A stretch of 64,000 nt of DNA from Candidatus Latescibacterota bacterium (GCA_965215195.1 CBDCDC010000002.1:3776001-3840000); one strand, 5' to 3'; numbered from the stretch's first letter, positions 1 through 64,000 are shown. Numbers and translations: made by a program. Notes: a model not told the origin generated them from the letters alone.

Positions 1-623
1 CCCAAAGTCGTCTCCCAGTGGCCGCCTATTAGGTAGGTTCCGAACGAAGGTCTGCCGAATACGCCCTCTGGGTTTACCTGAACGCCGCTCTGCGACAGCC
101 CCGTGGCCAAGAGGACTGGATCCGAGATCCGCGAGGCGATGATGCTGAAACCGGTCTTGCGCGTAGAGGCGTCGAAGCGAAGGCCGTTGAGACGGCTCAA
201 ATTCAGGGTCAAAGGCGAAAAGCGGGTGGGGATGGCATCGCCTACCATGATAGCAGCCGACCATCCCCGGTAGGAATCCATGCCGATCATCAAGTTGCGG
301 AAAATCTGTGGGTAGATCGGACTCTTGAAGATGGCGCTGCCCCGCTCTGGTCCCTCGGTACGGCTCTCCTCGAGCGTGAATACTGGCACCCCGTCGATCA
401 AATAGACCCCGAAGGGGTCGTAAACCCGCCGCTCAATATCCTGCTCATCAAAGTCGCGGTAGCCGTACTGTCCGAGATTCTCGTAGCGTTCTTTTTGCCA
501 CAAAGGGTAGTAGTCGCGGGAGATTAGCTGGGCCTCGGCCCTACAGAAGTACAGGAGGAACGCGGCGAATACAGCGAGTGATAATTCTCCTCTAAGCCGC
601 TCTATCACGACGCTTCTCCGCAT
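1..623 (-). CDS. 5' part of a large secreted/outer-membrane hypothetical protein (runs off the window start)
   Basis: Not in the ORF track. Manual translation from ATG at 623: MRRSVVIERLRGELSLAVFAAFLLYFCRAEAQLISRDYYPLWQKERYENLGQYGYRDF...YDPFGVYLIDG...TRFSPLTLNLSRLNGLRFD..., open to base 1; signal peptide ending AEA. Confidence 0.75.
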   Translation of the reverse strand, partial: MRRSVVIERLRGELSLAVFAAFLLYFCRAEAQLISRDYYPLWQKERYENLGQYGYRDFDEQDIERRVYDPFGVYLIDGVPVFTLEESRTEGPERGSAIFKSPIYPQIFRNLMIGMDSYRGWSAAIMVGDAIPTRFSPLTLNLSRLNGLRFDASTRKTGFSIIASRISDPVLLATGLSQSGVQVNPEGVFGRPSFGTYLIGGHWETTL

Positions 624-712
624 TGCTTTGGGCTCGTGGTTTGACACAATCAGTGCCAGACCATCCCCTTGTTTTGTCTCGCCTAAAGGCGAGGTGAAGC
701 GCACCGGCCGCG

Positions 713-2971
713 CTAGTAGACGAGATGGACGACCCCAGCGGCCGTTTCATCCCCGTTATCCAGATTCGCTTTAAGTGTAAAGAGATAAATTCCGGGGGGT
801 GCCAATTCGCCCGATTCATCCATGCCATCCCAGAAGCCCGGAACAAAGCGCGCTTGTTCTTTATTTAAGAGAGGATGAACATAGCGGCCACCAATCAGCC
901 GCTCCGCGTTGAGCCGGCGTACTCTGCGCCCGGACAGGTCGAAGATCTCCACATCCACGCGGCGCGGCGCGGCCACTTTGGTCAGGGTGAACTCGATCAC
1001 GGTGAAGTCGTTCACACCGTCTCCGTTGGGTGTGAAGACGCGAGGATGGGCTCTAACGTTGAGTAGATCTTTCGCCACCACATCGGTCACCACGACCCCC
1101 CAAGAAGCGCCGTCCACCGAGTCTTCGCGGATGTTCTGTGGATTTTCGGAATTAGGACTGAACAGGGCGGCGCGAAATTCATGCGTGTCGGTGTAGAGGG
1201 CCGAGTGGACTAGAACTTGGAAGGAGATTTCCGTCCCGTCCACTGAACTCAGCGGCGGTTCGAAGAGGATGTCTAGGTCGTTGAGGCTCCGCGGCATAAT
1301 CCGCAACACGCGGTTTCCCACGTCAATACCTCTGCTACCCGTGGGAAATTGCGGCACAGGGATATCCTCGCCGAACAGTTGAATCGAATCCACTCTAGTG
1401 GGAAAGCTAGGCAGGTGGAGCCGAATTTTCTCCACTGCGTCGCCCTCGGCCAACTCTAAGATAGCCCGATAGACGAAGGGAATCTCCACTCCCATCGGGA
1501 CCTGATTGGGGACCACTGAACCACGTGCATCCCTCGCGGCGATTGTCTCCGCGCTGAAGTCGATCGCAAGACTGTCCAAAGCCGGAGTAACTTCCAAGTC
1601 TTCGGTGCGGAGGTTGACCCGGTAGCGCAGATAGCGCCGCGGTTCGGGCGAGGGAACAAAGATGTCTGAGGCCTCAAATTCCCGACTCCAAGCACTCCAG
1701 CTAGCATCGGTCGTATCCGGCGAATCTCCCGTGCTAAACTGCAGGCTCAACTCCGTGGCTGCAGGCACATCCGCCCACCAGCGGACGCGCCCGAAATTCT
1801 TCACCGCAGCATCGCCAAAGTCCAGCGGCGGCGAGATATAGCTTCCTTCAGGGACAAAATCAACGCCGTATATTTGGATCTCCGTCACCTTAGCCGGATC
1901 GCGGCCTACCTCTGCTTGGGTCACTTGGATCCGGACGTAGCGCGCCAGCACTGGATCAAAGAGCACCTCGGTGAAGATAACGTCCTCTATGTCGTTGATT
2001 CCCCCCATCTCAATCCAGCGAGACTGGTCCTCGCTAATCTGCACAGAATACCCCAACAGCGAGTTGCCAGCATACGTCTCGTTTCCAGCGGGTGGCTTGG
2101 TTATAACCCGAACCCGGTTGATCCGCGTCAGGTCCGGCAGCGTAATGTCGACCAAGCGATTCAACGCACCCAGTCCTTGGGGCAGAGACCATACTGGAGT
2201 GCCGATCCGGCCATCGGTCACCCCCACTTCAGTAGCATTCAGCCCCAAGGCTATATTCTGGCCACGCTGGTCGGCGAGGACGATGCGACCCGTACTCGAA
2301 CTGCCCAGATTCACCGCATTCGGATAGCCGGCGATCACCTCGGCGAGCGGATGAAATATGCCTCCCTGCACCTGCCCTCTGCTAATCGTTCCGGCCTGCA
2401 CCCTCTGCCACGAATTTTGCACATTCTCGGTTGTCCAGTCGGTGCCGACTTGCGCGGCGTGTGACCAGAACCAAGGAGATGTTTCGTCCGTGAAGCTACT
2501 CACCACGACTTGAGGGCCAGCCTGAAGGCTGAGAATCAGGCCGCTGCCGGCCACCGCCTCGAAATGGTTCACCGCCACCGCGATATCGTTGGCCCCTGTC
2601 TGCAGATCTACGGAGACTCCTTCGGCAGTCCGCCAGTCGGTGTCGGATTCTACTTCGCTACCATTAAAAAAAAGGGTATAATCCCCGATAGCTGTAACCC
2701 TTGCAATCCCCGAGCGAGCCTGTTGAGCTTGGAAGGTATGACGGTAGTACGTTGTCTGCTCCCAGTGGCCGATGTGGAGAGCTTGGCCACAGAGCCGGCT
2801 GCTCCCAAAGCCGAGCAGGAGGAGAGTCAAGGACAGCAGAATTCTTCGTCTTCCCAAGAGAAAGCCTGCTTCCTGTAGGGGGCAACTTAGCTGTGCAGTT
2901 GAGATGGGGGTGAAAGAGGACGAGGTGGGCGAATGGTCCAAACAGCCGCTCACCTCGTCCATCTGGCTCAA
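713..2971 (-). CDS. Secreted protein with galactose-binding/discoidin(F5/8)-like domains and C-terminal FlgD-Ig / gliding-motility-associated CTD
   Basis: 752 aa ORF (true start may be about 2857); hydrophobic leader; 'YSVQISEDQSRW...ARYVRIQVT...TEIQIYG' F5/8-like; C-terminus 'FTPNGDGVND...IFDLSGRRVR...WDGMDESG...PGIY...HLVY'. Confidence 0.75.
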   Translation of the reverse strand: MSQMDEVSGCLDHSPTSSSFTPISTAQLSCPLQEAGFLLGRRRILLSLTLLLLGFGSSRLCGQALHIGHWEQTTYYRHTFQAQQARSGIARVTAIGDYTLFFNGSEVESDTDWRTAEGVSVDLQTGANDIAVAVNHFEAVAGSGLILSLQAGPQVVVSSFTDETSPWFWSHAAQVGTDWTTENVQNSWQRVQAGTISRGQVQGGIFHPLAEVIAGYPNAVNLGSSSTGRIVLADQRGQNIALGLNATEVGVTDGRIGTPVWSLPQGLGALNRLVDITLPDLTRINRVRVITKPPAGNETYAGNSLLGYSVQISEDQSRWIEMGGINDIEDVIFTEVLFDPVLARYVRIQVTQAEVGRDPAKVTEIQIYGVDFVPEGSYISPPLDFGDAAVKNFGRVRWWADVPAATELSLQFSTGDSPDTTDASWSAWSREFEASDIFVPSPEPRRYLRYRVNLRTEDLEVTPALDSLAIDFSAETIAARDARGSVVPNQVPMGVEIPFVYRAILELAEGDAVEKIRLHLPSFPTRVDSIQLFGEDIPVPQFPTGSRGIDVGNRVLRIMPRSLNDLDILFEPPLSSVDGTEISFQVLVHSALYTDTHEFRAALFSPNSENPQNIREDSVDGASWGVVVTDVVAKDLLNVRAHPRVFTPNGDGVNDFTVIEFTLTKVAAPRRVDVEIFDLSGRRVRRLNAERLIGGRYVHPLLNKEQARFVPGFWDGMDESGELAPPGIYLFTLKANLDNGDETAAGVVHLVY

Positions 2972-2984
2972 TACAGCCGGGATA

Positions 2985-4892
2985 TTACTTGAGCAAAGTC
3001 AGCTTCTTAGCCTCAAAGAAGCTACCAGCCTGTAGGGTGTAGAGATACACGCCACTGGCCACGCTCGCGCCAGAATCATCCGTCCCATCCCACGCGCTCT
3101 GATATGCGCCGGCCTCGACCCAACCCTGATGCAGAGTCTTCACCTGCTGACCCGACAAATTGTATATCTGCAGCATCGCGTTCTCAGCCCGAGGGATGCT
3201 GAAGCGGATAGTGGTCTGGGGGTTGGCCGGATTGGGAACGGCGTTATCGAGCGCATACGTATCGGGCAGCCCCACTCCCTCCACCGATTCTACGGCCGTG
3301 AGCCCGGTATCGGGATTGATGAGCGCGGTCTTGGTGTCAAAGGGAAAGTGGATCGCCTGACGAGCCGGAAATCCCGTGAAGTCGGGCACATCCCAGGGGT
3401 CGGTCCCACCGCCGCGCCGCGAGCCGATGTCCCAGTAGAGCCCGTCGTACGGACCGTCCTCTTCAATCGACTCAACCCATTGCGGCCAGTGGGCCGGAGC
3501 GTGGGTGGCCACCATGTGGAGGATACCCGTGCCATCCGGTCCTAAGATATCCACCGTGCTGGTGGTACTGCCTAACAGCGGGATAAAGGCAAAGCCCCAG
3601 CCGTCCTTGCTGCCCGAACCAGATGTGTTCCACGGCGTGATGGCAAAGGAGCCGTAATCGAATTCTCCGGTATCCGCGTTCCGCCGATCCGCAAAGCCGT
3701 CGCCATTGTCGTTGAGCCACTTCAACTCGCCGTCAAGAGTGATCTTGACATGCTGGGAGCCCGCATAGCCCACGACGTAGATTCCGGTATCGTCCACCCA
3801 GATATCGTGGGGGCTGAAGGCTTGGTTGCCCTCGCCCACATCCACGACTAGCCAGTCGGACAGGTCGAGCACATCGATGACCTCTCCGGTAGCCGCATCC
3901 TGAATCCCGACATTGGCGTGGGCGGGCGCGTCTCTACCTCGGTCGTAGATGGGGTAGTAGAGCCGTTCCTTCCATACATCTATGCCAGTTGAGCCCACAG
4001 CGAGATTCCCATCGCTGAAGGGCTCGAACTTCATGCGGCCGTCCCCTTCAGTGCCGAAGTTCCGGTCTAGGGTGACTTGGCCATTCGCTGGATCTACGTT
4101 GAACTTGATGGCACCGTAGATCGTTCCGTCCCAGCTATCGCCGTAGAAGTCGCCGGGCAGACTACCGTACTGTTTGCCGTTGCCGCCGCCCTGCCACTGG
4201 GCCGGCATGACGTCATCGGTGTGGGAAACGGTCATGAGTTCGTTTTCGACGTCAATCGCCTGCCACGCGCCCGGCGTCTCCAGCCAGTTGGTGCCGACGC
4301 GCGTGAGGAACAAGTGGCGCGGCCCATCCGCCGTCAGCCGCTGCGTACTGCCGCCGGTCACAATGAAGAGATCGCCGTTCTGGTCGCGGGCCAAACACGA
4401 CTCAGCCGTGTGCCGCTCATTAGCATAGCCCACCATGTTGATGGGTGCTTGGTCGTCAAGGCCGACGACAAAGAACCGATAGCTGGCATTGGGATCCGCC
4501 TGATTGCCGTTCATATCGTTTCCGTCCCATCGGATTGAATGCGAACCCGGCTCAAAGCGAGAGCCCGGGGAAACCCACAGAGCCTTGTTCACTTCTTGGT
4601 AGGTATGCCAGTTGAAATCGCCCTCCACCGTCAGCCCCGGCAGATCGGCATCCCCCCAGTTCGTGTAAACAGCTAGATAGACCGTGGCGGGAGATCCCGA
4701 CATAGTGAAGGGAATATCCACGGGGAAGCTGCTGATGCTCACGTCCTCGACTTCTATTGTCAGCACCGTGGGCATCCGGCTCTCGGTTATTTCATTCTCC
4801 TCGCCGCCTATGGCACCCTGGGCGAATGCCGAGTGGGTAGGTAGCAAAGCGAAAGCTACTGCGAGGCCAATACTGGCTAAAAACTTTTTCAT
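2985..4892 (-). CDS. Secreted protein with probable beta-propeller and FlgD-Ig / T9SS type-A-like sorting domain
   Basis: Signal peptide MKKFLASIGLAVAFALLPTHSAFA; N-terminal 'SIRWDGNDMNG' FlgD-like motif; C-terminus 'PNPANPQTTIRF...IYNLSGQQVKTL...WDGTDDSG...SGVYLY...KKLTLLK'; GGAG SD upstream. Confidence 0.8.
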   Translation of the reverse strand: MKKFLASIGLAVAFALLPTHSAFAQGAIGGEENEITESRMPTVLTIEVEDVSISSFPVDIPFTMSGSPATVYLAVYTNWGDADLPGLTVEGDFNWHTYQEVNKALWVSPGSRFEPGSHSIRWDGNDMNGNQADPNASYRFFVVGLDDQAPINMVGYANERHTAESCLARDQNGDLFIVTGGSTQRLTADGPRHLFLTRVGTNWLETPGAWQAIDVENELMTVSHTDDVMPAQWQGGGNGKQYGSLPGDFYGDSWDGTIYGAIKFNVDPANGQVTLDRNFGTEGDGRMKFEPFSDGNLAVGSTGIDVWKERLYYPIYDRGRDAPAHANVGIQDAATGEVIDVLDLSDWLVVDVGEGNQAFSPHDIWVDDTGIYVVGYAGSQHVKITLDGELKWLNDNGDGFADRRNADTGEFDYGSFAITPWNTSGSGSKDGWGFAFIPLLGSTTSTVDILGPDGTGILHMVATHAPAHWPQWVESIEEDGPYDGLYWDIGSRRGGGTDPWDVPDFTGFPARQAIHFPFDTKTALINPDTGLTAVESVEGVGLPDTYALDNAVPNPANPQTTIRFSIPRAENAMLQIYNLSGQQVKTLHQGWVEAGAYQSAWDGTDDSGASVASGVYLYTLQAGSFFEAKKLTLLK

Positions 4893-5269
4893 AGCGCATT
4901 CTCCAAGCTGGTATAACTGGTGAAAGCTGAAAACTTCTGCGAAACTTCGCTTTACCCGATTTTGCTATTAACCACCTCCTTTCTTTGAGAGGGAGAAGTG
5001 TGTGAAGTGTGTAACGTCGGCCAAAATAGGTTAAAATTTTGGACAGCCAATATACAGAAAAATCCAGCGCAAAAGCAAATTTTATTATAACTTCAGCAGA
5101 TTGATCTGAGGTATCGCTGGTAACCAAACTGATTTCAAAATTCTCATGGGAAATGTGGTTGAATCTTCACGCTGAATTCCGCACATTTCGCAGCTACTTG
5201 ACCGCGTCTGCACGCCGCCGATTTGTAAGCTAACAATCCATCCGAGGAACTAATTTTTTGCAGGTATCC

Positions 5270-5695
5270 ATGGCCAAAATCCTCTTTCTCTGCACCGGTA
5301 ACTCCTGCCGCAGCCAAATGGCCGAGGGCTTTGCCCGCGCCCTAAAATCCACTCAATTTGAAGCCTACTCAGCGGGAATCGAGACCCACGGCCTCAACCC
5401 CAACGCTGTCCAAGTGATGGCCGAGGTCGGCATTGATATCTCGGCCCAGCAATCGACGCACGTTGACCAGCTTTGCCACATTGACTTCGACTGGGTGGTC
5501 GCGGTCTGCGATCACGCGGCCGAACAGTGTCCTGTTTTTCCGGGGTGCGCCCGGGTGGTCCACCGGGCCTTTGACGATCCGCCGAAGCTGGCGCGGAATG
5601 CGCGCAATAAAGAAGAAGCACTGGGGGTGTATCGGCGGGTGCGCGACGAGATCGGTGCTTATATCGAGACCTTGCCCGAGGGCTTGAGGGACTAA
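5270..5695 (+). CDS. arsC: Arsenate reductase, thioredoxin-dependent (LMW-PTP family)
   Basis: CTGNSCRSQMAEG P-loop, VCDHAAEQCP, FDDP, YRRVRDEI; ATG at 5270. Confidence 0.9.
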   Translation: MAKILFLCTGNSCRSQMAEGFARALKSTQFEAYSAGIETHGLNPNAVQVMAEVGIDISAQQSTHVDQLCHIDFDWVVAVCDHAAEQCPVFPGCARVVHRAFDDPPKLARNARNKEEALGVYRRVRDEIGAYIETLPEGLRD

Positions 5696-5870
5696 ACGCG
5701 CCTTGGCTACGGAACGACGCATATCATTAATGCATGCGTGAAAGTGGTCGGATGCGACGGAGAGGCTGGTACAACCAGCGAGGCGTCAGCCATACGACTG
5801 CGCGGCCCGCAGCCGATGAAATGGTGCCGACAGTAGAAAGAGCCGCTAACGGCACTGCAAGGGCAGGGGA

Positions 5871-6479
5871 TTAAGGCGCATCGGCGAGCGGCCGTGGAGT
5901 AGCGACGATGCAGCGGAAGGTGAGGTTGAGGCGCAGGGCGCACGGCTGTCGAGTCTTGGGGACTTGGTGCTGCCAGTGGGCTTGGGTCGGGCCGCGCATG
6001 ATGAGGAGTGCACCGTGCCCGAGGGAGATTTCGACCGGGGCGCGGTCGCGGCGTTTGGGCCGCAGGAGGAAGCGCCGCGTCCCGCCCAAACTCAGCGAGG
6101 CGATCGTCGGATCGGCCCCTAACTCGGGCTCGTCGTCGCTGTGCCAGCCCATGCTGTCGCGGCCATCGCGGTACTGATTGAGCAAGACGCTGTTGAAGGG
6201 ACAGTCGGCGGCCGCTTCGATCCGCGTCTTAAGGGCCAGCAGCGGCGCAGTCCACGGGCGCGGCGCCAGCGCCAGCCCGGAATAGGCATAGTGGGCCTGT
6301 GCGGACCCGTGCCACGCCGAAAGACGCGGCGCGGGAAGCCGGCGGCCAAAGACGACGACGTGGTGCTGCTGCCACTCAATGCCGTCCAACAGTTGCCGCA
6401 TGAATTGGTCGGCCTCGGCAGGAGCTAAAAAGTCCGCGGCGTAGCGCAGGTCGCCGTCCGTTAGCCGGATGGTTCTCAT
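5871..6479 (-). CDS. AlkB-family 2OG-Fe(II) dioxygenase
   Basis: FNSVLLNQYRDGRDSMGWHSDDE...WQHQVPK...RLNLTFR. Confidence 0.9.
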   Translation of the reverse strand: MRTIRLTDGDLRYAADFLAPAEADQFMRQLLDGIEWQQHHVVVFGRRLPAPRLSAWHGSAQAHYAYSGLALAPRPWTAPLLALKTRIEAAADCPFNSVLLNQYRDGRDSMGWHSDDEPELGADPTIASLSLGGTRRFLLRPKRRDRAPVEISLGHGALLIMRGPTQAHWQHQVPKTRQPCALRLNLTFRCIVATPRPLADAP

Positions 6480-6491
6480 GATGGCTAGTTC

Positions 6492-7391
6492 TCATTCCAC
6501 GGCAAAGCCGAGGTCGTCCAGTGCCCGGCACAGGGCGGCGCGGCCCGCATCGTCGAATGGGATGTGGGGCGGTCGGGCCGGGCCTACGGGCAGGCCGCGC
6601 ATGGTCAAAATCTCCTTGACGGCCGCTAGCAGGTCAAAGTGGAACAAGGTGGAGATGACCTCGTTGGCGCGCGCTTGCAGGGCCATGGCCGGCCGGATGT
6701 CGCTCGCTTCAAAGTGCTGCCGCATCTCCACGAACAGTTTGGGCATGATGTTGTAGGTTGAGCCAATGGCCGCGTCGCTGCCGGCGACCATGCCGCCGAG
6801 GCAGATTTCGTCCGGGCCGGAGATGAGGTTGAGGCGGTCGCCGCCTAGCTGCACGAGGCGCTGGAAGAGGTAGAAGTTGCTGTCGGTGAACTTGAGGCCG
6901 CTGAAGTTGGGCACGGCTTCCATGGCGTCGAGGAACTGTTCGGCCGTAACGTCCTTGGCGGCAGTTTGAGCGAGCCAATACACGTAGAAGGGCAAATCAG
7001 TGGCCGCACCAATAGCTGCGTAGTGGGCGACCGCGGCTTGGAGGTCGTTGGGCTGATCCACCGGCGCAACCGAAGCCACGGCCTCCGCACCAGCGGCCGC
7101 AGCGTGCTGGGCCAATTCCACTGCATTGACCGTGCTCGTCGCGCCGACTTGGAAGATCAGGGGCACGGCACCGGCCACCGCGGCTAGGGTCGCTTCGGCC
7201 ATGGCTTTGCGCTCGGGCACGCTCATGGCACTCCCCTCGCCCGTGCCGCCGCAGACGAAGAAGCCGTTAGAGCCAGCGTCGATCAGGTGCCGGACGAGCG
7301 GCTCGACGCGCGCCGGGGCCAATGCGCTGCCGTCGTCGGTGAACGGAGTGACGAGCGCGGGCCAGATCCCGCGCGCTAGTTTGTCAGCCAT
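6492..7391 (-). CDS. DHDPS/N-acetylneuraminate lyase-family aldolase
   Basis: PALVTPF, GGTGEG, Schiff-base lysine in GLKFTD, AIGSTYN; ATG at 7391 with GAGGA SD. Confidence 0.85.
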   Translation of the reverse strand: MADKLARGIWPALVTPFTDDGSALAPARVEPLVRHLIDAGSNGFFVCGGTGEGSAMSVPERKAMAEATLAAVAGAVPLIFQVGATSTVNAVELAQHAAAAGAEAVASVAPVDQPNDLQAAVAHYAAIGAATDLPFYVYWLAQTAAKDVTAEQFLDAMEAVPNFSGLKFTDSNFYLFQRLVQLGGDRLNLISGPDEICLGGMVAGSDAAIGSTYNIMPKLFVEMRQHFEASDIRPAMALQARANEVISTLFHFDLLAAVKEILTMRGLPVGPARPPHIPFDDAGRAALCRALDDLGFAVE

Positions 7392-7439
7392 AGAATCCTC
7401 CACAGGTATGACTTGCGAATTCGTAGTTTGCAATTCCAA

Positions 7440-7624
7440 TTAAACCACTTGGCCGCCGCGGATGGTAGCCACCTGAGCACGGTGTGGGCCGGTCCTTCTA
7501 CGCCGGGGCCGGAGGCCACGATGCGGTCGCCGCGGATGGCCACGGCACCGAGGCCGTCTAGGCCGCTGTCCGCGCAGAACAGGCGCGGGGCACGCACCAA
7601 CAGGTCGTAGGTTTGTGCGGTCAT
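7440..7624 (-). pseudogene. Internally deleted amidohydrolase/dihydroorotase-like gene
   Basis: N-terminus MTAQTYDLLVRAPRLFCADSGLDGLGAVAIRGDRIVASG joined out of frame to QVATIRGGQVV-stop, a typical amidohydrolase C-terminus. Confidence 0.7.
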
Positions 7625-7628
7625 GGTG

Positions 7629-9980
7629 TTAGTAGGCCACGGCGATGGTGCGGAGCGCAGTGTCGTGGCCCGCATCCGCACCCAGATTGACGCGCAGGAC
7701 GTACAGGCCGGGTGCGGCGCTCGCTCCGTCGGCATCGCGGCCGTCCCAAGTGAAGAGGCGTTGCGAGCCCTCGGTGCTTGGGGTGAGGACCGCTACTTGG
7801 CGTCCGGCTAGATCGAAGACTTCCACCCGCGGCTCCGTGCCCTCCACTTTGAAGGCCACGAATCGCACCTCTAGCTGGTCGTTGATGCCGTCGCCGTTGG
7901 GAGTTACGGTCGCCGAGGCCAGTTGTAGGTCGCTGATGAGCTGGCCGCTGCTGGTCAGCTCGGGCAGCATGACGATGTTGGAGCGGCGCTCGGCCGCCTC
8001 GACTGACTGCCACAGGCCGGGTGATTCGCTCGATCCTAAGTCGAGGGCAAAGACGGTGGCATTTTGCAGCAGGCGGGTAGTGAAGCGCACTTGCAGGGAG
8101 TCGGCCGCGATCACCTGCGGCAACGCGATGAGCAGGGAGTCGGACTGCATGTCCAAGGCGGCCGGAACGACTTCTTCCGCGCCGACCATCACCGACACGC
8201 TCTGGAGGTCGACAGGTTCGGGGACGGTGAAGCGCAGGCGGTCAAAGCCGCTGTCGAGTTCGTCGGTTTCGGGCCAGAGAGTGTAGGTAAAGTGCGTGTC
8301 TTGGTTGGGGCTGGCCTCGCGGGGAGCGACGCTGCCGCGCGCGTTTTGGACTAAGGCGTTTTCGAACTCAACCGAGACCGAGTTGACGGTCGGGGCGACC
8401 GCCGGATCGTCGGTGGAGAGAATCATCTCCAGCAGCACGAAGCGGCGGGGGCTGTCCGACTTGAAGCTCTCACCGGAAAACTGGTACACGTTGCTCCAAG
8501 CGTCCCAGTCCTCGCCAACGACCAGCGAGGTGTCGATAGGGCCGCGCAGCACTTTGGGCGAGCTCTTCCATTTTTCCTCGGTGATTTCTTCGCCGAGCTT
8601 ATTGTGGAACGCATAGACCGGCGCCAGCGCGTTACCCGAACGCGAGCGCAGTTGCATCCGGGTGCCTAGAGGCAGGTCGGCGTCCCAGTGCAGGGCCTTG
8701 ATGACTTTGGGCCGCCCGTCGCCGGCTTCCTCGCCGAGGTTGATAAAAGCAGACTGCAACTCAACTTGGGCCGGATACCCCGGAGAGAACAGTTGCATTT
8801 CGCCCCACTTGGAAATGCCCCACCCCCGGCAGGTAACTCCGTGCCAGAGTAGGTAGCGGGCCTTGCGCGGCGCGAAGAGGTAGCGCATGTAAAGCAGGTT
8901 GTCGGCGTTGGGATCCAGATGAGTGAAGACCTCTTCGTAATCGACGTTTTCGGGCACTTCGACGAGCGGGGCGGTGCCCGTGGCCGGGGTGCCGTCGGAA
9001 AAGAGCAGGGTGTGGCCCGGCCCGGTGCCAGAGATGGTGAACCCCAGCGTGCCTTCGTCGGGCTGCATGGAGTAGATGAACATCTCGTCGATGAAGAACG
9101 TCGCGCCGAGATCTGCGCGGAACCACGTGCCGCCTTCGGCCCATTCCGACAGCGCGCCGCGACAGTCGGTGACGGTGTTGTTGGTGTTGAGGTTGGCGTC
9201 GAACAGGTTGAAGGTAGAGCCGGTGCCATCGCCTTCGACGAAATTGCCGCGCTGTCTGGTGCCAATGGCAATGTTGTCGCCAATGCCGATGACCTCAACC
9301 TCGGCGAGGGCGGCGTCTTGGTTTTGCTCTTCGGAAATGATTTGGATGTACTGGATCAACTGGTAGTGGTTGCGCTCTGCGGGCGTTAAGTCCAAGTCCG
9401 GGTCGATCACGAGTGCGCTGTCGCGGCCGGCGTAGCGCAGCGGGATCGCGATTGCGGCTTCGGCGTTGGGGCGCGTGGTGCGAAAGGCTTGGCGGTAGAG
9501 AAAGAGGTCTTCAGTGGCCGAGATGCGCACGCCCGAGGTGGTGAAGACGCGGAATTGGCGGAACGGACGCGCACCCTCTTGGTCGGGGAATTTCAGGCGA
9601 ATCTCGCGGGCTAGGGCTGCGCGGCCTAGGTCAATGGTGATGAACCAGTCCTCGCGGGCGTCGGCCGGGCTGGGTTGCCAATAGGTCGTCAGATCGCCGT
9701 CGATGGCCAGCGGGGCGTCGGCCGCGTTGGAACCGGCTTGCCAGAGGCCGCCGGCAACGGCATCGCCCCGGGCGCGCGTCTGGTGGACGAAGCGGTGCGC
9801 GTCCGCGACGAGGTTGATGTCCTTGCGGAATTTGACGAGCGTGAGCTGGCCCTGCTCTCCTACCTGAACCAAGCCGAAGGGCTGTTGCCATTGGGCCCAT
9901 TCCTCAGCGCTGTCGAAGGAGAGCACGTCAGCCGCTAGTGGGGCGGCTAACGCGAGACAGGCGATAATTGCACGGCGCAT
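7629..9980 (-). CDS. Secreted discoidin-like/FlgD-Ig protein, 'B-type' copy 2
   Basis: ATG 9980 with GGAGG SD; MRRAIIACLALAAPLAA leader; 'AIDGDLTTYW...IDLGRA', 'TPNGDGIND...WDGRD...IAVAY'; clear paralog of 12110-14452. Confidence 0.8.
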   Translation of the reverse strand: MRRAIIACLALAAPLAADVLSFDSAEEWAQWQQPFGLVQVGEQGQLTLVKFRKDINLVADAHRFVHQTRARGDAVAGGLWQAGSNAADAPLAIDGDLTTYWQPSPADAREDWFITIDLGRAALAREIRLKFPDQEGARPFRQFRVFTTSGVRISATEDLFLYRQAFRTTRPNAEAAIAIPLRYAGRDSALVIDPDLDLTPAERNHYQLIQYIQIISEEQNQDAALAEVEVIGIGDNIAIGTRQRGNFVEGDGTGSTFNLFDANLNTNNTVTDCRGALSEWAEGGTWFRADLGATFFIDEMFIYSMQPDEGTLGFTISGTGPGHTLLFSDGTPATGTAPLVEVPENVDYEEVFTHLDPNADNLLYMRYLFAPRKARYLLWHGVTCRGWGISKWGEMQLFSPGYPAQVELQSAFINLGEEAGDGRPKVIKALHWDADLPLGTRMQLRSRSGNALAPVYAFHNKLGEEITEEKWKSSPKVLRGPIDTSLVVGEDWDAWSNVYQFSGESFKSDSPRRFVLLEMILSTDDPAVAPTVNSVSVEFENALVQNARGSVAPREASPNQDTHFTYTLWPETDELDSGFDRLRFTVPEPVDLQSVSVMVGAEEVVPAALDMQSDSLLIALPQVIAADSLQVRFTTRLLQNATVFALDLGSSESPGLWQSVEAAERRSNIVMLPELTSSGQLISDLQLASATVTPNGDGINDQLEVRFVAFKVEGTEPRVEVFDLAGRQVAVLTPSTEGSQRLFTWDGRDADGASAAPGLYVLRVNLGADAGHDTALRTIAVAY

Positions 9981-9990
9981 CAAACCCTCC

Positions 9991-12024
9991 TTAGTAGGCG
10001 ATGCCCAATGGGCGGAGTTGGGGATCGGCGGCAAATTCCGAGCGCAGGTCTAGGGCCGCTAGGTAGAGCCCGGGCGGCAGCCGCCGGCCCGTTTCGTCGC
10101 GGCCATCCCAGCGCAGGCTCTGCGGACCCGCGTTTTGCAAGCCGGCCTCGACGAGCCCCACGCGCCGGCCATCGAGCCTATAGACTGCGAGGACGACGGG
10201 CACGGCTTCGGGCAAGCGGAACAGGGAATAGGCGACGCGCAGCTCGTCGTTGATGCCGTCGCCGTTGGGCGTAAAGACCGCAGAGGAAAAGGTCAGGTTC
10301 TGGATGAAAGCGGTTTCTTGCTCGGTGGTGGCGAGGACGCGCAGGCTATTAGTCGAAAGGGCTTCGCCGACGTCGGCACCGACTACGGGTTGCGGCAGAA
10401 CGTCGCGTTCGCTGTCTAGGACCTCGCTCTGAAAAGTGGTAGCGAATTCAAATATCTCCGTGCCAAAGACGATGCGGATGGGCGGATTGTTGGCGCGGGT
10501 GATGCGCTCGGGCAGGCGGATGAGCAAGCCCTCGGTCTCTTGGGTAATTTCGGCCGGCACAGCTTCCGTGCGGCTCTCGCCCAGTTGCAGGCTTTTGAGT
10601 TCGGTTTGGTGCCCGGTGCGAATGCGCAACAGGTCGAAGCCGGGCGCGTCAACGGCCTCGAAGTCGGCTTGGAGATCATAGACGAATTCTATGGCTTCGC
10701 CCAAGGGGACTTGGGCAATCCCGCCGACCGGCTGCGGGTCGTCTAGGGGGGCCACTTCGCCGCGCACGTTGGCGGCCAGCAGCGGAGCGGTTTCGAGCCA
10801 CAACGAGTCGAGGCGCGCGAAGTCGTCGAAGGAATCGCTCTCCATGGCGATGCGGAGCTGCAAATAGGTGCCGTTGCGCAGGTTGATCGGTTGGCCCGAC
10901 TCGACGAAGGGCGCAGACCAGAAGGTCCAATGGTCTGAATCGTAGCCGATGGACGCGCGGACGCCCGGCTTGGGCTGGCGTTCGGTCAGGTCGTCCGCGG
11001 CCGTGACGCGCACAAAGCGAGTACGCAGTGCGTTTTCGTAGTGGTCGCGCGCGACTACGCGCTCCAGCCCGGTGTCCATGTACTCGTGATAGACGGCCGG
11101 GTCCTCGTCTAGGCCCGTGCGGATTTCGATCTTGATTTGGGCCGCCGCGTCCGGGGCCTCCACTGGGGTTCCATCGACCATGCGGAATTTTGTCTCCTGC
11201 CAGAACAGCCGCCCGAAATTCACGGGTTCGCCGAGGTCCGTTATCTTGGTCTTGTACATGGCCCGCTGCGGTACGCCTTGGGCCAAGAGCTGAAACTCGC
11301 TGATCGAACCGATGAGGGCGATGGCGACGTTGCCGCTCTTGGCTTGGGCTTCCTCGTCTAGTAGCGAGAGGGTCCGGCGGTAGCGGAAGAAGCGCAGGTA
11401 CTGACGGGCGAAGTCGATGCGCACTTGGGGTTCGAAATTGGAGTTGACGTCGGCGATGACCGTGGAGAGCGGGTTGACATTGCCTTCGAGCACCGGGGAT
11501 TCGGGCGCGACCGAGGCGGTCACCTGAAAGGCGGGAACAAAGTCCGTTTCGAGTGGGGTGCCGTCGGAGCGAAAGCCCTCGCTGGGCGGGATAAAGCCGA
11601 AGGCCACGGCCGGCACCGACACGGCCAAATCCATGGTAAAGGTCTCTTTCTCGATGCGGTCGGCTTTGGGTGGGTTGTAGGTGATAGGGTCGCCATCGAT
11701 GAGCCAAGAGCCGTTTTCCGAAGGATCGGGCACGCCGTGGTTCCACTTCCACATTCGCGGCGTTTCGCCGTCTAGGTAGTCGAAGACGCGGTCGCTGGGG
11801 TCGCGCCAGAAGGCCCAATTGTCGATGTGGGAAAAAACCGTCTCATCTAGCGTGAAGTACGTGGGCTGGATGGCGCCGGGGGTGGCTGCGAAATCGACGA
11901 AGAGGCGAGTCGTGTCGTTTCCGCTCCAAGCTAGGCCGCTGCCGCCTAGTTGCCAGTGGGAAATCTGGGCGGTGGCACTTTGCGCTAAAATTAGGGTGAA
12001 CAGGACGATGGTGGCGCGGCGCAT
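9991..12024 (-). CDS. Secreted FlgD-Ig protein, 'A-type' copy 2
   Basis: Signal peptide, QISHWQLGGSG N-terminus, VNFGRLFW, FTPNGDGIND, ends LGIAY; paralog of 14459-16465. Confidence 0.8.
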   Translation of the reverse strand: MRRATIVLFTLILAQSATAQISHWQLGGSGLAWSGNDTTRLFVDFAATPGAIQPTYFTLDETVFSHIDNWAFWRDPSDRVFDYLDGETPRMWKWNHGVPDPSENGSWLIDGDPITYNPPKADRIEKETFTMDLAVSVPAVAFGFIPPSEGFRSDGTPLETDFVPAFQVTASVAPESPVLEGNVNPLSTVIADVNSNFEPQVRIDFARQYLRFFRYRRTLSLLDEEAQAKSGNVAIALIGSISEFQLLAQGVPQRAMYKTKITDLGEPVNFGRLFWQETKFRMVDGTPVEAPDAAAQIKIEIRTGLDEDPAVYHEYMDTGLERVVARDHYENALRTRFVRVTAADDLTERQPKPGVRASIGYDSDHWTFWSAPFVESGQPINLRNGTYLQLRIAMESDSFDDFARLDSLWLETAPLLAANVRGEVAPLDDPQPVGGIAQVPLGEAIEFVYDLQADFEAVDAPGFDLLRIRTGHQTELKSLQLGESRTEAVPAEITQETEGLLIRLPERITRANNPPIRIVFGTEIFEFATTFQSEVLDSERDVLPQPVVGADVGEALSTNSLRVLATTEQETAFIQNLTFSSAVFTPNGDGINDELRVAYSLFRLPEAVPVVLAVYRLDGRRVGLVEAGLQNAGPQSLRWDGRDETGRRLPPGLYLAALDLRSEFAADPQLRPLGIAY

Positions 12025-12109
12025 GACGGCTCTCCTTTGGCAGGGCGCAAATCAGAGACATGCGCCAACAATATAATGTTTGATAAGCAATTATCCTATC
12101 TGCGGAGTA

Positions 12110-14452
12110 TCAGTACGCCACGGCAATGGCGTGCAGTGCTGTATCGTCGCCGGCGTCAGCGTCTAGGTCAATGCGACAGAGGTAGGTGCCGGGCGGCACG
12201 AGGTCGCCTTGGGTAGCGCGTCCGTTCCAGGTGAAGACGTAGGCCACGCCGTCGATGGTCGGGGCCGCGAGTTCGGCGATGAGCTGGCCGGCGAGGTCGA
12301 AAATGCGCCCTTGGGGCGTGCGTTGGCTGACCTTGAAGGCGACAAAGCGGATGACCGCTTCGTCGTGGACGCCGTCGCCGTTGGGGGTGAACACCCGCGA
12401 GGAGATCGAGAGGTCGTCGATGAGCTGGGTCGTGCCGGTCAGGGCGGGGAGCATGACGATATTGGCGCGGCGCGTCAGCGGCTCAACCGATTGCCACAGA
12501 CCCGGATGCGCACTGGAGCCTAAGTCCAACGCAAAGAGCGTGGCGTTGTGTACTAAGCGGGTGGCAAAGTGGACGCGGACCGAATCGTCTCGGACCGGAT
12601 CGGGTAAGGCGATGAGCAGGGAATCTCCGCGCAGGGAGGCCGCCGCTGGCGAGACGGTTTCGCTGCCCTTCTCTACGCTCACGCTGTGCAAATTGATCGG
12701 ACCTCGTAGATCGAAACGCATTAGGTCGAAGCCGATGTCAGCGGGGCCGGCACTGGGCAACAGGGTATAGGTGAAGGCCGTCTCCTCGTTGGGTGGGGCA
12801 CTGCGCGGCTCAACGCGCCCGCGGGCACTCTGGAGCAGGGCGTCGTCGAATTCGATTGACAGCGAATTGACTGTGGGCGCGACCTCGGGGTGGTCGGTGG
12901 CGAGGATCATCTCCAGTTGCACGAAGCGACGCGGGCTTTGCGATTTGAATGCCTCGCCGGAAAAGGTGTACGCCTCGCTCCACGCATCCCAATCCTCGCT
13001 GACCGCGACGGTGGTGTCGATTTTCCCCCGCAGCACTTTGGGCAGGCTGAGCCACTTCTCCTCGGCGATTGGCTCGCCGATCTTGTCGTGGAAGGCATAG
13101 ACTTCGCGCTGGGTGTTGCCCGAGCGCGAGCGCACTTGCAGACGAGTGCCGGGCGGGATGTCGGCGTCCCAAGAGAGACTGCTGATGACTTTGGGACGGC
13201 CGTCGCCGGTAGCCATGCCAAGATCGATAAAGTCCGAGCGCATGACGACCTCGGCGGGATGGCCCGGCGAAAAGAGCATCAGTTCGGTCCAGCGCGAGCC
13301 CCAGTCTTGGGGGGTATGGGCGTGCCAGAACAGGTAGCGGACCTTGCGCGGTTGGAACAGATAGCGCAGATAGCGAATGGGGTCGGGGTCGGGTTGGTCG
13401 ATGAAGGGGCTGAAGTCGAAGGATTCGGGGATGGGGAGTCGGGAGTTGATGACGCGGGTTCCGTCTGAGTGGAGGAAGGTAAAGCCTCTGGGAGCACCAG
13501 CCACGGAACCGACTGTGCCTTCGCGCGGCCGGAGTGCATACAGGAAAAGCTCGTCGAGCCAGAATACGGCCCCTAGGTCGATGAAAAACCAAGTGCCCTG
13601 CTCCTCCCAGGTGCGGACGCGGCCTTCGAAGCCCACAGGCAGGATGGAGCTGGCCGTGTTCATGTCGCCGTCGAGGATGTTCGCGGTGGAGCGGGCAGTA
13701 AGTCCGTCGAGGATGCCGCCGCGCTGGTCATTGCCCAAGCTGACGTTGTCGCCGACAGCGATGACTTCGACTTCGGCTAGTGCGCCTTCAGGATCGAAGT
13801 CTTCAACGGTGAAGTTGATGTACTGGATGAGGCGGTACTGGTTGAATTCTTCCAGATCGACAGCGCGGCTGGGGTCGAGGACTTGGGCGCTGTCTTGGAG
13901 GTCGAAGGCGAGGGGGACCGAGACGGTGGTGTCTCGGTTGGGTTGAGTCGTGAGATAGACCGGGCGAAAAATAAAGAGGTCGTCGAGGGCATCGGAAGTG
14001 ATGCCCGTGGCGGTGAAGACGGTGAACTGGCGGAAGGGGCGGGCCCCTTCTTGGTCGGGGAAGTGCAGGCGGATCTCTTTGGCCAGCACGGCGCGGCCGA
14101 GGTCGATTTGCACGAACCAGTCGCCGAGGGCGTCGTCGGTAGAGGCTTGCCAGAAGGTCTCGCGGTTGCCGTCCATGATCCGCCTAGCCGCGGCTGGGTT
14201 GCTGCCGGCTTCCCAGATCCCGCCCGTCGCGTTGGCGCCGCGCGAGCGGGTGAGGTGGGTAAAGTCGGGCGCGTTGGCTACGGCGTTGATGTCCTTGCGG
14301 AACTCGACCAGTCGCAACTGGCCGCGGTCGCCAAACTCGATCAGGCCATAGGGCATTTTCCAGGTCGCCCAGCTAGCTGGGCTATCGAAGCGGAATTCTG
14401 CGGCGGCCAGCGCGGTCGCCGAACAAAGGCCCCAGAGCAACAGCGGACGCAT
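12110..14452 (-). CDS. Secreted discoidin-like/FlgD-Ig protein, 'B-type' copy 1
   Basis: FDSPASW...LVEFRKDIN, FPDQEGARPFRQF, DGRPKVI, FTPNGDGVHD, ends IAVAY. Confidence 0.8.
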   Translation of the reverse strand: MRPLLLWGLCSATALAAAEFRFDSPASWATWKMPYGLIEFGDRGQLRLVEFRKDINAVANAPDFTHLTRSRGANATGGIWEAGSNPAAARRIMDGNRETFWQASTDDALGDWFVQIDLGRAVLAKEIRLHFPDQEGARPFRQFTVFTATGITSDALDDLFIFRPVYLTTQPNRDTTVSVPLAFDLQDSAQVLDPSRAVDLEEFNQYRLIQYINFTVEDFDPEGALAEVEVIAVGDNVSLGNDQRGGILDGLTARSTANILDGDMNTASSILPVGFEGRVRTWEEQGTWFFIDLGAVFWLDELFLYALRPREGTVGSVAGAPRGFTFLHSDGTRVINSRLPIPESFDFSPFIDQPDPDPIRYLRYLFQPRKVRYLFWHAHTPQDWGSRWTELMLFSPGHPAEVVMRSDFIDLGMATGDGRPKVISSLSWDADIPPGTRLQVRSRSGNTQREVYAFHDKIGEPIAEEKWLSLPKVLRGKIDTTVAVSEDWDAWSEAYTFSGEAFKSQSPRRFVQLEMILATDHPEVAPTVNSLSIEFDDALLQSARGRVEPRSAPPNEETAFTYTLLPSAGPADIGFDLMRFDLRGPINLHSVSVEKGSETVSPAAASLRGDSLLIALPDPVRDDSVRVHFATRLVHNATLFALDLGSSAHPGLWQSVEPLTRRANIVMLPALTGTTQLIDDLSISSRVFTPNGDGVHDEAVIRFVAFKVSQRTPQGRIFDLAGQLIAELAAPTIDGVAYVFTWNGRATQGDLVPPGTYLCRIDLDADAGDDTALHAIAVAY

Positions 14453-14458
14453 TGGCCG

Positions 14459-16465
14459 TTAATAGGCAAGGCCCACGGCCAATAGCTGTTTGGCCTGGAC
14501 GAATTGGGTTTGCAGGGCGATGGAGAGCAGGTAGAGGCCCGGCCGAAGGAGTTGGCCTGTCTCGTCGCGGCCGTTATAGGTGATCGCCTGCGGGCCGGAG
14601 TCTTGCAGCCCCTTGTCGAGGCGGGCAATGAGGCGGCCGTCCAAGGTGTACACTTCTAGGGCCACGGGCACGGCACCGGGAAGGCGGAAGAGCGAATAAC
14701 GCATCTGGAGTTGGTCGTGGACGCCGTCGCCATTGGGGGTCAACACTGGGGTGGACAAAGCGAGCGATTGGATGAAATCGGGCGTCTCGTCGTCCGCGCC
14801 CAACACCCGCAGGCTGTTGGTGGAGACCGCTTCGCCGGCGTCGCCAGCGAGGATCGGCTGGGGGAGCGATTCGCTGTCTGCGGCAAATATCTCGCCGGCA
14901 AAGGTGGAAGCGAATTCAAAAACTGCGGTGGCGAAGGTCACGCGGATCGGTGCGTTGTTGGCACCGGTGACGCGCTGGGGCAATTGGATCACCAAACCGT
15001 CGTCTTCCGCTACTGCGACGGGATTGACGGGAGCGAGCGGGGTGCCCATTTCGAGGCCGCGAAAGGCGGTGCGGTTGCCGGTGTGGATTCTAAGTGCATT
15101 GAAGCCAGGAGCGGTGTCGTCGAAGTCGGCCCGCACCTGATAGATGAATTCGGTCTCCTCGCCCAAGGCCACTTCGGTAAAGCCGCGCTTGGGCTGCGGG
15201 TCGTCGCGCCGCGCCACTTCGGCGAAGACTTCGGCGGCCAATAGGGACGCGGTCTCAATCCACAGCGAGTCGATCCGCATCCAAGCGTCGAAGTCGCGAC
15301 TTTCTAAGGAGAGTTCTACCTGTAGATGCGATCCACTCCTGAGCCGGATGAGCTGGCCCGATTCGGTAAAAGGCACCGACCAAAAGGACCAATTGGCGGA
15401 ATCGTAGCCAATGGAGGCGCGGATCCCGGGTCGCGGGTCGCGGTTGAGCTGAGCGGTAAGCGCCTCGTAGTGCTCGCGCGCGACCTCCTTCTCGCGGCCG
15501 ATGTTCGTGTATTCGTGGTAGGTCGCCGGGCTGTCGTCGCGTCCAACGCGGACCTTGGCTTGGAGCCATACGGGGGCGTCGGGATCTGCCACGGCCGCGC
15601 CATCGACTAAGCGCAGCCGAGTCCCTGCCCAGTGCAGGCGGCCGAAATTCACAACTTGGCCTAGATCGACGACTTGGCTGAGGTACACGACGCGCTGAGG
15701 TATGCCTTGGCCGAAAATTTCGAATCCCCCGATTGAGCCTTTGAGCGCGATGGCTTGGTTGCCTTGGCCGCCGCAGTCGGCGCAGATGTTGAGGGCTTCC
15801 TCATCGGCCAGCGACGTTTGCCGGCGCCAGCGAAAGAAGCGCACGTATTGGCGCGGGAAGTCAATGCGGACGACGGGGTCGAAGTTGGCACCCACGTTGG
15901 CGATGACCTGCTCGAACAGGTCGCTGCCGCCCCAGTTGACCGCGGGTTCTGAGTCTGAGCCGATGGAGACGTCAAAGGCCGGGGTGGTGTCGAACGGCAG
16001 CGGCGTGCCGTCGGAGCGAAAGCCCTGCGAGGGCGTAAAGAAGCCGAAACCGACACCGGGGATCGGCACGGCCGTATCAATCGAAAAGAAGGTACTGGCT
16101 ACCGATTGGCTTCTGGGGGCGTTGTAGGTTGTGGAATCGCGATCGACTAAGAAGACACCGCTCTGGGTCGGGTCGCCGCCGACGCCATTCGAGCGGTTCC
16201 AAAAGCGCGGCTTCTGGCCATCGACGTAGCCGAGATTGTGCAGGGAGGGTTCGCGCCAGAATTGCCAGTTGTCGAGCAGGTGAATGACGTTTTGGTGCGG
16301 CTGCAAGTAGAGCGGCTGGATCGCACCATCGGCAAAATCGACGAGGACGTGGAGGGAGTCGCGCTGGTCCCACGCCGCCCGACTGCCGCCCAGTTGCCAC
16401 TTTGCTACTTGAGCGTGGCTGGGCACAACGGCGAGGACTAGGATCAAAGACCAAGCACTGTGCAT
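14459..16465 (-). CDS. Secreted FlgD-Ig protein, 'A-type' copy 1
   Basis: ATG 16465 with GGAGG SD; QVAKWQLGGS, GFRSDGTPL, VNFGRLHW, TPNGDGVHD, ends VGLAY. Confidence 0.8.
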   Translation of the reverse strand: MHSAWSLILVLAVVPSHAQVAKWQLGGSRAAWDQRDSLHVLVDFADGAIQPLYLQPHQNVIHLLDNWQFWREPSLHNLGYVDGQKPRFWNRSNGVGGDPTQSGVFLVDRDSTTYNAPRSQSVASTFFSIDTAVPIPGVGFGFFTPSQGFRSDGTPLPFDTTPAFDVSIGSDSEPAVNWGGSDLFEQVIANVGANFDPVVRIDFPRQYVRFFRWRRQTSLADEEALNICADCGGQGNQAIALKGSIGGFEIFGQGIPQRVVYLSQVVDLGQVVNFGRLHWAGTRLRLVDGAAVADPDAPVWLQAKVRVGRDDSPATYHEYTNIGREKEVAREHYEALTAQLNRDPRPGIRASIGYDSANWSFWSVPFTESGQLIRLRSGSHLQVELSLESRDFDAWMRIDSLWIETASLLAAEVFAEVARRDDPQPKRGFTEVALGEETEFIYQVRADFDDTAPGFNALRIHTGNRTAFRGLEMGTPLAPVNPVAVAEDDGLVIQLPQRVTGANNAPIRVTFATAVFEFASTFAGEIFAADSESLPQPILAGDAGEAVSTNSLRVLGADDETPDFIQSLALSTPVLTPNGDGVHDQLQMRYSLFRLPGAVPVALEVYTLDGRLIARLDKGLQDSGPQAITYNGRDETGQLLRPGLYLLSIALQTQFVQAKQLLAVGLAY

Positions 16466-16656
16466 AGGACACTGTACCTCCGCCCGGGAAGATAACGCAA
16501 AACCCCGGGGACGGAATCGAAGTCGATGAAGATGCGGACCGAATCGCTCGCCGACCATGCAAGGCCGCCGCTGCCGCCGAGCTGCCAAGTGCTTATTTGC
16601 GCCGACAGAACACCGGGCAGCAGCAGCGGGAAGAGAATGGCAAAGATGCGGCGCAT
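16444..16656 (-). pseudogene. N-terminal remnant of a third 'A-type' paralog
   Basis: MRRIFAILFPLLLPGVLSAQISTWQLGGSGGLAWSASDSVRIFIDFDSVPG aligns to AQISHWQLGGSGLAWSGNDTTRLFVDFAATPG of 9991-12024, then similarity stops abruptly. Confidence 0.8.
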
Positions 16657-16727
16657 GGGCAGGACTCTGGGGAGACAGACATCTACAGAAGCTAAATACG
16701 CAAGATCGGTCGTCTGGTCAAGCGGCC

Positions 16728-17948
16728 CTAGGCCTCGAATGGCACCAGCCAATCCTCCTCGATCCCGAGGTCAAAACCCGGTCCCCGCGGCACAAATTCC
16801 AGATAGCTGTCTTGGGGGACCAGTGCCCCCGGCTCGGCTACTTCCTCCAGCGGAATCCCCGGATCCGAGCCGATGTAGTATTCGCCCCAAGGCGTGTTGG
16901 GCATCGCCCAAGTCAAGTGCTGGCCATAGGGGTCGCGCCCTCCGCCGTGGAGGCAGACTTCAAGGCCAGCGGCCTCGGCCATGTGGCAGATTTTGATACA
17001 GGCGGTCAGCCCGCCGACCCAGTGGATATCGGGCTGTAGCACGTCGAGGGCGCGGTGCTCAATTATCTGCTGGTAGGGGTAGTGCGTGTAGAAGTGTTCG
17101 CCGCTGGCCAGCGTTTGCCAAGGCAGGCGCTCTTTGAGGTCGATATGGCTTTTGACGTCTTCGGGGATTAGGCACTCCTCCAGCCAGCGCAACTTGTAGG
17201 GTCTGAGGCGCTCGGCTAGGCGGACGCTGTATTCGACGTCCAAGGCCATGTAGCAGTCGAGCATGAGCTCGCAGTCGGCGCCGATCAAGGCGCGGACTTG
17301 GGCCACCCGCCGCTCGTTTTGCTCTAAACCCCACAGGCCGTCGGCCGGGCCGTACTGGCAGGGCAGTTTGAAGGCGCGGAAGCCCAGCTCTCGATACCAA
17401 TCGACGTCGTCGCCGGTGGCATAGGTGAAGATCCGCTCGCGGGCCGGGCCGCCGAGGAGCTGGTACACGGGCTTTTGTTGCAGCTTGCCGGCCAGATCCC
17501 ACAGCGCTAGGTCCACGGCGCTGATGGCGACGGTGGCGATGCCGACCGTGCCGAAGGGTTTAGAGACGCGGAACATCATATCCCACAGCTTGTCGATGGC
17601 CAAGCAGTCCTCGCCTGTGAGGATATGGGCGAAAGCGTCCTCGACGACCGCGGCGGCTGGCCGACCCGCGGCCGTGCCGAGGCCCCAAGTGCTGTCCTCG
17701 GCCGTGACTTTGACCGCAAAGCCGGGCCATTGCCGGGCGGCGTAGAGCTGGCGACGGGGCTTGAAGCGCGGAAAGCGCGACATGGGGTTGGCCACTTCAA
17801 TTTCGGTGGGCCAAGCCCTGCGGCGGGGTTGGCTCTGCTGGGCGGGGGCTGTCGCAGCGGAGAGCGTCGAGCCAGCTTGGGAACGGGCACTGAGCGAAGG
17901 CCCGTCGGGGCGTTGGATGCGGACGAGGTCGATGGATTTGATTTTCAT
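16728..17948 (-). CDS. Enolase-superfamily sugar-acid dehydratase (L-rhamnonate dehydratase-like)
   Basis: EVANPMSRFP, ISAVDLALWDL, PVYQLLGG, KLP, LMLDCYM, WLEECL, SGEH, QPDIHWVGGLT. Confidence 0.85.
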   Translation of the reverse strand: MKIKSIDLVRIQRPDGPSLSARSQAGSTLSAATAPAQQSQPRRRAWPTEIEVANPMSRFPRFKPRRQLYAARQWPGFAVKVTAEDSTWGLGTAAGRPAAAVVEDAFAHILTGEDCLAIDKLWDMMFRVSKPFGTVGIATVAISAVDLALWDLAGKLQQKPVYQLLGGPARERIFTYATGDDVDWYRELGFRAFKLPCQYGPADGLWGLEQNERRVAQVRALIGADCELMLDCYMALDVEYSVRLAERLRPYKLRWLEECLIPEDVKSHIDLKERLPWQTLASGEHFYTHYPYQQIIEHRALDVLQPDIHWVGGLTACIKICHMAEAAGLEVCLHGGGRDPYGQHLTWAMPNTPWGEYYIGSDPGIPLEEVAEPGALVPQDSYLEFVPRGPGFDLGIEEDWLVPFEA

Positions 17949-18121
17949 TGGAGTAATCGCGGTTTGCGTTGTTGCGGGTGGTTCTCATCCTCGCCCACCA
18001 CATCAATCAAATCGTCCAGTACAGCCACAAGCTGTTGATATTCGCTCTCTGCATGAGGAACGAACACAACAGGAGTCAGCATGGGCCATATATCTTGAGC
18101 GGTTTGTATTTCTGCTTCCAT
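17945..18121 (-). pseudogene. N-terminal remnant of a HigA-like HTH antitoxin
   Basis: ESEYQQLVAVLDDLIDVVGEDENHP resembles HigA-family N-termini; HTH domain missing; locally AT-richer. Confidence 0.6.
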
Positions 18122-18165
18122 AGCAAAGCAAAGTCGGCGGATTAATGCGCTACGCTTATCGCCTG

Positions 18166-19203
18166 TTACCCGTTTCCGCCCCACGCTAGGGCCTCGGCTT
18201 CGGCTGCCGACAGGGTGAGATCGGCTTCTGCGGTGGCTGGCTCTTGCCACGCGGCGAGCAGATCGGCCAACTCGGTCAAGGAAGTGGTTGTCAGCAGGCG
18301 GCGGCGCAACTCGGAGGCGCGGGGCAGGCTCTTGAAGTAGAGCGCGAGGTGCTTGCGCGTCTCGCGGACGCCAGCGCGCTCGCCTTTGTACGCGGCCATC
18401 AGGCGCAGCTGCTCCAGCGCCAAGTTGATGCGCTCGGCGAGGGTTGCGCCGCTGCGGCCGGAAAAGAGCCAGGGATTGGCTAGGGCCGCCCGCCCGATCA
18501 TGACCGCGGCACAGCCTGTTTCCCGCTGCATGAGGCGGGCGTCGTCGAGGGTGAGCACGTCGCCGTTGCCGATGATGGGCAGCGAAGAGGCTGCAACCGC
18601 ACGGCCGATCCAATGCCAGTTGGCCCGGCCCTTGTATTTTTGCGCAACGGTGCGGGCGTGGATGGCCACTGCTTGGGCCCCGGCGTCCTCGCAGCGGCGC
18701 ACCACTTCGAGGATATTGATCTGGTCGTCGTCCCAGCCGAGGCGCGTCTTGACGATGACCGGAACCGCGACGGCCTTGACCGTGCGCTCAACAGCCTGAT
18801 AGAGCCGATCGAGATCGCGCAAATAAGCCGCGCCGCAGCCTTTGGCGACGATCTTGGGCACGGAACATCCAAAGTTGATGTCCACCACCTGCGCCCCGCG
18901 CCGCTCAAATTCCCGCGCCCCATTGGCGATCAGGTCGATGTCGTTGCCGTAGATTTGCGCGGCCAACAGCGAGATGCCGGTGTCGGCGTAGATTTGCGCG
19001 TCGGAAAAGTCGAGCATCTGCAAGCTTCTGCGCGAGCGGATGCCGATGGCGCGGCAGTTGATAAATTCAACCCCGACCAGCCGCGCCCCGAGGCGCGCAC
19101 AGATAAGGCGAAAGACCCAGTTGCTCACCCCAGCCATCGGAGCTAAGGTGAGGATGGGCATATCTTCCGTGAAGGGCTTGAGCTGGTGAGGGCCGATCTG
19201 CAT
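18166..19203 (-). CDS. dusB: tRNA-dihydrouridine synthase (DusB-like)
   Basis: LAPMAGVS, DINFGCS, VKTRLGW, IHART, IGNGDV, VMIGRAALANPW. Confidence 0.85.
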   Translation of the reverse strand: MQIGPHQLKPFTEDMPILTLAPMAGVSNWVFRLICARLGARLVGVEFINCRAIGIRSRRSLQMLDFSDAQIYADTGISLLAAQIYGNDIDLIANGAREFERRGAQVVDINFGCSVPKIVAKGCGAAYLRDLDRLYQAVERTVKAVAVPVIVKTRLGWDDDQINILEVVRRCEDAGAQAVAIHARTVAQKYKGRANWHWIGRAVAASSLPIIGNGDVLTLDDARLMQRETGCAAVMIGRAALANPWLFSGRSGATLAERINLALEQLRLMAAYKGERAGVRETRKHLALYFKSLPRASELRRRLLTTTSLTELADLLAAWQEPATAEADLTLSAAEAEALAWGGNG

Positions 19204-19356
19204 GTTGGAAATTGGGAATTAGAAGCTGTTGAGTTCGGCGGAAAAGGGCTGATTTGATTTGTAGGTCCGCTGGGTGCTGAAAGCCCCGTAAAATCGCCCG
19301 ATAGTAGCGATTCGTTTTCTTGCGAATTGCGAGATTTCCAATTCCTAACTCTCAGG

Positions 19357-19683
19357 TCATGTGGGTCGGGGGTTAGCCTGTAGCCGGGCGGCAATGGCCT
19401 TTTCTCGCTCGGCTTCGGGGATCATGCCTTTGCGCTGGTAGAACATGGAGAGGCTGGTGTGGACGAGGAAGTCGTCGGGGGCGTGCTCCGCGGCCTTTTG
19501 CGCCGCGCTGAGGGCTTGGTCGAGATCGCCCAACTTCTCGTGGCAGTGCGCCATCGCTTGGTAGGCGTCGGCAAATTGCGGGTCGAGCCCAATGGCTTGG
19601 GCCAAATCGTCCAAGGCACCGGCAAAGTCTTGGTGGGCGAATTTGTTCATGCCGCTCTTGTAGAGGGCCATTTTGTTGGTCAT
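19357..19683 (-). CDS. Small TPR-repeat protein
   Basis: AIGLDPQFADAYQAMAHCHEKLG...DDFLVHTSLSMFYQRKGMIPEAE; ATG 19683. Confidence 0.8.
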   Translation of the reverse strand: MTNKMALYKSGMNKFAHQDFAGALDDLAQAIGLDPQFADAYQAMAHCHEKLGDLDQALSAAQKAAEHAPDDFLVHTSLSMFYQRKGMIPEAEREKAIAARLQANPRPT

Positions 19684-19767
19684 GGCGTGGGTCCTTGTTG
19701 GCGGTACATAGTCAGAAAGTAGCGCAAAGTGGTATATTGCTGCAAACCGGCAAACAAAGGAGGAGCC

Positions 19768-20862
19768 ATGTTGCACTGGGCTGTATTGGGCGCGGCCTTG
19801 CTGGCCGCTGTCGCCGAGGGGCAATCGCGCTTTGACATTGACTACGTAGAGAGCATTGAGCCGCGGACCTATGTGGCGCAGCGCACGGCCGGGGCCATCG
19901 ACATCAACGGCAATCTCGACGAGCCGTCTTGGCAGCGGGCGGATTGGACCGCGCCTTTCGTGGATATCGAGGGCGAGCGCCGGCCGCTGCCGCGCCTACA
20001 GACGCGGGCCAAGATCTTGTGGGACGACGAGTACCTGTATATAGCTGCCGATTTGGAGGAGCCGCACGTGTGGGCTACCATCGCTAGGCGCGACGCGACG
20101 ATTTACCAAGAAAACGACTTTGAGGTCTTTATCGACCCAGACGGCGATACGCATCAGTACTACGAATTCGAGATCAATGCCCTCGGCACGGAGTGGGATT
20201 TGTTGATGGTCAAGCCCTACCGCGACGGCGGCCCCTTCATCAGCGCTTGGGACATCGCCGGCCTGCAAACAGCCGTGCGCGTGTGGGGCAGCATCAACGA
20301 CCCCAGCGACGAAGACGAGGGCTGGTCCGTGGAGATGGCCTTTCCGTGGGCCGTACTGGCCGAGGCCACGCACAAGAAGGTGCCGCCCGCGGAGGGCGAT
20401 CAATGGCGGATCAACTTTTCGCGGGTGCAATGGGCCGTGGCCAACGATGCGGGCAAGTACGTCAAAGTAGAGGGCCGCAGCCCGGACAACTGGGTCTGGT
20501 CGCCGCAGGGGCTGGTCGATATGCACTACCCGGAAAAGTGGGGGTTCGTGCAGTTTGCCGCCGAGGTCGTCGGGCGGCCAAAGACGCCCTTTCGCCCGGC
20601 CGCTGCCGAGGCGGCCAAGCAGGTCTTGCGCGGGATCTACTACCGCCAGCAGAGCTTTCGCCGCGAGCGCGGTCGCTATGCGTCCAGCTTGGACTCGCTC
20701 GGCATGGAGGCTCGGGTCTTGCAGCACTTTAGCTGGCCGCCGGTCATCCAAGTGACCGACCACCAGTTTGAGGCGCAGCTAGAGGAAGCCTCGGACTTGG
20801 ACGCAGACGGCGCGATCAACCGCTGGCTCATCCGCGCAGACTCGCGCACTTGGCGCGATTAG
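19768..20862 (+). CDS. Carbohydrate-binding family 9-like (DOMON) secreted protein
   Basis: GGAGGAG SD; INGNLDEPSW, LWDDEYLY, DFEVFIDP, YYEFEINALG, WRINFSR, WVWSPQG. Confidence 0.85.
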   Translation: MLHWAVLGAALLAAVAEGQSRFDIDYVESIEPRTYVAQRTAGAIDINGNLDEPSWQRADWTAPFVDIEGERRPLPRLQTRAKILWDDEYLYIAADLEEPHVWATIARRDATIYQENDFEVFIDPDGDTHQYYEFEINALGTEWDLLMVKPYRDGGPFISAWDIAGLQTAVRVWGSINDPSDEDEGWSVEMAFPWAVLAEATHKKVPPAEGDQWRINFSRVQWAVANDAGKYVKVEGRSPDNWVWSPQGLVDMHYPEKWGFVQFAAEVVGRPKTPFRPAAAEAAKQVLRGIYYRQQSFRRERGRYASSLDSLGMEARVLQHFSWPPVIQVTDHQFEAQLEEASDLDADGAINRWLIRADSRTWRD

Positions 20863-20876
20863 GGCCGGTCGCAAAA

Positions 20877-20905
20877 TTGCTCCGCCAGCGAAATCGCCCT
20901 ATAAT
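20877..20905 (+). promoter_or_regulatory. sigma70-type promoter for sodN
   Basis: TTGCTC-N17-TATAAT. Confidence 0.6.
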
Positions 20906-20947
20906 GCCTTGCCTATATCCACGAACCATTTCGCCAAGGAGGCCCTT

Positions 20948-21406
20948 GTGAAGAACGGAAAATTGATGCTCCTGCTCGCCTGTTGTCTTTTGGCCGCGGC
21001 CGCGCCCCTGTTGGCGCACTGCGAGATTCCCTGCGGCGTTTATGGGGATGAGGCGCGTTTTGCCGCGATTGAGGAAGATCTGACGACCATTGAGAAGTCC
21101 ATGGCGCAGATCGCGGCACTGGCCGGACAAAGCGACGCCCAAAGCGCGAATCAGCTAGCGCGGTGGGTGGCGAACAAGGAAGAGCACGCCAACAAAATCC
21201 AGCATGTCGTCGCCCAGTACTTTATGACGCAGCGGCTCAAGGAGGTGGAAGAAGGAGACGAGGCTATGGCCGCATATACCGGCAAGCTGGTGCTTTTGCA
21301 CAAGATGCTGCGGGGGGCCATGAAGTGCAAGCAGACGGTGGATGTGGAGCAGGTCGAGAAGATGCGGGCCTTGTTGCACGAGTTTAAGCACGCCTATCAA
21401 AACTGA
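20948..21406 (+). CDS. sodN: Nickel superoxide dismutase with Sec signal peptide
   Basis: Ni-hook HCEIPCGVY directly after hydrophobic leader; AGGAGG SD before GTG 20948; RWVANKEEHA. Confidence 0.9.
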   Translation: MKNGKLMLLLACCLLAAAAPLLAHCEIPCGVYGDEARFAAIEEDLTTIEKSMAQIAALAGQSDAQSANQLARWVANKEEHANKIQHVVAQYFMTQRLKEVEEGDEAMAAYTGKLVLLHKMLRGAMKCKQTVDVEQVEKMRALLHEFKHAYQN

Positions 21407-21429
21407 CGCATTGCCAAGTCTCGCTGGCG

Positions 21430-21466
21430 AAAGCCCCGTCTCCCGTCGTGGAGATGGGGCTTTTTT
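21430..21466 (+). terminator. Rho-independent terminator after sodN (possibly bidirectional)
   Basis: AAAGCCCCGTCTCC-loop-GGAGATGGGGCTTT followed by a T run, between convergent genes. Confidence 0.8.
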
Positions 21467-21469
21467 GTT

Positions 21470-24400
21470 TTAGCGGACGAGGACGAGCTTGGCGTAGCGC
21501 GGGGGGCCATGGGCGACGCAGAAGCGGGCGAAGTACGGGCCGGTGGCAGCCGCATGGCCGCGTTCGTCTCGGCCATCCCATAGGCTCCGGTGGACGCCGG
21601 GGTGGAGCGGTGCTTCTACGAGCGTACGCACGCGTTGGCCTTGGACGTTGTAGATAGCCAAGGAGACGGATGCAGCATGGCTGAGGTGGAAGCTGAGGTG
21701 GGCGGTTGCGTTGAAGGGGTTGGGCCAAACTTGGAGCGATGTTGCAGATGCCATTGCAGGGATTTTGGACGCTGGTTCGGGTGGCGTGTCTGTGGCTCGT
21801 CCGGGTGAAAAGGGAGCCTCGTTCAGGGAGGCGGTTTTGTGCGGGACAAACGCGCCGCCGGCCGGTGGCGAGCGCACGATAGACTGGTCTTTGGGCCAAG
21901 TGGCGTCCGAGACGCTGGCGACCTCAGTGCCGGTGTCGTCGATGAGGCGAATGTCCTCGCCGCTGTTGGTCAGTCCGTTGCCAATGCGTCCGTCGTCCGT
22001 ATAGACCGGGACGGTGAATCCCGACGGAGTGCCGCCGCCGAAGAGGACGACGTACGAGCCGGGGGCAATGACGGCGTCGGGCGGAAAGCGGAAGTAGGTG
22101 TCCGGCGCGGTGCTGTCGCCCAACCGCCAGCCGGCGAGGGAGAGGGTGTCTTGGCCGGCGTTGTACAGTTCGACGAATTCGTCTTCATATCCATTGCGCT
22201 GGCCATCTTGGTTGGCGTCGCCGGCCGCACCCGCAGGCGGATCGGCCAGCACTTCGCTGATGAAGAGGGTGGGGCCGGGCGGTTTTGGCGTGTCTGTGGC
22301 TCGTCCGGGTGAAAAGGGTGCCTCGCTCAGGGAGGCGGTTTTGTGCGGGACAAACGCGCCGCCGTTGGGTGGTGTGCGGACGATAGACTGGTCTTGGGGC
22401 CAAGTGTCGTGCAAGACGCTGGCGACCAGATCGCCGGTGCCGTCGATCAGGTAAATGGCTTCGCCGCTGTTGGTCAGCCCGTTGCCAATGCGTCCGTCAT
22501 CCGTATAGACCGGGACGGTGAACCCCGACGGAGTGCCGCCGCCGAAGAGGACGACGTACGAGCGAGGGGCAATGACGGCGTTGCGCGGGAAGTAGAAGTA
22601 AGAAAACAGTGACGCAGCGTCGCCCAAGCGCCAGCCGCTTAGGTCGATGGGTGTTGAACCGGCGTTGTACAGTTCGATGAATTCGTCTTCATATGGGTCG
22701 CGCTGGCCGTCTCGATTGGCGTCGCCAGCCGGGTCGGCGAGCACTTCGCTGATAAAGAGGGCGTAGTCCGGTTTGGGGACGGGCGGCGTTTTTTCTTTTT
22801 TGGTTTCGTCTGCGTTTCTGGGGCGATTCCGGGTGAAAAAGGGGCCTCACTCGGCGAGACGGTTTTGTGCGGGACAAAGGCTTCCTCGTCCGGTGGCGTA
22901 CTGACGATAGACTGGTCGTCGGGCCAAGTGGCTTGAGAGAGGAAGGCGATCTCATCGCCATGGTCGTCGATCAGGTGGATAGACTCGCCGCTGTTGGTCA
23001 GGCCATCGCCGATAGTTCCGTCGTCGGTATAGACGGGAATGGCAAACCCCGACGGGCGGCCGCCGCCGAAGAGGACGACGTACGAGTCGGGTTCAATGAT
23101 CGCGTCGCGTGGAAAGCGGAAGTAATCGCTCAGGGAGCCAGCGTCGCCCAACCGCCAGCCAGCTAGGGAGATGGGAACGGGGCCGGCATTGTACAGTTCG
23201 ATGAATTCGTCTTGATGTGGATCGCGCCGGCCGTCTCGATTGGCGTCGCCAGCCAAACCCTCGGGGGGATCGGCGAGCACTTCGCTGATGAAGAGGTCGT
23301 AGATCAAGATAGGCCGCGTTTTGGGGGCGTGGCCGGGGGAAAAGGGGGCCTCACTCGGCGAGACGGTTTTGTGCGGGACAAGTGCTCGGCCATCCGATGG
23401 GGTGCGGACGAGGGACTGGGTGTCGGGCCAAGTGGCTTGGAAGAGGGACGCGGCCTCATTGCCATGGTCATTGATCAGGTGGATGGACTCGCCGCTGTTG
23501 GTCAGGCCATTGCCAATGCGTCCGTCGTCGGTATAGACCGGGATGGTGAACCCCGACGGCCGGCCGCCGCCGAAGAGGATGACGTACGAGCGCGGAGCAA
23601 TGACTGCGTTGCGCGGAAAGCGGAAGTAATCGCTTATCGAATCAGCGTCGCCCAACCGCCAGCCGGCTAAGGAGATGGGAACAGGCCCGGCGTTGTACAG
23701 TTCGATGAATTCGTCTTCATATGGGTCGCACTGACCGTCTCGATTGGCGTCGCCAGCCGGGCCCTCGGGGGGATCGGCGAGCACTTCGCTGATGAAGAGG
23801 GAATAGGTGATGACGGGCCGCGTTTTTGGGGCGTGGCCGGGGGAAAAGGGCGCCTCACTTGGCGAGACCATTTTGTGCGGGACAAACGCGCTTCGCGCCG
23901 ATAGGATGCGGACGAGGGACTGGTCTTTGGGCCAATCGTCGTGCGAGACGACGGAGATCTCATGGCCGTTGTCGTCGGTCAGGCGAATGTCCTCGCCCTT
24001 GTTGGTCAGTCCGTTGCCAATGCGCCCGTCATCCGTATAGACCGGGACGGTGAATCCCGATGGAGTGCCGCCGCCAAAGAGGACGACGTACGAGCGAGGG
24101 GCAATGACGGCATCGGCTGGGAATCGGAAGTGGGTGTTCGGCGACCTGCTATCGCCCAAGCGCCAGCCGCTTAGGCTGATGGGTGTTGAACCGGCGTTGT
24201 ACAGTTCGACGAATTCGTCTTCATACCCGTCGCGCTGGCCGTCTCGATTGGCGTCGCCGGCTGCGCGGGAAGGCGGATCGGCCAGCACTTCGCTGATGAA
24301 GAGGTCGTAGGTAGGAGGCGGGCCGGACGATGTTTCGGGTGTTTCGGGTTTGGGCGTTTCGGGTGTTTCAGTTTCGACATCTATGGCGCGGCCGGGCGAA

Positions 24401-26919
24401 AAGGGTGTGCTGGTCGCCGAGGCCGTTTTGTGCGCGACCCATGTGTCGCTGTCGAGTGGATGGCGGACGAGGGACTGTTTGCTGGGCCAAGTGCCGTGCG
24501 AGACAACGGCGATCTCCGTGCCCGTGTCGTCGGTCAGGCGAATGTCCTCGCCGCCGTTGGTTAGTCCGTTGCCAATGCGTCCGTCGTCAGTATAGACCGG
24601 GACGGCGAATCCCGACGGAGTGCCGCCGCCAAAGAGGACGACGTATGAACTAGGATCGATGACGGCGTTGGGCGGGAATTGAAAGTGGGTGTCCGACGAC
24701 GCGCTGTCGCCCAAGCGCCAGCCGCTTAGGTCAATGGGACTTGAACCGGCGTTGTACAGTTCGACGAACTCGTCTTCATACCCGTCGCGCTGGCCGTCTT
24801 GGTTGGCGTCGCCGGCCGCACCCGCAGGCGGATCGGCCAGCACTTCGCTGATGACGAGGAGGTAGTCTGGGCTGGGGTTGGGCGGATCGACTGGCGGATC
24901 GACTGGCGGCTCGACCGGCGGCTCAATCGGTGGATCGACCGGCGGATCAATTGGCGGATCGACCGGCGGATCAATCGGCGGATCGACCGGCGGATCAATC
25001 GGTGGATCAATCGGTGGATCAATCGGCGGCTCAATCGGTGTTTCCGGTTCGGCATCTGTGGCGCGGCCGGGTGAAAAGGCGGCCCCGGTCGGCGAGGCGG
25101 TTTTGTGCGGGACAAAGGCTTCGCTGTCGAGTGGATGGCGGACGAGGGACTGGTCGTTGGGCCAAGTGCCGTGCGAGACAACGGCGATCTCCGTGCCCGT
25201 GTCGTCGGTCAGGCGAATGTCCTCGCCGCCGTTGGTTAGTCCGTTGCCAATGCGTCCGTCGTCAGTATAGACCGGGACGGCGAATCCCGACGGAGTGCCG
25301 CCGCCAAAGAGGACGACGTACGAACTAGGATCGATGACGGCGTTAGATGGGAATTGGAAGTGGGTGTCCGACGACGCGCTGTCGCCCAAGCGCCAGCCGC
25401 TTAGGTCAATGGGACTTGAACCGGCGTTGTACAGTTCGACGAACTCGTCTTCGTATGTATCGCGCTGGCCATCTTGGTTGGCGTCGCCGGCCGCACCCGC
25501 AGGCGGATCGGCCAGCACTTCGCTGATGACGAGGAGGTAGTCTGGGCTGGGGTTGGGCGGATCGACTGGCGGCTCGACCGGCGGCTCAATCGGTGGATCG
25601 ACCGGCGGATCAATTGGCGGATCAATCGGCGGATCGACCGGCGGATCAATCGGCGGCTCGACCGGCGGATCAATCGGTGGATCAATCGGTGGATCGACCG
25701 GCGGATCAATCGGCGTTTCCGGTTCGGCATCTGTGGCGCGGCCGGGCGAAAAGGGTGTGCTGGTCGGCGAGGCGGTTTTGTGCGCGACCCATGTGTCGCT
25801 GTCGAGTGGATGGCGGACGAGGGACTGGTCGTTGGGCCAAGTGCCGTGCGAGACGACAGCGATCTCCGTGCCCGTGTCGTCGGTCAGGCGAATGTCCTCG
25901 CCCTTGTTGGTCAGGCCGTTGCCGATGCGTCCGTCGTCAGTATAGACCGGGACAGCGAATCCCGACGGAGTGCCGCCGCCGAAGAGGACGACGTATGAAC
26001 CGGGATCGATGACGGCGTTAGATGGGAATTGGAAGTGGGTGTCCGACGACGCGCTATCGCCCAAGCGCCAGCCGCTTAGGTCGATGGGACTTGAACCGGC
26101 GTTGTACAGTTCGACGAACTCGTCTTCGTATGTATCGCGCTGGCCGTCTTGGTTGGCGTCGCCGGCCGCACCCGCAGGCGGATCGGCCAGCACTTCGCTG
26201 ATGACGAGGAGGTAATCTGGGCTGGGGTTGGGCGGATCGACCGGCGGCTCAATCGGTGGATCGACCGGCGGCTCAATCGGTGGATCGACCGGCGGCTCAA
26301 TCGGCGGATCGACCGGCGGCTCAATCGGTGGATCGACCGGCGGATCAACCGGTGGATCAATCGGTGGTTCCGGTTCGGCATCTGTGGCGCGTCCGGGCGA
26401 AAAGGCTGCTCCGGTCGGTGAGGCGGTTTTGTGCGCGACCCATGTGTCGCTGTCGAGTGGATGGCGGACGAGGGACTGGTCGTTGGGCCAAGTGCCGTGC
26501 GAGACGACAGCGATCTCCGTGCCCGTGTCGTCGGTCAGGCGAATGTCCTCGCCCTTGTTGGTCAGGCCGTTGCCGATGCGTCCGTCATCCGTATAGACCG
26601 GGACAGCGAATCCCGACGGAGTGCCGCCGCCAAAGAGGACGACGTATGAACCGGGATCGATGACGGCGTTGGGCGGGAATTGAAAGTGGGTGTCCGACGA
26701 CGCGCTGTCGCCCAAGCGCCAGCCGCTTAGGTCAATGGGACTTGAACCGGCGTTGTACAGTTCGACGAATTCGTCTTCATAGGTATCGCGCTGGCCGTCT
26801 TGGTTGGCGTCGCCGGCCGCACCCGCAGGCGGATCGGCCAGCACTTCGCTGATGACGACGTTGGCTTCGGCTAGGGACGCGAACCCAAGCAGAATGACGA
26901 GGGGCAGAAGACGGGCCAT
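21470..26919 (-). CDS. Giant secreted protein with 9 lamin-tail domains and a C-terminal FlgD/T9SS-like domain, split by a -1 frameshift at about 22789-22801
   Basis: ORFs 22639-26919 (7 LTDs) and 21470-22744 (2 LTDs + 'WPNPFN...IYNVQGQRVRTL...WDGRD...KLVLVR'); each LTD reads ISEVLADP...EF[VI]ELYNAG...L[SA]GWRLGD; adding one A in the AAAAAAGAAAAAA tract fuses them. Confidence 0.85.
24880..26366. repeat. Three arrays of 12-bp tandem repeats encoding (PP[IV][DE])n linkers
   Basis: GGCGGATCGACC/GGCGGATCAATC/GGCGGCTCAATC units at about 24880-25040, 25555-25715 and 26230-26366. Confidence 0.9.
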
Positions 26920-26930
26920 GCCCCTGCTTC

Positions 26931-26947
26931 TGCAAAAAGCGAGCCAA
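26931..26947 (-). promoter_or_regulatory. sigma54 (-24/-12) promoter for the LTD gene
   Basis: Minus strand TTGGCTCGCTTTTTGCA = GG-N10-GC, close to the TGGCAC-N5-TTGCW consensus. Confidence 0.6.
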
Positions 26948-27071
26948 GCTGTCGGCTAGGCCGTTATTTCTTTAGGAACAAATGGTTACGCGAAGGTAGC
27001 GCACCTCCGCGCCCGGGGACAATGCCCCATTTGGGACACAGTGATGCAGACTGGGGGTAACGCTTCTCCCA

Positions 27072-27677
27072 TCACTCCGGGACGACCAGCGGCGAGGCTT
27101 GGCCCCACTGGCCGGCAAAGACAAAGTTGGCCAAAGGTTTGCGAGTGCGGGGCAGGGCTTCGTACTCGCGGTAGCGCTCGGGCAGATCGGCCGGGTCGCC
27201 GGGGTAGCCCAAGGCAATGGCCGTGGCTGGTTCAAAGTGCTCGGGGATGGCAAAAACCCGTTGCGCTTTGGCCACGTCAAAGCCGGCCATCTGGTGCATG
27301 TACAAACCCTCGTCGAAAGCTTGGAGAGCCATTTGCGCCACGGCTTGGCCCACATCGTAAAAAGCGTGGCGATTGGGCTCGCTGTCTTCGTCGAGCAGTT
27401 GGGCTACCGATAGCATGAGCACCGGGGCTTTTGCGGCCCAACTGGCATTGCCGCGTGCGAGGCAGCCCAAAAGCTGGTCGAACAGTTCGGCCTCGGCTTT
27501 GGGAGCGACTATGAAATGCCAGGGCTGTTCGTTAAAAGAGGACGGGGCCCAGCGGGCCGCTTCAAACAGGCTGATAAATTTGGCCGGCTCCACCGGACGG
27601 TCGGCAAAGGCGCGGGGACTCCAGCGCTGGCTCAACAGAGCGTGGATGGGACGGGCGGTGTGGGCGATTTTGTTCAT
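27072..27677 (-). CDS. Nitroreductase family protein
   Basis: RWSPRAF, AARWAPSSFNEQPW, HQMAGFD, IALGY, RKPL. Confidence 0.9.
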   Translation of the reverse strand: MNKIAHTARPIHALLSQRWSPRAFADRPVEPAKFISLFEAARWAPSSFNEQPWHFIVAPKAEAELFDQLLGCLARGNASWAAKAPVLMLSVAQLLDEDSEPNRHAFYDVGQAVAQMALQAFDEGLYMHQMAGFDVAKAQRVFAIPEHFEPATAIALGYPGDPADLPERYREYEALPRTRKPLANFVFAGQWGQASPLVVPE

Positions 27678-27711
27678 TGGAATCTCTTGGACAAGTGGGG
27701 GTCTCAGCCGC

Positions 27712-28626
27712 TCAGACCCAGCGATAGGTGCGAGCGCCGCGGCTGGAGACGCGGGCGAATTTCCAAGCCGTCAGCCACTCTTGGCGGTCGCGCACTACGA
27801 GTTCGGGACTCTCTTGGCTGCGGACGAAAAGGCCCGGCAGGTGGGGCCGGCCATTGGGCTTGCGGGCGTCGTTCCAGCGCAGGTCCATGCTCCAGCGGAT
27901 CGCGTCCGAGCGGTTGGGCTGGCTGCCGTGCGGGGTGCGGCAGTGAATGGCGATCAGGCCGCCGCGCTGGACCGGGATGGTGATTGGGTCCCAAGGCGGC
28001 AGTTCTTCGGGAGCGACGGTGAAGCTGCCGCCTTGGTCGGCGGGGGGGCGCACGTGGCGGCGCAGCGGCTCGGTGTGGCAGCGAGGGTAGATCATCAGGG
28101 TGCCGTTTTCTTCATCGGCATCAACTAGGGGGATCCAAGTGGTGACGACGAGTGTGTCGTCGGCCTCGGGCAGGAGCACGCCGAGGTCTTGATGCCAAGC
28201 GGTGGAGCGCGCCCATTCGCTTTGCGAGAAGTTGCCGGCGTACTCGTGGCTGGCCGGGACTTTGGCGCGGATGTGCTGGCAAGGGTTGGCGTAGATTTCC
28301 GGGCCGATGAGCGATTCGAGCAGATTGAGCAGCCGTGGGTTGTGCAAAAAGGCGAAGATGTTGGGTCCCAGATTGGCGGGGAAGTTGAGGCCGGCCGCGG
28401 CGCTGGCGTCGGCTTTGGCGAGGGGGATCAGGCGTTTTGCAAAAGGCAGCTCGGCGTAGTCGCGGTCTATTTTGCCGGCTGCTAGCAGGCGTTGGGCCGC
28501 CTGATCGACGATTGCTTCCAATTCCTCTTGCACCGGATCCAAGTCTGCGGGGGTCAAGGCGTCGGGCACGTGGACGTAGCCCTCGGCGTGGAAGAATGCG
28601 AGTTGGTCCGAGCTGAGGCCGGTCAT
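27712..28626 (-). CDS. Phytanoyl-CoA dioxygenase (PhyH) family protein
   Basis: LSSDQLAFFHAEGY, WHQD, WIPLVD...NG, HGSQPNRSDAIRWS; likely ATG 28626. Confidence 0.85.
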   Translation of the reverse strand: MTGLSSDQLAFFHAEGYVHVPDALTPADLDPVQEELEAIVDQAAQRLLAAGKIDRDYAELPFAKRLIPLAKADASAAAGLNFPANLGPNIFAFLHNPRLLNLLESLIGPEIYANPCQHIRAKVPASHEYAGNFSQSEWARSTAWHQDLGVLLPEADDTLVVTTWIPLVDADEENGTLMIYPRCHTEPLRRHVRPPADQGGSFTVAPEELPPWDPITIPVQRGGLIAIHCRTPHGSQPNRSDAIRWSMDLRWNDARKPNGRPHLPGLFVRSQESPELVVRDRQEWLTAWKFARVSSRGARTYRWV

Positions 28627-28634
28627 TTTCAAAA

Positions 28635-29855
28635 GTTTGATCTCCGGTAAGTACTCTTTACTACGCGACACCTGGCCCGCACGAGGGTAGGCCCTACTGT
28701 CGTGTCCGCCCTCGACGTTGAACAGGTGGATGCCGCTTCCCAGATCGGAGACGATGGCGGCATCGTCGCCCCCTCTACGGTGCAGTGTGCGATTTGTCGG
28801 CTCAGATGCCAAAGCCGCAGCTATCCACGCGGGCGTCGGGGGCGGAGCGGTCGATCCAGATGCCGCTGCCGGTGCCGCGCAACGCCTCGAGCCGAGTCCC
28901 GGGTGATTAGAAGGTGCCGATGACCGAGACCCGATGGACGTGGCCTAAATCGGGAGAGGACGAGTACGCGTAATCGACCGCGTAGCGGTTCATGGTCAGG
29001 CCGGCCCCGGCACTCAGGCCCAGCGGATCCTCGTCTTGGGCACCGGTCTGTTGGGTGGTGTACCCGGGGCGGATGTAGAGGCCGCCGGCGAGCTGGACCT
29101 CGAGGCCGAAGGATAGGTACGAGTCGTTGTCGTTGGGCAAGTTGAAATCGGCCACCAAGAGCATGGGCACGGGCATGTGCGCGAGGCGATGGGCCATCCC
29201 CAGCCGGATGTGTACCGGCAGCGAATCCTTGAAGCCAGCCGTGTAGCCCGAGCGCACAAAACCGAGGTTGGCGATAGCTGCGCCGAGGGTCGTGCCCTCA
29301 ATCGGGGCGCGGACGAGGAGGCCGAGGTCGGCGAGATAAGCGTCCGCAGAAAATTCGGCGATAGTTGAATAGACGGCTTTTAGATTGGCGCCGATGGCCA
29401 GCCAGTCCGGCCCGAGCGGTTGGGCCACGGACAGATACGCGGCGAGGTCGGTCGCTGAGAAGGTCCCCAAATCGCGCCCTTCTGCGTCGGTGTGCCGCAA
29501 GTCGCCGTAGGATACGTAGTGGACGCTCAGGGCGCGTACGCGAGACCCCTTGGGGGCGGCGATGGAGGCGAAGCCGGCTTGGGAATCGACGAAATAGCTG
29601 TTGTAGGCGAGCGCGGCCGTGCGCTCGCTCAAGCCGAAAAGCCCGGCCGGATTCCAAGCCGAGGCTTCGATGTTGCCGGACACGGCCGCATAGGCCCCGC
29701 CGAGCGCGGCAGCGCGGGTGCCGACGCCGATCTTGAGAAAGTTGAAACCCGTGGTGCCGGCGTTGGGGTTGATCGCCGCCGCGGACGTCAGGGTCACAAG
29801 TAGGATGCAGGCTGGGAGGGCGCAGTATCTCATGGTTTGATCTCCGGTAAGTACT
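28635..29855. repeat. 21-bp perfect direct repeat (28635-28655 and 29835-29855) flanking the PorV-family gene
   Basis: GTTTGATCTCCGGTAAGTACT at both sites, 1200 bp apart. Confidence 0.9.
28907..29833 (-). CDS. PorV/PorQ-family outer-membrane beta-barrel
   Basis: FLKIGVGTRAAALGGAY, WNPAGL, C-terminal VDYAY...LGHVHRVS...F. Confidence 0.85.
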   Translation of the reverse strand: MRYCALPACILLVTLTSAAAINPNAGTTGFNFLKIGVGTRAAALGGAYAAVSGNIEASAWNPAGLFGLSERTAALAYNSYFVDSQAGFASIAAPKGSRVRALSVHYVSYGDLRHTDAEGRDLGTFSATDLAAYLSVAQPLGPDWLAIGANLKAVYSTIAEFSADAYLADLGLLVRAPIEGTTLGAAIANLGFVRSGYTAGFKDSLPVHIRLGMAHRLAHMPVPMLLVADFNLPNDNDSYLSFGLEVQLAGGLYIRPGYTTQQTGAQDEDPLGLSAGAGLTMNRYAVDYAYSSSPDLGHVHRVSVIGTF

Positions 29856-29858
29856 GTC

Positions 29859-31304
29859 TCAGGCGGCGGCCCGCTCTAGGGCGTGGGCTGCGCCCAGTAG
29901 GCGGGCCTCTTCGAGGGGCGGGGCCAACAATTGCACGCCAATGGGCAAGTCGCTGCGGCTGTGGGCAAAGGGCACGGATATGGCCGGAATCCCGGCGAGG
30001 TTGACCGAGGCCGTGTAGATGTCGTTGAGGTACATCTGCAAGGGGTCGTCGAGCTGTTCGCCGAGGCGGAAGGCAGGGGTCGGGGCCACGGGCGAGATCA
30101 GCACGTCGCAGGCGGCAAAAGCGCGGGCAAAGTCTTGGCGGATCAAGGTGCGAACCTGCTGGGCTTTGCGGTAGTACGCGTCGTAGTAGCCGGCACTTAG
30201 GGCGTAAGCACCGAGCATGATGCGGCGCTTTACCTCGTTGCCAAAGCCCTCGCTGCGCGTCTGCAAATACATCTCCTGCAGGTCGGTGCTGCCTTTGGCG
30301 CGATAGCCGTATTTGACGCCATCGTAGCGCGCGAGATTGGCCGAGGCCTCGGCCATGGCGATGATGTAATAGGTACTGATGCAGTATTCGGGGTGGCCGG
30401 CCACGGGTAGCTGGACATCCACGCGCTCGGCCCCGGCATCCACGAGGGCGTTGGCTGCATCTTGAGCCGCAGCGGCCACCTCCGAGTCGAGCGCGGCGGG
30501 AAAGTGCTCGTGCGCCAAGCCCACTTTCAGGCCGCGGGCGTCCCCTCCAAGCGCGGCCCGATAGTCGGGCACGGGTGCAGTGCTGGAAGTTGAGTCGCGG
30601 GGGTCGTGCCCGGCGATGGCTTGGAGCAGAAAGGCGGCGTCTTCGACGTCTTTGGTCACCGGGCCGATTTGGTCGAGCGAAGAGGCGTAGGCTATGAGTC
30701 CGTAGCGCGAGACGCGGCCGTAGGTGGGCTTGAGGCCAACGACTCCACAGTAACTGGCCGGCTGGCGCACCGAGCCGCCGGTGTCTGAGCCGAGGGCGAG
30801 GATGGTCTCGTCGGCAGCGACGGCCGCGGCCGATCCCCCGCTGGAGCCACCCGGCACCCGCTCGGGGTGGCAGGGGTTTGAGGTGGGGCCGAAATAGGAG
30901 TTTTCGCAGGACGAGCCCATGGCGAACTCGTCCATGTTGGTCTTGCCGATGAAGACGGCGTCGGCGGCGCGCAGCCGCTCAACGGCCGTGGCGTCGTAGG
31001 GGGCGATGAAGTGTTCGAGAATTTTCGATCCACAGGTGGTGCGCCCGCCGCGCACGCAGAGGACGTCCTTGAGGGCCAAGGGAATACCCGCCAAAGGCCC
31101 CAAAGCCGCACCAGCCGTGCGCCGCTGATCAATGTCGTCGGCGTGCGCTAGGGCACCCGCTGGATCTACGCTGATGAAGGCGTTGATCTGGCCGTCGATT
31201 GCGCCGATGCGGTTGAGCGCGGCCTCGACTAGCTGGCGGGCGGTGATTTCCCCTCGTTGCAGTTGAGCGCCGAGTTCGTGGGCAGTGGCTTGGTTGAGCG
31301 CCAT
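29859..31304 (-). CDS. gatA: Asp/Glu-tRNA amidotransferase subunit A
   Basis: [52 protein letters not shown]. Confidence 0.95.
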
Positions 31305-31307
31305 GAG

Positions 31308-31544
31308 TCAGGAGGCGGCTTGGTCCTTGTCTTTAGACTGAGGCTCGGTTTGAGCCGGGGGGGCTGTAGGCTGAGTAGGTTGCTGCGGGGCCTCGATTTC
31401 GTCCTGCACGTCGCGCATGGCGGTGCGGAACTCGCGGATGCCCTTGCCCAAGCCCTGCGCCATCTCGGGGATGCGCTTGGCGCCGAAGATGAGCAGAATG
31501 ACGACGAAGATGATGAGTATTTCCCAGTGGCCCATACCGAACAT
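31308..31544 (-). CDS. tatA: Twin-arginine translocase TatA/E
   Basis: MFGMGHWEILII...FGAKRIPEMAQGLGKGIREF. Confidence 0.9.
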   Translation of the reverse strand: MFGMGHWEILIIFVVILLIFGAKRIPEMAQGLGKGIREFRTAMRDVQDEIEAPQQPTQPTAPPAQTEPQSKDKDQAAS

Positions 31545-31568
31545 GGCTCTATCTCCCGAAAGATGTGT

Positions 31569-31850
31569 TCAATAGCTGTGGCGGAAGTAGTACCAGCCGA
31601 CGAAGAGTCCCAACATAGTGATGAGGTTGAACTTTAGCGACAGCTCAAACGAAAAAGACAGGATGATGAGGTTGAACATGTGCGGCCCGATGGAATACTC
31701 CACGTAGCGCAAGAGAGCGAGTTCGACAATGGTATCGGGGCCGACTAGGCCGATGAGGATGAACCGCAGCATTTCGCCGACGAGATTGGCGCCGATCATC
31801 GTGGTGAAGAGGATGAGGATGAGGTGGCTGAGGGGCTTGTCGCGCAGCAT
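31569..31850 (-). CDS. Small membrane protein (DUF4321-like)
   Basis: 93 aa hydrophobic protein; FNLIILSFSFELSLKFNLITMLG. Confidence 0.55.
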   Translation of the reverse strand: MLRDKPLSHLILILFTTMIGANLVGEMLRFILIGLVGPDTIVELALLRYVEYSIGPHMFNLIILSFSFELSLKFNLITMLGLFVGWYYFRHSY

Positions 31851-31856
31851 GGGGAC

Positions 31857-32552
31857 TCAGGCGTGTTGCGTGACGTCGCCGTGCAAAAGCCGGAGGCCCC
31901 AACGAAAGGGCCCGGAGAAGACGTACACGAGGATCATGGGAAAGAAAAAGATGCCGTCGTAGATGATCAGCCCGATCGTGGCGATGAAGTAAAGCTGTTT
32001 GAAGCGGTCGCCGAAGGAGGTGCCGCGGAAGTTGGGAATACTGTCGTAATTGAGCCGACTGACCATCAGGAAGGACAGCACTAAAATCAGCAGCACGGCC
32101 AGCGGCGCGGCGTGGGGGATGGGCCACGCTTTGACCAAGACCACGTATTGGGTGAGGCAGACCGCGGCCGTGGGAATGGCCAGCCCCATGTAAAATTCGC
32201 CGCGCTCGCCCTCTAGGCTGAGCGTGTTGAAGCGGGCGAGGCGCATAGCACCGCACAGCAGGTACGCGAAGGCCAGCGCCAGCCCCCAGCCGGTGGGCAG
32301 GTGGGCCTGATAGATGATGGCAGCGGGCACGATGCCAAAGGTACAGGCATCGACAATGGAGTCGAAGTGGAGCCCAAATTGGGAGTTGCGTCCCATAATC
32401 CGGGCGAGTTGGCCATCCATTTTGTCGAATACCGCGCCCAAGAAGATGAGCCAAGCGGCTGGCACATAGTTGTCGTTAAAGGCGTAGTGCAAGGCGAGGA
32501 ACCCGCACAACAGGTTGCCGATGGTGAGCGCGTTGGGTATGAACTGCCTCAT
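31857..32552 (-). CDS. pssA: CDP-diacylglycerol--serine O-phosphatidyltransferase
   Basis: IPNALTIGNLLCG, DKMDGQLAR...FGLHFDSIVDACTFG, RLARFN, LMVS. Confidence 0.88.
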   Translation of the reverse strand: MRQFIPNALTIGNLLCGFLALHYAFNDNYVPAAWLIFLGAVFDKMDGQLARIMGRNSQFGLHFDSIVDACTFGIVPAAIIYQAHLPTGWGLALAFAYLLCGAMRLARFNTLSLEGERGEFYMGLAIPTAAVCLTQYVVLVKAWPIPHAAPLAVLLILVLSFLMVSRLNYDSIPNFRGTSFGDRFKQLYFIATIGLIIYDGIFFFPMILVYVFSGPFRWGLRLLHGDVTQHA

Positions 32553-32571
32553 TTTCGCATCCTTCCTGCCG

Positions 32572-33675
32572 CTAGCGCCGCGTCCGGTAGGGACGCTCTT
32601 CAAGGGTCAGGTCTAGGTTGTAGTGTTCGTTGTGGCGCACCACGCCGAGCGCGGCGACTTCGCCGACGCGCAAGACGCGCAAGACGCCAATAGCCTCGTC
32701 GGCACTGCGGATCTTCTCGTCGTTGACCGCGACGATCACATCGCCGCTTTCGAGGCCGGCTAGTTCGGCCGGACTGTCGCGGGCCACCCTGACGACTAGG
32801 GCCCCGTCGGTGGAATTGAGCCTTAGGTACTCGGCTAGATTCGGGGTGATGTCTTGGACGGACAGGATGCCGGTCCAAGCGCGGCGCACTTGGCCGTGCT
32901 GGCGAATTTCCTCCAAGAAGCTCGCGGCCGTGTCAATGGGAATGGCGAAGCCAATGCCGATAGAGCCGCTGTCGTACTCGCTGCCGGTGTAGATAAAGCT
33001 GTTGATGCCGATGACCTCGCCGTCGGCATTGACGAGGGGACCGCCGCTATTGCCTCTATTGATGGCCGCATCGGTCTGAATCATGTCTCGGTAGTAGTAA
33101 TCGCCTTGGGGTTCGGAAAAGTCGCGATCTAGGGCACTGACGACGCCGATGCTGACGGTAGGCCCCAAATCAAAGGGGTTGCCAATGGCAATGGCCCATT
33201 CGCCGACGAGAATATCGCCCGAAGTGCCGAGGGGCGCAACCGGCAGGTCGCCTTCATCTACCTTGAGGACGGCGAGGTCGAAGTTGAAGTCGGAGGCCAC
33301 GTAGCGGGCCTCAAAGGTGCGGCCATCGGGCTCGGGTAACGAGGCCGTGATCTTCTGTAGCTGGCGCGGATCGCCGACGACGTGGCTATTGGTGAGAATG
33401 TAGCCCTCGCCATCGACGACAAATCCCGAGCCGGTGGACATGCGGTGTTGATCTTGGGGCACGTAGTAGAATGGCGAGAAAAAGTTCCAAAAAGGGTCGC
33501 CGCGATGCCGGTATAGATTATAGATGCGCTGTCGGTAGCGCACGTGGAGGCTGACGACCGAGGGCTGCACCCGCTCCACGGCCCGCACTACGGCCGTGCG
33601 GCGCGACTCCTCAATGGACGCGCCGGCATGGCTCAGGGCCAATGCCAGCAGAGCGAGTGAGCATGTAAAGCGCAA
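32572..33675 (-). CDS. HtrA/DegP-family serine protease with one PDZ domain
   Basis: GSGF, TNSHVV, DLAVLK, IGNPF, IQTDAAINRGNSGGPL; likely TTG start 33675 after GAGG. Confidence 0.9.
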   Translation of the reverse strand: MRFTCSLALLALALSHAGASIEESRRTAVVRAVERVQPSVVSLHVRYRQRIYNLYRHRGDPFWNFFSPFYYVPQDQHRMSTGSGFVVDGEGYILTNSHVVGDPRQLQKITASLPEPDGRTFEARYVASDFNFDLAVLKVDEGDLPVAPLGTSGDILVGEWAIAIGNPFDLGPTVSIGVVSALDRDFSEPQGDYYYRDMIQTDAAINRGNSGGPLVNADGEVIGINSFIYTGSEYDSGSIGIGFAIPIDTAASFLEEIRQHGQVRRAWTGILSVQDITPNLAEYLRLNSTDGALVVRVARDSPAELAGLESGDVIVAVNDEKIRSADEAIGVLRVLRVGEVAALGVVRHNEHYNLDLTLEERPYRTRR

Positions 33676-33772
33676 GGTTGTACCTCGAAAAATGAAGTTC
33701 GCTAACGACAAGTAATATATATAATAATCATACACATAGTTGCAAGTATTGCACGGCAGGTGCCCAGTCCCG

Positions 33773-34078
33773 CTAGCCCGGCACTGGGCCGCCCAGGCCA
33801 AGGATTGCATCAAAGCTATCGCTTTTGGCGGCCTTATTCCTTTTGGTCATGCCACATGTGGTGCAGCGGTGGACGAGGATGTAATCGCCGCGTCTGATGG
33901 TAAACCCCACCGGCTCCATCAAGCCGCGACAGGGCTCGGCGCGATCGCCTGGGTGTACATCGACGTGTTGGCTCCACAGGCATTGGGGGCAGTGATTGGT
34001 GTACCCATTGCCCCGCACGTGGAAGCCGCAATGTCCGCAGGTAAAATTTTCAATGTGCCGCTGGAATTTTTTGCGCAT
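33773..34078 (-). CDS. RNHCP domain protein
   Basis: FTCGHCG...YTNHCPQCLWSQHVD..PGDRA..CRGLMEP...HRCTTCG. Confidence 0.85.
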   Translation of the reverse strand: MRKKFQRHIENFTCGHCGFHVRGNGYTNHCPQCLWSQHVDVHPGDRAEPCRGLMEPVGFTIRRGDYILVHRCTTCGMTKRNKAAKSDSFDAILGLGGPVPG

Positions 34079-34083
34079 TGGGG

Positions 34084-34842
34084 CTAGGCCATTTCCGCGC
34101 TAAAACGGTTATCCGGGTACGCCACCCACAGCAGGCAGAGGCCGCACGCCGGGGCTGTGGGGCCGGCCGCGGTGCGGTCGCCGCTGGCGAGCAGGTCGTC
34201 CATGGCCGCTGGCGGCCTCGTGCCGCGGCCAATTTCGACCATGGTGCCGACGAGGATCCGCACCATGTGGCGGAGGAAGCGGTTGGCCTCGATTTCAAAG
34301 ACCAGCTCGGGGCCGCGCTGGAACCAGGCCGCGTCGAAGATTCGGCATGTCAGGTGCTCGGGGATGGGATCCTGTTTGCAAAAGGCCCCAAAAGCGCGTT
34401 CGCCGCCGAGCGTGTGCGCGGCCGCGGCCATGGGGGCCAAAGACAGTGCCGCATAATAGGTCCACACCTGAGTGCGGTTGACGGCCGCCTTGCCTTGGTG
34501 AATGCGGTAGCGATAGCGCTTGCGGGTCGCGCTGTAGCGGGCGTGAAAGTCCGCGGCGACTTCGTCAGCGGTGCGCACGGCAATGTCTGGGGGCAATAGG
34601 CCGTTGAGGCTGCGGACCAGCCGGGCGGTGGGCAGTGCGGCCTCGGTCTGGAAATGAGCCACCTGCCCGAGGGCGTGGGTGCCGGCGTCCGTGCGACCGG
34701 CGCCGATGAGGCGGATCGGCTCTTTGAGCAGGATGTGCAAAGCTCGTTCGAGCGCGTCTTGCACGGTGCGGCCGCTCTTTTGGCTCTGCCAGCCGACAAA
34801 GTGGGTGCCGTCGTATTCGATTACCAAGCGCAGAGTTCGCAT
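34084..34842 (-). CDS. truA: tRNA pseudouridine(38-40) synthase
   Basis: YDGTHFVGWQ, GRTDAGTHALGQ, FHARYSA, FLRHMVRILVG. Confidence 0.95.
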   Translation of the reverse strand: MRTLRLVIEYDGTHFVGWQSQKSGRTVQDALERALHILLKEPIRLIGAGRTDAGTHALGQVAHFQTEAALPTARLVRSLNGLLPPDIAVRTADEVAADFHARYSATRKRYRYRIHQGKAAVNRTQVWTYYAALSLAPMAAAAHTLGGERAFGAFCKQDPIPEHLTCRIFDAAWFQRGPELVFEIEANRFLRHMVRILVGTMVEIGRGTRPPAAMDDLLASGDRTAAGPTAPACGLCLLWVAYPDNRFSAEMA

Positions 34843-34850
34843 TGCCCTAA

Positions 34851-34982
34851 GAAGCGGTCTGAAAATTCCGGGTATCGTCCCTTGTATGAGGATCGAGGGC
34901 GTCTCGCCCTCGCAAAACGCTCCCTCCGAGGGCCTCTCAACCGCTGCTCAACGCGGTTCGCCGAGGGTTTGCAGACTGCTTC
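34851..34982. mobile_element. 132-bp MITE (family 1, IS5-like ends) with TAA target duplication
   Basis: TIRs GAAGCGGTCTGAAAA / TTTGCAGACTGCTTC; TAA at 34848-34850 and 34983-34985; internal CGAGGGCG-TCT-CGCCCTCG hairpin. Confidence 0.75.
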
Positions 34983-35782
34983 TAACGCAGATAGTACATG
35001 AGCGCGACCAAGCCTAGGGCGGCCAAGGCCGATAGATAGTCGGCGCGGCCAAAGCGCAGCGGGCGGTAGTGGGTGCGCTCGGCCCCGCTGGCGTAGCAGC
35101 GGCTCTCCATGGCCAAGGCGAGGCGGTCGGCGCGACCGCAGGCCGCGACGAGGAGGGGCACGAGGAGGGGCACGAGGTTTTTGCTGCGGCGCAGAAAAGG
35201 ACCGCTAAAGTCGGCCCCGCGCGCTAGTTGGGCCTTGTGCAGGCGCTCGGCTTCGTCGAGGAGCACGGGAATGAACCGCAGGGCAATGGAGATCATCAGC
35301 GCCATGTCGCCGGCCGGAAAGCCGAAGCGGCGCAAAGGGCTGAAGAGGTGCTCCAAGCCACGGGTTATCTCCATCGGTGCGGTCGCGAGCGTCAAGAGCG
35401 TGGCCGCGACAATGGCCGCGGCTAGCCGCGCAGTGAAGAAGGCCCCCAAGCGCAGGCCCTCGGCGGTTAGAACGTGCTCGGAAAAGGGCAACGGCAAGAC
35501 GGGCCGGCCAGGTGTGAGCAGCGCGTGGAGGCCAAAGGTGAACAGGAAGAGCCAAGCAAAGGTTTTGAACTGGCGCAGCACGAGGCGCCAAGGCACCCGC
35601 GCCAAGGCGGTGGCCCCAAGCAGGAAGGCCCCAAGCAGCAGTAGGGCGAGTGCGTTGGACGCTGCAAAAGCCGCCAGCGTCAGCGCGCAAACGGCCCCCA
35701 ACTTGGTGCGCGGATCGAGGCGGTGAATCGGCGAGTCGAGCGCGATATAGCGGCCGAGTGCAATGTCCGGCAAAAAGGCCAA
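34982..35782 (-). CDS. ecfT: Energy-coupling factor transporter T component
   Basis: SPIHRLDPRTKL, IALRFIPVL, AQLARG, LAMESRCY. Confidence 0.88.
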   Translation of the reverse strand: MAFLPDIALGRYIALDSPIHRLDPRTKLGAVCALTLAAFAASNALALLLLGAFLLGATALARVPWRLVLRQFKTFAWLFLFTFGLHALLTPGRPVLPLPFSEHVLTAEGLRLGAFFTARLAAAIVAATLLTLATAPMEITRGLEHLFSPLRRFGFPAGDMALMISIALRFIPVLLDEAERLHKAQLARGADFSGPFLRRSKNLVPLLVPLLVAACGRADRLALAMESRCYASGAERTHYRPLRFGRADYLSALAALGLVALMYYLR

Positions 35783-35786
35783 GGCG

Positions 35787-36734
35787 CTAGGGCAAGAAGC
35801 GGTTGGTGAAGACTGTTGCGGCATCCACGACCCCGTCTTTGATCAGGCCAGCGGCCACCATTTGTTCCAATAGCTCCTGCCAGCGCTGTAGGGTCATGCT
35901 GCCGAGGCTGTTTTGTCGGGCGACCGGATCGAGAACCATGGCGACGGATTCGGCGGCACCATAGGCGAGAATGTCCATGCCCATCTCGGGGTTGAGCCCG
36001 TTGATGTGGCGATTGGTCGCTTCTGGCGCGGCGAGGTATTGCTCCCAGCCCTTGACGCTGGCGCGGACTACGGCACCGACGATCTCCGGCTCGGCGGCGA
36101 TGCGCTCTTCAGTGGCGATGAGTACGCTGGCATAGGGGTTGAAGCCGGTGTCGGCTACGAGCAGGGCCTTGGGATCGCCGCCTTTGACCTTGGCGACGAA
36201 AGGCTCGCTGAAGACATAAGCCTGTTGGGCGAAATTCTCGTCCGCGAGGAATTGGGCCACATTGCCGGGGTACGGGACGATTTTGACGCCTGCAAACGGG
36301 TATTTCCAGCGCAGATAGTGCGAGAAGGCCGGGCGCTGCGACAGGGCCAAGGTCATGTTTTTGATTTGCGAAATGGAGTCGATCCCCGCGCTCTCGTGGA
36401 CCATGATGCAGTGCGGGCTGATCTGGTAGGACGCCATGAGCGCGACCACTGGAATCTGTTGGGCGCGGGCGTACAGGATGTCGTCGGCATTGACTATGCC
36501 AAAGGCCACCGCGCCAGTGGCCACGCGCTGGACGACCGGCGCGTCCGGGCCGCCGCCGAGGACTTCGACCTCAACGCCGCTTTCCTCGTAGTAACCGTGG
36601 ACTACGGCCGCGTACAAGCCGCCGTGTTCGGCTTCTGGGAACCAGTTGAGCGCGAGTTGGATGGCCTCTTCAGAGGCGCAGGCATTGAGCCACAAGAGGG
36701 CGATGAGAAGCGAGTATTTCACAATTCCTTTCAC
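35787..36734 (-). CDS. ABC substrate-binding lipoprotein (NMT1/THI5-like)
   Basis: Lipobox LNAC; LNWFPEAEHGGLYAA...GGP; YVFSEPF. Confidence 0.85.
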   Translation of the reverse strand: MKGIVKYSLLIALLWLNACASEEAIQLALNWFPEAEHGGLYAAVVHGYYEESGVEVEVLGGGPDAPVVQRVATGAVAFGIVNADDILYARAQQIPVVALMASYQISPHCIMVHESAGIDSISQIKNMTLALSQRPAFSHYLRWKYPFAGVKIVPYPGNVAQFLADENFAQQAYVFSEPFVAKVKGGDPKALLVADTGFNPYASVLIATEERIAAEPEIVGAVVRASVKGWEQYLAAPEATNRHINGLNPEMGMDILAYGAAESVAMVLDPVARQNSLGSMTLQRWQELLEQMVAAGLIKDGVVDAATVFTNRFLP

Positions 36735-36747
36735 CAGGGCCGCAGGG

Positions 36748-36825
36748 TTAGCTTGTGGGCGAGCGAGGGGTCGTCGCCAGCAGGAGCCAGCGGCGAGCTT
36801 CGTCGACGAGCGCGGGGTCGTTCAT
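36748..36825 (-). pseudogene. Possible N-terminal remnant of a HEPN-domain protein
   Basis: MNDPALVDEARRWLLLA resembles the first helix of HEPN proteins of MNT-HEPN pairs; only 25 codons. Confidence 0.35.
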
Positions 36826-36852
36826 AGCTTTTGCAAACGGGCGTCCCGCCAT

Positions 36853-37635
36853 TTACTCGGGCGCACCCGTCCAGCGCCTGAGCAAGAAAGTACTCAAGCT
36901 GCCCACGGCGGTAAATAGCCCCAAGCCGAGCAACGTGCAAAACAGAATGCAGGCGAAGAGGTAGTCGGTTTTGGCTTGGCCGTTGGTGAGGATGATCAAG
37001 TAGCCGAGGCCAAAGTCCTCGGTGCCGTAGCCGGCGAAGAACTCGCCGACAATTGCGCCGATGACCGACAGGCCGCTGGAGATGCGGGCCCCGACGAGCA
37101 TCTGGGGTACGGCCCCGGGGACGCGGAGCTTGAACAGCACCTGCCAGCGGCTGGCCTTGTTGAGGGCGAAGAAGTCGAGGAGGTGAGGATCGACGCGAGT
37201 CAGGCCGTCAGTGGTATTGGCGATGACCGGGAAGAGGGCGATGATGAAAGAGACGGCCACCACGCCTTGGAGGCCGTAGCCGATCCACAGGATGATCAGG
37301 GGCGCGATGGCTACGATGGGCATGGTTTGCAAAAAGATCGCGTAGGGGTAGAGGCTGCGCTCGATGAAGCGCGACTGGGAAAACAGCAGGGCCACCAAGA
37401 AGCCAAAGGCAAAGCTGAGGGCAAAGCCCAAGAGGGCACCCGAGGCCGTCAGCAGGGTAGCCGACAGCAGGCGCGGCAAGTTGTCGGCTACGGCCCGGGC
37501 CACGAGCAAGGGACCGGGCAGTAGAAAAGGCTCGACCGCGAGGAGTGCGACCGCGGCTTGCCAAGCGCACAGGACCAAGGCGAAGAACAGCAGTGGGGGC
37601 AGGGCATTGGCCGCGAGGGAGCGCAGTCGTCTCAT
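36853..37635 (-). CDS. ABC permease (SsuC/NitT/TauC family)
   Basis: LQTMPIVAIAPLIILWIG, FFALNKASRWQVLFKLRVP, IGAIVGEF. Confidence 0.88.
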   Translation of the reverse strand: MRRLRSLAANALPPLLFFALVLCAWQAAVALLAVEPFLLPGPLLVARAVADNLPRLLSATLLTASGALLGFALSFAFGFLVALLFSQSRFIERSLYPYAIFLQTMPIVAIAPLIILWIGYGLQGVVAVSFIIALFPVIANTTDGLTRVDPHLLDFFALNKASRWQVLFKLRVPGAVPQMLVGARISSGLSVIGAIVGEFFAGYGTEDFGLGYLIILTNGQAKTDYLFACILFCTLLGLGLFTAVGSLSTFLLRRWTGAPE

Positions 37636-38372
37636 GCGGCATCAGCGCGGGCGAGCTGGCGCGAAATCCCGTTGGCTAGGTGGCTGAATTCAGGGGCGCT
37701 GCGCAAGTGCGCTGAGCGCGGATAGGGAAACGGGATGGGGATGTCGGCGAGGATGCGGCCGGGCCGTGCGCTCATCACGAGAACCCGCTGGCTGAGAAAG
37801 ACGGCTTCGGAGACGCTGTGCGTGACGAAGAGGCCGGTCCAGCGATCTTCCTGCCACAGGCGCAGCAGCTCCTCGTTGAGCCGCTGACGGGTGATTTCGT
37901 CGAGCGCAGCAAAAGGCTCGTCGAGGAGTAGGATCTGGGGGCGCGTCACCAAGGCGCGGGCAATGGAGACCCGCATGCGCATGCCGCCGGAGAGTTGGGC
38001 CGGGTACGCAGCGGCAAAGTCGGTTAGGCCAACCAGTTCAAGCGTCTGGGCGACGCGCTCGGCCGCGACCTCGCGGCGCAGCTCTAAGGGGAGGGCGATG
38101 TTGTGCGCGACCGACCGCCAAGGCAGCAGGGTGGCGTCTTGGAAGACGAAGGCAAGGCCGAGCGGGTCGCGGCCATCCACGCGCAGGGCGCCGCTCGTGG
38201 GCGCGTCGAGGCCGGCTACGAGGCGGAGGAAGGTGGATTTGCCGCAGCCGGAAGGGCCGACTATGGAGGCGAATTGACCGCGGCCAATCTCCAAATTGAG
38301 TTCGCGCAGGGCTTGCACCCCGGAGGGGAAGCACTTGGCGAGGCCCGAGGCGACGACGAGTTGAGGCTCCAT
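37632..38372 (-). CDS. ABC ATPase (SsuB/TauB family)
   Basis: GPSGCGKST, LSGGMRMR, LLLDEPF, FVTH. Confidence 0.9.
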   Translation of the reverse strand: MEPQLVVASGLAKCFPSGVQALRELNLEIGRGQFASIVGPSGCGKSTFLRLVAGLDAPTSGALRVDGRDPLGLAFVFQDATLLPWRSVAHNIALPLELRREVAAERVAQTLELVGLTDFAAAYPAQLSGGMRMRVSIARALVTRPQILLLDEPFAALDEITRQRLNEELLRLWQEDRWTGLFVTHSVSEAVFLSQRVLVMSARPGRILADIPIPFPYPRSAHLRSAPEFSHLANGISRQLARADAA

Positions 38373-39299
38373 TTAACCTCGGGGGTGGTAGGTCTTGTGG
38401 ATCTCTTTGAGGTAGCTGAGGTCGAGGTGCGTGTAGATCTGGGTGGTGGAGATGTCGGCGTGGCCCAACAGCTCCTGCACTACGCGGAGATTGGCACCGC
38501 CTTCTAACAGATGCGTGGCAAAGGAATGGCGCAGGGTGTGGGGGCTAATTTCCTTGCCGATGCGCGCTTTGTCGCCGGCGATTTTGATGATCTTCCACAC
38601 GCTCATCCGCGACAGCGGGCCGCCTTGGGCGTTGAGAAAGACGTGGTCGCTCGAGTCGGGACGAGCGAGGTGGGGGCGGCCTTGGCGCAGGTAGCGTTTG
38701 AGCATGCGGACGTCTTTGGCTGCGATGGGCACGATGCGCTCGCGCCGGCCGCGGACGTGGACGAGACCCCGCTCTAGCAGCAAGGCTGTCTGTTGCAGGG
38801 CGGTCAGCTCGGAGACGCGGATGCCGGTGGCGTAGAGCACGGCGAGGATGGCCCGGTCGCGCTGGCCCAGCGGCTCGTCCGGGTCGGGCGCAGCAAGCAG
38901 GGCGGCGATGTCCTCAACCGAGAGTACGTCGGGCAGGCGGCGCTCCAGTTTGGGCGGGTCGAGGAGTTCGGCCGGGTTGTGGGTCGTTGCGCCTTGGACC
39001 AGCAAATACTGGTGGAAGCGCTTTATCGAGGTGAGGTTGCGGGCCATGGTGGAAGGGGTGAGGCCGGCGTCGCGCAGTGAGTGGAGCAAATGGGCGATGT
39101 GCTGGTGTTGGACAGCTTCTAGGTGCTCAATGTCTTGGGCGGCCAGGTGGTGCAGATAGCGGTGGAGGTCGCGGCGATAGGCGTCGAGGGTATTGGCCGC
39201 TAGCCCATTGTCGCGCTCCATGGCCTTGAGGAAGCGCTCGCAGGGGATGGACAGGGCCGCTGGCAGCGGGCGCTCAGGAGTGAATTTCGGGCGGGCCAT
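38373..39299 (-). CDS. xerD: Tyrosine recombinase XerD
   Basis: NTLDAYRRDL, RDRAILAVLYATGIRVSE, SPHTLRHSFATHLLEGGANLRVVQELLGHADISTTQIYTH, HPR. Confidence 0.88.
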   Translation of the reverse strand: MARPKFTPERPLPAALSIPCERFLKAMERDNGLAANTLDAYRRDLHRYLHHLAAQDIEHLEAVQHQHIAHLLHSLRDAGLTPSTMARNLTSIKRFHQYLLVQGATTHNPAELLDPPKLERRLPDVLSVEDIAALLAAPDPDEPLGQRDRAILAVLYATGIRVSELTALQQTALLLERGLVHVRGRRERIVPIAAKDVRMLKRYLRQGRPHLARPDSSDHVFLNAQGGPLSRMSVWKIIKIAGDKARIGKEISPHTLRHSFATHLLEGGANLRVVQELLGHADISTTQIYTHLDLSYLKEIHKTYHPRG

Positions 39300-41124
39300 G
39301 ATCCGGGCCGTTGAGATGGGCGAGCAAGGCGTCGGCTTGTTTGCGGCTGAAGCCGGGGAGGGCGGCGATTTGCTCGGCTGGCGCAGCCGCGATGCGCTTG
39401 ACCGAGCCAAAGGCGAGGAGCAGTGCCCTGCGCTTTTGCGGGCCGATGCCGGGGACGTGATCCAAAGCCGAGCTCAGCGTGCTCTTGGCGCGTTGCTGGC
39501 GGTGGTTTTTGAGCGCGAAGCGGTGGGCTTCGTCGCGCAGCATCTGCAATAGGCGCAGGCTGGCCGAGGTCTTGGGCAGCAGCAGAGGATCGCGCTGGTC
39601 CGGCCGGAAGACTTCCTCGAATCGCTTGGCAAGGCCGACGACGGGTTGTTCTGCCATATCTAGCTCGCGCAGGGCGGCGACCGCACTGGTAAGTTGGCCC
39701 GGCCCGCCGTCGATGAGCAGCAAATCGGGCCGCGGCTCGTTGCGCTCGGCAAGGCCGCGGAAGCGGCGATGGACCACTTGGTGGATGGCGGCGTAGTCGT
39801 CGGGCTGGGCGAGATCGCGGATCTTGAAGTAGCGATACTGGCTGCGCTTGGCCCGGCCGTCGATAAAGCAGACCACCGAGCCGACCGGGTGTGCGCCTTG
39901 GAAGGTGGAGATGTCGATGCCTTCGATGTGGCGGGGCGGACCCGCTAGCTGCAAGTCGCGCTGGAGGGCATAGACCGATTGGGGGATGCGGTCGCGCTTC
40001 ATCTCGCGCTTGTGCTGGCGTTCGGCGAGCATCTGGGCGGCGTTTTTGGCGGCCATGTCCAGCATCTGCGCCTTGGCACCGCGCTGGGGGGTGGCCAACC
40101 CGACCTTGCCGTCGGCCTTTTGCGACAGCCAAGCGGCCACGGCGTCGGCATCGGCTAGCTGGGCCGGCAGGTGGATTTCGGGCGGGACAAAGTCGTTTTG
40201 CAGGTAGAATTGCCGCGCAAAGGCCGAGAGGATTTCCCCGTCTGAGGACTCCATGACCCCGCCGAGGAAGTGGTGCTTTTTGCCGAGCAAGCGGCCCTCG
40301 CGGATTTCGAGGACGCTGCAACAGGCTTCGTCATCGCTGCGGGCCATGCCGAGGACGTCGCGGTCAACCGGGCTGTCGAGGACGACCTTCTGGCGCGCGC
40401 ACATGGATTCTAGTGCTTGGATCTGGTCGCGGTAGCGGGCTGCTTTCTCGTAGCGCATGTCCTCGGCGGCTTCGCTCATGCGCTTTTGCAACTCGCGGAT
40501 CACTTCGGCGTTCTGGCCGCGCAAAAAGCGCACGGCCCGCTCGACGGTTTTGCGGTAGTCGTTGGCCGAGACGAGGTTTTCGCAGGGGCCTTCGCAGCGC
40601 TTGATGTGGTATTCGAGGCACAGCGGCACCTTGTCTGAGGGCAACTGGGCGTTGCAGGAGCGGATGGGAAAGACCTTGCGCAGCATGTCGAGGGTAGTGT
40701 ACATGGCGCGGACGTTGCTGTACGGGCCGAGGTAGCGCGAGCCGTCGCGGACCACGTCGCGGGTGGCGAAGATGCGGGGGAAAGGCTCGGCTGTGATGCG
40801 GATGTAAGGGTATTTCTTGTCGTCTTTGAGCAGGATGTTGTAGCGCGGTTTGTGCGTGCGGATTTGGGTGGCTTCGAGGATGAGGGCCTCTTGCTCGCTA
40901 CTCGTTACGATGTAGTCGATATCGGCGATGTTGCGGACCAAGGCTTTGAACTGACGCCGGCCATCGCCGCCCGAGGTGCGAAAGTACGAGCGCACCCGGT
41001 CGCGCAGGCTTTTGGCCTTGCCGATGTAGATGATCTGCCCGTCGCGCCTTTTCATCATATAGACGCCGGATTCGTTGGGCAGGGCGTCGAGTTTGAGGCG
41101 CAGATCTTCGGAGAGGTTCTTCAT
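39274..41124 (-). CDS. uvrC: Excinuclease ABC subunit C
   Basis: GVY...YIGKAKSLRDRVRSYF (GIY-YIG), PRYNILLKDDK, IDGG, RDEAHRFA, HhH GIG. Confidence 0.95.
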   Translation of the reverse strand: MKNLSEDLRLKLDALPNESGVYMMKRRDGQIIYIGKAKSLRDRVRSYFRTSGGDGRRQFKALVRNIADIDYIVTSSEQEALILEATQIRTHKPRYNILLKDDKKYPYIRITAEPFPRIFATRDVVRDGSRYLGPYSNVRAMYTTLDMLRKVFPIRSCNAQLPSDKVPLCLEYHIKRCEGPCENLVSANDYRKTVERAVRFLRGQNAEVIRELQKRMSEAAEDMRYEKAARYRDQIQALESMCARQKVVLDSPVDRDVLGMARSDDEACCSVLEIREGRLLGKKHHFLGGVMESSDGEILSAFARQFYLQNDFVPPEIHLPAQLADADAVAAWLSQKADGKVGLATPQRGAKAQMLDMAAKNAAQMLAERQHKREMKRDRIPQSVYALQRDLQLAGPPRHIEGIDISTFQGAHPVGSVVCFIDGRAKRSQYRYFKIRDLAQPDDYAAIHQVVHRRFRGLAERNEPRPDLLLIDGGPGQLTSAVAALRELDMAEQPVVGLAKRFEEVFRPDQRDPLLLPKTSASLRLLQMLRDEAHRFALKNHRQQRAKSTLSSALDHVPGIGPQKRRALLLAFGSVKRIAAAPAEQIAALPGFSRKQADALLAHLNGPDHGPPEIHS

Positions 41125-41156
41125 CAGAAAGAGATGCAGGTTGACATATTGCAACG

Positions 41157-41185
41157 AGAATATGCGTTTTGCCGGGCCGCGTCAA
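41157..41185 (-). promoter_or_regulatory. sigma70-type promoter for the uvrC-xerD operon
   Basis: Minus strand TTGACG-N17-TATTCT. Confidence 0.6.
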
Positions 41186-42393
41186 GAAAGGCGAAAGACG
41201 CGGGCGAAGATGCACTTGAGGTAGCGTCCGTCGGGGAAGGCTGGATCTATCGGATGGTCGGCTGGATGCAGGTTGTAGGCGAGGATACGGGTGCGAACCC
41301 GGGCGCCAGCGGCGGCGCGGCGGACGATTTGAAAGAAATCCTCTGGGGAAATGCGCGCCGAGCACGAGGCCGTCACCAGCAGCCCGCCATCGGCTATGAG
41401 GCGGAAGGCATTGCGATTGAGTTTGGTATAGACGCCCATGGCCTGTTTGTGCTGGCTGCGTTTGCGCATCAGGGAGGGCGGGTCGCAGACGACGATGTCG
41501 CAGCGGGGGCCGCGCTCGGCCAGTTCATCTACAAAGGGAAAGACATCGGCGATCAAGAGGTCGGCGTGGGAGCCTTGGGGGCAATTGGCCGCGAGGGTGC
41601 GGCGGGCAACGGGCACGACTTGGGGCGATATATCGACGTCGAGGGTGCGGGATGCACCGCCTTTGAGGGCGTGGGCGGAAAAACCGCTCGAATAGGAGAA
41701 CAGGTTGAGTACGCGCTGGCCGCGGGCGAGCTGCTGGAGATAGAAGCGGTTGGCGCGTTGGTCGAGGAAAAAGCCGGTCTTCTGGCCGCGATAGAGATCG
41801 GCGTAGAGGCGCGTACCGTGCTCGGCGATTTCGACGAATTCGGGCGGTGCTGCGCCGGCGAGCAGGCCAGTGGGCCGGTCGTTCAGTCCCTCGGCGCGGC
41901 GGGTGCCCACATCGCTGCGTTCGTACAGGCTGCGGGGAGCGAGCAGGGCTTGGAGCGCGTCGAGGACGGCGGAGCGTTGCTTTTCCATGCCAGCCGTGTG
42001 GAATTGCACCACTAGGTAGCCGGCGTAGTCGTCGGCGACTAAGCCGGGCAGGCCATCGCTTTCGCCGTGGACTAGGCGCATGGCGTTGGTGTGGGCGGAT
42101 AGGCCGGCGCTGCGGCGGAGGGCGATGGCTTGGGCGATGCGCTCTGTGAAGAAGGCCGCGTCAATGGGGCGGCTGGGGTCTTGGGTGAGACTGCGCACGC
42201 GGATCAGCGAGCGTCGATTGTAGAACCCGCGACAGACGAAGCGCTCTTTGGCATCAAAGACATCGACGATATCGCCGGTGTCGGCATCTCGGGGAGGGCG
42301 TTCGACCGCGCCGGAGAAGACCCAAGGGTGGCCGTTGCGCACGGTGCGCTCGCTGTTGGGGCGCAGGTAGAGGGGTGGATAGTGGGGGGGCAT
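41182..42393 (-). CDS. rlmI: RlmI-like SAM-dependent rRNA methyltransferase
   Basis: GHPWVFSG (PUA), GESDGLPGL, GQKTGFFLDQR, VLNLFSY, DPP, ASCS, YLK. Confidence 0.8.
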   Translation of the reverse strand: MPPHYPPLYLRPNSERTVRNGHPWVFSGAVERPPRDADTGDIVDVFDAKERFVCRGFYNRRSLIRVRSLTQDPSRPIDAAFFTERIAQAIALRRSAGLSAHTNAMRLVHGESDGLPGLVADDYAGYLVVQFHTAGMEKQRSAVLDALQALLAPRSLYERSDVGTRRAEGLNDRPTGLLAGAAPPEFVEIAEHGTRLYADLYRGQKTGFFLDQRANRFYLQQLARGQRVLNLFSYSSGFSAHALKGGASRTLDVDISPQVVPVARRTLAANCPQGSHADLLIADVFPFVDELAERGPRCDIVVCDPPSLMRKRSQHKQAMGVYTKLNRNAFRLIADGGLLVTASCSARISPEDFFQIVRRAAAGARVRTRILAYNLHPADHPIDPAFPDGRYLKCIFARVFRLS

Positions 42394-42405
42394 TTTCTTT
42401 TTTAC

Positions 42406-43647
42406 TTACCAAGCGAGGTGCCAGGGAACAGCGCGGATACCGGGCCGCAACGTGTGCGGCGCATCGACGCGGCAGGCTAGGACGCCGCGAGCTTGAGGGC
42501 CAGCGAGGGCGAGCCAGCGCGCGAGTCCCTCGGCGTGTTTTGGGGTGGGCGTGGCCGTGGCCTTGACCTCGACGCCGTAGAGTGCGCCGCCGCGCTCGAT
42601 GACGAGATCAACTTCGGCGATGGTGTTCGATTGCCAGTAGTACAGGTTTGGTTTTTCGCCCTGTTGCCGACAGGCTTTTAGCCATTCGCCCACGACGGCG
42701 GTTTCTACTAGTGCCCCCAGACTGGGGCCTTGGAGCACTGCTTCTGCCGCGTGGAGGCCGAGGAAGAAGGTGGCTAATCCAGGATCAATCAGGTAGAGCT
42801 TGGGGCTTTTGCGCAGGCGTTTGCCTAAGTTGCGGTAATAGGGTTGCAGCAGATAAATGATCTGGCTGGTTTCCAATACTGAAAGCCAGCGCTTGATCGT
42901 CGGGCCGCTGACGCCGACTTCGCGGCTGAGTTCGGTCGTGTTGAGCGTAGTGCCGGTACGGGCACCGACGAGCATGAGGAAGCGGGTAAAAGCGCCCAAA
43001 TCGGCAATCTGGGCTAGGTCGCGCACGTCGCGTTCGAGATAGGTCTGGACATAGCTGCCAAACCAGAGTTGGCGATCCACCCGCGGCTCGACCCGCGGCT
43101 CGACCCGCGGCTCGGGAAAGCCGCCGCGCAAGAGCCAATCTGCGAGGTTGATCGACCGCGATGATTGGTCCGCGGCCGCGGGAACGCCGAACACCTTGTC
43201 CAACAGGGCATCCATGCCAGACGGCACTGGTCGTTGGCCGATTTCGGCGGTGGAGAGCGGGTCGAGGGTGAGGATGGCGACGCGACCCGAGAGGGTCTGA
43301 CTGAGGCCGTGCATGAGCGCGAAGTTCTGCGAGCCGGTCAGGAGCCAGCGACCCGGGCGGCGGTTGGCGTCGATATCGTCTTTGATGTAGTGGAGCAGCT
43401 CTGGCGCGTACTGGATTTCGTCGAGGATCACCGGCGGGGCGGCCTCAGAGAGGAAGGCGATTGGATCGGCTTGGGCACGTGCCCGGATGTCGGGGCGTTC
43501 GAGCGAGAGATAGCGATGGGAAGTGCCGAATTCTCGGCACAACAGAGTGGTTTTGCCCGTCTGCCGCGCACCAGTGACCAGCACGGCGGGAAAGGTAGCA
43601 GCGGCCCGAAGGATGGTTTGCGTCAAATGGCGCTTGAGATAGGACAT
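42406..43647 (-). CDS. AAA+ ATPase with DUF4143 C-terminus
   Basis: TGARQTGKTT, LDEIQ, LTGSQ, TYLERDV, KSPKLYLIDPGL, EVD...VEVK; ATG 43647. Confidence 0.88.
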   Translation of the reverse strand: MSYLKRHLTQTILRAAATFPAVLVTGARQTGKTTLLCREFGTSHRYLSLERPDIRARAQADPIAFLSEAAPPVILDEIQYAPELLHYIKDDIDANRRPGRWLLTGSQNFALMHGLSQTLSGRVAILTLDPLSTAEIGQRPVPSGMDALLDKVFGVPAAADQSSRSINLADWLLRGGFPEPRVEPRVEPRVDRQLWFGSYVQTYLERDVRDLAQIADLGAFTRFLMLVGARTGTTLNTTELSREVGVSGPTIKRWLSVLETSQIIYLLQPYYRNLGKRLRKSPKLYLIDPGLATFFLGLHAAEAVLQGPSLGALVETAVVGEWLKACRQQGEKPNLYYWQSNTIAEVDLVIERGGALYGVEVKATATPTPKHAEGLARWLALAGPQARGVLACRVDAPHTLRPGIRAVPWHLAW

Positions 43648-43750
43648 ACTGTGGCGAGACCTATTTCTTGCGAATTTAACATCTGATATTAAGATTTGCA
43701 AGAAATTGTCATCGCTTCCGGAAAAGTAAAAAAGAGAAAACAGTAGGCAC

Positions 43751-43784
43751 AAAAACCCCGCCGTCTTGGATGAGACGACGGGGG
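43751..43784 (-). terminator. Rho-independent terminator after the SDR gene
   Basis: Minus strand CCCCGTCGTCT-loop-AGACGGCGGGG-TTTTT. Confidence 0.75.
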
Positions 43785-43808
43785 ACAACCGCGAGATGGC
43801 TCCGCACC

Positions 43809-44534
43809 CTAACCCCAGCTCGGGATCGGGGTCTGAAGCGGATCGTCGATCCAGAGAAAGCACCCGTTGACGTTGCTCTCAATGATGTCGATCACGAGCT
43901 GGGCCGCCTTCTCCGGCGGATCCCCACCCGTTTGCTCCACCCACGCCACCCAGTTGTCGTAGCCGCTCTCCCTGACGGTGCTCATCTTGTCGCGGATATC
44001 CGCCCACATCGCGGTCTTGACGTCGCCGGGATGGATGACGTTCGCGGTGACGCCCGTCCCCTCCAGCTCGGCGGCAAGGTGTCGGGTGAACTGGTTGAGA
44101 GCGACCTTTGCCGTGCCGTAGGCGCTGTTCAGCCGCCCGGGGGTGTGCAGCGACGCCGCAGACGAAAGGCTCACGATCCGGCCCCATCCTGCGTCCAGCA
44201 TTCCGCTTAGAAACGCACGGGACACGAGATAGGGCCCCACTGCATCGATCATGAGCGTTTCGACCCATTCCTCGGGGTCGCTGTCCTTTACGAGGGCGAT
44301 CGGGCCGAAAACCCCGGCGGCATTGACGAGAACGGTGGGCCGACCGAGCTCGGCTTCGACCGCGGTTTTGAGGCGGTCAACATCGGCCGGGTCCGACACA
44401 TCGGCCGCGAATCGCGCCGAGCGGCGCGCGACGGTTGCGACGGCAAGGCCGCGCGCCTTTAGAGCATCGGCGATTGCCCGTCCGACGCCGCGGCTGGCGC
44501 CGGTGACGACCGCGACGCGTCCCTCGAGATTCAT
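43809..44534 (-). CDS. SDR family oxidoreductase
   Basis: TGASRGVG, VNAAG, YGTAK, HPG. Confidence 0.88.
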   Translation of the reverse strand: MNLEGRVAVVTGASRGVGRAIADALKARGLAVATVARRSARFAADVSDPADVDRLKTAVEAELGRPTVLVNAAGVFGPIALVKDSDPEEWVETLMIDAVGPYLVSRAFLSGMLDAGWGRIVSLSSAASLHTPGRLNSAYGTAKVALNQFTRHLAAELEGTGVTANVIHPGDVKTAMWADIRDKMSTVRESGYDNWVAWVEQTGGDPPEKAAQLVIDIIESNVNGCFLWIDDPLQTPIPSWG

Positions 44535-44536
44535 GG

Positions 44537-45334
44537 TCAGGCCTCGGCGGGCACGATGGGATTGTGCGCGTCACCGAGGCGCTTGCGCTCACTGCCCCAG
44601 TTGCCGGCGCTGCCGTTCCAGTAGCGGGTGTCGGACGGGCTGTACGAGAAGAGGTAGGACCAGCGCGGCTCGTCGGTGGTGTTGGCCGGGCCCCCGTGGA
44701 TGGTGTATCCGTGATGCACGGTGCAGTCTCCCGGCTGGTAGTGGAGAGGCGGCGAGAGCTCCAGCACGGACGTCAGATTCGGGAACTGCTCGAGCAGGTC
44801 GCCTCGGTCGTCGTTGAACACCGAACCGAGCGGTCCTTCGCGATGGGAGCGGCTGACGAACCGCATGGCACCCATCTCGGCTGTGACTTCCGCCAGTGCC
44901 AGCCAGAACTGGAGCTCGCCGACCCGGTCGGAGCCATGCTCGGACGAGTCTTGGTGATAGGTGGACCCGGCTGCTCCGGGGGCCTTTTTTAGGAGCAGAT
45001 CCACGCGGTAGCGGAGCGGAACATCCACGCCCTTGAGCCGCTTCCTGTTCACGAGGCGCGTCGCGTTTTGTGCCATGCGCTCGCTGAACATGAATGAACG
45101 AAACGGCTCGGTCGCTTGATTCCGCGCCAGGCCGGCGACCGGCTTGCCGGGGCCAACCTCCTCGGCGTGGCGCTCGGCCCACTCCCGTCCGACGCGCAGG
45201 AGCTGTGCGGCGAACTTTGGAGCGACGAGCCGCGGCATCATAACCCAGCCGTATTCGTGGTAGAAGGCCACCTCCTCGTCTGTGACCTCCCGGACGACAG
45301 CCTCGATCTCGCGCTCGGTCATTGCTTGTTCCAT
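44537..45334 (-). CDS. Phytanoyl-CoA dioxygenase (PhyH) family protein
   Basis: FYHEYGWV, YHQD, WLAL...GAMRFV..SH, HGGPAN...R. Confidence 0.85.
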   Translation of the reverse strand: MEQAMTEREIEAVVREVTDEEVAFYHEYGWVMMPRLVAPKFAAQLLRVGREWAERHAEEVGPGKPVAGLARNQATEPFRSFMFSERMAQNATRLVNRKRLKGVDVPLRYRVDLLLKKAPGAAGSTYHQDSSEHGSDRVGELQFWLALAEVTAEMGAMRFVSRSHREGPLGSVFNDDRGDLLEQFPNLTSVLELSPPLHYQPGDCTVHHGYTIHGGPANTTDEPRWSYLFSYSPSDTRYWNGSAGNWGSERKRLGDAHNPIVPAEA

Positions 45335-45495
45335 AACCCGTGCTCCTAATTGTGCTACTGTGCGGACTCGGACTGATAAGAAGCCTTTATGGACGCGTTG
45401 TCAAGGGCCGTAGTGGGGATGCGTTGTCGGCGGCAAACCGCAATAGGACCGTTTCGCAGTCGGCTATTTTCGTCGTCTGACAAGAAATCAGCGCG

Positions 45496-46839
45496 TCAAC
45501 TGAGATACTGCTTGGCCTCTTTGCCCACCACCTCGCGCAAGTCGGGGTCGTCAATGCAGAAGATGCGGAAAATTTTGGCTTGGTCCTCAAAGTTGTGCAG
45601 CAGCGAGTCGCGCAGGCGGGAGACCTCTGGGTCGGCAAAGGTCAGAGGGTCGGTCCTGTCGGCGGGAAGCGTACGGCCGTAGAAGACCCTGAGATCGACT
45701 TCGGGCGTCTTGTCAAAGCTGGGGATGTCGATGAGGATCTCGTGGCCTTGGAACGGGCGGCCGAGCCGCTGGCCGAAGACTTGGCACAGCTCAATTTCCT
45801 TGGCGCGGCGCTTGTAGGGATGGCGGAAGAGGAAATTGAGGTGGTGCATCAGGGGTTGGGTGCGCTCGCTGGGATGGATGACGGCACCGACCTTGTAGAG
45901 GCGGCGGTGGATCGTGCCGTCGAGGAGCTGGGCAGAGGTCTCCAGCCCTAGGCGCTCCTGCTCGCGCTGGAGGTGCGCGATCAGCCCACTCTCGGTGAGG
46001 CGGTGGAAATCGGCGAAGTTGAGTCGGTTGTGCGGATGGAGGAGAATCTCTTGCACGGCGCGCTTGAACATGGCCGACGCTGAGCGCACCGCGTGGTGCC
46101 AGTACACGTTGCGGTACATTTGGTAATTGGTAAAGACTAGGGCCTCGACGGCGGAGACGCCTTTGCTAGTGATGGCCAGCCGCTTGCGCTGCGGGTCGAA
46201 CTTGATCGAGGCGATCAGGCGGTCGCGGTTGACGCTCTCGCCGAAGGGTACGCCGCAGAACATGGAATCGCGCAGGAGATAGTCGATTTTGTCGGGGTCG
46301 AGGGTGCCGCTGAGGATATTGGCCAGCAGCAGGTCTGCGGGGGCAACCGCGCGGCCGCTGTTTTCGTAGTCGATGACGTTGGCCACCCGCACTGGGTCGG
46401 TCTGGAACTGATCGGCGATCGTCTGGCAGACTTCGCTGTCTTGGTCCTCGATGATCTGCCTCGCCCCTTCTTCGTGCCGCATGAAAAAGGGCCTTAGTTC
46501 TTCGAGGGTATGCGAGAAGGGGTAGTGGCCGATGTCGTGGAGCAAGGTGGCGGCGATGAAGACGCGCACGTCTTCGTCGCTCAGCACTAGGGGCGGATCC
46601 GAGCGCAGGAGACGGGCCAAAAACTGCTTGGCCAAGTGATAGACGCCCAGCGAGTGTTCAAAGCGCGAGTGGCGCGCCCCTGGGTACACCAGATGCACGT
46701 AGCCGAGCTGGGTGATGTTGCGCAGGCGCTGGAAGGCCCGGGTATCGACGAGGGCGAGGACGGGAGCGGGGACGTGGATGTAGCCCCAAACTGGGTCGCG
46801 GATGACCTTGCCTTCCTCGGCTAAAAGCGGATGATCCAT
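45496..46839 (-). CDS. HD-domain phosphohydrolase (dNTP triphosphohydrolase/YdhJ-like)
   Basis: IRDPVWG, FQRLRNITQLG, HSRFEHSLG, LLHDIGH, DPDKIDYL, MYRNVYWH. Confidence 0.88.
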   Translation of the reverse strand: MDHPLLAEEGKVIRDPVWGYIHVPAPVLALVDTRAFQRLRNITQLGYVHLVYPGARHSRFEHSLGVYHLAKQFLARLLRSDPPLVLSDEDVRVFIAATLLHDIGHYPFSHTLEELRPFFMRHEEGARQIIEDQDSEVCQTIADQFQTDPVRVANVIDYENSGRAVAPADLLLANILSGTLDPDKIDYLLRDSMFCGVPFGESVNRDRLIASIKFDPQRKRLAITSKGVSAVEALVFTNYQMYRNVYWHHAVRSASAMFKRAVQEILLHPHNRLNFADFHRLTESGLIAHLQREQERLGLETSAQLLDGTIHRRLYKVGAVIHPSERTQPLMHHLNFLFRHPYKRRAKEIELCQVFGQRLGRPFQGHEILIDIPSFDKTPEVDLRVFYGRTLPADRTDPLTFADPEVSRLRDSLLHNFEDQAKIFRIFCIDDPDLREVVGKEAKQYLS

Positions 46840-46849
46840 AGCGCCGGCC

Positions 46850-46878
46850 AATCTAGGGCCCCCCTGTTACCCTGTCAA
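46850..46878 (-). promoter_or_regulatory. sigma70 promoter for the HD gene
   Basis: Minus strand TTGACA-N17-TAGATT. Confidence 0.65.
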
Positions 46879-46941
46879 GAAATGCGCACCGAACTCATTA
46901 TGGAAGCAATAGTTAGGGCATTTTGTTGCACGGGCTGTCCA

Positions 46942-46970
46942 TTGACACAAAACCGATTGGCTCCTATCTT
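46942..46970 (+). promoter_or_regulatory. sigma70 promoter for the ndk-fab operon
   Basis: TTGACA-N17-TATCTT. Confidence 0.7.
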
Positions 46971-47020
46971 AAAAAATTTCATTTGAGGGACGCACTTGAG
47001 GAAATAACATTCTATATTTT

Positions 47021-47422
47021 ATGGAACGCACGTTGATGATCGTCAAGCCCGATGCGGTTGCCAAAAACGCCATCGGCCAAATTATTGCCCGCGTCGAGGG
47101 CGCGGGATTTGTCGTACGCGCCCTGCGCATGGTCGAGCTATCCGTTGAGCAGGCGAGGGCTTTCTACGCCGTGCATCGGGAGCGGCCTTTCTACGACGAG
47201 TTGGTGGAATTTATGACCTCGGGGCCAGCCGTGCCGATGGTGCTAGAGCGCACCGACGCGGTGGCGCACCTGCGCGAATTCATCGGTCCGACCAACAGCC
47301 TAGCGGCCCCGGCGGGCACGATTCGCGGCGACTTTGGCACGGATGTGCAGTGCAACGCCGTCCACGCCTCGGACTCAGCGGCCAACGCCGAGTCCGAGAT
47401 CGCGTTTTTCTTTGCCGACTGA
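47021..47422 (+). CDS. ndk: Nucleoside-diphosphate kinase
   Basis: ERTLMIVKPDAV, FYAVHRERPF, GTIRGDFG, NAVHASDS. Confidence 0.95.
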   Translation: MERTLMIVKPDAVAKNAIGQIIARVEGAGFVVRALRMVELSVEQARAFYAVHRERPFYDELVEFMTSGPAVPMVLERTDAVAHLREFIGPTNSLAAPAGTIRGDFGTDVQCNAVHASDSAANAESEIAFFFAD

Positions 47423-47429
47423 GTACGCC

Positions 47430-47969
47430 ATGAGTGCCTTGCTAGTACTCAACGATCTCGCAGAGGGGCCGAATGCGCTCTCCTTTGAGCTACGCGCAGA
47501 GGAACTGGAGTTAAAAGACGAATTTTTCGCCTTTCCCTCTATCGTCGAAGTCCGCGTCGAGGTGCGGCGTGCGCTCGACAACTTCAGGCTCGACGGGGTC
47601 GTAACCTGCCGCATTGCCGGCGAGTGCTATCGCTGTCTAGAGGAAGTACAGGAAGAGGTCGCGGCGCGGTTGCGCTTGCTCTTGCAGCGCCGCCAAGCGA
47701 CCCCGGAAGAGCTGGCCTCGGCCGAAGCAGACGGATTCATCGAGATCGTCGATCCCGGGACGCGCGAGTTCGATTTGTGCGCCCACATCCGCGAGGCCGT
47801 GATCTTGGACTTGCCAATGCGCATACCCACCCCGGACGCCGATGGGCGGTGCCCGCACTGCGGAGTTGACCGGGCCGACGAACCCACCGCCCAACGGGAA
47901 CGAGAAGTGGACCCGCGTTGGGCCGCGCTCGCGCAGATCGAATTTCCGCAACCCAAAGAAGGTTCTTGA
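47430..47969 (+). CDS. DUF177/YceD family protein
   Basis: ECYRCL, DL..HIREAVILDLP, CPHCG, DPRWAAL; directly upstream of rpmF. Confidence 0.85.
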   Translation: MSALLVLNDLAEGPNALSFELRAEELELKDEFFAFPSIVEVRVEVRRALDNFRLDGVVTCRIAGECYRCLEEVQEEVAARLRLLLQRRQATPEELASAEADGFIEIVDPGTREFDLCAHIREAVILDLPMRIPTPDADGRCPHCGVDRADEPTAQREREVDPRWAALAQIEFPQPKEGS

Positions 47970-47981
47970 GAGGAGTTCCCC

Positions 47982-48164
47982 GTGGCTGCAGTACCTAAGA
48001 GGAGAATTTCGCGCACCCGCCGCGACAAGCGGCGCACGCACTGGAAGATCAAGGCGGCGGCGAGGACCACTTGCTCCCACTGCGGACAGCCCGCCCTGCC
48101 CCATCGCGTCTGCCCGAGCTGCGGCTTCTATCGCGGCCGCGAATACATCGAGCCTGAAGTATAG
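47982..48164 (+). CDS. rpmF: 50S ribosomal protein L32
   Basis: AVPKRRISRTRRDKRR, CSHCG..LPHRVCPSCGFYRG. Confidence 0.95.
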   Translation: MAAVPKRRISRTRRDKRRTHWKIKAAARTTCSHCGQPALPHRVCPSCGFYRGREYIEPEV

Positions 48165-48186
48165 GCTGTTCGAGGCGGATGCTTGC

Positions 48187-49191
48187 GTGGCTGAAGAGGA
48201 GAAAAGATTTCGTGCGGCCATTACGGCGACTGCGCATTTCCTGCCCGACAAGGTGGTCACCAACTCCGATCTGGAGCGGCTGGTAGATACCTCGGACGAG
48301 TGGATCCGCACGCGCACTGGCATTGCCGAGCGGCGCTTCCTGCCGGCGGACGCGCCGACCTCCACTATGGCCAACGCCGTGGCCCACGAACTCTTGGCGC
48401 GCCGAGGAATTGCCGCCGCCGACCTCGACCTAATCATCGTCGCGACCATTACGCCAGACATGATCTTTCCGGCGACGGCCTGCTTGGTGCAGCACGCCAT
48501 CGGGGCCAGCCGGGTCTGGGCCTACGACCTGTCGGCAGCTTGCTCTGGCTTTGTCTTTGCCGTGGCGACCGGAGCGCAATTCATCGAAAGCGGCACACAC
48601 CGCCGAGTGATGGTCATTGGTGCCGACAAGATGAGCAGCATCCTCGACTTTGAGGACCGCACGACTTGCGTACTCTTTGGCGACGGGGCGGGTGGGGTTT
48701 TGCTGGAGCGCGGCGAGGACAAAGCCGGCATGATCGACTTTGAGCTATACGCCGACGGGGCCGCGGTCGAATGCCTGCACATCAAAGGCGGCGGTAGCCT
48801 GTATCCCCCTTCGCACGAGACCGTAGATCAGCGCATGCACTACATCCGCCAAGAGGGGCGCACGGTCTTCCGGTTCGCCGTAGAGAAAATGGCCGAAGTG
48901 TCGGCTAGCCTGCTGGAGCGCAACGATCTTACGGGCGAAGACCTCAAGCTCTTCGTACCGCATCAAGCCAACAAGCGCATTATCGACGCCGCGGCCCAGC
49001 GCATGGATCTCCCCTTGGAAAAAGTGATGATCAATATTGACCGCTACGCCAACACCACGGCCGCGACCATTCCCATTGCCTTGGCAGAAGCCGCTGATCA
49101 AGGTCGCTTGGAGCGCGGCGATTTGGTGCTGATGACCGGCGTCGGCGGTGGCCTCACTTGGGGCAGCGTCCTGTTCCGCTGGGGGCACTAA
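48187..49191 (+). CDS. fabH: 3-oxoacyl-ACP synthase III
   Basis: DTSDEWIRTRTGI, AACSGF, LFGDGAG, PHQAN, YANT, GGGLTWG. Confidence 0.93.
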   Translation: MAEEEKRFRAAITATAHFLPDKVVTNSDLERLVDTSDEWIRTRTGIAERRFLPADAPTSTMANAVAHELLARRGIAAADLDLIIVATITPDMIFPATACLVQHAIGASRVWAYDLSAACSGFVFAVATGAQFIESGTHRRVMVIGADKMSSILDFEDRTTCVLFGDGAGGVLLERGEDKAGMIDFELYADGAAVECLHIKGGGSLYPPSHETVDQRMHYIRQEGRTVFRFAVEKMAEVSASLLERNDLTGEDLKLFVPHQANKRIIDAAAQRMDLPLEKVMINIDRYANTTAATIPIALAEAADQGRLERGDLVLMTGVGGGLTWGSVLFRWGH

Positions 49192-49192
49192 G

Positions 49193-50122
49193 ATGGGCGG
49201 GTGCGCCTTTTTATTTCCGGGACAGGGTTCGCAGGCCGTGGGCATGGCCCGCGACCTGTACGAGCGGCACGAGTCGGTGCGGGCGCGCTTTGCCGAGGCC
49301 GACGAGGTGCTGGGTTTTGCGCTCAGTACGCTGTGCTTTGAGGGGCCGGCCGAGCAACTGGCGCAAACCCACGTCACGCAGCCGGCCGTCTTCGTCCACA
49401 GCGTCGCCGCCGGCGAGTTGCTCGCCGCGGGCGGACTACAGCCGGTGGCCGTAGCCGGACACAGCCTCGGGGAATACTCGGCGTTGGTGGCGGCCGGAGT
49501 ACTCTCTTTTGCGGAGGCCCTGACGCTGGTGGGTACGCGCGGCCAGTTGATGCAGGAAGCCGGCCGCGAGTGGCCGGGGACGATGGGGGCGGTGATCGGT
49601 TTGGACGACGATCAAGTCGTAGCCTTGTGCCAACAGGTAGCGGATGTCGGGGTCGCAGTAGCCGCCAATTTTAACGCTCCGGGCCAAGTCGTGGTGTCGG
49701 GTGAGCCGGCCGCGGTGGCACGGGTGAGCGAGTTGGCCACCCAAGCCGGCGCTCGGCGCGTCGTCGAATTGGCCGTCAGTGGGGCCTTTCACTCGCCGCT
49801 TATGGCGTCGGCGGCCGTGGAGATGGAGTCGCTGTTACAGGCGGTGCCCTTTGCGCGGCCGCGCGTACCAGTGGTGACCAATGTCTCGGCTGCGCCCGTG
49901 GAAGACCCAGAAAAACTGCGGCTGCACCTAATCCGTCAGATCACGGACCCAGTTCGCTGGAGCGCGACAGTGCAGCGGCTGGCGGCCATGGGCATCAACC
50001 GCGCTTTTGAAGTGGGGCCGGGGGCCGTGCTAAGGGGCCTAGTGCGTCGCACCGCGCCCAAGCTGGCGGTCGCACTGGCGGGTACCGTGGAAGAAATCGC
50101 CGCCGCAAAAGGAGCGGAATGA
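49193..50122 (+). CDS. fabD: Malonyl-CoA-ACP transacylase
   Basis: FPGQGSQ, GHSLGEY, SGAFHS, EVGPG. Confidence 0.95.
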   Translation: MGGCAFLFPGQGSQAVGMARDLYERHESVRARFAEADEVLGFALSTLCFEGPAEQLAQTHVTQPAVFVHSVAAGELLAAGGLQPVAVAGHSLGEYSALVAAGVLSFAEALTLVGTRGQLMQEAGREWPGTMGAVIGLDDDQVVALCQQVADVGVAVAANFNAPGQVVVSGEPAAVARVSELATQAGARRVVELAVSGAFHSPLMASAAVEMESLLQAVPFARPRVPVVTNVSAAPVEDPEKLRLHLIRQITDPVRWSATVQRLAAMGINRAFEVGPGAVLRGLVRRTAPKLAVALAGTVEEIAAAKGAE

Positions 50123-50123
50123 T

Positions 50124-50870
50124 ATGGGACTCTTGGACGGGAAAGTCGCGCTCGTAACGGGTGGGTCGCGGGGCATTGGCCGGGCCATTGCCCTGCGCTT
50201 GGCCGCAGAGGGCGCGGACTTGGCGATCTGCGCCCGCAATGTTGCGGCGGCTGGCGAGGTGGTCGCGGCCATTGAGGCCCTGGGCCGCCGCTGCCTCGTG
50301 CGTCAGGCCGATGTCGCCGACGCCGAGCAGGCGGCCGAGCTGATAGCGGCGACGATCGCGGAATTGGGCCGGCTGGACGTGCTGGTCAACAACGCCGGCG
50401 TCACCCGCGACAATTTGCTGCTGCGGATGAAGGAGGAGGATTGGGACGAGGTCTTGGCAATCAACCTCAAGGGCACCTTCAACTGCGTCCGGGCGGCCGT
50501 GCGCCCCATGCTCAAAGCGCGCGGCGGGCGGATCGTCAACATCACTTCGGTCGTGGGATTGCTAGGCAATGCCGGCCAAGCCAATTACGCCGCGTCCAAG
50601 GCCGGGTTGATCGGCCTGACCAAGAGCTTGGCGCGGGAATTGGCTTCGCGCGGGATCACTGCCAATGCCGTAGCCCCGGGGCTGGTACCGGAAACGGGCA
50701 TGACGGACGGGTTGACCGAGCAGCAGCAGGAGCAGATGATTGCCGCGGTGCCGCTAGGCCGCGCCGGGACGCCGGAAGACGTGGCTTGCGCCGTGGCGTT
50801 TCTAGCGTCGGATCAAGCCGCCTATATCACCGGTCAGGTCTTGTCTGTAGATGGCGGCATGGCCATGTAA
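50124..50870 (+). CDS. fabG: 3-oxoacyl-ACP reductase
   Basis: TGGSRGIG, NNAGVTRDNLL, GNAGQANYAASK. Confidence 0.93.
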   Translation: MGLLDGKVALVTGGSRGIGRAIALRLAAEGADLAICARNVAAAGEVVAAIEALGRRCLVRQADVADAEQAAELIAATIAELGRLDVLVNNAGVTRDNLLLRMKEEDWDEVLAINLKGTFNCVRAAVRPMLKARGGRIVNITSVVGLLGNAGQANYAASKAGLIGLTKSLARELASRGITANAVAPGLVPETGMTDGLTEQQQEQMIAAVPLGRAGTPEDVACAVAFLASDQAAYITGQVLSVDGGMAM

Positions 50871-50970
50871 AAAATTTGCTCATCGCCTATATTTAGACCC
50901 TAATTTTAAGACCGCAGGCTATTGGCCACAGCGGTAACAACTGTTCACTCCTATCCCAAGAGGAACACAC

Positions 50971-51210
50971 ATGGCTTCTATTGAAGAGCGCGTGAGAGAT
51001 CTGGTCGTCGAACAACTCGGCGTGAGCCAAGATCAAGTAAATCCCCGAGCATCTTTTATCGACGACTTGGGGGCCGATTCGCTCGATACGGTCGAGCTGG
51101 TCATGGCCTTTGAGGAAGAATTCGGGATCGATATCCCGGACGAGGACGCCGAGAAGATGGTGGTCGTTGCCGACGCGATTAAGTACCTAGAAGAGAATAG
51201 CAAGGCGTGA
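50971..51210 (+). CDS. acpP: Acyl carrier protein
   Basis: [20 protein letters not shown]. Confidence 0.95.
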
Positions 51211-52466
51211 GCGGCAGTCCAATGCAGAGACGCAGAGCCGTCGTCACGGGCTTGGGGGTCTTAGCGCCCAATGGCAACGACCTGCCCGCGTTTTGGGACG
51301 CGCTTTTGGCCGGCCGCTCTGGGGTCGGGCCGATCACCAAGTTCGATGCTTCCCAACACCGGACCACGATCGCCGCCGAGGTCAAGGATTTCGACCCGGC
51401 GGCGGTTATGGACCGCAAGGACGTGCGCCGCAACGACGCCTTCACGCATTATGCAGTTTGCGCGGCCAAGGAGGCGGCCGGCCGCGCCCGGCTCGACATG
51501 GAAGCGGTTGACCCCGAGCGCGTGGGCGTCATCTGGGGCTCGGGCATCGGCGGGATTCAGACCCACGAAGAGCAGCACACCATCCTGTTGGAGAAAGGCC
51601 CTAGGCGCATCAGCCCGTTCTACGTGCCCATGATGATCTCCGACATGGCCCCGGGCGTAATCTCCATGGAGTTAGGGGCCAAAGGGCCTAACTACGGCAC
51701 GGTGTCGGCCTGTTCGTCGGCGGCCCACGCCCTCGGCGAGTCGGCGCGCAAAATTCAGTACGGGGAAGCCGACGTGATGGTGACCGGCGGCTCGGAAGCG
51801 GCCGTCACCCCCATTTCCATGGCTGGTTTTTCCTCGGCCAAGGCCCTATCGACGCGCAACCACGAGCCCGAGCGGGCCAGCCGGCCCTTTGACGCCGAGC
51901 GCGATGGCTTCGTGCTCGGCGAAGGAGCCGGAGCCGTCATCTTGGAGGAATTGGAGCACGCGCAAAGGCGCGGGGCCGAGATCTACGGGGAATTCCTCGG
52001 GCTGGGTTTTACGGCCGACGCCTATCACCAGACGGCGATGGCACCCGAGGCCGAGGGCGGGGCGCGGGCCATACGCATTGCCCTGCGCGATGGGGGCTTG
52101 GAACCGGGCGACATAGGGTACGTCAATGCCCACGGCACCTCCACGCCCATGGGCGACCAGCAGGAGACCGCGGCGCTCAAGGCGGTCTTCGCCGGCCACA
52201 CCGACAGCATGGCCGTGAGTTCGACCAAATCCATGACCGGGCATCTGTTGGGCGCAGCCGGGGCCATTGAGAGCATCGCCTGCATCCTGGCGCTCAAGAG
52301 CGGGGTCCTGCCGCCGACGATCAACTACGAAAACCCCGACCCGGACTGCGACCTCGACTACGTGCCCAACGAGGCGCGTCGCGTGCAGGCAGACTACGCC
52401 CTCAACAATTCCTTTGGATTTGGCGGCCACAACGTGGCACTGGTGTTTGGTCGCTTCACCGGCTGA
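51207..52466 (+). CDS. fabF: 3-oxoacyl-ACP synthase II
   Basis: [41 protein letters not shown]. Confidence 0.95.
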
Positions 52467-52521
52467 CGCACTTCCCCAGCACTCCCCGAGCACTCCCCGT
52501 GCTTCAACGGGTATTAGGCAG

Positions 52522-53280
52522 ATGAGCTGGATTTCAACCCTTTGGAATCGCCGCAAGCTGGCGGGCGACCGAGAAGAGTTTGCCCCGGGGTCGCGGCGCA
52601 CCCTCGAAAAGCTGTTGGGCTACTGCTTTAAGAACGCGGATTTGTTGGTCAAGGCCCTCAAGCATCGATCGTATGTGTACGCCGAGGAGGGCAGCGACCG
52701 CATCGAGTCGAACGAGCGGCTCGAATTTCTCGGCGATGCCGTGCTGGAGCTATTGGTCACCGAATACCTCTTTCGCCGCTTTGAAAACAAGGGCGAGGGC
52801 GAATTGACCCAGATGAGGTCGCAGTTAGTCAGCCGCACGGTGCTGGCTCAGCAGGCTGATCGCCTTGGGGTGGGGGCCTTTGTGTTGCTGAGTGCAGATG
52901 AGCGCGAGGCCAATGGCGGACAGCGGCCGTCGATTCTCTGCGACACTTTGGAGTCGCTGATTGGGGCGATCTACCTCGACGGTGGCTTAGAGGCGGCCCG
53001 CGCCTTTGTCTGGCGCGCCGTGCTCGCGGATTTTCACCAAATAGTCCAACAGGACGCCAACTACAACTTCAAGAACAAGTTACTCGAGTACTCGCAGAGC
53101 AAGGGCAATGGCCACCCCCGCTACTTGGTTCACGCAGAGGAAGGGCCTGACCACGACAAGATCTTCAGCGTCGAAGTGTGCATCACTGGCCAGCGCGTGG
53201 GTTGGGGCCGGGGGCGGAGCAAGAAGGCGGCGCAACAGATGGCGGCCAAGGACGCCCTCGAGAGTTTGGATGCGCTCTAA
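52522..53280 (+). CDS. rnc: Ribonuclease III
   Basis: NERLEFLGDAVL, ESLIGAIYLD, dsRBD GPDHDK...SKKAAQQ. Confidence 0.93.
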   Translation: MSWISTLWNRRKLAGDREEFAPGSRRTLEKLLGYCFKNADLLVKALKHRSYVYAEEGSDRIESNERLEFLGDAVLELLVTEYLFRRFENKGEGELTQMRSQLVSRTVLAQQADRLGVGAFVLLSADEREANGGQRPSILCDTLESLIGAIYLDGGLEAARAFVWRAVLADFHQIVQQDANYNFKNKLLEYSQSKGNGHPRYLVHAEEGPDHDKIFSVEVCITGQRVGWGRGRSKKAAQQMAAKDALESLDAL

Positions 53281-54059
53281 TGGGCCTTGTTTGGCGCATT
53301 GTCGATACGGGTGCGCACTGTGGCGCGTACAACATGGGCGTCGATCAGGCCCTCGCGGCCGGCGCGGCCCAAGGCCCGGTGCTGCGCTTCTACGGCTGGG
53401 ATCCGCCGGCCATCTCCTGCGGCTGGAACCAGCAGCCCGAGCGCGAGGCCAATGTACAGGTCTGCCGGGCGCTGGGCATTGACGTGGTGCGCCGGCCCAC
53501 GGGCGGGCGCGCGGTGCTGCACTGGGAGGAACTGACCTACAGCGTCGCCTGCGTTGCGGAGATTTTGGGCGCGGGCGGCGGAGTACAGGCCACGCACTGC
53601 AAGATCGGCGCGTGCTTGGCCGAAGGGCTGCGGCTTTTCGGGGCCCCCGTCGAGCTGGAAAGGGCCGGCCGTTGCGTTGGGGGCTCGCGGTCGGGTCCTT
53701 GTTTTGGCAGCACGGTGCGCTGGGAGCTCAAGTGCCGGCAGCGCAAACTGGTCGGCAGCGCGCAGCGGCGCTACGGACGCCGCTTGCTGCAACACGGGTC
53801 GATCTTACTCGGCCGGGCGCACGAGCGCCTGCCGCACCTCATGCGGATTGACGAAGGTGTGCGGCAACAATGGACCCGGCAGGTGCGAGCGCACAGCACG
53901 GATTTGCAGTCCTGCATGGGGCGGCCAATTGACCGGGCCGCGCTGGTCGACTGCTTGGTCGAGGGCTTTAAGCGCCAGCTCGGCGCAACAATGCGTTGGA
54001 GCGCACTGGCTGCCGACGAGGTGCGCCGGGCTGCGGCTTGGGAAAGGGACCGCGCATGA
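53280..54059 (+). CDS. Lipoate-protein ligase family (LipM-like octanoyltransferase)
   Basis: [38 protein letters not shown]. Confidence 0.85.
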
Positions 54060-55036
54060 TCGCGCAGGATCCCGTGCTAGAGGTCCGCGATTTGCGGACT
54101 TATTTCCACACGGAGGAGGGCGTCGCCCGCGCCGTTGATGGGGTGTCGTTTGCCGTGGGACGGGGCCAGACGCTGGGCTTGGTCGGCGAAAGCGGCTGCG
54201 GCAAGAGCGTCAGCGCCTTCTCGATCATGCGCTTGGTACCCGATCCGCCGGGCCGCATTGAGGCCGGGCAGATCCTGCTCAAGGGGCGCGACTTGCTCGC
54301 GCTGGACGAGGAGGAGATGCGCCGAGTGCGCGGCGACGACATCGCGATGATTTTCCAAGAGCCGATGACCAGCCTCAACCCGGTACTGACCTGCGGGTTC
54401 CAGATCGCCGAGGCCGTGGTCCTGCACCAGCAGGTCCCCATGCAGGAAGCGCGCGCCCGGGCGGTCGAGATGCTGCAGCTCGTGGGGATTCCAGCGCCCG
54501 AACAGCGGATTGACGAATATCCCCACCAGCTATCGGGTGGGATGCGCCAGCGGGTGATGATCGCCATGGCCCTGTCGTGCAACCCAGACGTGTTGATTGC
54601 CGACGAGCCGACTACGGCTCTCGACGTGACGATCCAAGCGCAGATCCTCGCGCTGTTGGAGTCCCTGCAACAATCCCTGCAAATGGCGATTGTGATGATC
54701 ACCCACGACCTCGGCGTAATCGCCGAGACCGCCGACCAAGTGGCGGTCATGTACGCCGGCCAAATCGTCGAATACGCGGAAACGCAGTCGCTTTTCACCC
54801 GTCCGCGCCATCCTTATACGCGCGGCTTGCTGCGCTCGATTCCGCGGCTGGACGACGAGCAAGAGCGATTGGATATCATTCCGGGCGTGGTGCCCGATGC
54901 CCGCGCTTTCCCGCCGGGGTGTCGCTTTGCTCCGCGCTGCCCACTGGCCGACGCCCACTGTCGGGCTGAAGCGCCGCGGCTAGAAGAGGTTGAGGGCGGG
55001 CACTGGGCGAGCTGTTGGAAGGCAGGGGACGCATGA
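54056..55036 (+). CDS. Peptide ABC transporter ATPase (OppD/DppD-like)
   Basis: [43 protein letters not shown]. Confidence 0.9.
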
Positions 55037-56061
55037 GCCAAGCCGCGCCTTTGGTCGAGGTCAAGGGACTCAAAAAACACTTCCCCGTGCGCCGGGGGTT
55101 TTGGGGCCGGGTGCAGGCTCACGTCAAGGCCGTCGATGGGGTTGAGCTGGCGATTGGGCGCGGCGAGACCTTGGGCGTAGTCGGCGAGAGTGGCTGTGGC
55201 AAGACCACGCTGGGAAGGCTCATGCTGCGGCTAGTTGAGGCTACGGCCGGGCAGGTGTTCTTTGCCGGGGTTGATCTGTTGGGGTTGGGCAAAGAGGCTA
55301 TGCGGCGGCAGCGGCGGGACATGCAAATCATCTTCCAAGACCCGTATGCGTCGCTCAACCCGCGGATGACGGTGGGCGGCATCATCGGCGAGGCCCTGAA
55401 GGTCCACGGGCTGGCCGAGCGCGCCGAGTTGCCCGAGCGGGTGGGGGAATTGCTGGAGATGGTCGGGTTGCCGGCGGATTGCACGCGGCGCTACCCGCAC
55501 GAGTTTTCCGGCGGCCAGCGCCAGCGCATTGGCATTGCCCGCGCCTTGGCGGTGCGGCCGCAGTTTATCGTCGCCGACGAGCCAGTGTCCGCGCTGGACG
55601 TTTCGGTACAGGCCCAGATTATCAACTTGCTGCAAGACCTCCAGCGCGATTTGGGCCTAACTTATATGTTTATCGCCCACGACTTAAGCGTGGTGCGCCA
55701 CATTTCGGATCGGGTGGCCGTGATGTACTTGGGGCGCGTCGTCGAGGTGGCCGCCCGCGATCAGCTCTACCGCCAGCCGTCCCATCCCTATACGCGTGCG
55801 CTGCTGGCGGCCGTGCCCGCGCCCGACCCGCGGACTAAGCGACAGCGCGTCCTCTTGGAGGGCGACGCACCCAATCCAGCGGCCGTGCCTTCGGGATGCC
55901 CCTTTCACCCGCGCTGCCCGGAGCGCGAGGCGATCTGCACCCGCGTCGTGCCGCGCCTCGTCGATCTGGGCGGCGGCCACTGCACGGCCTGTCTGCTGCG
56001 CTATCCCGCGCAGCTAAAGAACCGGCTGGCTGCCGAGGCTAACGAGAAAAACGCAAGATAG
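55033..56061 (+). CDS. Peptide ABC transporter ATPase (OppF/DppF-like)
   Basis: [39 protein letters not shown]. Confidence 0.9.
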
Positions 56062-56078
56062 CAGGAGAACTATAGCTT

Positions 56079-57899
56079 ATGATGACTTTGTTGCGCCAAA
56101 AGACGGTGCTCGTCCTGTGGTTTGTGATATTCGCCTTCATCGGCTTGATCGTCGTTGAGTGGGGTGCCGACTACTCAGGAGCAGGTGCCAACGACGCCGG
56201 CGATGCAGTCGGCGTGGTCAATGGCGAGACCATTTCGCTACGGGAGTTTCAAGACGCGCTGCGCCGGCTAGCGCGCCAGATGCCGCAGGAGCAGCGCGCC
56301 GATCAGGCCCTGCTCGTGCGCCAAGTGTGGGACTACTACGTCCGCGAGATCATCCTGACCCAAGAGTACGAGCGCTTGGGCTTCGAGGTGACCGACGGGG
56401 AAATTGCCTTTTACACGCGCAACAAGCCCCCGCAAGCCGTGCGCGAATTCGAGATCTTTCAAACCGCTGGCGCGTTCGACATGGACAAGTACGCCCAGTT
56501 CATCGGCAACCCGGCCAATCTCAGCGACCCCAACAACCAAGCCCTAGTCCTGTGGATCGAGAGCGCAATTGAGCGGCAATTGCTCGATTACAGGCTCCAG
56601 CGAATGCTGCGGGGCACCGCGCAGGTGAGTCCCAACGAGGTGCGCCAGCACTTTGCCGAGGCCAACGAAAAAGTGCGCGTCGAATACGCATTCGCCCCCA
56701 GCGACGCTGCGGATGACGAGGTCGAGGTCGCAGACGAAGATTTGGCCGCCTACTACCAAGATAACGTAGCCGACTACGAGCACCCCGATCAGGTAAAGCT
56801 GGAGTACGCGCACTTTCCCAAGGTGCCTAGCGCGGCGGATTCGCTGGAGATCAAAGAGGAGATCGGCCGCCTGCGCCAAGAGATCGAGGCCGGTAAGGAT
56901 TTCGCCGACTTGGCCGCGGTGGTCTCGGACGACGAAGGCTCGGCCGCCCAAGGCGGCGACCTCGGCTTTTTTGCTCGCGGCCAGATGGTCGCGCCCTTTG
57001 AGGAAGCGGCCTTCGCCTTGGCGGCTGGCGAACTCTCCGAGCCGGTGCAGACGCGCTATGGCTGGCACCTGATTAAGGTGGAAGAACGCTTGGAGGAAGG
57101 CGGCGAGGAGAAGGTACACGCCCGCCACATCTTGCTTAGACACCAGCCCTCGCGCGCGACCGAGGATAGCTTGCGCAGCCGCGCCGAGGCGTTCCAAGAG
57201 CAGGCCACAGCCGAGGGGTTTGCGGCCGCCCATGCGGCCTCTGGCATTGAGGCGACGGCCACGAATTTCCTGCGCGAGAGCCAAGCCGTGCCGGGCATCA
57301 GCGCGAACACGACTTGGCTCGTCAACTGGTTTTTTGAGCAGGAGCTTGGGGCCGTCAGTCAGGTAGTTGAGGACGACTCGGGGCTGTGGGTGGCGCATTT
57401 AGTGGCCAAACGCCCGGCGGGCATCGTGCCCTTGGACGAGCTAAAGAACCAGCTTGAGCCGTTGGTGCAGGCGCACAAAAAGGCCGCCCGCGCCGCGGCC
57501 CGGCTGGAGGCCGTGCGGCGGGAAGCAGAAGCCGGGACCACGTTGGCGCAGGCCGCGCAAAACGCCGGGCTGGAGCTACACGCCCCCGAGGCTTTTGCGC
57601 GCACCGAATCGGTGGCGGGCCTAGGCCGCGGCAACGCGGTAATCGGCGCGGCCTTCCGCTTGCAAGAGGGCCAGCTCAGCGAAGTAATTGAGGTCGCCGA
57701 GGGCGGCAAGCGAGGCGCTTACCTGCTGAGGCTGCTGGAGAAGACGCCGATAGACGAGGAGCAATTCGCCGCGCAACGCGAGCAGGTCGTCGCTCAGCTC
57801 CAAGCCCAGCGCGAGCAGGAAGCCGTGCAGAACTGGTTCGCGCACCTGTACGAGACGGCCGAGATCGAGGACAACAGACATCGCTTTTTCACGTTTTAG
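56079..57899 (+). CDS. PpiD/SurA-like membrane-anchored parvulin PPIase
   Basis: N-terminal TM, SurA-N-like region, DFADLA...[29 protein letters not shown]. Confidence 0.88.
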
Positions 57900-57913
57900 A
57901 TTGGAGAGGAACC

Positions 57914-58825
57914 ATGTCAGCAGCACCGGGGCAAACGCAAATTGGCTTTATCGGCTTGGGGATCATGGGTGCGCCCATGGCCAAGAACCTGCTCGCGGCC
58001 GGCTATCGGCTCAACGTGTACAACCGCAGCGACCGGCCGCGCGTCGACGAGGTCGTCGCGGCCGGTGGCGTGCGCGTCGGCTCGCCCAAGGCGGCGGCGA
58101 CAGGTGCGGACGTCGTCATCAGCATCGTCACGGACACGCCCGATATGGAGGCCGTGCTCGTGGGCGAGGAGGGCGCGATTCACGGGGCCAAAGCGGGCGC
58201 GGTCGTCATCGATATGAGCACGGTGTCGCCCAAAGTCACCCGCGCAGTGGCGGCCGCCTTGCAGGAGCGGGGCGTGGCCATGCTCGACGCGCCCGTCAGC
58301 GGCGGGGATGTGGGCGCGATCAACGGCACCCTGTCGATCATGGTCGGCGGCGACGAGGCTGTCTTCGACCAGTGCCGGCCGGTCTTTGAGGCCATGGGCA
58401 CCAACATCAACTTGATTGGCCCCAACGGCGCGGGCCAGACCACCAAGCTCTGCAACCAGATCGCAGTTTCGGTCAACAACATGGCCATGGCCGAGGCCCT
58501 GATGCTGGCGGCGACCTCGGACTTGGACGTGCAAAAGGTCATTGACGCCATCAGCGGCGGGGCGGCTGGCTCTTGGCAGTTGAGCAACTTAGGCCCGCGC
58601 ATTGCCGCTGGCGATTTTGACCCGGGCTTTATGGTCTATTTGCAGCAAAAGGACCTGCGCTTGGTCTTGCAGGCGGCCAACGACGTCAAGCTGGCCCTGC
58701 CGGCCGTGAGCATCGCCCACCAGTTCTTCAACATCGTCGAGCGCGCGGGTTGCGCCGAAGAGGGGACTCAGGCGCTGATCAAAGCCTATGAGGCCCAGGC
58801 CGGCAAAGAGGCGCGGGCCAAGTAG
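57914..58825 (+). CDS. beta-hydroxyacid dehydrogenase (GarR/GlxR/MmsB family)
   Basis: GFIGLGIMGAPMA, DAPVSGG, GQTTKLCNQ, KDL. Confidence 0.88.
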   Translation: MSAAPGQTQIGFIGLGIMGAPMAKNLLAAGYRLNVYNRSDRPRVDEVVAAGGVRVGSPKAAATGADVVISIVTDTPDMEAVLVGEEGAIHGAKAGAVVIDMSTVSPKVTRAVAAALQERGVAMLDAPVSGGDVGAINGTLSIMVGGDEAVFDQCRPVFEAMGTNINLIGPNGAGQTTKLCNQIAVSVNNMAMAEALMLAATSDLDVQKVIDAISGGAAGSWQLSNLGPRIAAGDFDPGFMVYLQQKDLRLVLQAANDVKLALPAVSIAHQFFNIVERAGCAEEGTQALIKAYEAQAGKEARAK

Positions 58826-58832
58826 GCCATCG

Positions 58833-59624
58833 GTGCAACTCGCATTAAAAAAGGCCGGAGTCCTGCTGCGCGATCAGGATTTGGATTATCCGGTTGCCGA
58901 GGTGCGCGAGCTATTTGCCCCGCATGGGATCGCAGTGCGCTTTATCGAGGGGGACGAGCGCCCGGACGACCTAGACTTGGTAATCGCGCTCGGAGGCGAC
59001 GGCACAGTGCTGCGCGCCTTTGCGCGTTTCCCCCAGCGGCCAGTGCTGGCGATCAATTTCGGCACCGTCGGCTTCTTGACCGCTGGGGACCGCAAGGATT
59101 TGGCGCGCATCGTCCAGCTCTTAGTCGATGGCCAGTACTTTGTCAGCGAGCGCTTGGTGCTCTCTTGCCGCTATCCCGGCGGCGAGAGTCTGGCCTTCAA
59201 CGAGGTGACCTTGCGGGCGCACCACAAAATGCTCTCCACGGACGTCTTCGTCGACGACGCCAAAATTCGCACTATCCGCGGCGACGGCGTGGTAGTTGGC
59301 ACGCCAACGGGCAGCACCGGGCTGTTGCTATCTATGGGTGCGCCGCTGGTCATGCCGGAAGTGCGCTGCATGTTGCTCGACGGCATCAACGAATACAACT
59401 TCACATCGCGGACCTTGATCCTGCCGGCCGAGAAGCGGGTGCGGTTGCGCGTCAGCCCCGGGATTTTGGACAGCCATGTGGTGCTCATTGTCGATGGCCG
59501 CGAGATATGCAGTTTAGCCCCCGAGCAGGAGGTGTACGTCGGCCAAGCCGCACACACGGCGCGGCTGATCTACTTAGACGATAAGTACTTTTTTCACAAC
59601 TTGTCGGAGAAACTTTCTTGGTAG
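58833..59624 (+). CDS. NAD kinase family protein
   Basis: GGDGTVL, INFGTVGFL, FNEV, GDGVVVGTPTGST, KLSW. Confidence 0.8.
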   Translation: MQLALKKAGVLLRDQDLDYPVAEVRELFAPHGIAVRFIEGDERPDDLDLVIALGGDGTVLRAFARFPQRPVLAINFGTVGFLTAGDRKDLARIVQLLVDGQYFVSERLVLSCRYPGGESLAFNEVTLRAHHKMLSTDVFVDDAKIRTIRGDGVVVGTPTGSTGLLLSMGAPLVMPEVRCMLLDGINEYNFTSRTLILPAEKRVRLRVSPGILDSHVVLIVDGREICSLAPEQEVYVGQAAHTARLIYLDDKYFFHNLSEKLSW

Positions 59625-60211
59625 ATTATGTTCCAAGCCGTATATTGGCGGGCAATCGAGTCGAATTCAGTATCGTTTCAAGTGACGACGGCATAGAGGA
59701 GGAAAAAGATGACCGATATCGATTCTGAACAGCATGAAGTCGAGGAAACTGGAGCAAGGGCGTGGGATCGGATCATGGGGGCATCGTTGGCACTTCCTGG
59801 GACAAAAGTTGACCGCAACAGCTTTCTTTATTCTCAACTCCATAATCATTGCGATGAGACGCAGGTTAGGAAGGCAATTGAAGACAGGCCTGCTAATGCT
59901 GGAATACCATCCAATCTGATTGATAGGTTGGCTGATGCCTGCATTAAGTCGCATGTTCGCAAAGCTTCTGCGATTTCATTTGGGACGGGCTTGCCGGGTG
60001 GTTGGGCGATGGCGGCCACAATTCCCGCCGACCTAGCTCAATTCTATTGGCACGCAATCGTCTTATCCCAGAAGTTGGCGCACTTATATGGCTGGCCAGA
60101 CTTACTGGAGGAAGACGAGGCTGACGAAGAGACTAAGGCGAGGATTACGCTACTCATCGGAGCGATGATGGGTGCTGAGGGAGTTAACAAAGTAATAAGC
60201 GAGGTGGCTAA

Positions 60212-61154
60212 GAGCCTATACGGAAATCATGTCAACCGTTCGACGATTTGAAAAATGATAAGCACCGAAGCGACCTGAATGAATGCTTCGTAATGGGTAC
60301 TCTTTTTCTCCCATCGGACCAACAGACGACGGAATCGATTATGCCAAGCATGGGTTCGTTCAACCACCCATCGACGAGCCGGATGTTTCTTTTGCGCGGG
60401 TATAGAGGCCTTGTCGGCTTGACTTTTCGCCAAGTGTAGGTGATAGTCGCGTTCCTCGACTCCTTCAATAACCTCGGCGTAGTCATAGCCTTTGTCCAGA
60501 CACAGATGGTGCAGCCGATAGACGACTTTCTTGGGTCTTTCCACGACGAGGCCATCCAACGTCGCCAGTGCTACCGTTTTGTCATGCGTATTGGCTGCGG
60601 TTACTTCCACGGCCAGCGGTGCGCCTCGCTGGTCGGTCAACACCGACCGTTTAGTGCCCTTTTTACCCCGATCGACCGGCGACGGACCGGTCGCTTCGCC
60701 GCCCAACGGCGCTTTGGTGATCACCCCATCGAGGGCTTGCCATTTCCAAGCAATGCCCACTTGCTTATCATAGTAGTGTAGCAGCGTCTGCCAAGCTCGG
60801 AGAAACACGCCTTGTTTCACCCACTGGCGGAACCGACCGTGGACGGTCGAGCCGGGTGCATAGGCTGCCCGCGGAATGGCCTGCCATTGGCAGCCGCTGC
60901 GCAACACAAAGATCATGGCGTCAAAAAGGACACGGTGGGGTGTGGGCGGACGTCCGACGGTGCCGGGTTGTTTTTCCGGACCCAGAATCGGGGCGATTAG
61001 ATTCCACAAGGCATCCGGGGTATGCCAGATCGTGTCCGGCGAATCGGTCTTGGTGGCCATGGCTTTCTTCCTCTTGGTTGAGGGTCAAATGGTACGGAAA
61101 GCGTAGGTCGCCAAGACCTTTGTATCAACAAAAAATCAATTTTCGTATAGGCTC
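60212..61154 (-). mobile_element. IS5-family insertion sequence (943 bp)
   Basis: TIRs GAGCCTATACGGAAAT / ATTTTCGTATAGGCTC (1 mismatch); TAA target duplication at 60209-60211 and 61155-61157. Confidence 0.92.
60227..61060 (-). CDS. IS5-family DDE transposase
   Basis: LRSGCQW, TVHGRFRQW, LDG, DRGKKGTKR, LDKGYD, RWVVERTHAWHNRFRRL. Confidence 0.93.
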   Translation of the reverse strand: MATKTDSPDTIWHTPDALWNLIAPILGPEKQPGTVGRPPTPHRVLFDAMIFVLRSGCQWQAIPRAAYAPGSTVHGRFRQWVKQGVFLRAWQTLLHYYDKQVGIAWKWQALDGVITKAPLGGEATGPSPVDRGKKGTKRSVLTDQRGAPLAVEVTAANTHDKTVALATLDGLVVERPKKVVYRLHHLCLDKGYDYAEVIEGVEERDYHLHLAKSQADKASIPAQKKHPARRWVVERTHAWHNRFRRLLVRWEKKSTHYEAFIQVASVLIIFQIVERLT

Positions 61155-61499
61155 TAAGCGATTTGCCAGCCAAACTGTGCGCCGTCTTCCGAGGCAGGCG
61201 CTCACTAAGACTATGTACTATCCGCTAATCAAACAGATTGGCAAATGGATTGGAATTAACGTCACCAAAAACACCTTTGCGCGTAGCGTGTCAAAAGTCG
61301 TGCCAATTATTGGCGGACTTATTTCCGCTGGCGTGACTGCGGCAATGATGAAACCTATGGCCAAGCGACTGAAGAATCACCTAAGAGAGTTGCGATTAGC
61401 ACATCCTGACGGTCATAACAGGTGAGAAGGGTGAGTTACACCCCATCGGTAAAGTCTGACTGAGGCCAGATTTTGGACGTTGACAGGAGAAAAGAATCG

Positions 61500-62447
61500 G
61501 TGAAAGGCGATACTAAGCAGGTTGACAATCAAGCTAGTAGTAACGGACAAGCTGCAAATCCACGCATTATCATCGACGCTAGCTACATTCGCGGCATGAG
61601 CAGAGACGGTGCGCCGCTTCGCACCATGAGTGAACAAGGCGGTCGCATCGTGCTAATCGATACTTTATCGTACGAGCTTATTACCTCCGATCGTAACCAA
61701 TGGCCCGCAGCGAAGAGTAGGCTTACAGCGTGCCAAGACGCTATCGAGGTCTGGGAACATGTCCCCAAGATGTTGAGGGTCGAGATTGAAGAGAACTGTC
61801 CGTACGGCGATCCTTTACGCCCTGAAGAAGAAACTGAACGCTTTCGAGAAATGCTGGCAAACGATCCGCAGGACGAGCCTGATGATTTGGGAGAAATAAT
61901 TGATAAGGTACGTCAAGAACGCGAAGGTCCCAATATACCTGAACTATTTCAGAACTTCGCAAGACTCAATAAAGAGTTTGGTGAGGAGATCACGGCAAAG
62001 ATCAAAGATAAAGCACCCCATGATAAAGAAGTTGTGCAAACTTGTTTCTCCGCAATTAACGATGACCAAAGCATTCGGTCAATGGTAGATATAGTCCGGT
62101 CCTCGGTGAAGAATGACATGGATGTTTCACTAAACCCCCAAGAAGTAAATGAAAAGTGGGTTATATGGCACTTTTCTAAATCGCTTCTCACCGTGCTCTG
62201 CGATTGTCTGCGGCGCGGTGAGAATGCGTTTAAGGAAATATCTAAGAACCATGAGAAACGTTTGAACAACATAACACATGACTTAGACTACTTGATTTTA
62301 TTGGCGTTTGCAGATGCGATTGCATCCCGCGAAACAAAAGGAGAATTGTTTTACTATCGGCGATGGATGTTTGGCGATGCCTTAAAACCGTTGATAAGCT
62401 CTTATAAAAAAGAGCAAATCGTGCATACATTACAGACAGATGTCTAA
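61500..62447 (+). CDS. Hypothetical PIN-like protein, copy 1 (N-terminal part)
   Basis: AGGAG SD before GTG 61500; RIIIDASY...DTLSYEL...HDLDYL...ADAIASRE acidic pattern. Confidence 0.6.
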   Translation: MKGDTKQVDNQASSNGQAANPRIIIDASYIRGMSRDGAPLRTMSEQGGRIVLIDTLSYELITSDRNQWPAAKSRLTACQDAIEVWEHVPKMLRVEIEENCPYGDPLRPEEETERFREMLANDPQDEPDDLGEIIDKVRQEREGPNIPELFQNFARLNKEFGEEITAKIKDKAPHDKEVVQTCFSAINDDQSIRSMVDIVRSSVKNDMDVSLNPQEVNEKWVIWHFSKSLLTVLCDCLRRGENAFKEISKNHEKRLNNITHDLDYLILLAFADAIASRETKGELFYYRRWMFGDALKPLISSYKKEQIVHTLQTDV

Positions 62448-62730
62448 AATCGCGATTTATGTAACTGAGCAACTAGATGGATATACGTATGCACTTGATC
62501 CTTGGAGCCGAGAGTCGCTAAAGATACAGGATTCGGAAACGCTACCTGCAAGCGTGTTTATCTCGTATGAAACCAAACGGCACTTTGAGTTTTTTAATGG
62601 CCCAATATGGAAACATACTGTAGAGATCCTTACAGGCTATTCGACACCAGAACTTCGGGAATTTGGTGGGGTCGTATTTGTGGATACCACAACACTAGAT
62701 CCTCTATTTGAGCCTTCAGAAGCGGTCTGA
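62440..62730 (+). CDS. Hypothetical protein; homolog of the C-terminal domain of copy 2
   Basis: MSKIAIYVTEQLDGY matches MSKVVVLVTEQLDGY, which is in frame in copy 2; stop codon supplied by a MITE end. Confidence 0.6.
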   Translation: MSKIAIYVTEQLDGYTYALDPWSRESLKIQDSETLPASVFISYETKRHFEFFNGPIWKHTVEILTGYSTPELREFGGVVFVDTTTLDPLFEPSEAV

Positions 62731-62822
62731 AAACCCTCAGCGGTTCGGCGGCGCGGCTCGACGGATCACGGCGAAAGGGATTCCCGCTTGTCTTGCTCCG
62801 CAAGGTGAAGCGCGGGAATGAC
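62719..62822. repeat. MITE family-1 end plus ATTCCCGC...GCGGGAAT palindrome
   Basis: GAAGCGGTCTGAAAACCCTC matches the ends of the 34851-34982 element; GGATTCCCGC...GCGGGAATGAC hairpin at 62778-62822. Confidence 0.65.
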
Positions 62823-62877
62823 AATGGGGACGACAGGAAGCCACAGACGATAAAGGCTGCGTAACGTCTGAATTATA

Positions 62878-63003
62878 CCTAACTACACGACACCAATAAC
62901 TTGTCGTTGATGGGCGATGAGTCCGGGATCGAGGGCGTCCCGCCCTCGACGAGGGCAAGATGCCCTCAATCCGAGGGTAAGGCCCTACTGTCGTGTACTT
63001 AGG
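62878..63003. mobile_element. 126-bp MITE (family 2) with AATTATA target duplication
   Basis: TIRs CCTAACTACACGACA / TGTCGTGTACTTAGG; AATTATA on both sides; internal GAGGGCAAGATGCCCTC and TCGAGGGCG-TCC-CGCCCTCGA palindromes. Confidence 0.8.
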
Positions 63004-63063
63004 AATTATACAAAAGAAGACATGGCAATGGAAGTTTTGGATGTTGACAGGAGGCAAGAGCGC

Positions 63064-64000
63064 ATGGAAGACAATCAAGCTAGTAGTAACGGACAAGCTG
63101 CAAATCCACGCATTATCATCGACGCTAGCTACATTCGCGGCATGAGCAAAGACGGTGCGCCGCTTCGCACCATGAGTGAACAAGGCGGCCGCATCGTTAT
63201 AACCGATACTTTAGCTCGCGAGCTTTTAACGTCAGATCGCAATCGATGGCCCGCAGAGAAGCAGAAGCTGGTGGAGTGCCGGGACGCTGTTGAGGTCTGG
63301 AAACATGTACCCGAGATGTATAGGATCGAGATTGAAAAGAACCGTCCGTACGGCGATCCTTTACGTCCTAAAAAAACTAAATGTATGCGAAAAATATTAA
63401 AAGAGAATCCAGATTTTCGATCTGACAATTTGGAGACACTAGTTGAGGATTGGAAGCAAGAAGCAGAAAGCGAAAGTAGTCTTGAATTATTGCGGATCCT
63501 CGCAACTTCTCAATCGCCATTTAGCGAAGAAGATATAAAAAAAATTAGAAACAGAGACCCCAATAATAAGGAAGTCGTTCAGGTCTGTTACAATTTGGTC
63601 AACGACCCAGAGAATATTCGGTTAGTAGTGAAGAATGTTGTTCAAAATCCCGATAAAGTAGATCACACTTGGGTCCTATGGCATCTATCTAAATCGCTTC
63701 TTGCAGTGCGTTGTGATAGAGAATGCCGAGGTAAAGATAAGTTTAAGAAAATATCAAATAAAAAATTGGCCAATATAAAACATGACTTAGACTACTTAGT
63801 TTTATTGGCATTCGCAGACGCGATTGCATCTCGCGAAACAAAAGGGGAACAGTTTTACTATCGTCGGTGGATGTTTGGCGATGGATCAAAGCCGTTGATA
63901 CGTTCTTATGAAAAAGAACAAATTATGCACAAATTCAGACAGATGTCCAAAGTCGTGGTTCTCGTAACCGAACAGCTAGATGGATATATATGTGCTCTCG
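63064..64000 (+). CDS. Hypothetical PIN-like protein, copy 2 (runs off the window end)
   Basis: Not in the ORF track; AGGAGG SD, ATG 63064, open to 64000; MEDNQASSNGQAANPRIIIDASY...HDLDYLVLLAFADAIASRE...FRQMSKVVVLVTEQLDGY. Confidence 0.75.
   Translation, partial: MEDNQASSNGQAANPRIIIDASYIRGMSKDGAPLRTMSEQGGRIVITDTLARELLTSDRNRWPAEKQKLVECRDAVEVWKHVPEMYRIEIEKNRPYGDPLRPKKTKCMRKILKENPDFRSDNLETLVEDWKQEAESESSLELLRILATSQSPFSEEDIKKIRNRDPNNKEVVQVCYNLVNDPENIRLVVKNVVQNPDKVDHTWVLWHLSKSLLAVRCDRECRGKDKFKKISNKKLANIKHDLDYLVLLAFADAIASRETKGEQFYYRRWMFGDGSKPLIRSYEKEQIMHKFRQMSKVVVLVTEQLDGYICAL

Follow-up and report, generated by a model that had tools for sequence, protein, structure and literature searches.

VapC-like PIN nucleases (group 2 of Matelska et al. 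2017) are described, in the part of that catalogue available to us (PMC5499597), as carrying four aspartate or glutamate residues, 'site A', for example D6, E43, D99 and E120, with a glutamate placed on a helical insert after strand 2. Panacea is found in multidomain antitoxins in which other domains neutralise the toxin and Panacea itself is proposed to be a sensor, according to the accessible portion of PMC10440598.

Here we describe a locus at the 3' end of a 64,000-nt stretch of Candidatus Latescibacterota DNA (the window) that holds two copies of a gene, A, together with a C-terminal domain, B. A is an uncharacterised gene family without a Pfam, NCBIfam or PADLOC model. The best explanation of the locus as a whole, which we favour tentatively and give just short of an even chance, is that it consists of two cassettes of a new PIN-like accessory or effector family of toxin-antitoxin (TA)-like modules.

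Anatomy of the locus

The GC content is 0.59-0.69 upstream and falls to 0.38-0.55 beyond about 59500, and the two tandem paralogues of the original prediction do lie in this AT-richer island. A PDC-S30-like gene on the plus strand is present there in two pieces, a 5' fragment at 59709..60218 (PADLOC PDC-S30, E 5e-58; residues 15-173 on profile positions 9-169 of 268) and a 3' fragment at 61165..61425 (E 2.1e-33; profile positions 168-248). The gene is split by an IS5-family insertion sequence on the minus strand (60219..61164, boundaries approximate) with a transposase ORF at 60227-61060 (NCBIfam transpos_IS5_3, 2e-68; Pfam DUF4096 and DDE_Tnp_1) and an inverted repeat at 60207-60227 / 61139-61159 (90%). 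In the homologues at three related loci (L001, L004 and L014) the gene is intact, residues 1-170 being contiguous with the 3' fragment (tblastn). We take PDC-S30 to be a candidate single-gene defence protein; its literature, in the part available to us, consists of genome surveys.

The first copy, A1 (61473..62447, plus strand; 324-aa ORF, called from 61500 in a database), has an 'A1-type' middle and ends before the usual C-terminal B domain. That domain follows as a detached 96-aa ORF, B1 (62440..62730, plus strand), whose ATG overlaps the A1 stop by 8 nt in a coupling-type junction. A GC-rich spacer (62731..63021) separates the cassettes; a repeat search found in it a 24-nt inverted repeat (arms 62869-62892 / 62989-63012) and a short palindromic element. 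Within it, 62734-62876 resembles the sequence that precedes A in L003 (79% identity), and a stretch of 58 nt matches a palindromic site of L005 at 95%. The second copy, A2, of the 'A2-type' middle class (63022..63942, plus strand; alternative start 63064 in a database gene call), is an ORF open at the 3' end of the window. It continues in frame into the start of B2 (63943..64000, plus strand), which runs off the window (translation continues ...RQMSKVVVLVTEQLDGY); the database protein P0040 is the full A2 protein of 385 aa with the whole B domain. No further copy is visible in the window. Rfam gave nothing at E ≤ 1 in 59000-64000, and a scan for promoters and terminators gave no signal marking cassette boundaries. 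The original prediction had missed B1 at the A1 stop and the IS-disrupted PDC-S30 homologue upstream, as well as the restriction to two copies here and to one in relatives.

A predicted PIN-like family

We found 131 homologues of A1, none with a Pfam name for the A region, and clustering at 50% identity resolves the family into 135 clusters among 1.84 billion representatives. A1, A2 and B1 had no family match in Pfam, PADLOC or NCBIfam, and when two profiles were run against PDB sequences, the sole matches were weak ones to helical or designed proteins (E at least 0.099). The AlphaFold2 (AF2) model of A1 (pLDDT 88.1, pTM 0.86) is an alpha/beta core of five short strands with the topology b1-a-a-b2-a-a-b3-[helices 88-268]-b4-a-b5-a, that is, a core predicted to be split after strand 3 by a helical insert of ~170 aa.

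Across 61 aligned relatives, which reach down to 15% identity, D26, E59, W220 and D261 are invariant (61/61), position 276 is S or T and position 278 E or D in all 61, and E95 is kept in 60/61. Five of these positions lie in IIID (D26), on a later helix (E59), in DLDY (D261) and in AIASRE (S276, E278). In the modelled core, strand 1 would end in D26, helices would carry E59 and D261, and strand 4 would be followed by S276-x-E278. Numbered from the 61500 start, the predicted catalytic codons are 61575-61577 (D26), 61674-61676 (E59), 62280-62282 (D261) and 62331-62333 (E278). Placed relative to the AF2 secondary structure, the site A pattern of VapC-like PINs and the accompanying hydroxyl residue are present in A, and the spacings (D26-E59, 33; D261-E278, 17) are similar to those of that site.

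Structure and profile comparisons did not reach significance. With the A model, Foldseek returned nothing at E ≤ 0.001 (best E 0.24 against the PDB and 0.79 against BFVD). Among the PDB matches listed, 8 of 49 were PIN-like (5wzf VapC20, 2fe1, 1v8o, 1v8p, 7qhy, 8rd3, 8rdd and 7e8k), each with a probability of 0.13-0.35 and a target-normalised TM of 0.22-0.39. The nearest named ESM-Atlas cluster of A was PIN (score 0.87), which we treat as a lead. Pfam PIN was found neither in A1 and A2, nor in 117 close homologues (E ≤ 10), nor in 50 distant or fused homologues (E ≤ 0.1). With hhalign, two alignments of the A family, taken whole and as separate N and C parts, were compared with a VapC alignment and gave probabilities below 1%, a weak test in that the VapC alignment, built from the neighbour gene in L009, is shallow (members at least 77% identical, Neff 1.9). 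Two other identities were weighed for the conserved D/T/K pattern and rejected: receiver domains have a strand-3 aspartate, which A lacks, and HAD-type proteins have a DxDxT motif, which is likewise absent.

We conclude that A most likely belongs with the metal-dependent nucleases of the VapC-like PIN type, a prediction in which both the fold and the activity would follow those of PIN proteins. Since the fold and profile searches were not significant, we use 'PIN-like' for a probable, not a demonstrated, identity. Of the earlier proposal of a PIN RNase, the residue positions it had named held in 61/61 relatives, whereas the fold did not reach significance by Foldseek, HMM or hhalign. The available part of the PIN catalogue (PMC5499597) has no entry for a PIN family that is linked to HicB or bears a comparable insert, and contains 0 occurrences of 'HicB'; likewise, the accessible portion of PMC10440598 holds no description of this A family.

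Links to toxin-antitoxin genes and the proposed role of B

In relatives, A is fused to TA-linked modules and its gene overlaps toxin genes. A HicA-like gene of 66 aa lies upstream of, and overlaps by 4 nt, a gene encoding HicB-A-B in L005, and a HicB_lk_antitox domain (PF15919, best 2.8e-12) forms the N-terminus of 12 of 117 homologues. Genes for A with a tail overlap VapC by 4 nt in L009 (Pfam PIN 6e-13) and MazF by 11 nt in L012 and L017 (PemK 7e-25), and at these three loci the overlapping toxin genes stand without any other antitoxin gene. P0139 is an A-MNT fusion (NTP_transf_2 2.3e-14; PADLOC PDC-S09 1e-25). Forms of the family without B, of ~300 aa or with DUF2934, a tail or MNT, keep the predicted catalytic residues. 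A small gene, C (PDDEXK_5-like, best 7e-5, below the gathering score), begins at or across the A-B stop, by abutment or overlap, in 8 of the 10 loci with B, compared with 0 of 7 B-less loci. Overlap with a toxin gene that has no other antitoxin, by which we place A in the antitoxin slot, was seen in relatives only; the window shows no gene for a partner toxin, C being absent after B1 and the region after A2-B2 lying beyond the window.

The B sequence is the C-terminal end of A-B proteins of 385-495 aa in 41 aligned relatives, and the counterpart of B1 is fused in frame to A2. Only two free-standing B proteins (52-168 aa) were found in 5.8 billion. The distance between matching positions of the two copies drops from 1504 to 1503 near 62431-62433, which amounts to a frame difference of 1 nt. 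The normal product is therefore not a two-gene pair of toxin (A) and antitoxin (B): B is normally fused, and the A1|B1 split is this 1-nt difference. It is an A-B protein of ~400 aa with two domains, B being a small, probably beta-rich C-terminal module, and the frame change splits copy 1 into A1 and B1. The B model had a pLDDT of 79 and was confident in 1 of 5 AF2 models. Foldseek with the B model (best E 0.36) returned sugar-kinase N-lobes and a ROK repressor, which have a generic beta-beta-beta-alpha-beta motif in common; we assign no fold to B. The ESM Atlas gave no usable match for it. The predicted A1-B1 complex scored 0.00, which is evidence neither way.

From the antitoxin slot that A occupies across relatives we infer that A-B may serve a TA-like defence module as its regulatory subunit or as a second effector. 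A would serve as a shared chassis in the antitoxin slot of type II TA-like operons: beside HicA, where a HicB toxin-binding domain precedes it in the same protein, with tails where its gene overlaps VapC or MazF, as an MNT fusion and, in the clade of the window, fused to B and followed by C, the small gene for a PD-(D/E)XK nuclease. The partner toxin, in relatives C, would be bound by the adaptor, here B. The PIN-like domain would contribute an RNase activity, either for post-transcriptional operon control in place of a DNA-binding domain or as a second effector. Canonical HicB carries a DNA-binding domain, and A-B takes that place in the fusions. The free-standing HicB of L003 has no recognisable DNA-binding domain, which weakens the argument that A replaces one. 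The HicB-A-B fusion could also have arisen by rearrangement and mean nothing for function. It is, moreover, hard to see mechanistically how a nuclease would fit into an antitoxin that is labile and made in excess.

A wider version of this reading is possible but doubtful: that A is an undescribed, promiscuous, Panacea-like hub whose base is a PIN-like nuclease carrying a large variable helical insert, and that neutralising modules for no fewer than four or five unrelated toxins have been joined to it. The toxins concerned are HicA, VapC, MazF, probably HEPN via MNT, and PD-(D/E)XK via B. The RNase would replace the DNA-binding domain and sense a trigger or control the operon post-transcriptionally, and two old insert classes of A (described below) would be alternative trigger or substrate specificities. 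If our main reading is right, it would place an unannotated nuclease-like family, combined with several unrelated toxins, at the position of the antitoxin DNA-binding domain. It would also be a second hub domain after Panacea in the evolution of TA and defence systems, with a probable catalytic activity added, and would offer a tractable test of toxin regulation by accessory domains.

The same data were weighed against two alternatives. In the first, A-B is a self-contained fused TA or auto-inhibited effector, with a PIN-like toxin and B as its cis inhibitor or sensor, and the adjacent VapC, MazF, HicA and PD-(D/E)XK genes are merely co-resident. The near-constant fusion of B, the complete putative catalytic set in A and an island rich in unrelated TA and defence genes are in keeping with it. 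It leaves unexplained, however, why many B-less members retain the catalytic residues, the overlaps of 4-11 nt with toxin genes lacking an antitoxin point to coupling, and B co-occurs with C, so that we regard this alternative as unlikely. In the second, A has no catalytic activity and is a scaffold, accessory or sensory, within multidomain antitoxins, comparable with Panacea, and its acidic residues are structural or ligand-binding. Here the occurrence of A with at least four unrelated toxin-linked modules, as described for Panacea in the available part of PMC10440598, agrees with the proposal, as does the lack of a significant PIN match in any search; three invariant acidic residues and the S/T-x-D/E motif at PIN-equivalent positions look more like an active site, and we consider a scaffold improbable.

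Mosaic divergence of the two copies

The original prediction had described conserved ends and a variable core. The 5' blocks, 61524..61642 in copy 1 and 63070-63188 in copy 2 (plus strand), indeed match at 118 of 119 nt, with the single mismatch at 61603. At the N segment's 83% identity, one mismatch in a stretch of this length is vanishingly unlikely by chance; the blocks form a gene-conversion-like tract. A repeat finder returned stretches of 300 nt at 87%, 170 nt at 84% and 63 nt at 78% between the copies. At the protein level the copies share 184 of 321 residues (57%), and their alignment has 20 gap positions. A sliding window of 20 codons showed strongly non-uniform divergence along the genes, as had been expected: nucleotide identity is 0.98-1.00 at 61518-61607 (third positions 1.00), 0.50-0.58 at 61818-62087 (third positions 0.35-0.55) and 0.83-0.88 at 62268-62417. 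A near-identical HDLDYL..FYYRRWMFGD block had also been noted in the original prediction. The variable middle of A1 (61854..62264, plus strand; residues 119-255, the distal helical insert; A2 counterpart at ~63397-63768), has an amino acid identity of 0.20-0.60 and a nucleotide identity of 0.50-0.70, with indels of 10, 3 and 1 codons.

Segment-level Nei-Gojobori estimates of dS between A1 and A2 were 0.11 in the first block (N1), 0.47 in N2, 1.67 in the middle (M), where saturation has perhaps inflated the value, and 0.77 at the 3' end (C segment), which bears out the earlier suggestion that recombination kept the ends alike. In the tree of the N segment each window copy has the other as its closest row. 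An A2-type clade is present in the middle (100/100) and the C segment (95/93) and absent in N. The branch separating the two middle classes measures 0.76 substitutions per site (100/100), that in the C segment 0.053. An AU test on the whole N segment did not reject A2-type monophyly, recombination over that segment not being significant (p 0.313).

The A genes are under purifying selection. In every segment of all pairs tested dN/dS was 0.1-0.6, and in the middle it was 0.16-0.59 in 17/17 pairs and never above 1; diversifying selection is thus not supported. Among close homologues the middle falls into two classes only, each 62-94% conserved internally, and within a class N2 diverges more than the insert (A2 compared with L007: dN 0.32 and 0.11). 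A2 is 72-75% identical to the single copies of L006, L007, L008 and L014 and 54% identical to A1-type copies.

The neighbourhood of A proved to be of the defence type that had been suggested, a variable, syntenic defence/TA hotspot that follows the gene for NAD kinase. In four loci and the window A is preceded on the same strand by PDC-S30, and a JukA-like gene (5e-22) lies upstream in L002, with homologues in L006 and L010. PADLOC models matched these neighbours and the MNT part of P0139, and none matched A1, A2, B1 or C. Within ±10 kb, 17/17 related loci carry a single copy of A; two copies occur in the window and probably in one other contig (P0002 and P0004). A tandem array is therefore no trait of the family. 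Single-copy homologues in housekeeping contexts had been named as an outcome that would count against the original prediction; single copies were found, but in a variable defence/TA island and not in a housekeeping operon. Searches with tblastn found no match to A1 or two distant relatives in the PLSDB plasmids, nor to A1 in the INPHARED phages.

These results bear on the original prediction itself, which sees in A a toxin of the PIN RNase kind or an effector against phages, with a constant frame and a swappable, diversifying insert, tandem copies being alternative specificities. The copies do differ chiefly in the helical insert, their active-site-bearing ends are alike, recombination is seen in the flanks, and a second genome appears to carry two copies. 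Insert classes are also shuffled relative to the upstream neighbours, PDC-S30 being found with both the A1-type (L001, L004) and the A2-type (L008, L014) and the JukA-like gene with both classes. Yet the low dN/dS of the middle, the existence of just two conserved classes, the greater divergence of N2 and the single copy in related loci all speak against diversification, and neither a delivery or secretion domain nor orphan cassettes were found. We judge it about as improbable as a non-catalytic scaffold. The recombined ends and the anciently diverged middle point to a new gene family and not to a fast-diversifying toxin array. Our favoured reading is that two old allelic insert classes, which in other species occur singly at the same chromosomal hotspot, were juxtaposed in the window genome, and that the flanks were then homogenised by recombination or gene conversion, including the recent 119-nt tract; the pattern of conserved ends and variable core would arise because of this history. 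Such a pattern can thus come from old allelic classes and gene conversion without diversifying selection.

The A1|B1 frame split and the IS-broken PDC-S30-like gene indicate that the island is partly decaying, but a remnant without current function, to which the missing C gene after B1 might also point, is very unlikely, as neither A copy has an internal stop, the B1 start and A1 stop still overlap, the identical split end (…HTLQTDV) is kept in P0002, an 83% identical protein from another contig, and dN/dS of both copies against orthologues is 0.1-0.6; decay at this one locus would in any case be compatible with the family-level explanation.

Compared with known systems, A shows none of the features of polymorphic toxins that were looked for (a delivery domain, orphan cassette arrays, dN/dS above 1). 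With PDC-S30 and Juk (JukA), A shares the strand and the hotspot as their immediate downstream neighbour. Unlike them, A, B and C are unmatched in PADLOC, and A is found beside one or the other of these neighbours and also where both are missing (L003, L005, L007), which marks it as an independent module. The HicAB likeness lies in the HicB_lk domain and the HicA neighbour of L005 and in the HicB_lk N-termini of homologues, whereas the window copies have neither a HicB domain nor a HicA neighbour.

With VapC-like PINs, as described in the accessible part of PMC5499597, A shares the predicted alternating beta/alpha core, the four acidic positions and hydroxyl residue (directly behind strands 1 and 4 and on the helices that follow strand 2 and precede strand 4), the location in TA-rich islands, and an enrichment of PIN proteins among weak Foldseek matches. 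It differs in its length (about 300 compared with about 130 aa), in the ~170-aa insert after strand 3 with its own invariant W220, in lacking a significant Pfam, NCBIfam, hhalign or Foldseek match, and in standing in the antitoxin and not the toxin slot, fused to HicB-N, MNT, DUF2934 or B.

The closest parallel in architecture is Panacea (PanA, DUF4065). No A member matches DUF4065, so that the likeness is functional and architectural only; A, unlike Panacea, bears a nuclease-like signature, and its pairing is deduced from few loci, whereas no network analysis or assay stands behind it. Recognition of the family gives an annotation handle for hypothetical proteins in the defence islands of Latescibacterota and Gemmatimonadota. 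Like Panacea, A is one conserved domain combined with several unrelated toxin families and a proposed accessory or sensor, and its tails, HicB-N and B are the likely neutralisers, much as PAD1, Phd-C and ZFD accompany Panacea in the available part of PMC10440598.

The island and its two paralogs

The original prediction held that A1 and A2, two neighbouring copies of a candidate PIN-like gene, have near-identical 5' blocks and similar ends around a strongly diverged middle, and both points were confirmed. Between the block at 61524-61642 and that at 63070-63188, 118 of 119 nt are identical. In sliding windows of 20 codons, the nucleotide identity of A1 and A2 was 0.98-1.00 at 61518-61607 (third positions: 1.00), dropped to 0.50-0.58 at 61818-62087 (third positions: 0.35-0.55) and was 0.83-0.88 at 62268-62417. 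The proteins share 57% identity with 20 gap positions. With residues numbered from 61500, dS was 0.11 for residues 20-60, 0.47 for 61-118, 1.67 for 119-255, a value near saturation, and 0.77 for 256-310.

Both genes lie in an island where the GC content of the window falls from 0.59-0.69 in the core region to 0.38-0.55 from about 59500. The island starts directly after a NAD kinase gene (ORF 58788-59624; homologs at related loci match Pfam NAD_kinase domains), and its PDC-S30-like gene, A1, B1 and A2 are all encoded on the plus strand. The PDC-S30-like gene (59709-61425), detected by PADLOC as two halves (5e-58 and 2.1e-33), is interrupted by an IS5-family element of ~0.95 kb, whose transposase ORF (60227-61060; NCBIfam 2e-68, also found with Pfam) lies on the minus strand. 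The product of the PDC-S30-like gene is a candidate single-gene defence protein whose C-terminal part carries a hydrophobic segment.

A1 is an ORF of 324 aa (61473-62447), and B1, a 96-aa ORF (62440-62730) for the small domain B, overlaps its stop by 8 nt. A GC-rich spacer of 291 nt (62731-63021) follows, and A2 begins at 63022, continues in frame into B-like sequence and runs past the window end. Around 62431-62433, the repeat spacing between the copies drops by 1 nt, 1504 before and 1503 after this point. Because of this shift, and since B is normally fused to A, A1/B1 is a frame-split form of the usual fused gene. The homolog P0002 (83% identical) has the same truncated end as A1.

The spacer carries a 24-nt inverted repeat (62869-62892 and 62989-63012) and a ~58-nt palindromic piece (about 62915-62972), which is 95% identical, on both strands, to a site at the related locus L005 (15875-15932). 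Shorter copies of this piece were found in the window at 28682-28705 and 34890-34912. Possibly it is a REP-like or a miniature mobile element; the spacer element had no Rfam match.

Related loci and mosaic evolution

Scanning a single genome for each species yielded 17 loci with an A homolog (L001-L017), 16 in Latescibacterota MAGs and one in a Gemmatimonadota MAG; gene calls at these loci are ORF picks of this analysis. All 17 have a single A copy within ±10 kb, so that the tandem array first proposed is not a general property of the family. No A homologs were found in PLSDB plasmids or INPHARED phages.

At 11 loci, A sits in one syntenic hotspot, flanked on one side by a PpiD-like gene, a 3-hydroxyisobutyrate-dehydrogenase-like gene and NAD kinase, and on the other by epimerase-family genes. 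The hotspot is conserved in Latescibacterota (window 57914-59624; L001-L008, L010, L014) and its cargo varies by genome. Directly upstream of A, PDC-S30 is intact in L001, L004 and L014 and truncated in L008. In L002, three other genes lie upstream of A (7160-9952), with homologs in L006 and L010. They encode a small GTPase-like protein that has a hydrophobic segment at its N-terminus, a 305-aa protein without known family and a 221-aa JukA-like protein (PADLOC 5.2e-22). This conserved trio may be an uncharacterised Juk-related defence module. Neither PDC-S30 nor the JukA-like gene set is present in L003, L005 and L007.

A DUF4160 gene and an overlapping gene of 110 aa follow closely downstream of the A locus in L001 (11825-12389) and L002 (10980-11547); the two probably form another small two-gene island module. 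Distant A homologs are directly preceded by a DUF4258 gene and then a 375-389-aa protein (L015 8395-9872, L017 8511-9635, L016 12638-13881). The latter combines an MqsA-like zinc-ribbon N-terminus with a large C-terminal domain without known family, and is a further example of an antitoxin-type N-terminus fused to an unknown domain. The neighbours of the distant A homolog in L013 are a Ser/Thr kinase (PADLOC mad6 and PD-T4-6 models, 3e-39) and a PDDEXK_4 protein (7290-8444, 11021-12187), a further defence-island context.

The middle of A (residues 119-255, the distal helices of an insert) falls into two classes. Window copy 1, L001-L005, L010 and L011 have the A1-type; window copy 2, L006, L007, L008 and L014 have the A2-type. 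For segment M1, identity to A2 was 0.62-0.80 for members of its own class and 0.26-0.42 for those of the other; no comparable separation was seen for the N and C segments. In the middle-segment tree, the classes are parted by a branch of 0.76 substitutions per site (support 100/100), and in the C-segment tree by one of 0.053 (support 95/93). The N-segment tree places window A2 outside its own class, nearest to A1, and monophyly of the A2-type was not rejected for this segment by the AU test (p 0.313). Upstream neighbours and B types are shuffled relative to the insert class: in P0004, for example, an A1-type middle is joined to a B domain that shares 97% identity with B2. When the two classes were compared in pairs from other genomes, the dS profile had the same shape as for A1 and A2, and within one class residues 61-118 were often more diverged than the insert.

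A diversifying locus, as originally suspected, was not borne out, with dN/dS at 0.05-0.67 across all segments in all pairs tested. From these comparisons, the conserved ends and variable core reflect mosaic evolution, with selection that is purifying and not diversifying. The simplest account is two old insert alleles, repeated recombination that homogenised or shuffled the flanks, and a recent conversion tract of ~119 nt joining the adjacent copies.

The A family and its candidate PIN-like core

A1 has 131 homologs at E <= 1e-3 in a 90%-clustered database, and Pfam labels the A region in none of them. Only 135 clusters, 75 of them at <= 1e-10, were retrieved when 1.84 billion representatives were searched with a profile. 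No model of the family exists in Pfam, NCBIfam or PADLOC, and literature searches, including the available text of PMC5499597 and PMC10440598, found no published description. Members occur as A alone (about 300 aa), with C-terminal tails (about 330-360 aa), as A-B fusions (about 385-420 aa) and as HicB_lk_antitox-A-B (about 480-495 aa; 12 of 117 aligned members). B forms the C-terminal end of 41 aligned A-B proteins; free-standing B amounts to only two proteins of 52-168 aa among 5.8 billion. In a set of 50 distant or fused members, a DUF2934 was found at the C-terminus of 14, 13 of which score above the Pfam cut-off, and P0139 ends in an MNT-type nucleotidyltransferase (NTP_transf_2 2.3e-14, PADLOC PDC-S09 1e-25). 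The DUF2934 motif spans ~35 aa at the C-terminal end of, for example, P0137, P0143, P0147, P0151 and P0241. Large extra regions without known family are present in P0168 (845 aa) and in P0131, P0136 and P0232 (about 480-496 aa).

A confident AF2 model of A from 117 sequences (pLDDT 88.1, pTM 0.86) predicts strand 22-25, two helices, strand 49-53, two helices and strand 82-85, followed by an all-helical region 88-268, strand 273-275, a helix, strand 298-299 and a helix. Among 61 relatives, down to 15% identity to A1, D26, E59, W220 and D261 never vary, and S/T at position 276 and E/D at position 278 are kept throughout; E95 (60/61), K/R74 (60/61) and Y264 (58/61) are conserved almost as strictly. 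In the model, the conserved residues directly follow strands 1 and 4 or sit in the helix after strand 2 and in the one that precedes strand 4. They match the layout of 'site A' of VapC-like PIN nucleases (e.g. D6, E43, D99, E120), where S2 and H3 are separated by a helical insert that carries the Glu, as given in the available text of PMC5499597.

Similarity searches gave weak leads towards PIN and several results against it. Foldseek gave no significant match (best E 0.24 in PDB, 0.79 in BFVD). Of the 49 PDB rows listed, eight were PIN-like, each weak: VapC20 (5wzf), PAE0151 (2fe1), PAE2754 (1v8o, 1v8p), Nmd4 (7qhy, 8rd3, 8rdd) and a HARP/PRORP entry (7e8k), the last four structures being ones that we take to be PIN-like. 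PAE2754 is filed under PIN.COG4113 in the available text of PMC5499597. The nearest named ESM-Atlas cluster was PIN (0.87), a weak lead. The Pfam PIN model matched none of the 117 and 50 A members, hhalign against a VapC alignment, itself shallow, gave a probability below 1%, and PDB sequence searches returned only helical artefacts. Overall, we consider a PIN-like core fairly likely.

Toxin genes beside A and a proposed role

The window itself shows no partner toxin gene for the A copies; its copy 1 is split into A1 and B1, and an IS breaks the neighbouring PDC-S30-like gene. In relatives, a gene of ~160 aa (C) lies downstream, overlapping or abutting the A-B stop, in 8 of 10 loci with B and in none of seven without B. 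It has a D...QVK motif and weakly matches PDDEXK_5 (best 7e-5, below cut-off). More distant A genes have other TA and defence genes around them. The tailed A of L009 (333 aa, tail ~50 aa) shares a 4-nt overlap with a VapC gene (Pfam PIN 6e-13), and in L012 and L017, tailed A genes of 347 and 357 aa overlap a MazF gene (PemK 7e-25) by 11 nt. No separate antitoxin gene was found at these three loci. Several VapC homologs come from contigs of the same length as those of tailed A proteins (P0256/P0042, P0258/P0062, P0252/P0065 and P0280/P0056). In L005, a 66-aa HicA-like gene overlaps by 4 nt the start of HicB-A-B, in which A-B is placed after the HicA-binding HicB domain; in L003, A-B and C are followed by HicA and a free HicB.

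Type II antitoxin genes precede and overlap their toxin genes and encode a DNA-binding domain and a toxin-binding region (available text of PMC5499597). At L009, L012 and L017, A with its tail is placed in just this slot. What we infer beyond the anatomy, co-occurrence and conservation of the A-B locus is as follows. The slot position at these loci, the HicB fusion in L005 and an analogy with Panacea lead us to favour a TA-like defence module in which A-B is the putative subunit in the antitoxin slot. An adaptor role towards the PD-(D/E)XK protein C would fall to B, and the PIN-like domain would add an RNase activity with either a regulatory or a second-effector role.

Taken together, A may represent a family of PIN-like nucleases in a TA or defence setting, unusual in its large insert with two allelic classes, its antitoxin slot and its several unrelated toxins. 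Its closest functional analogue would be Panacea, a proposed sensor in multidomain antitoxins in which, according to the available text of PMC10440598, neutralisation is carried out by other small domains.
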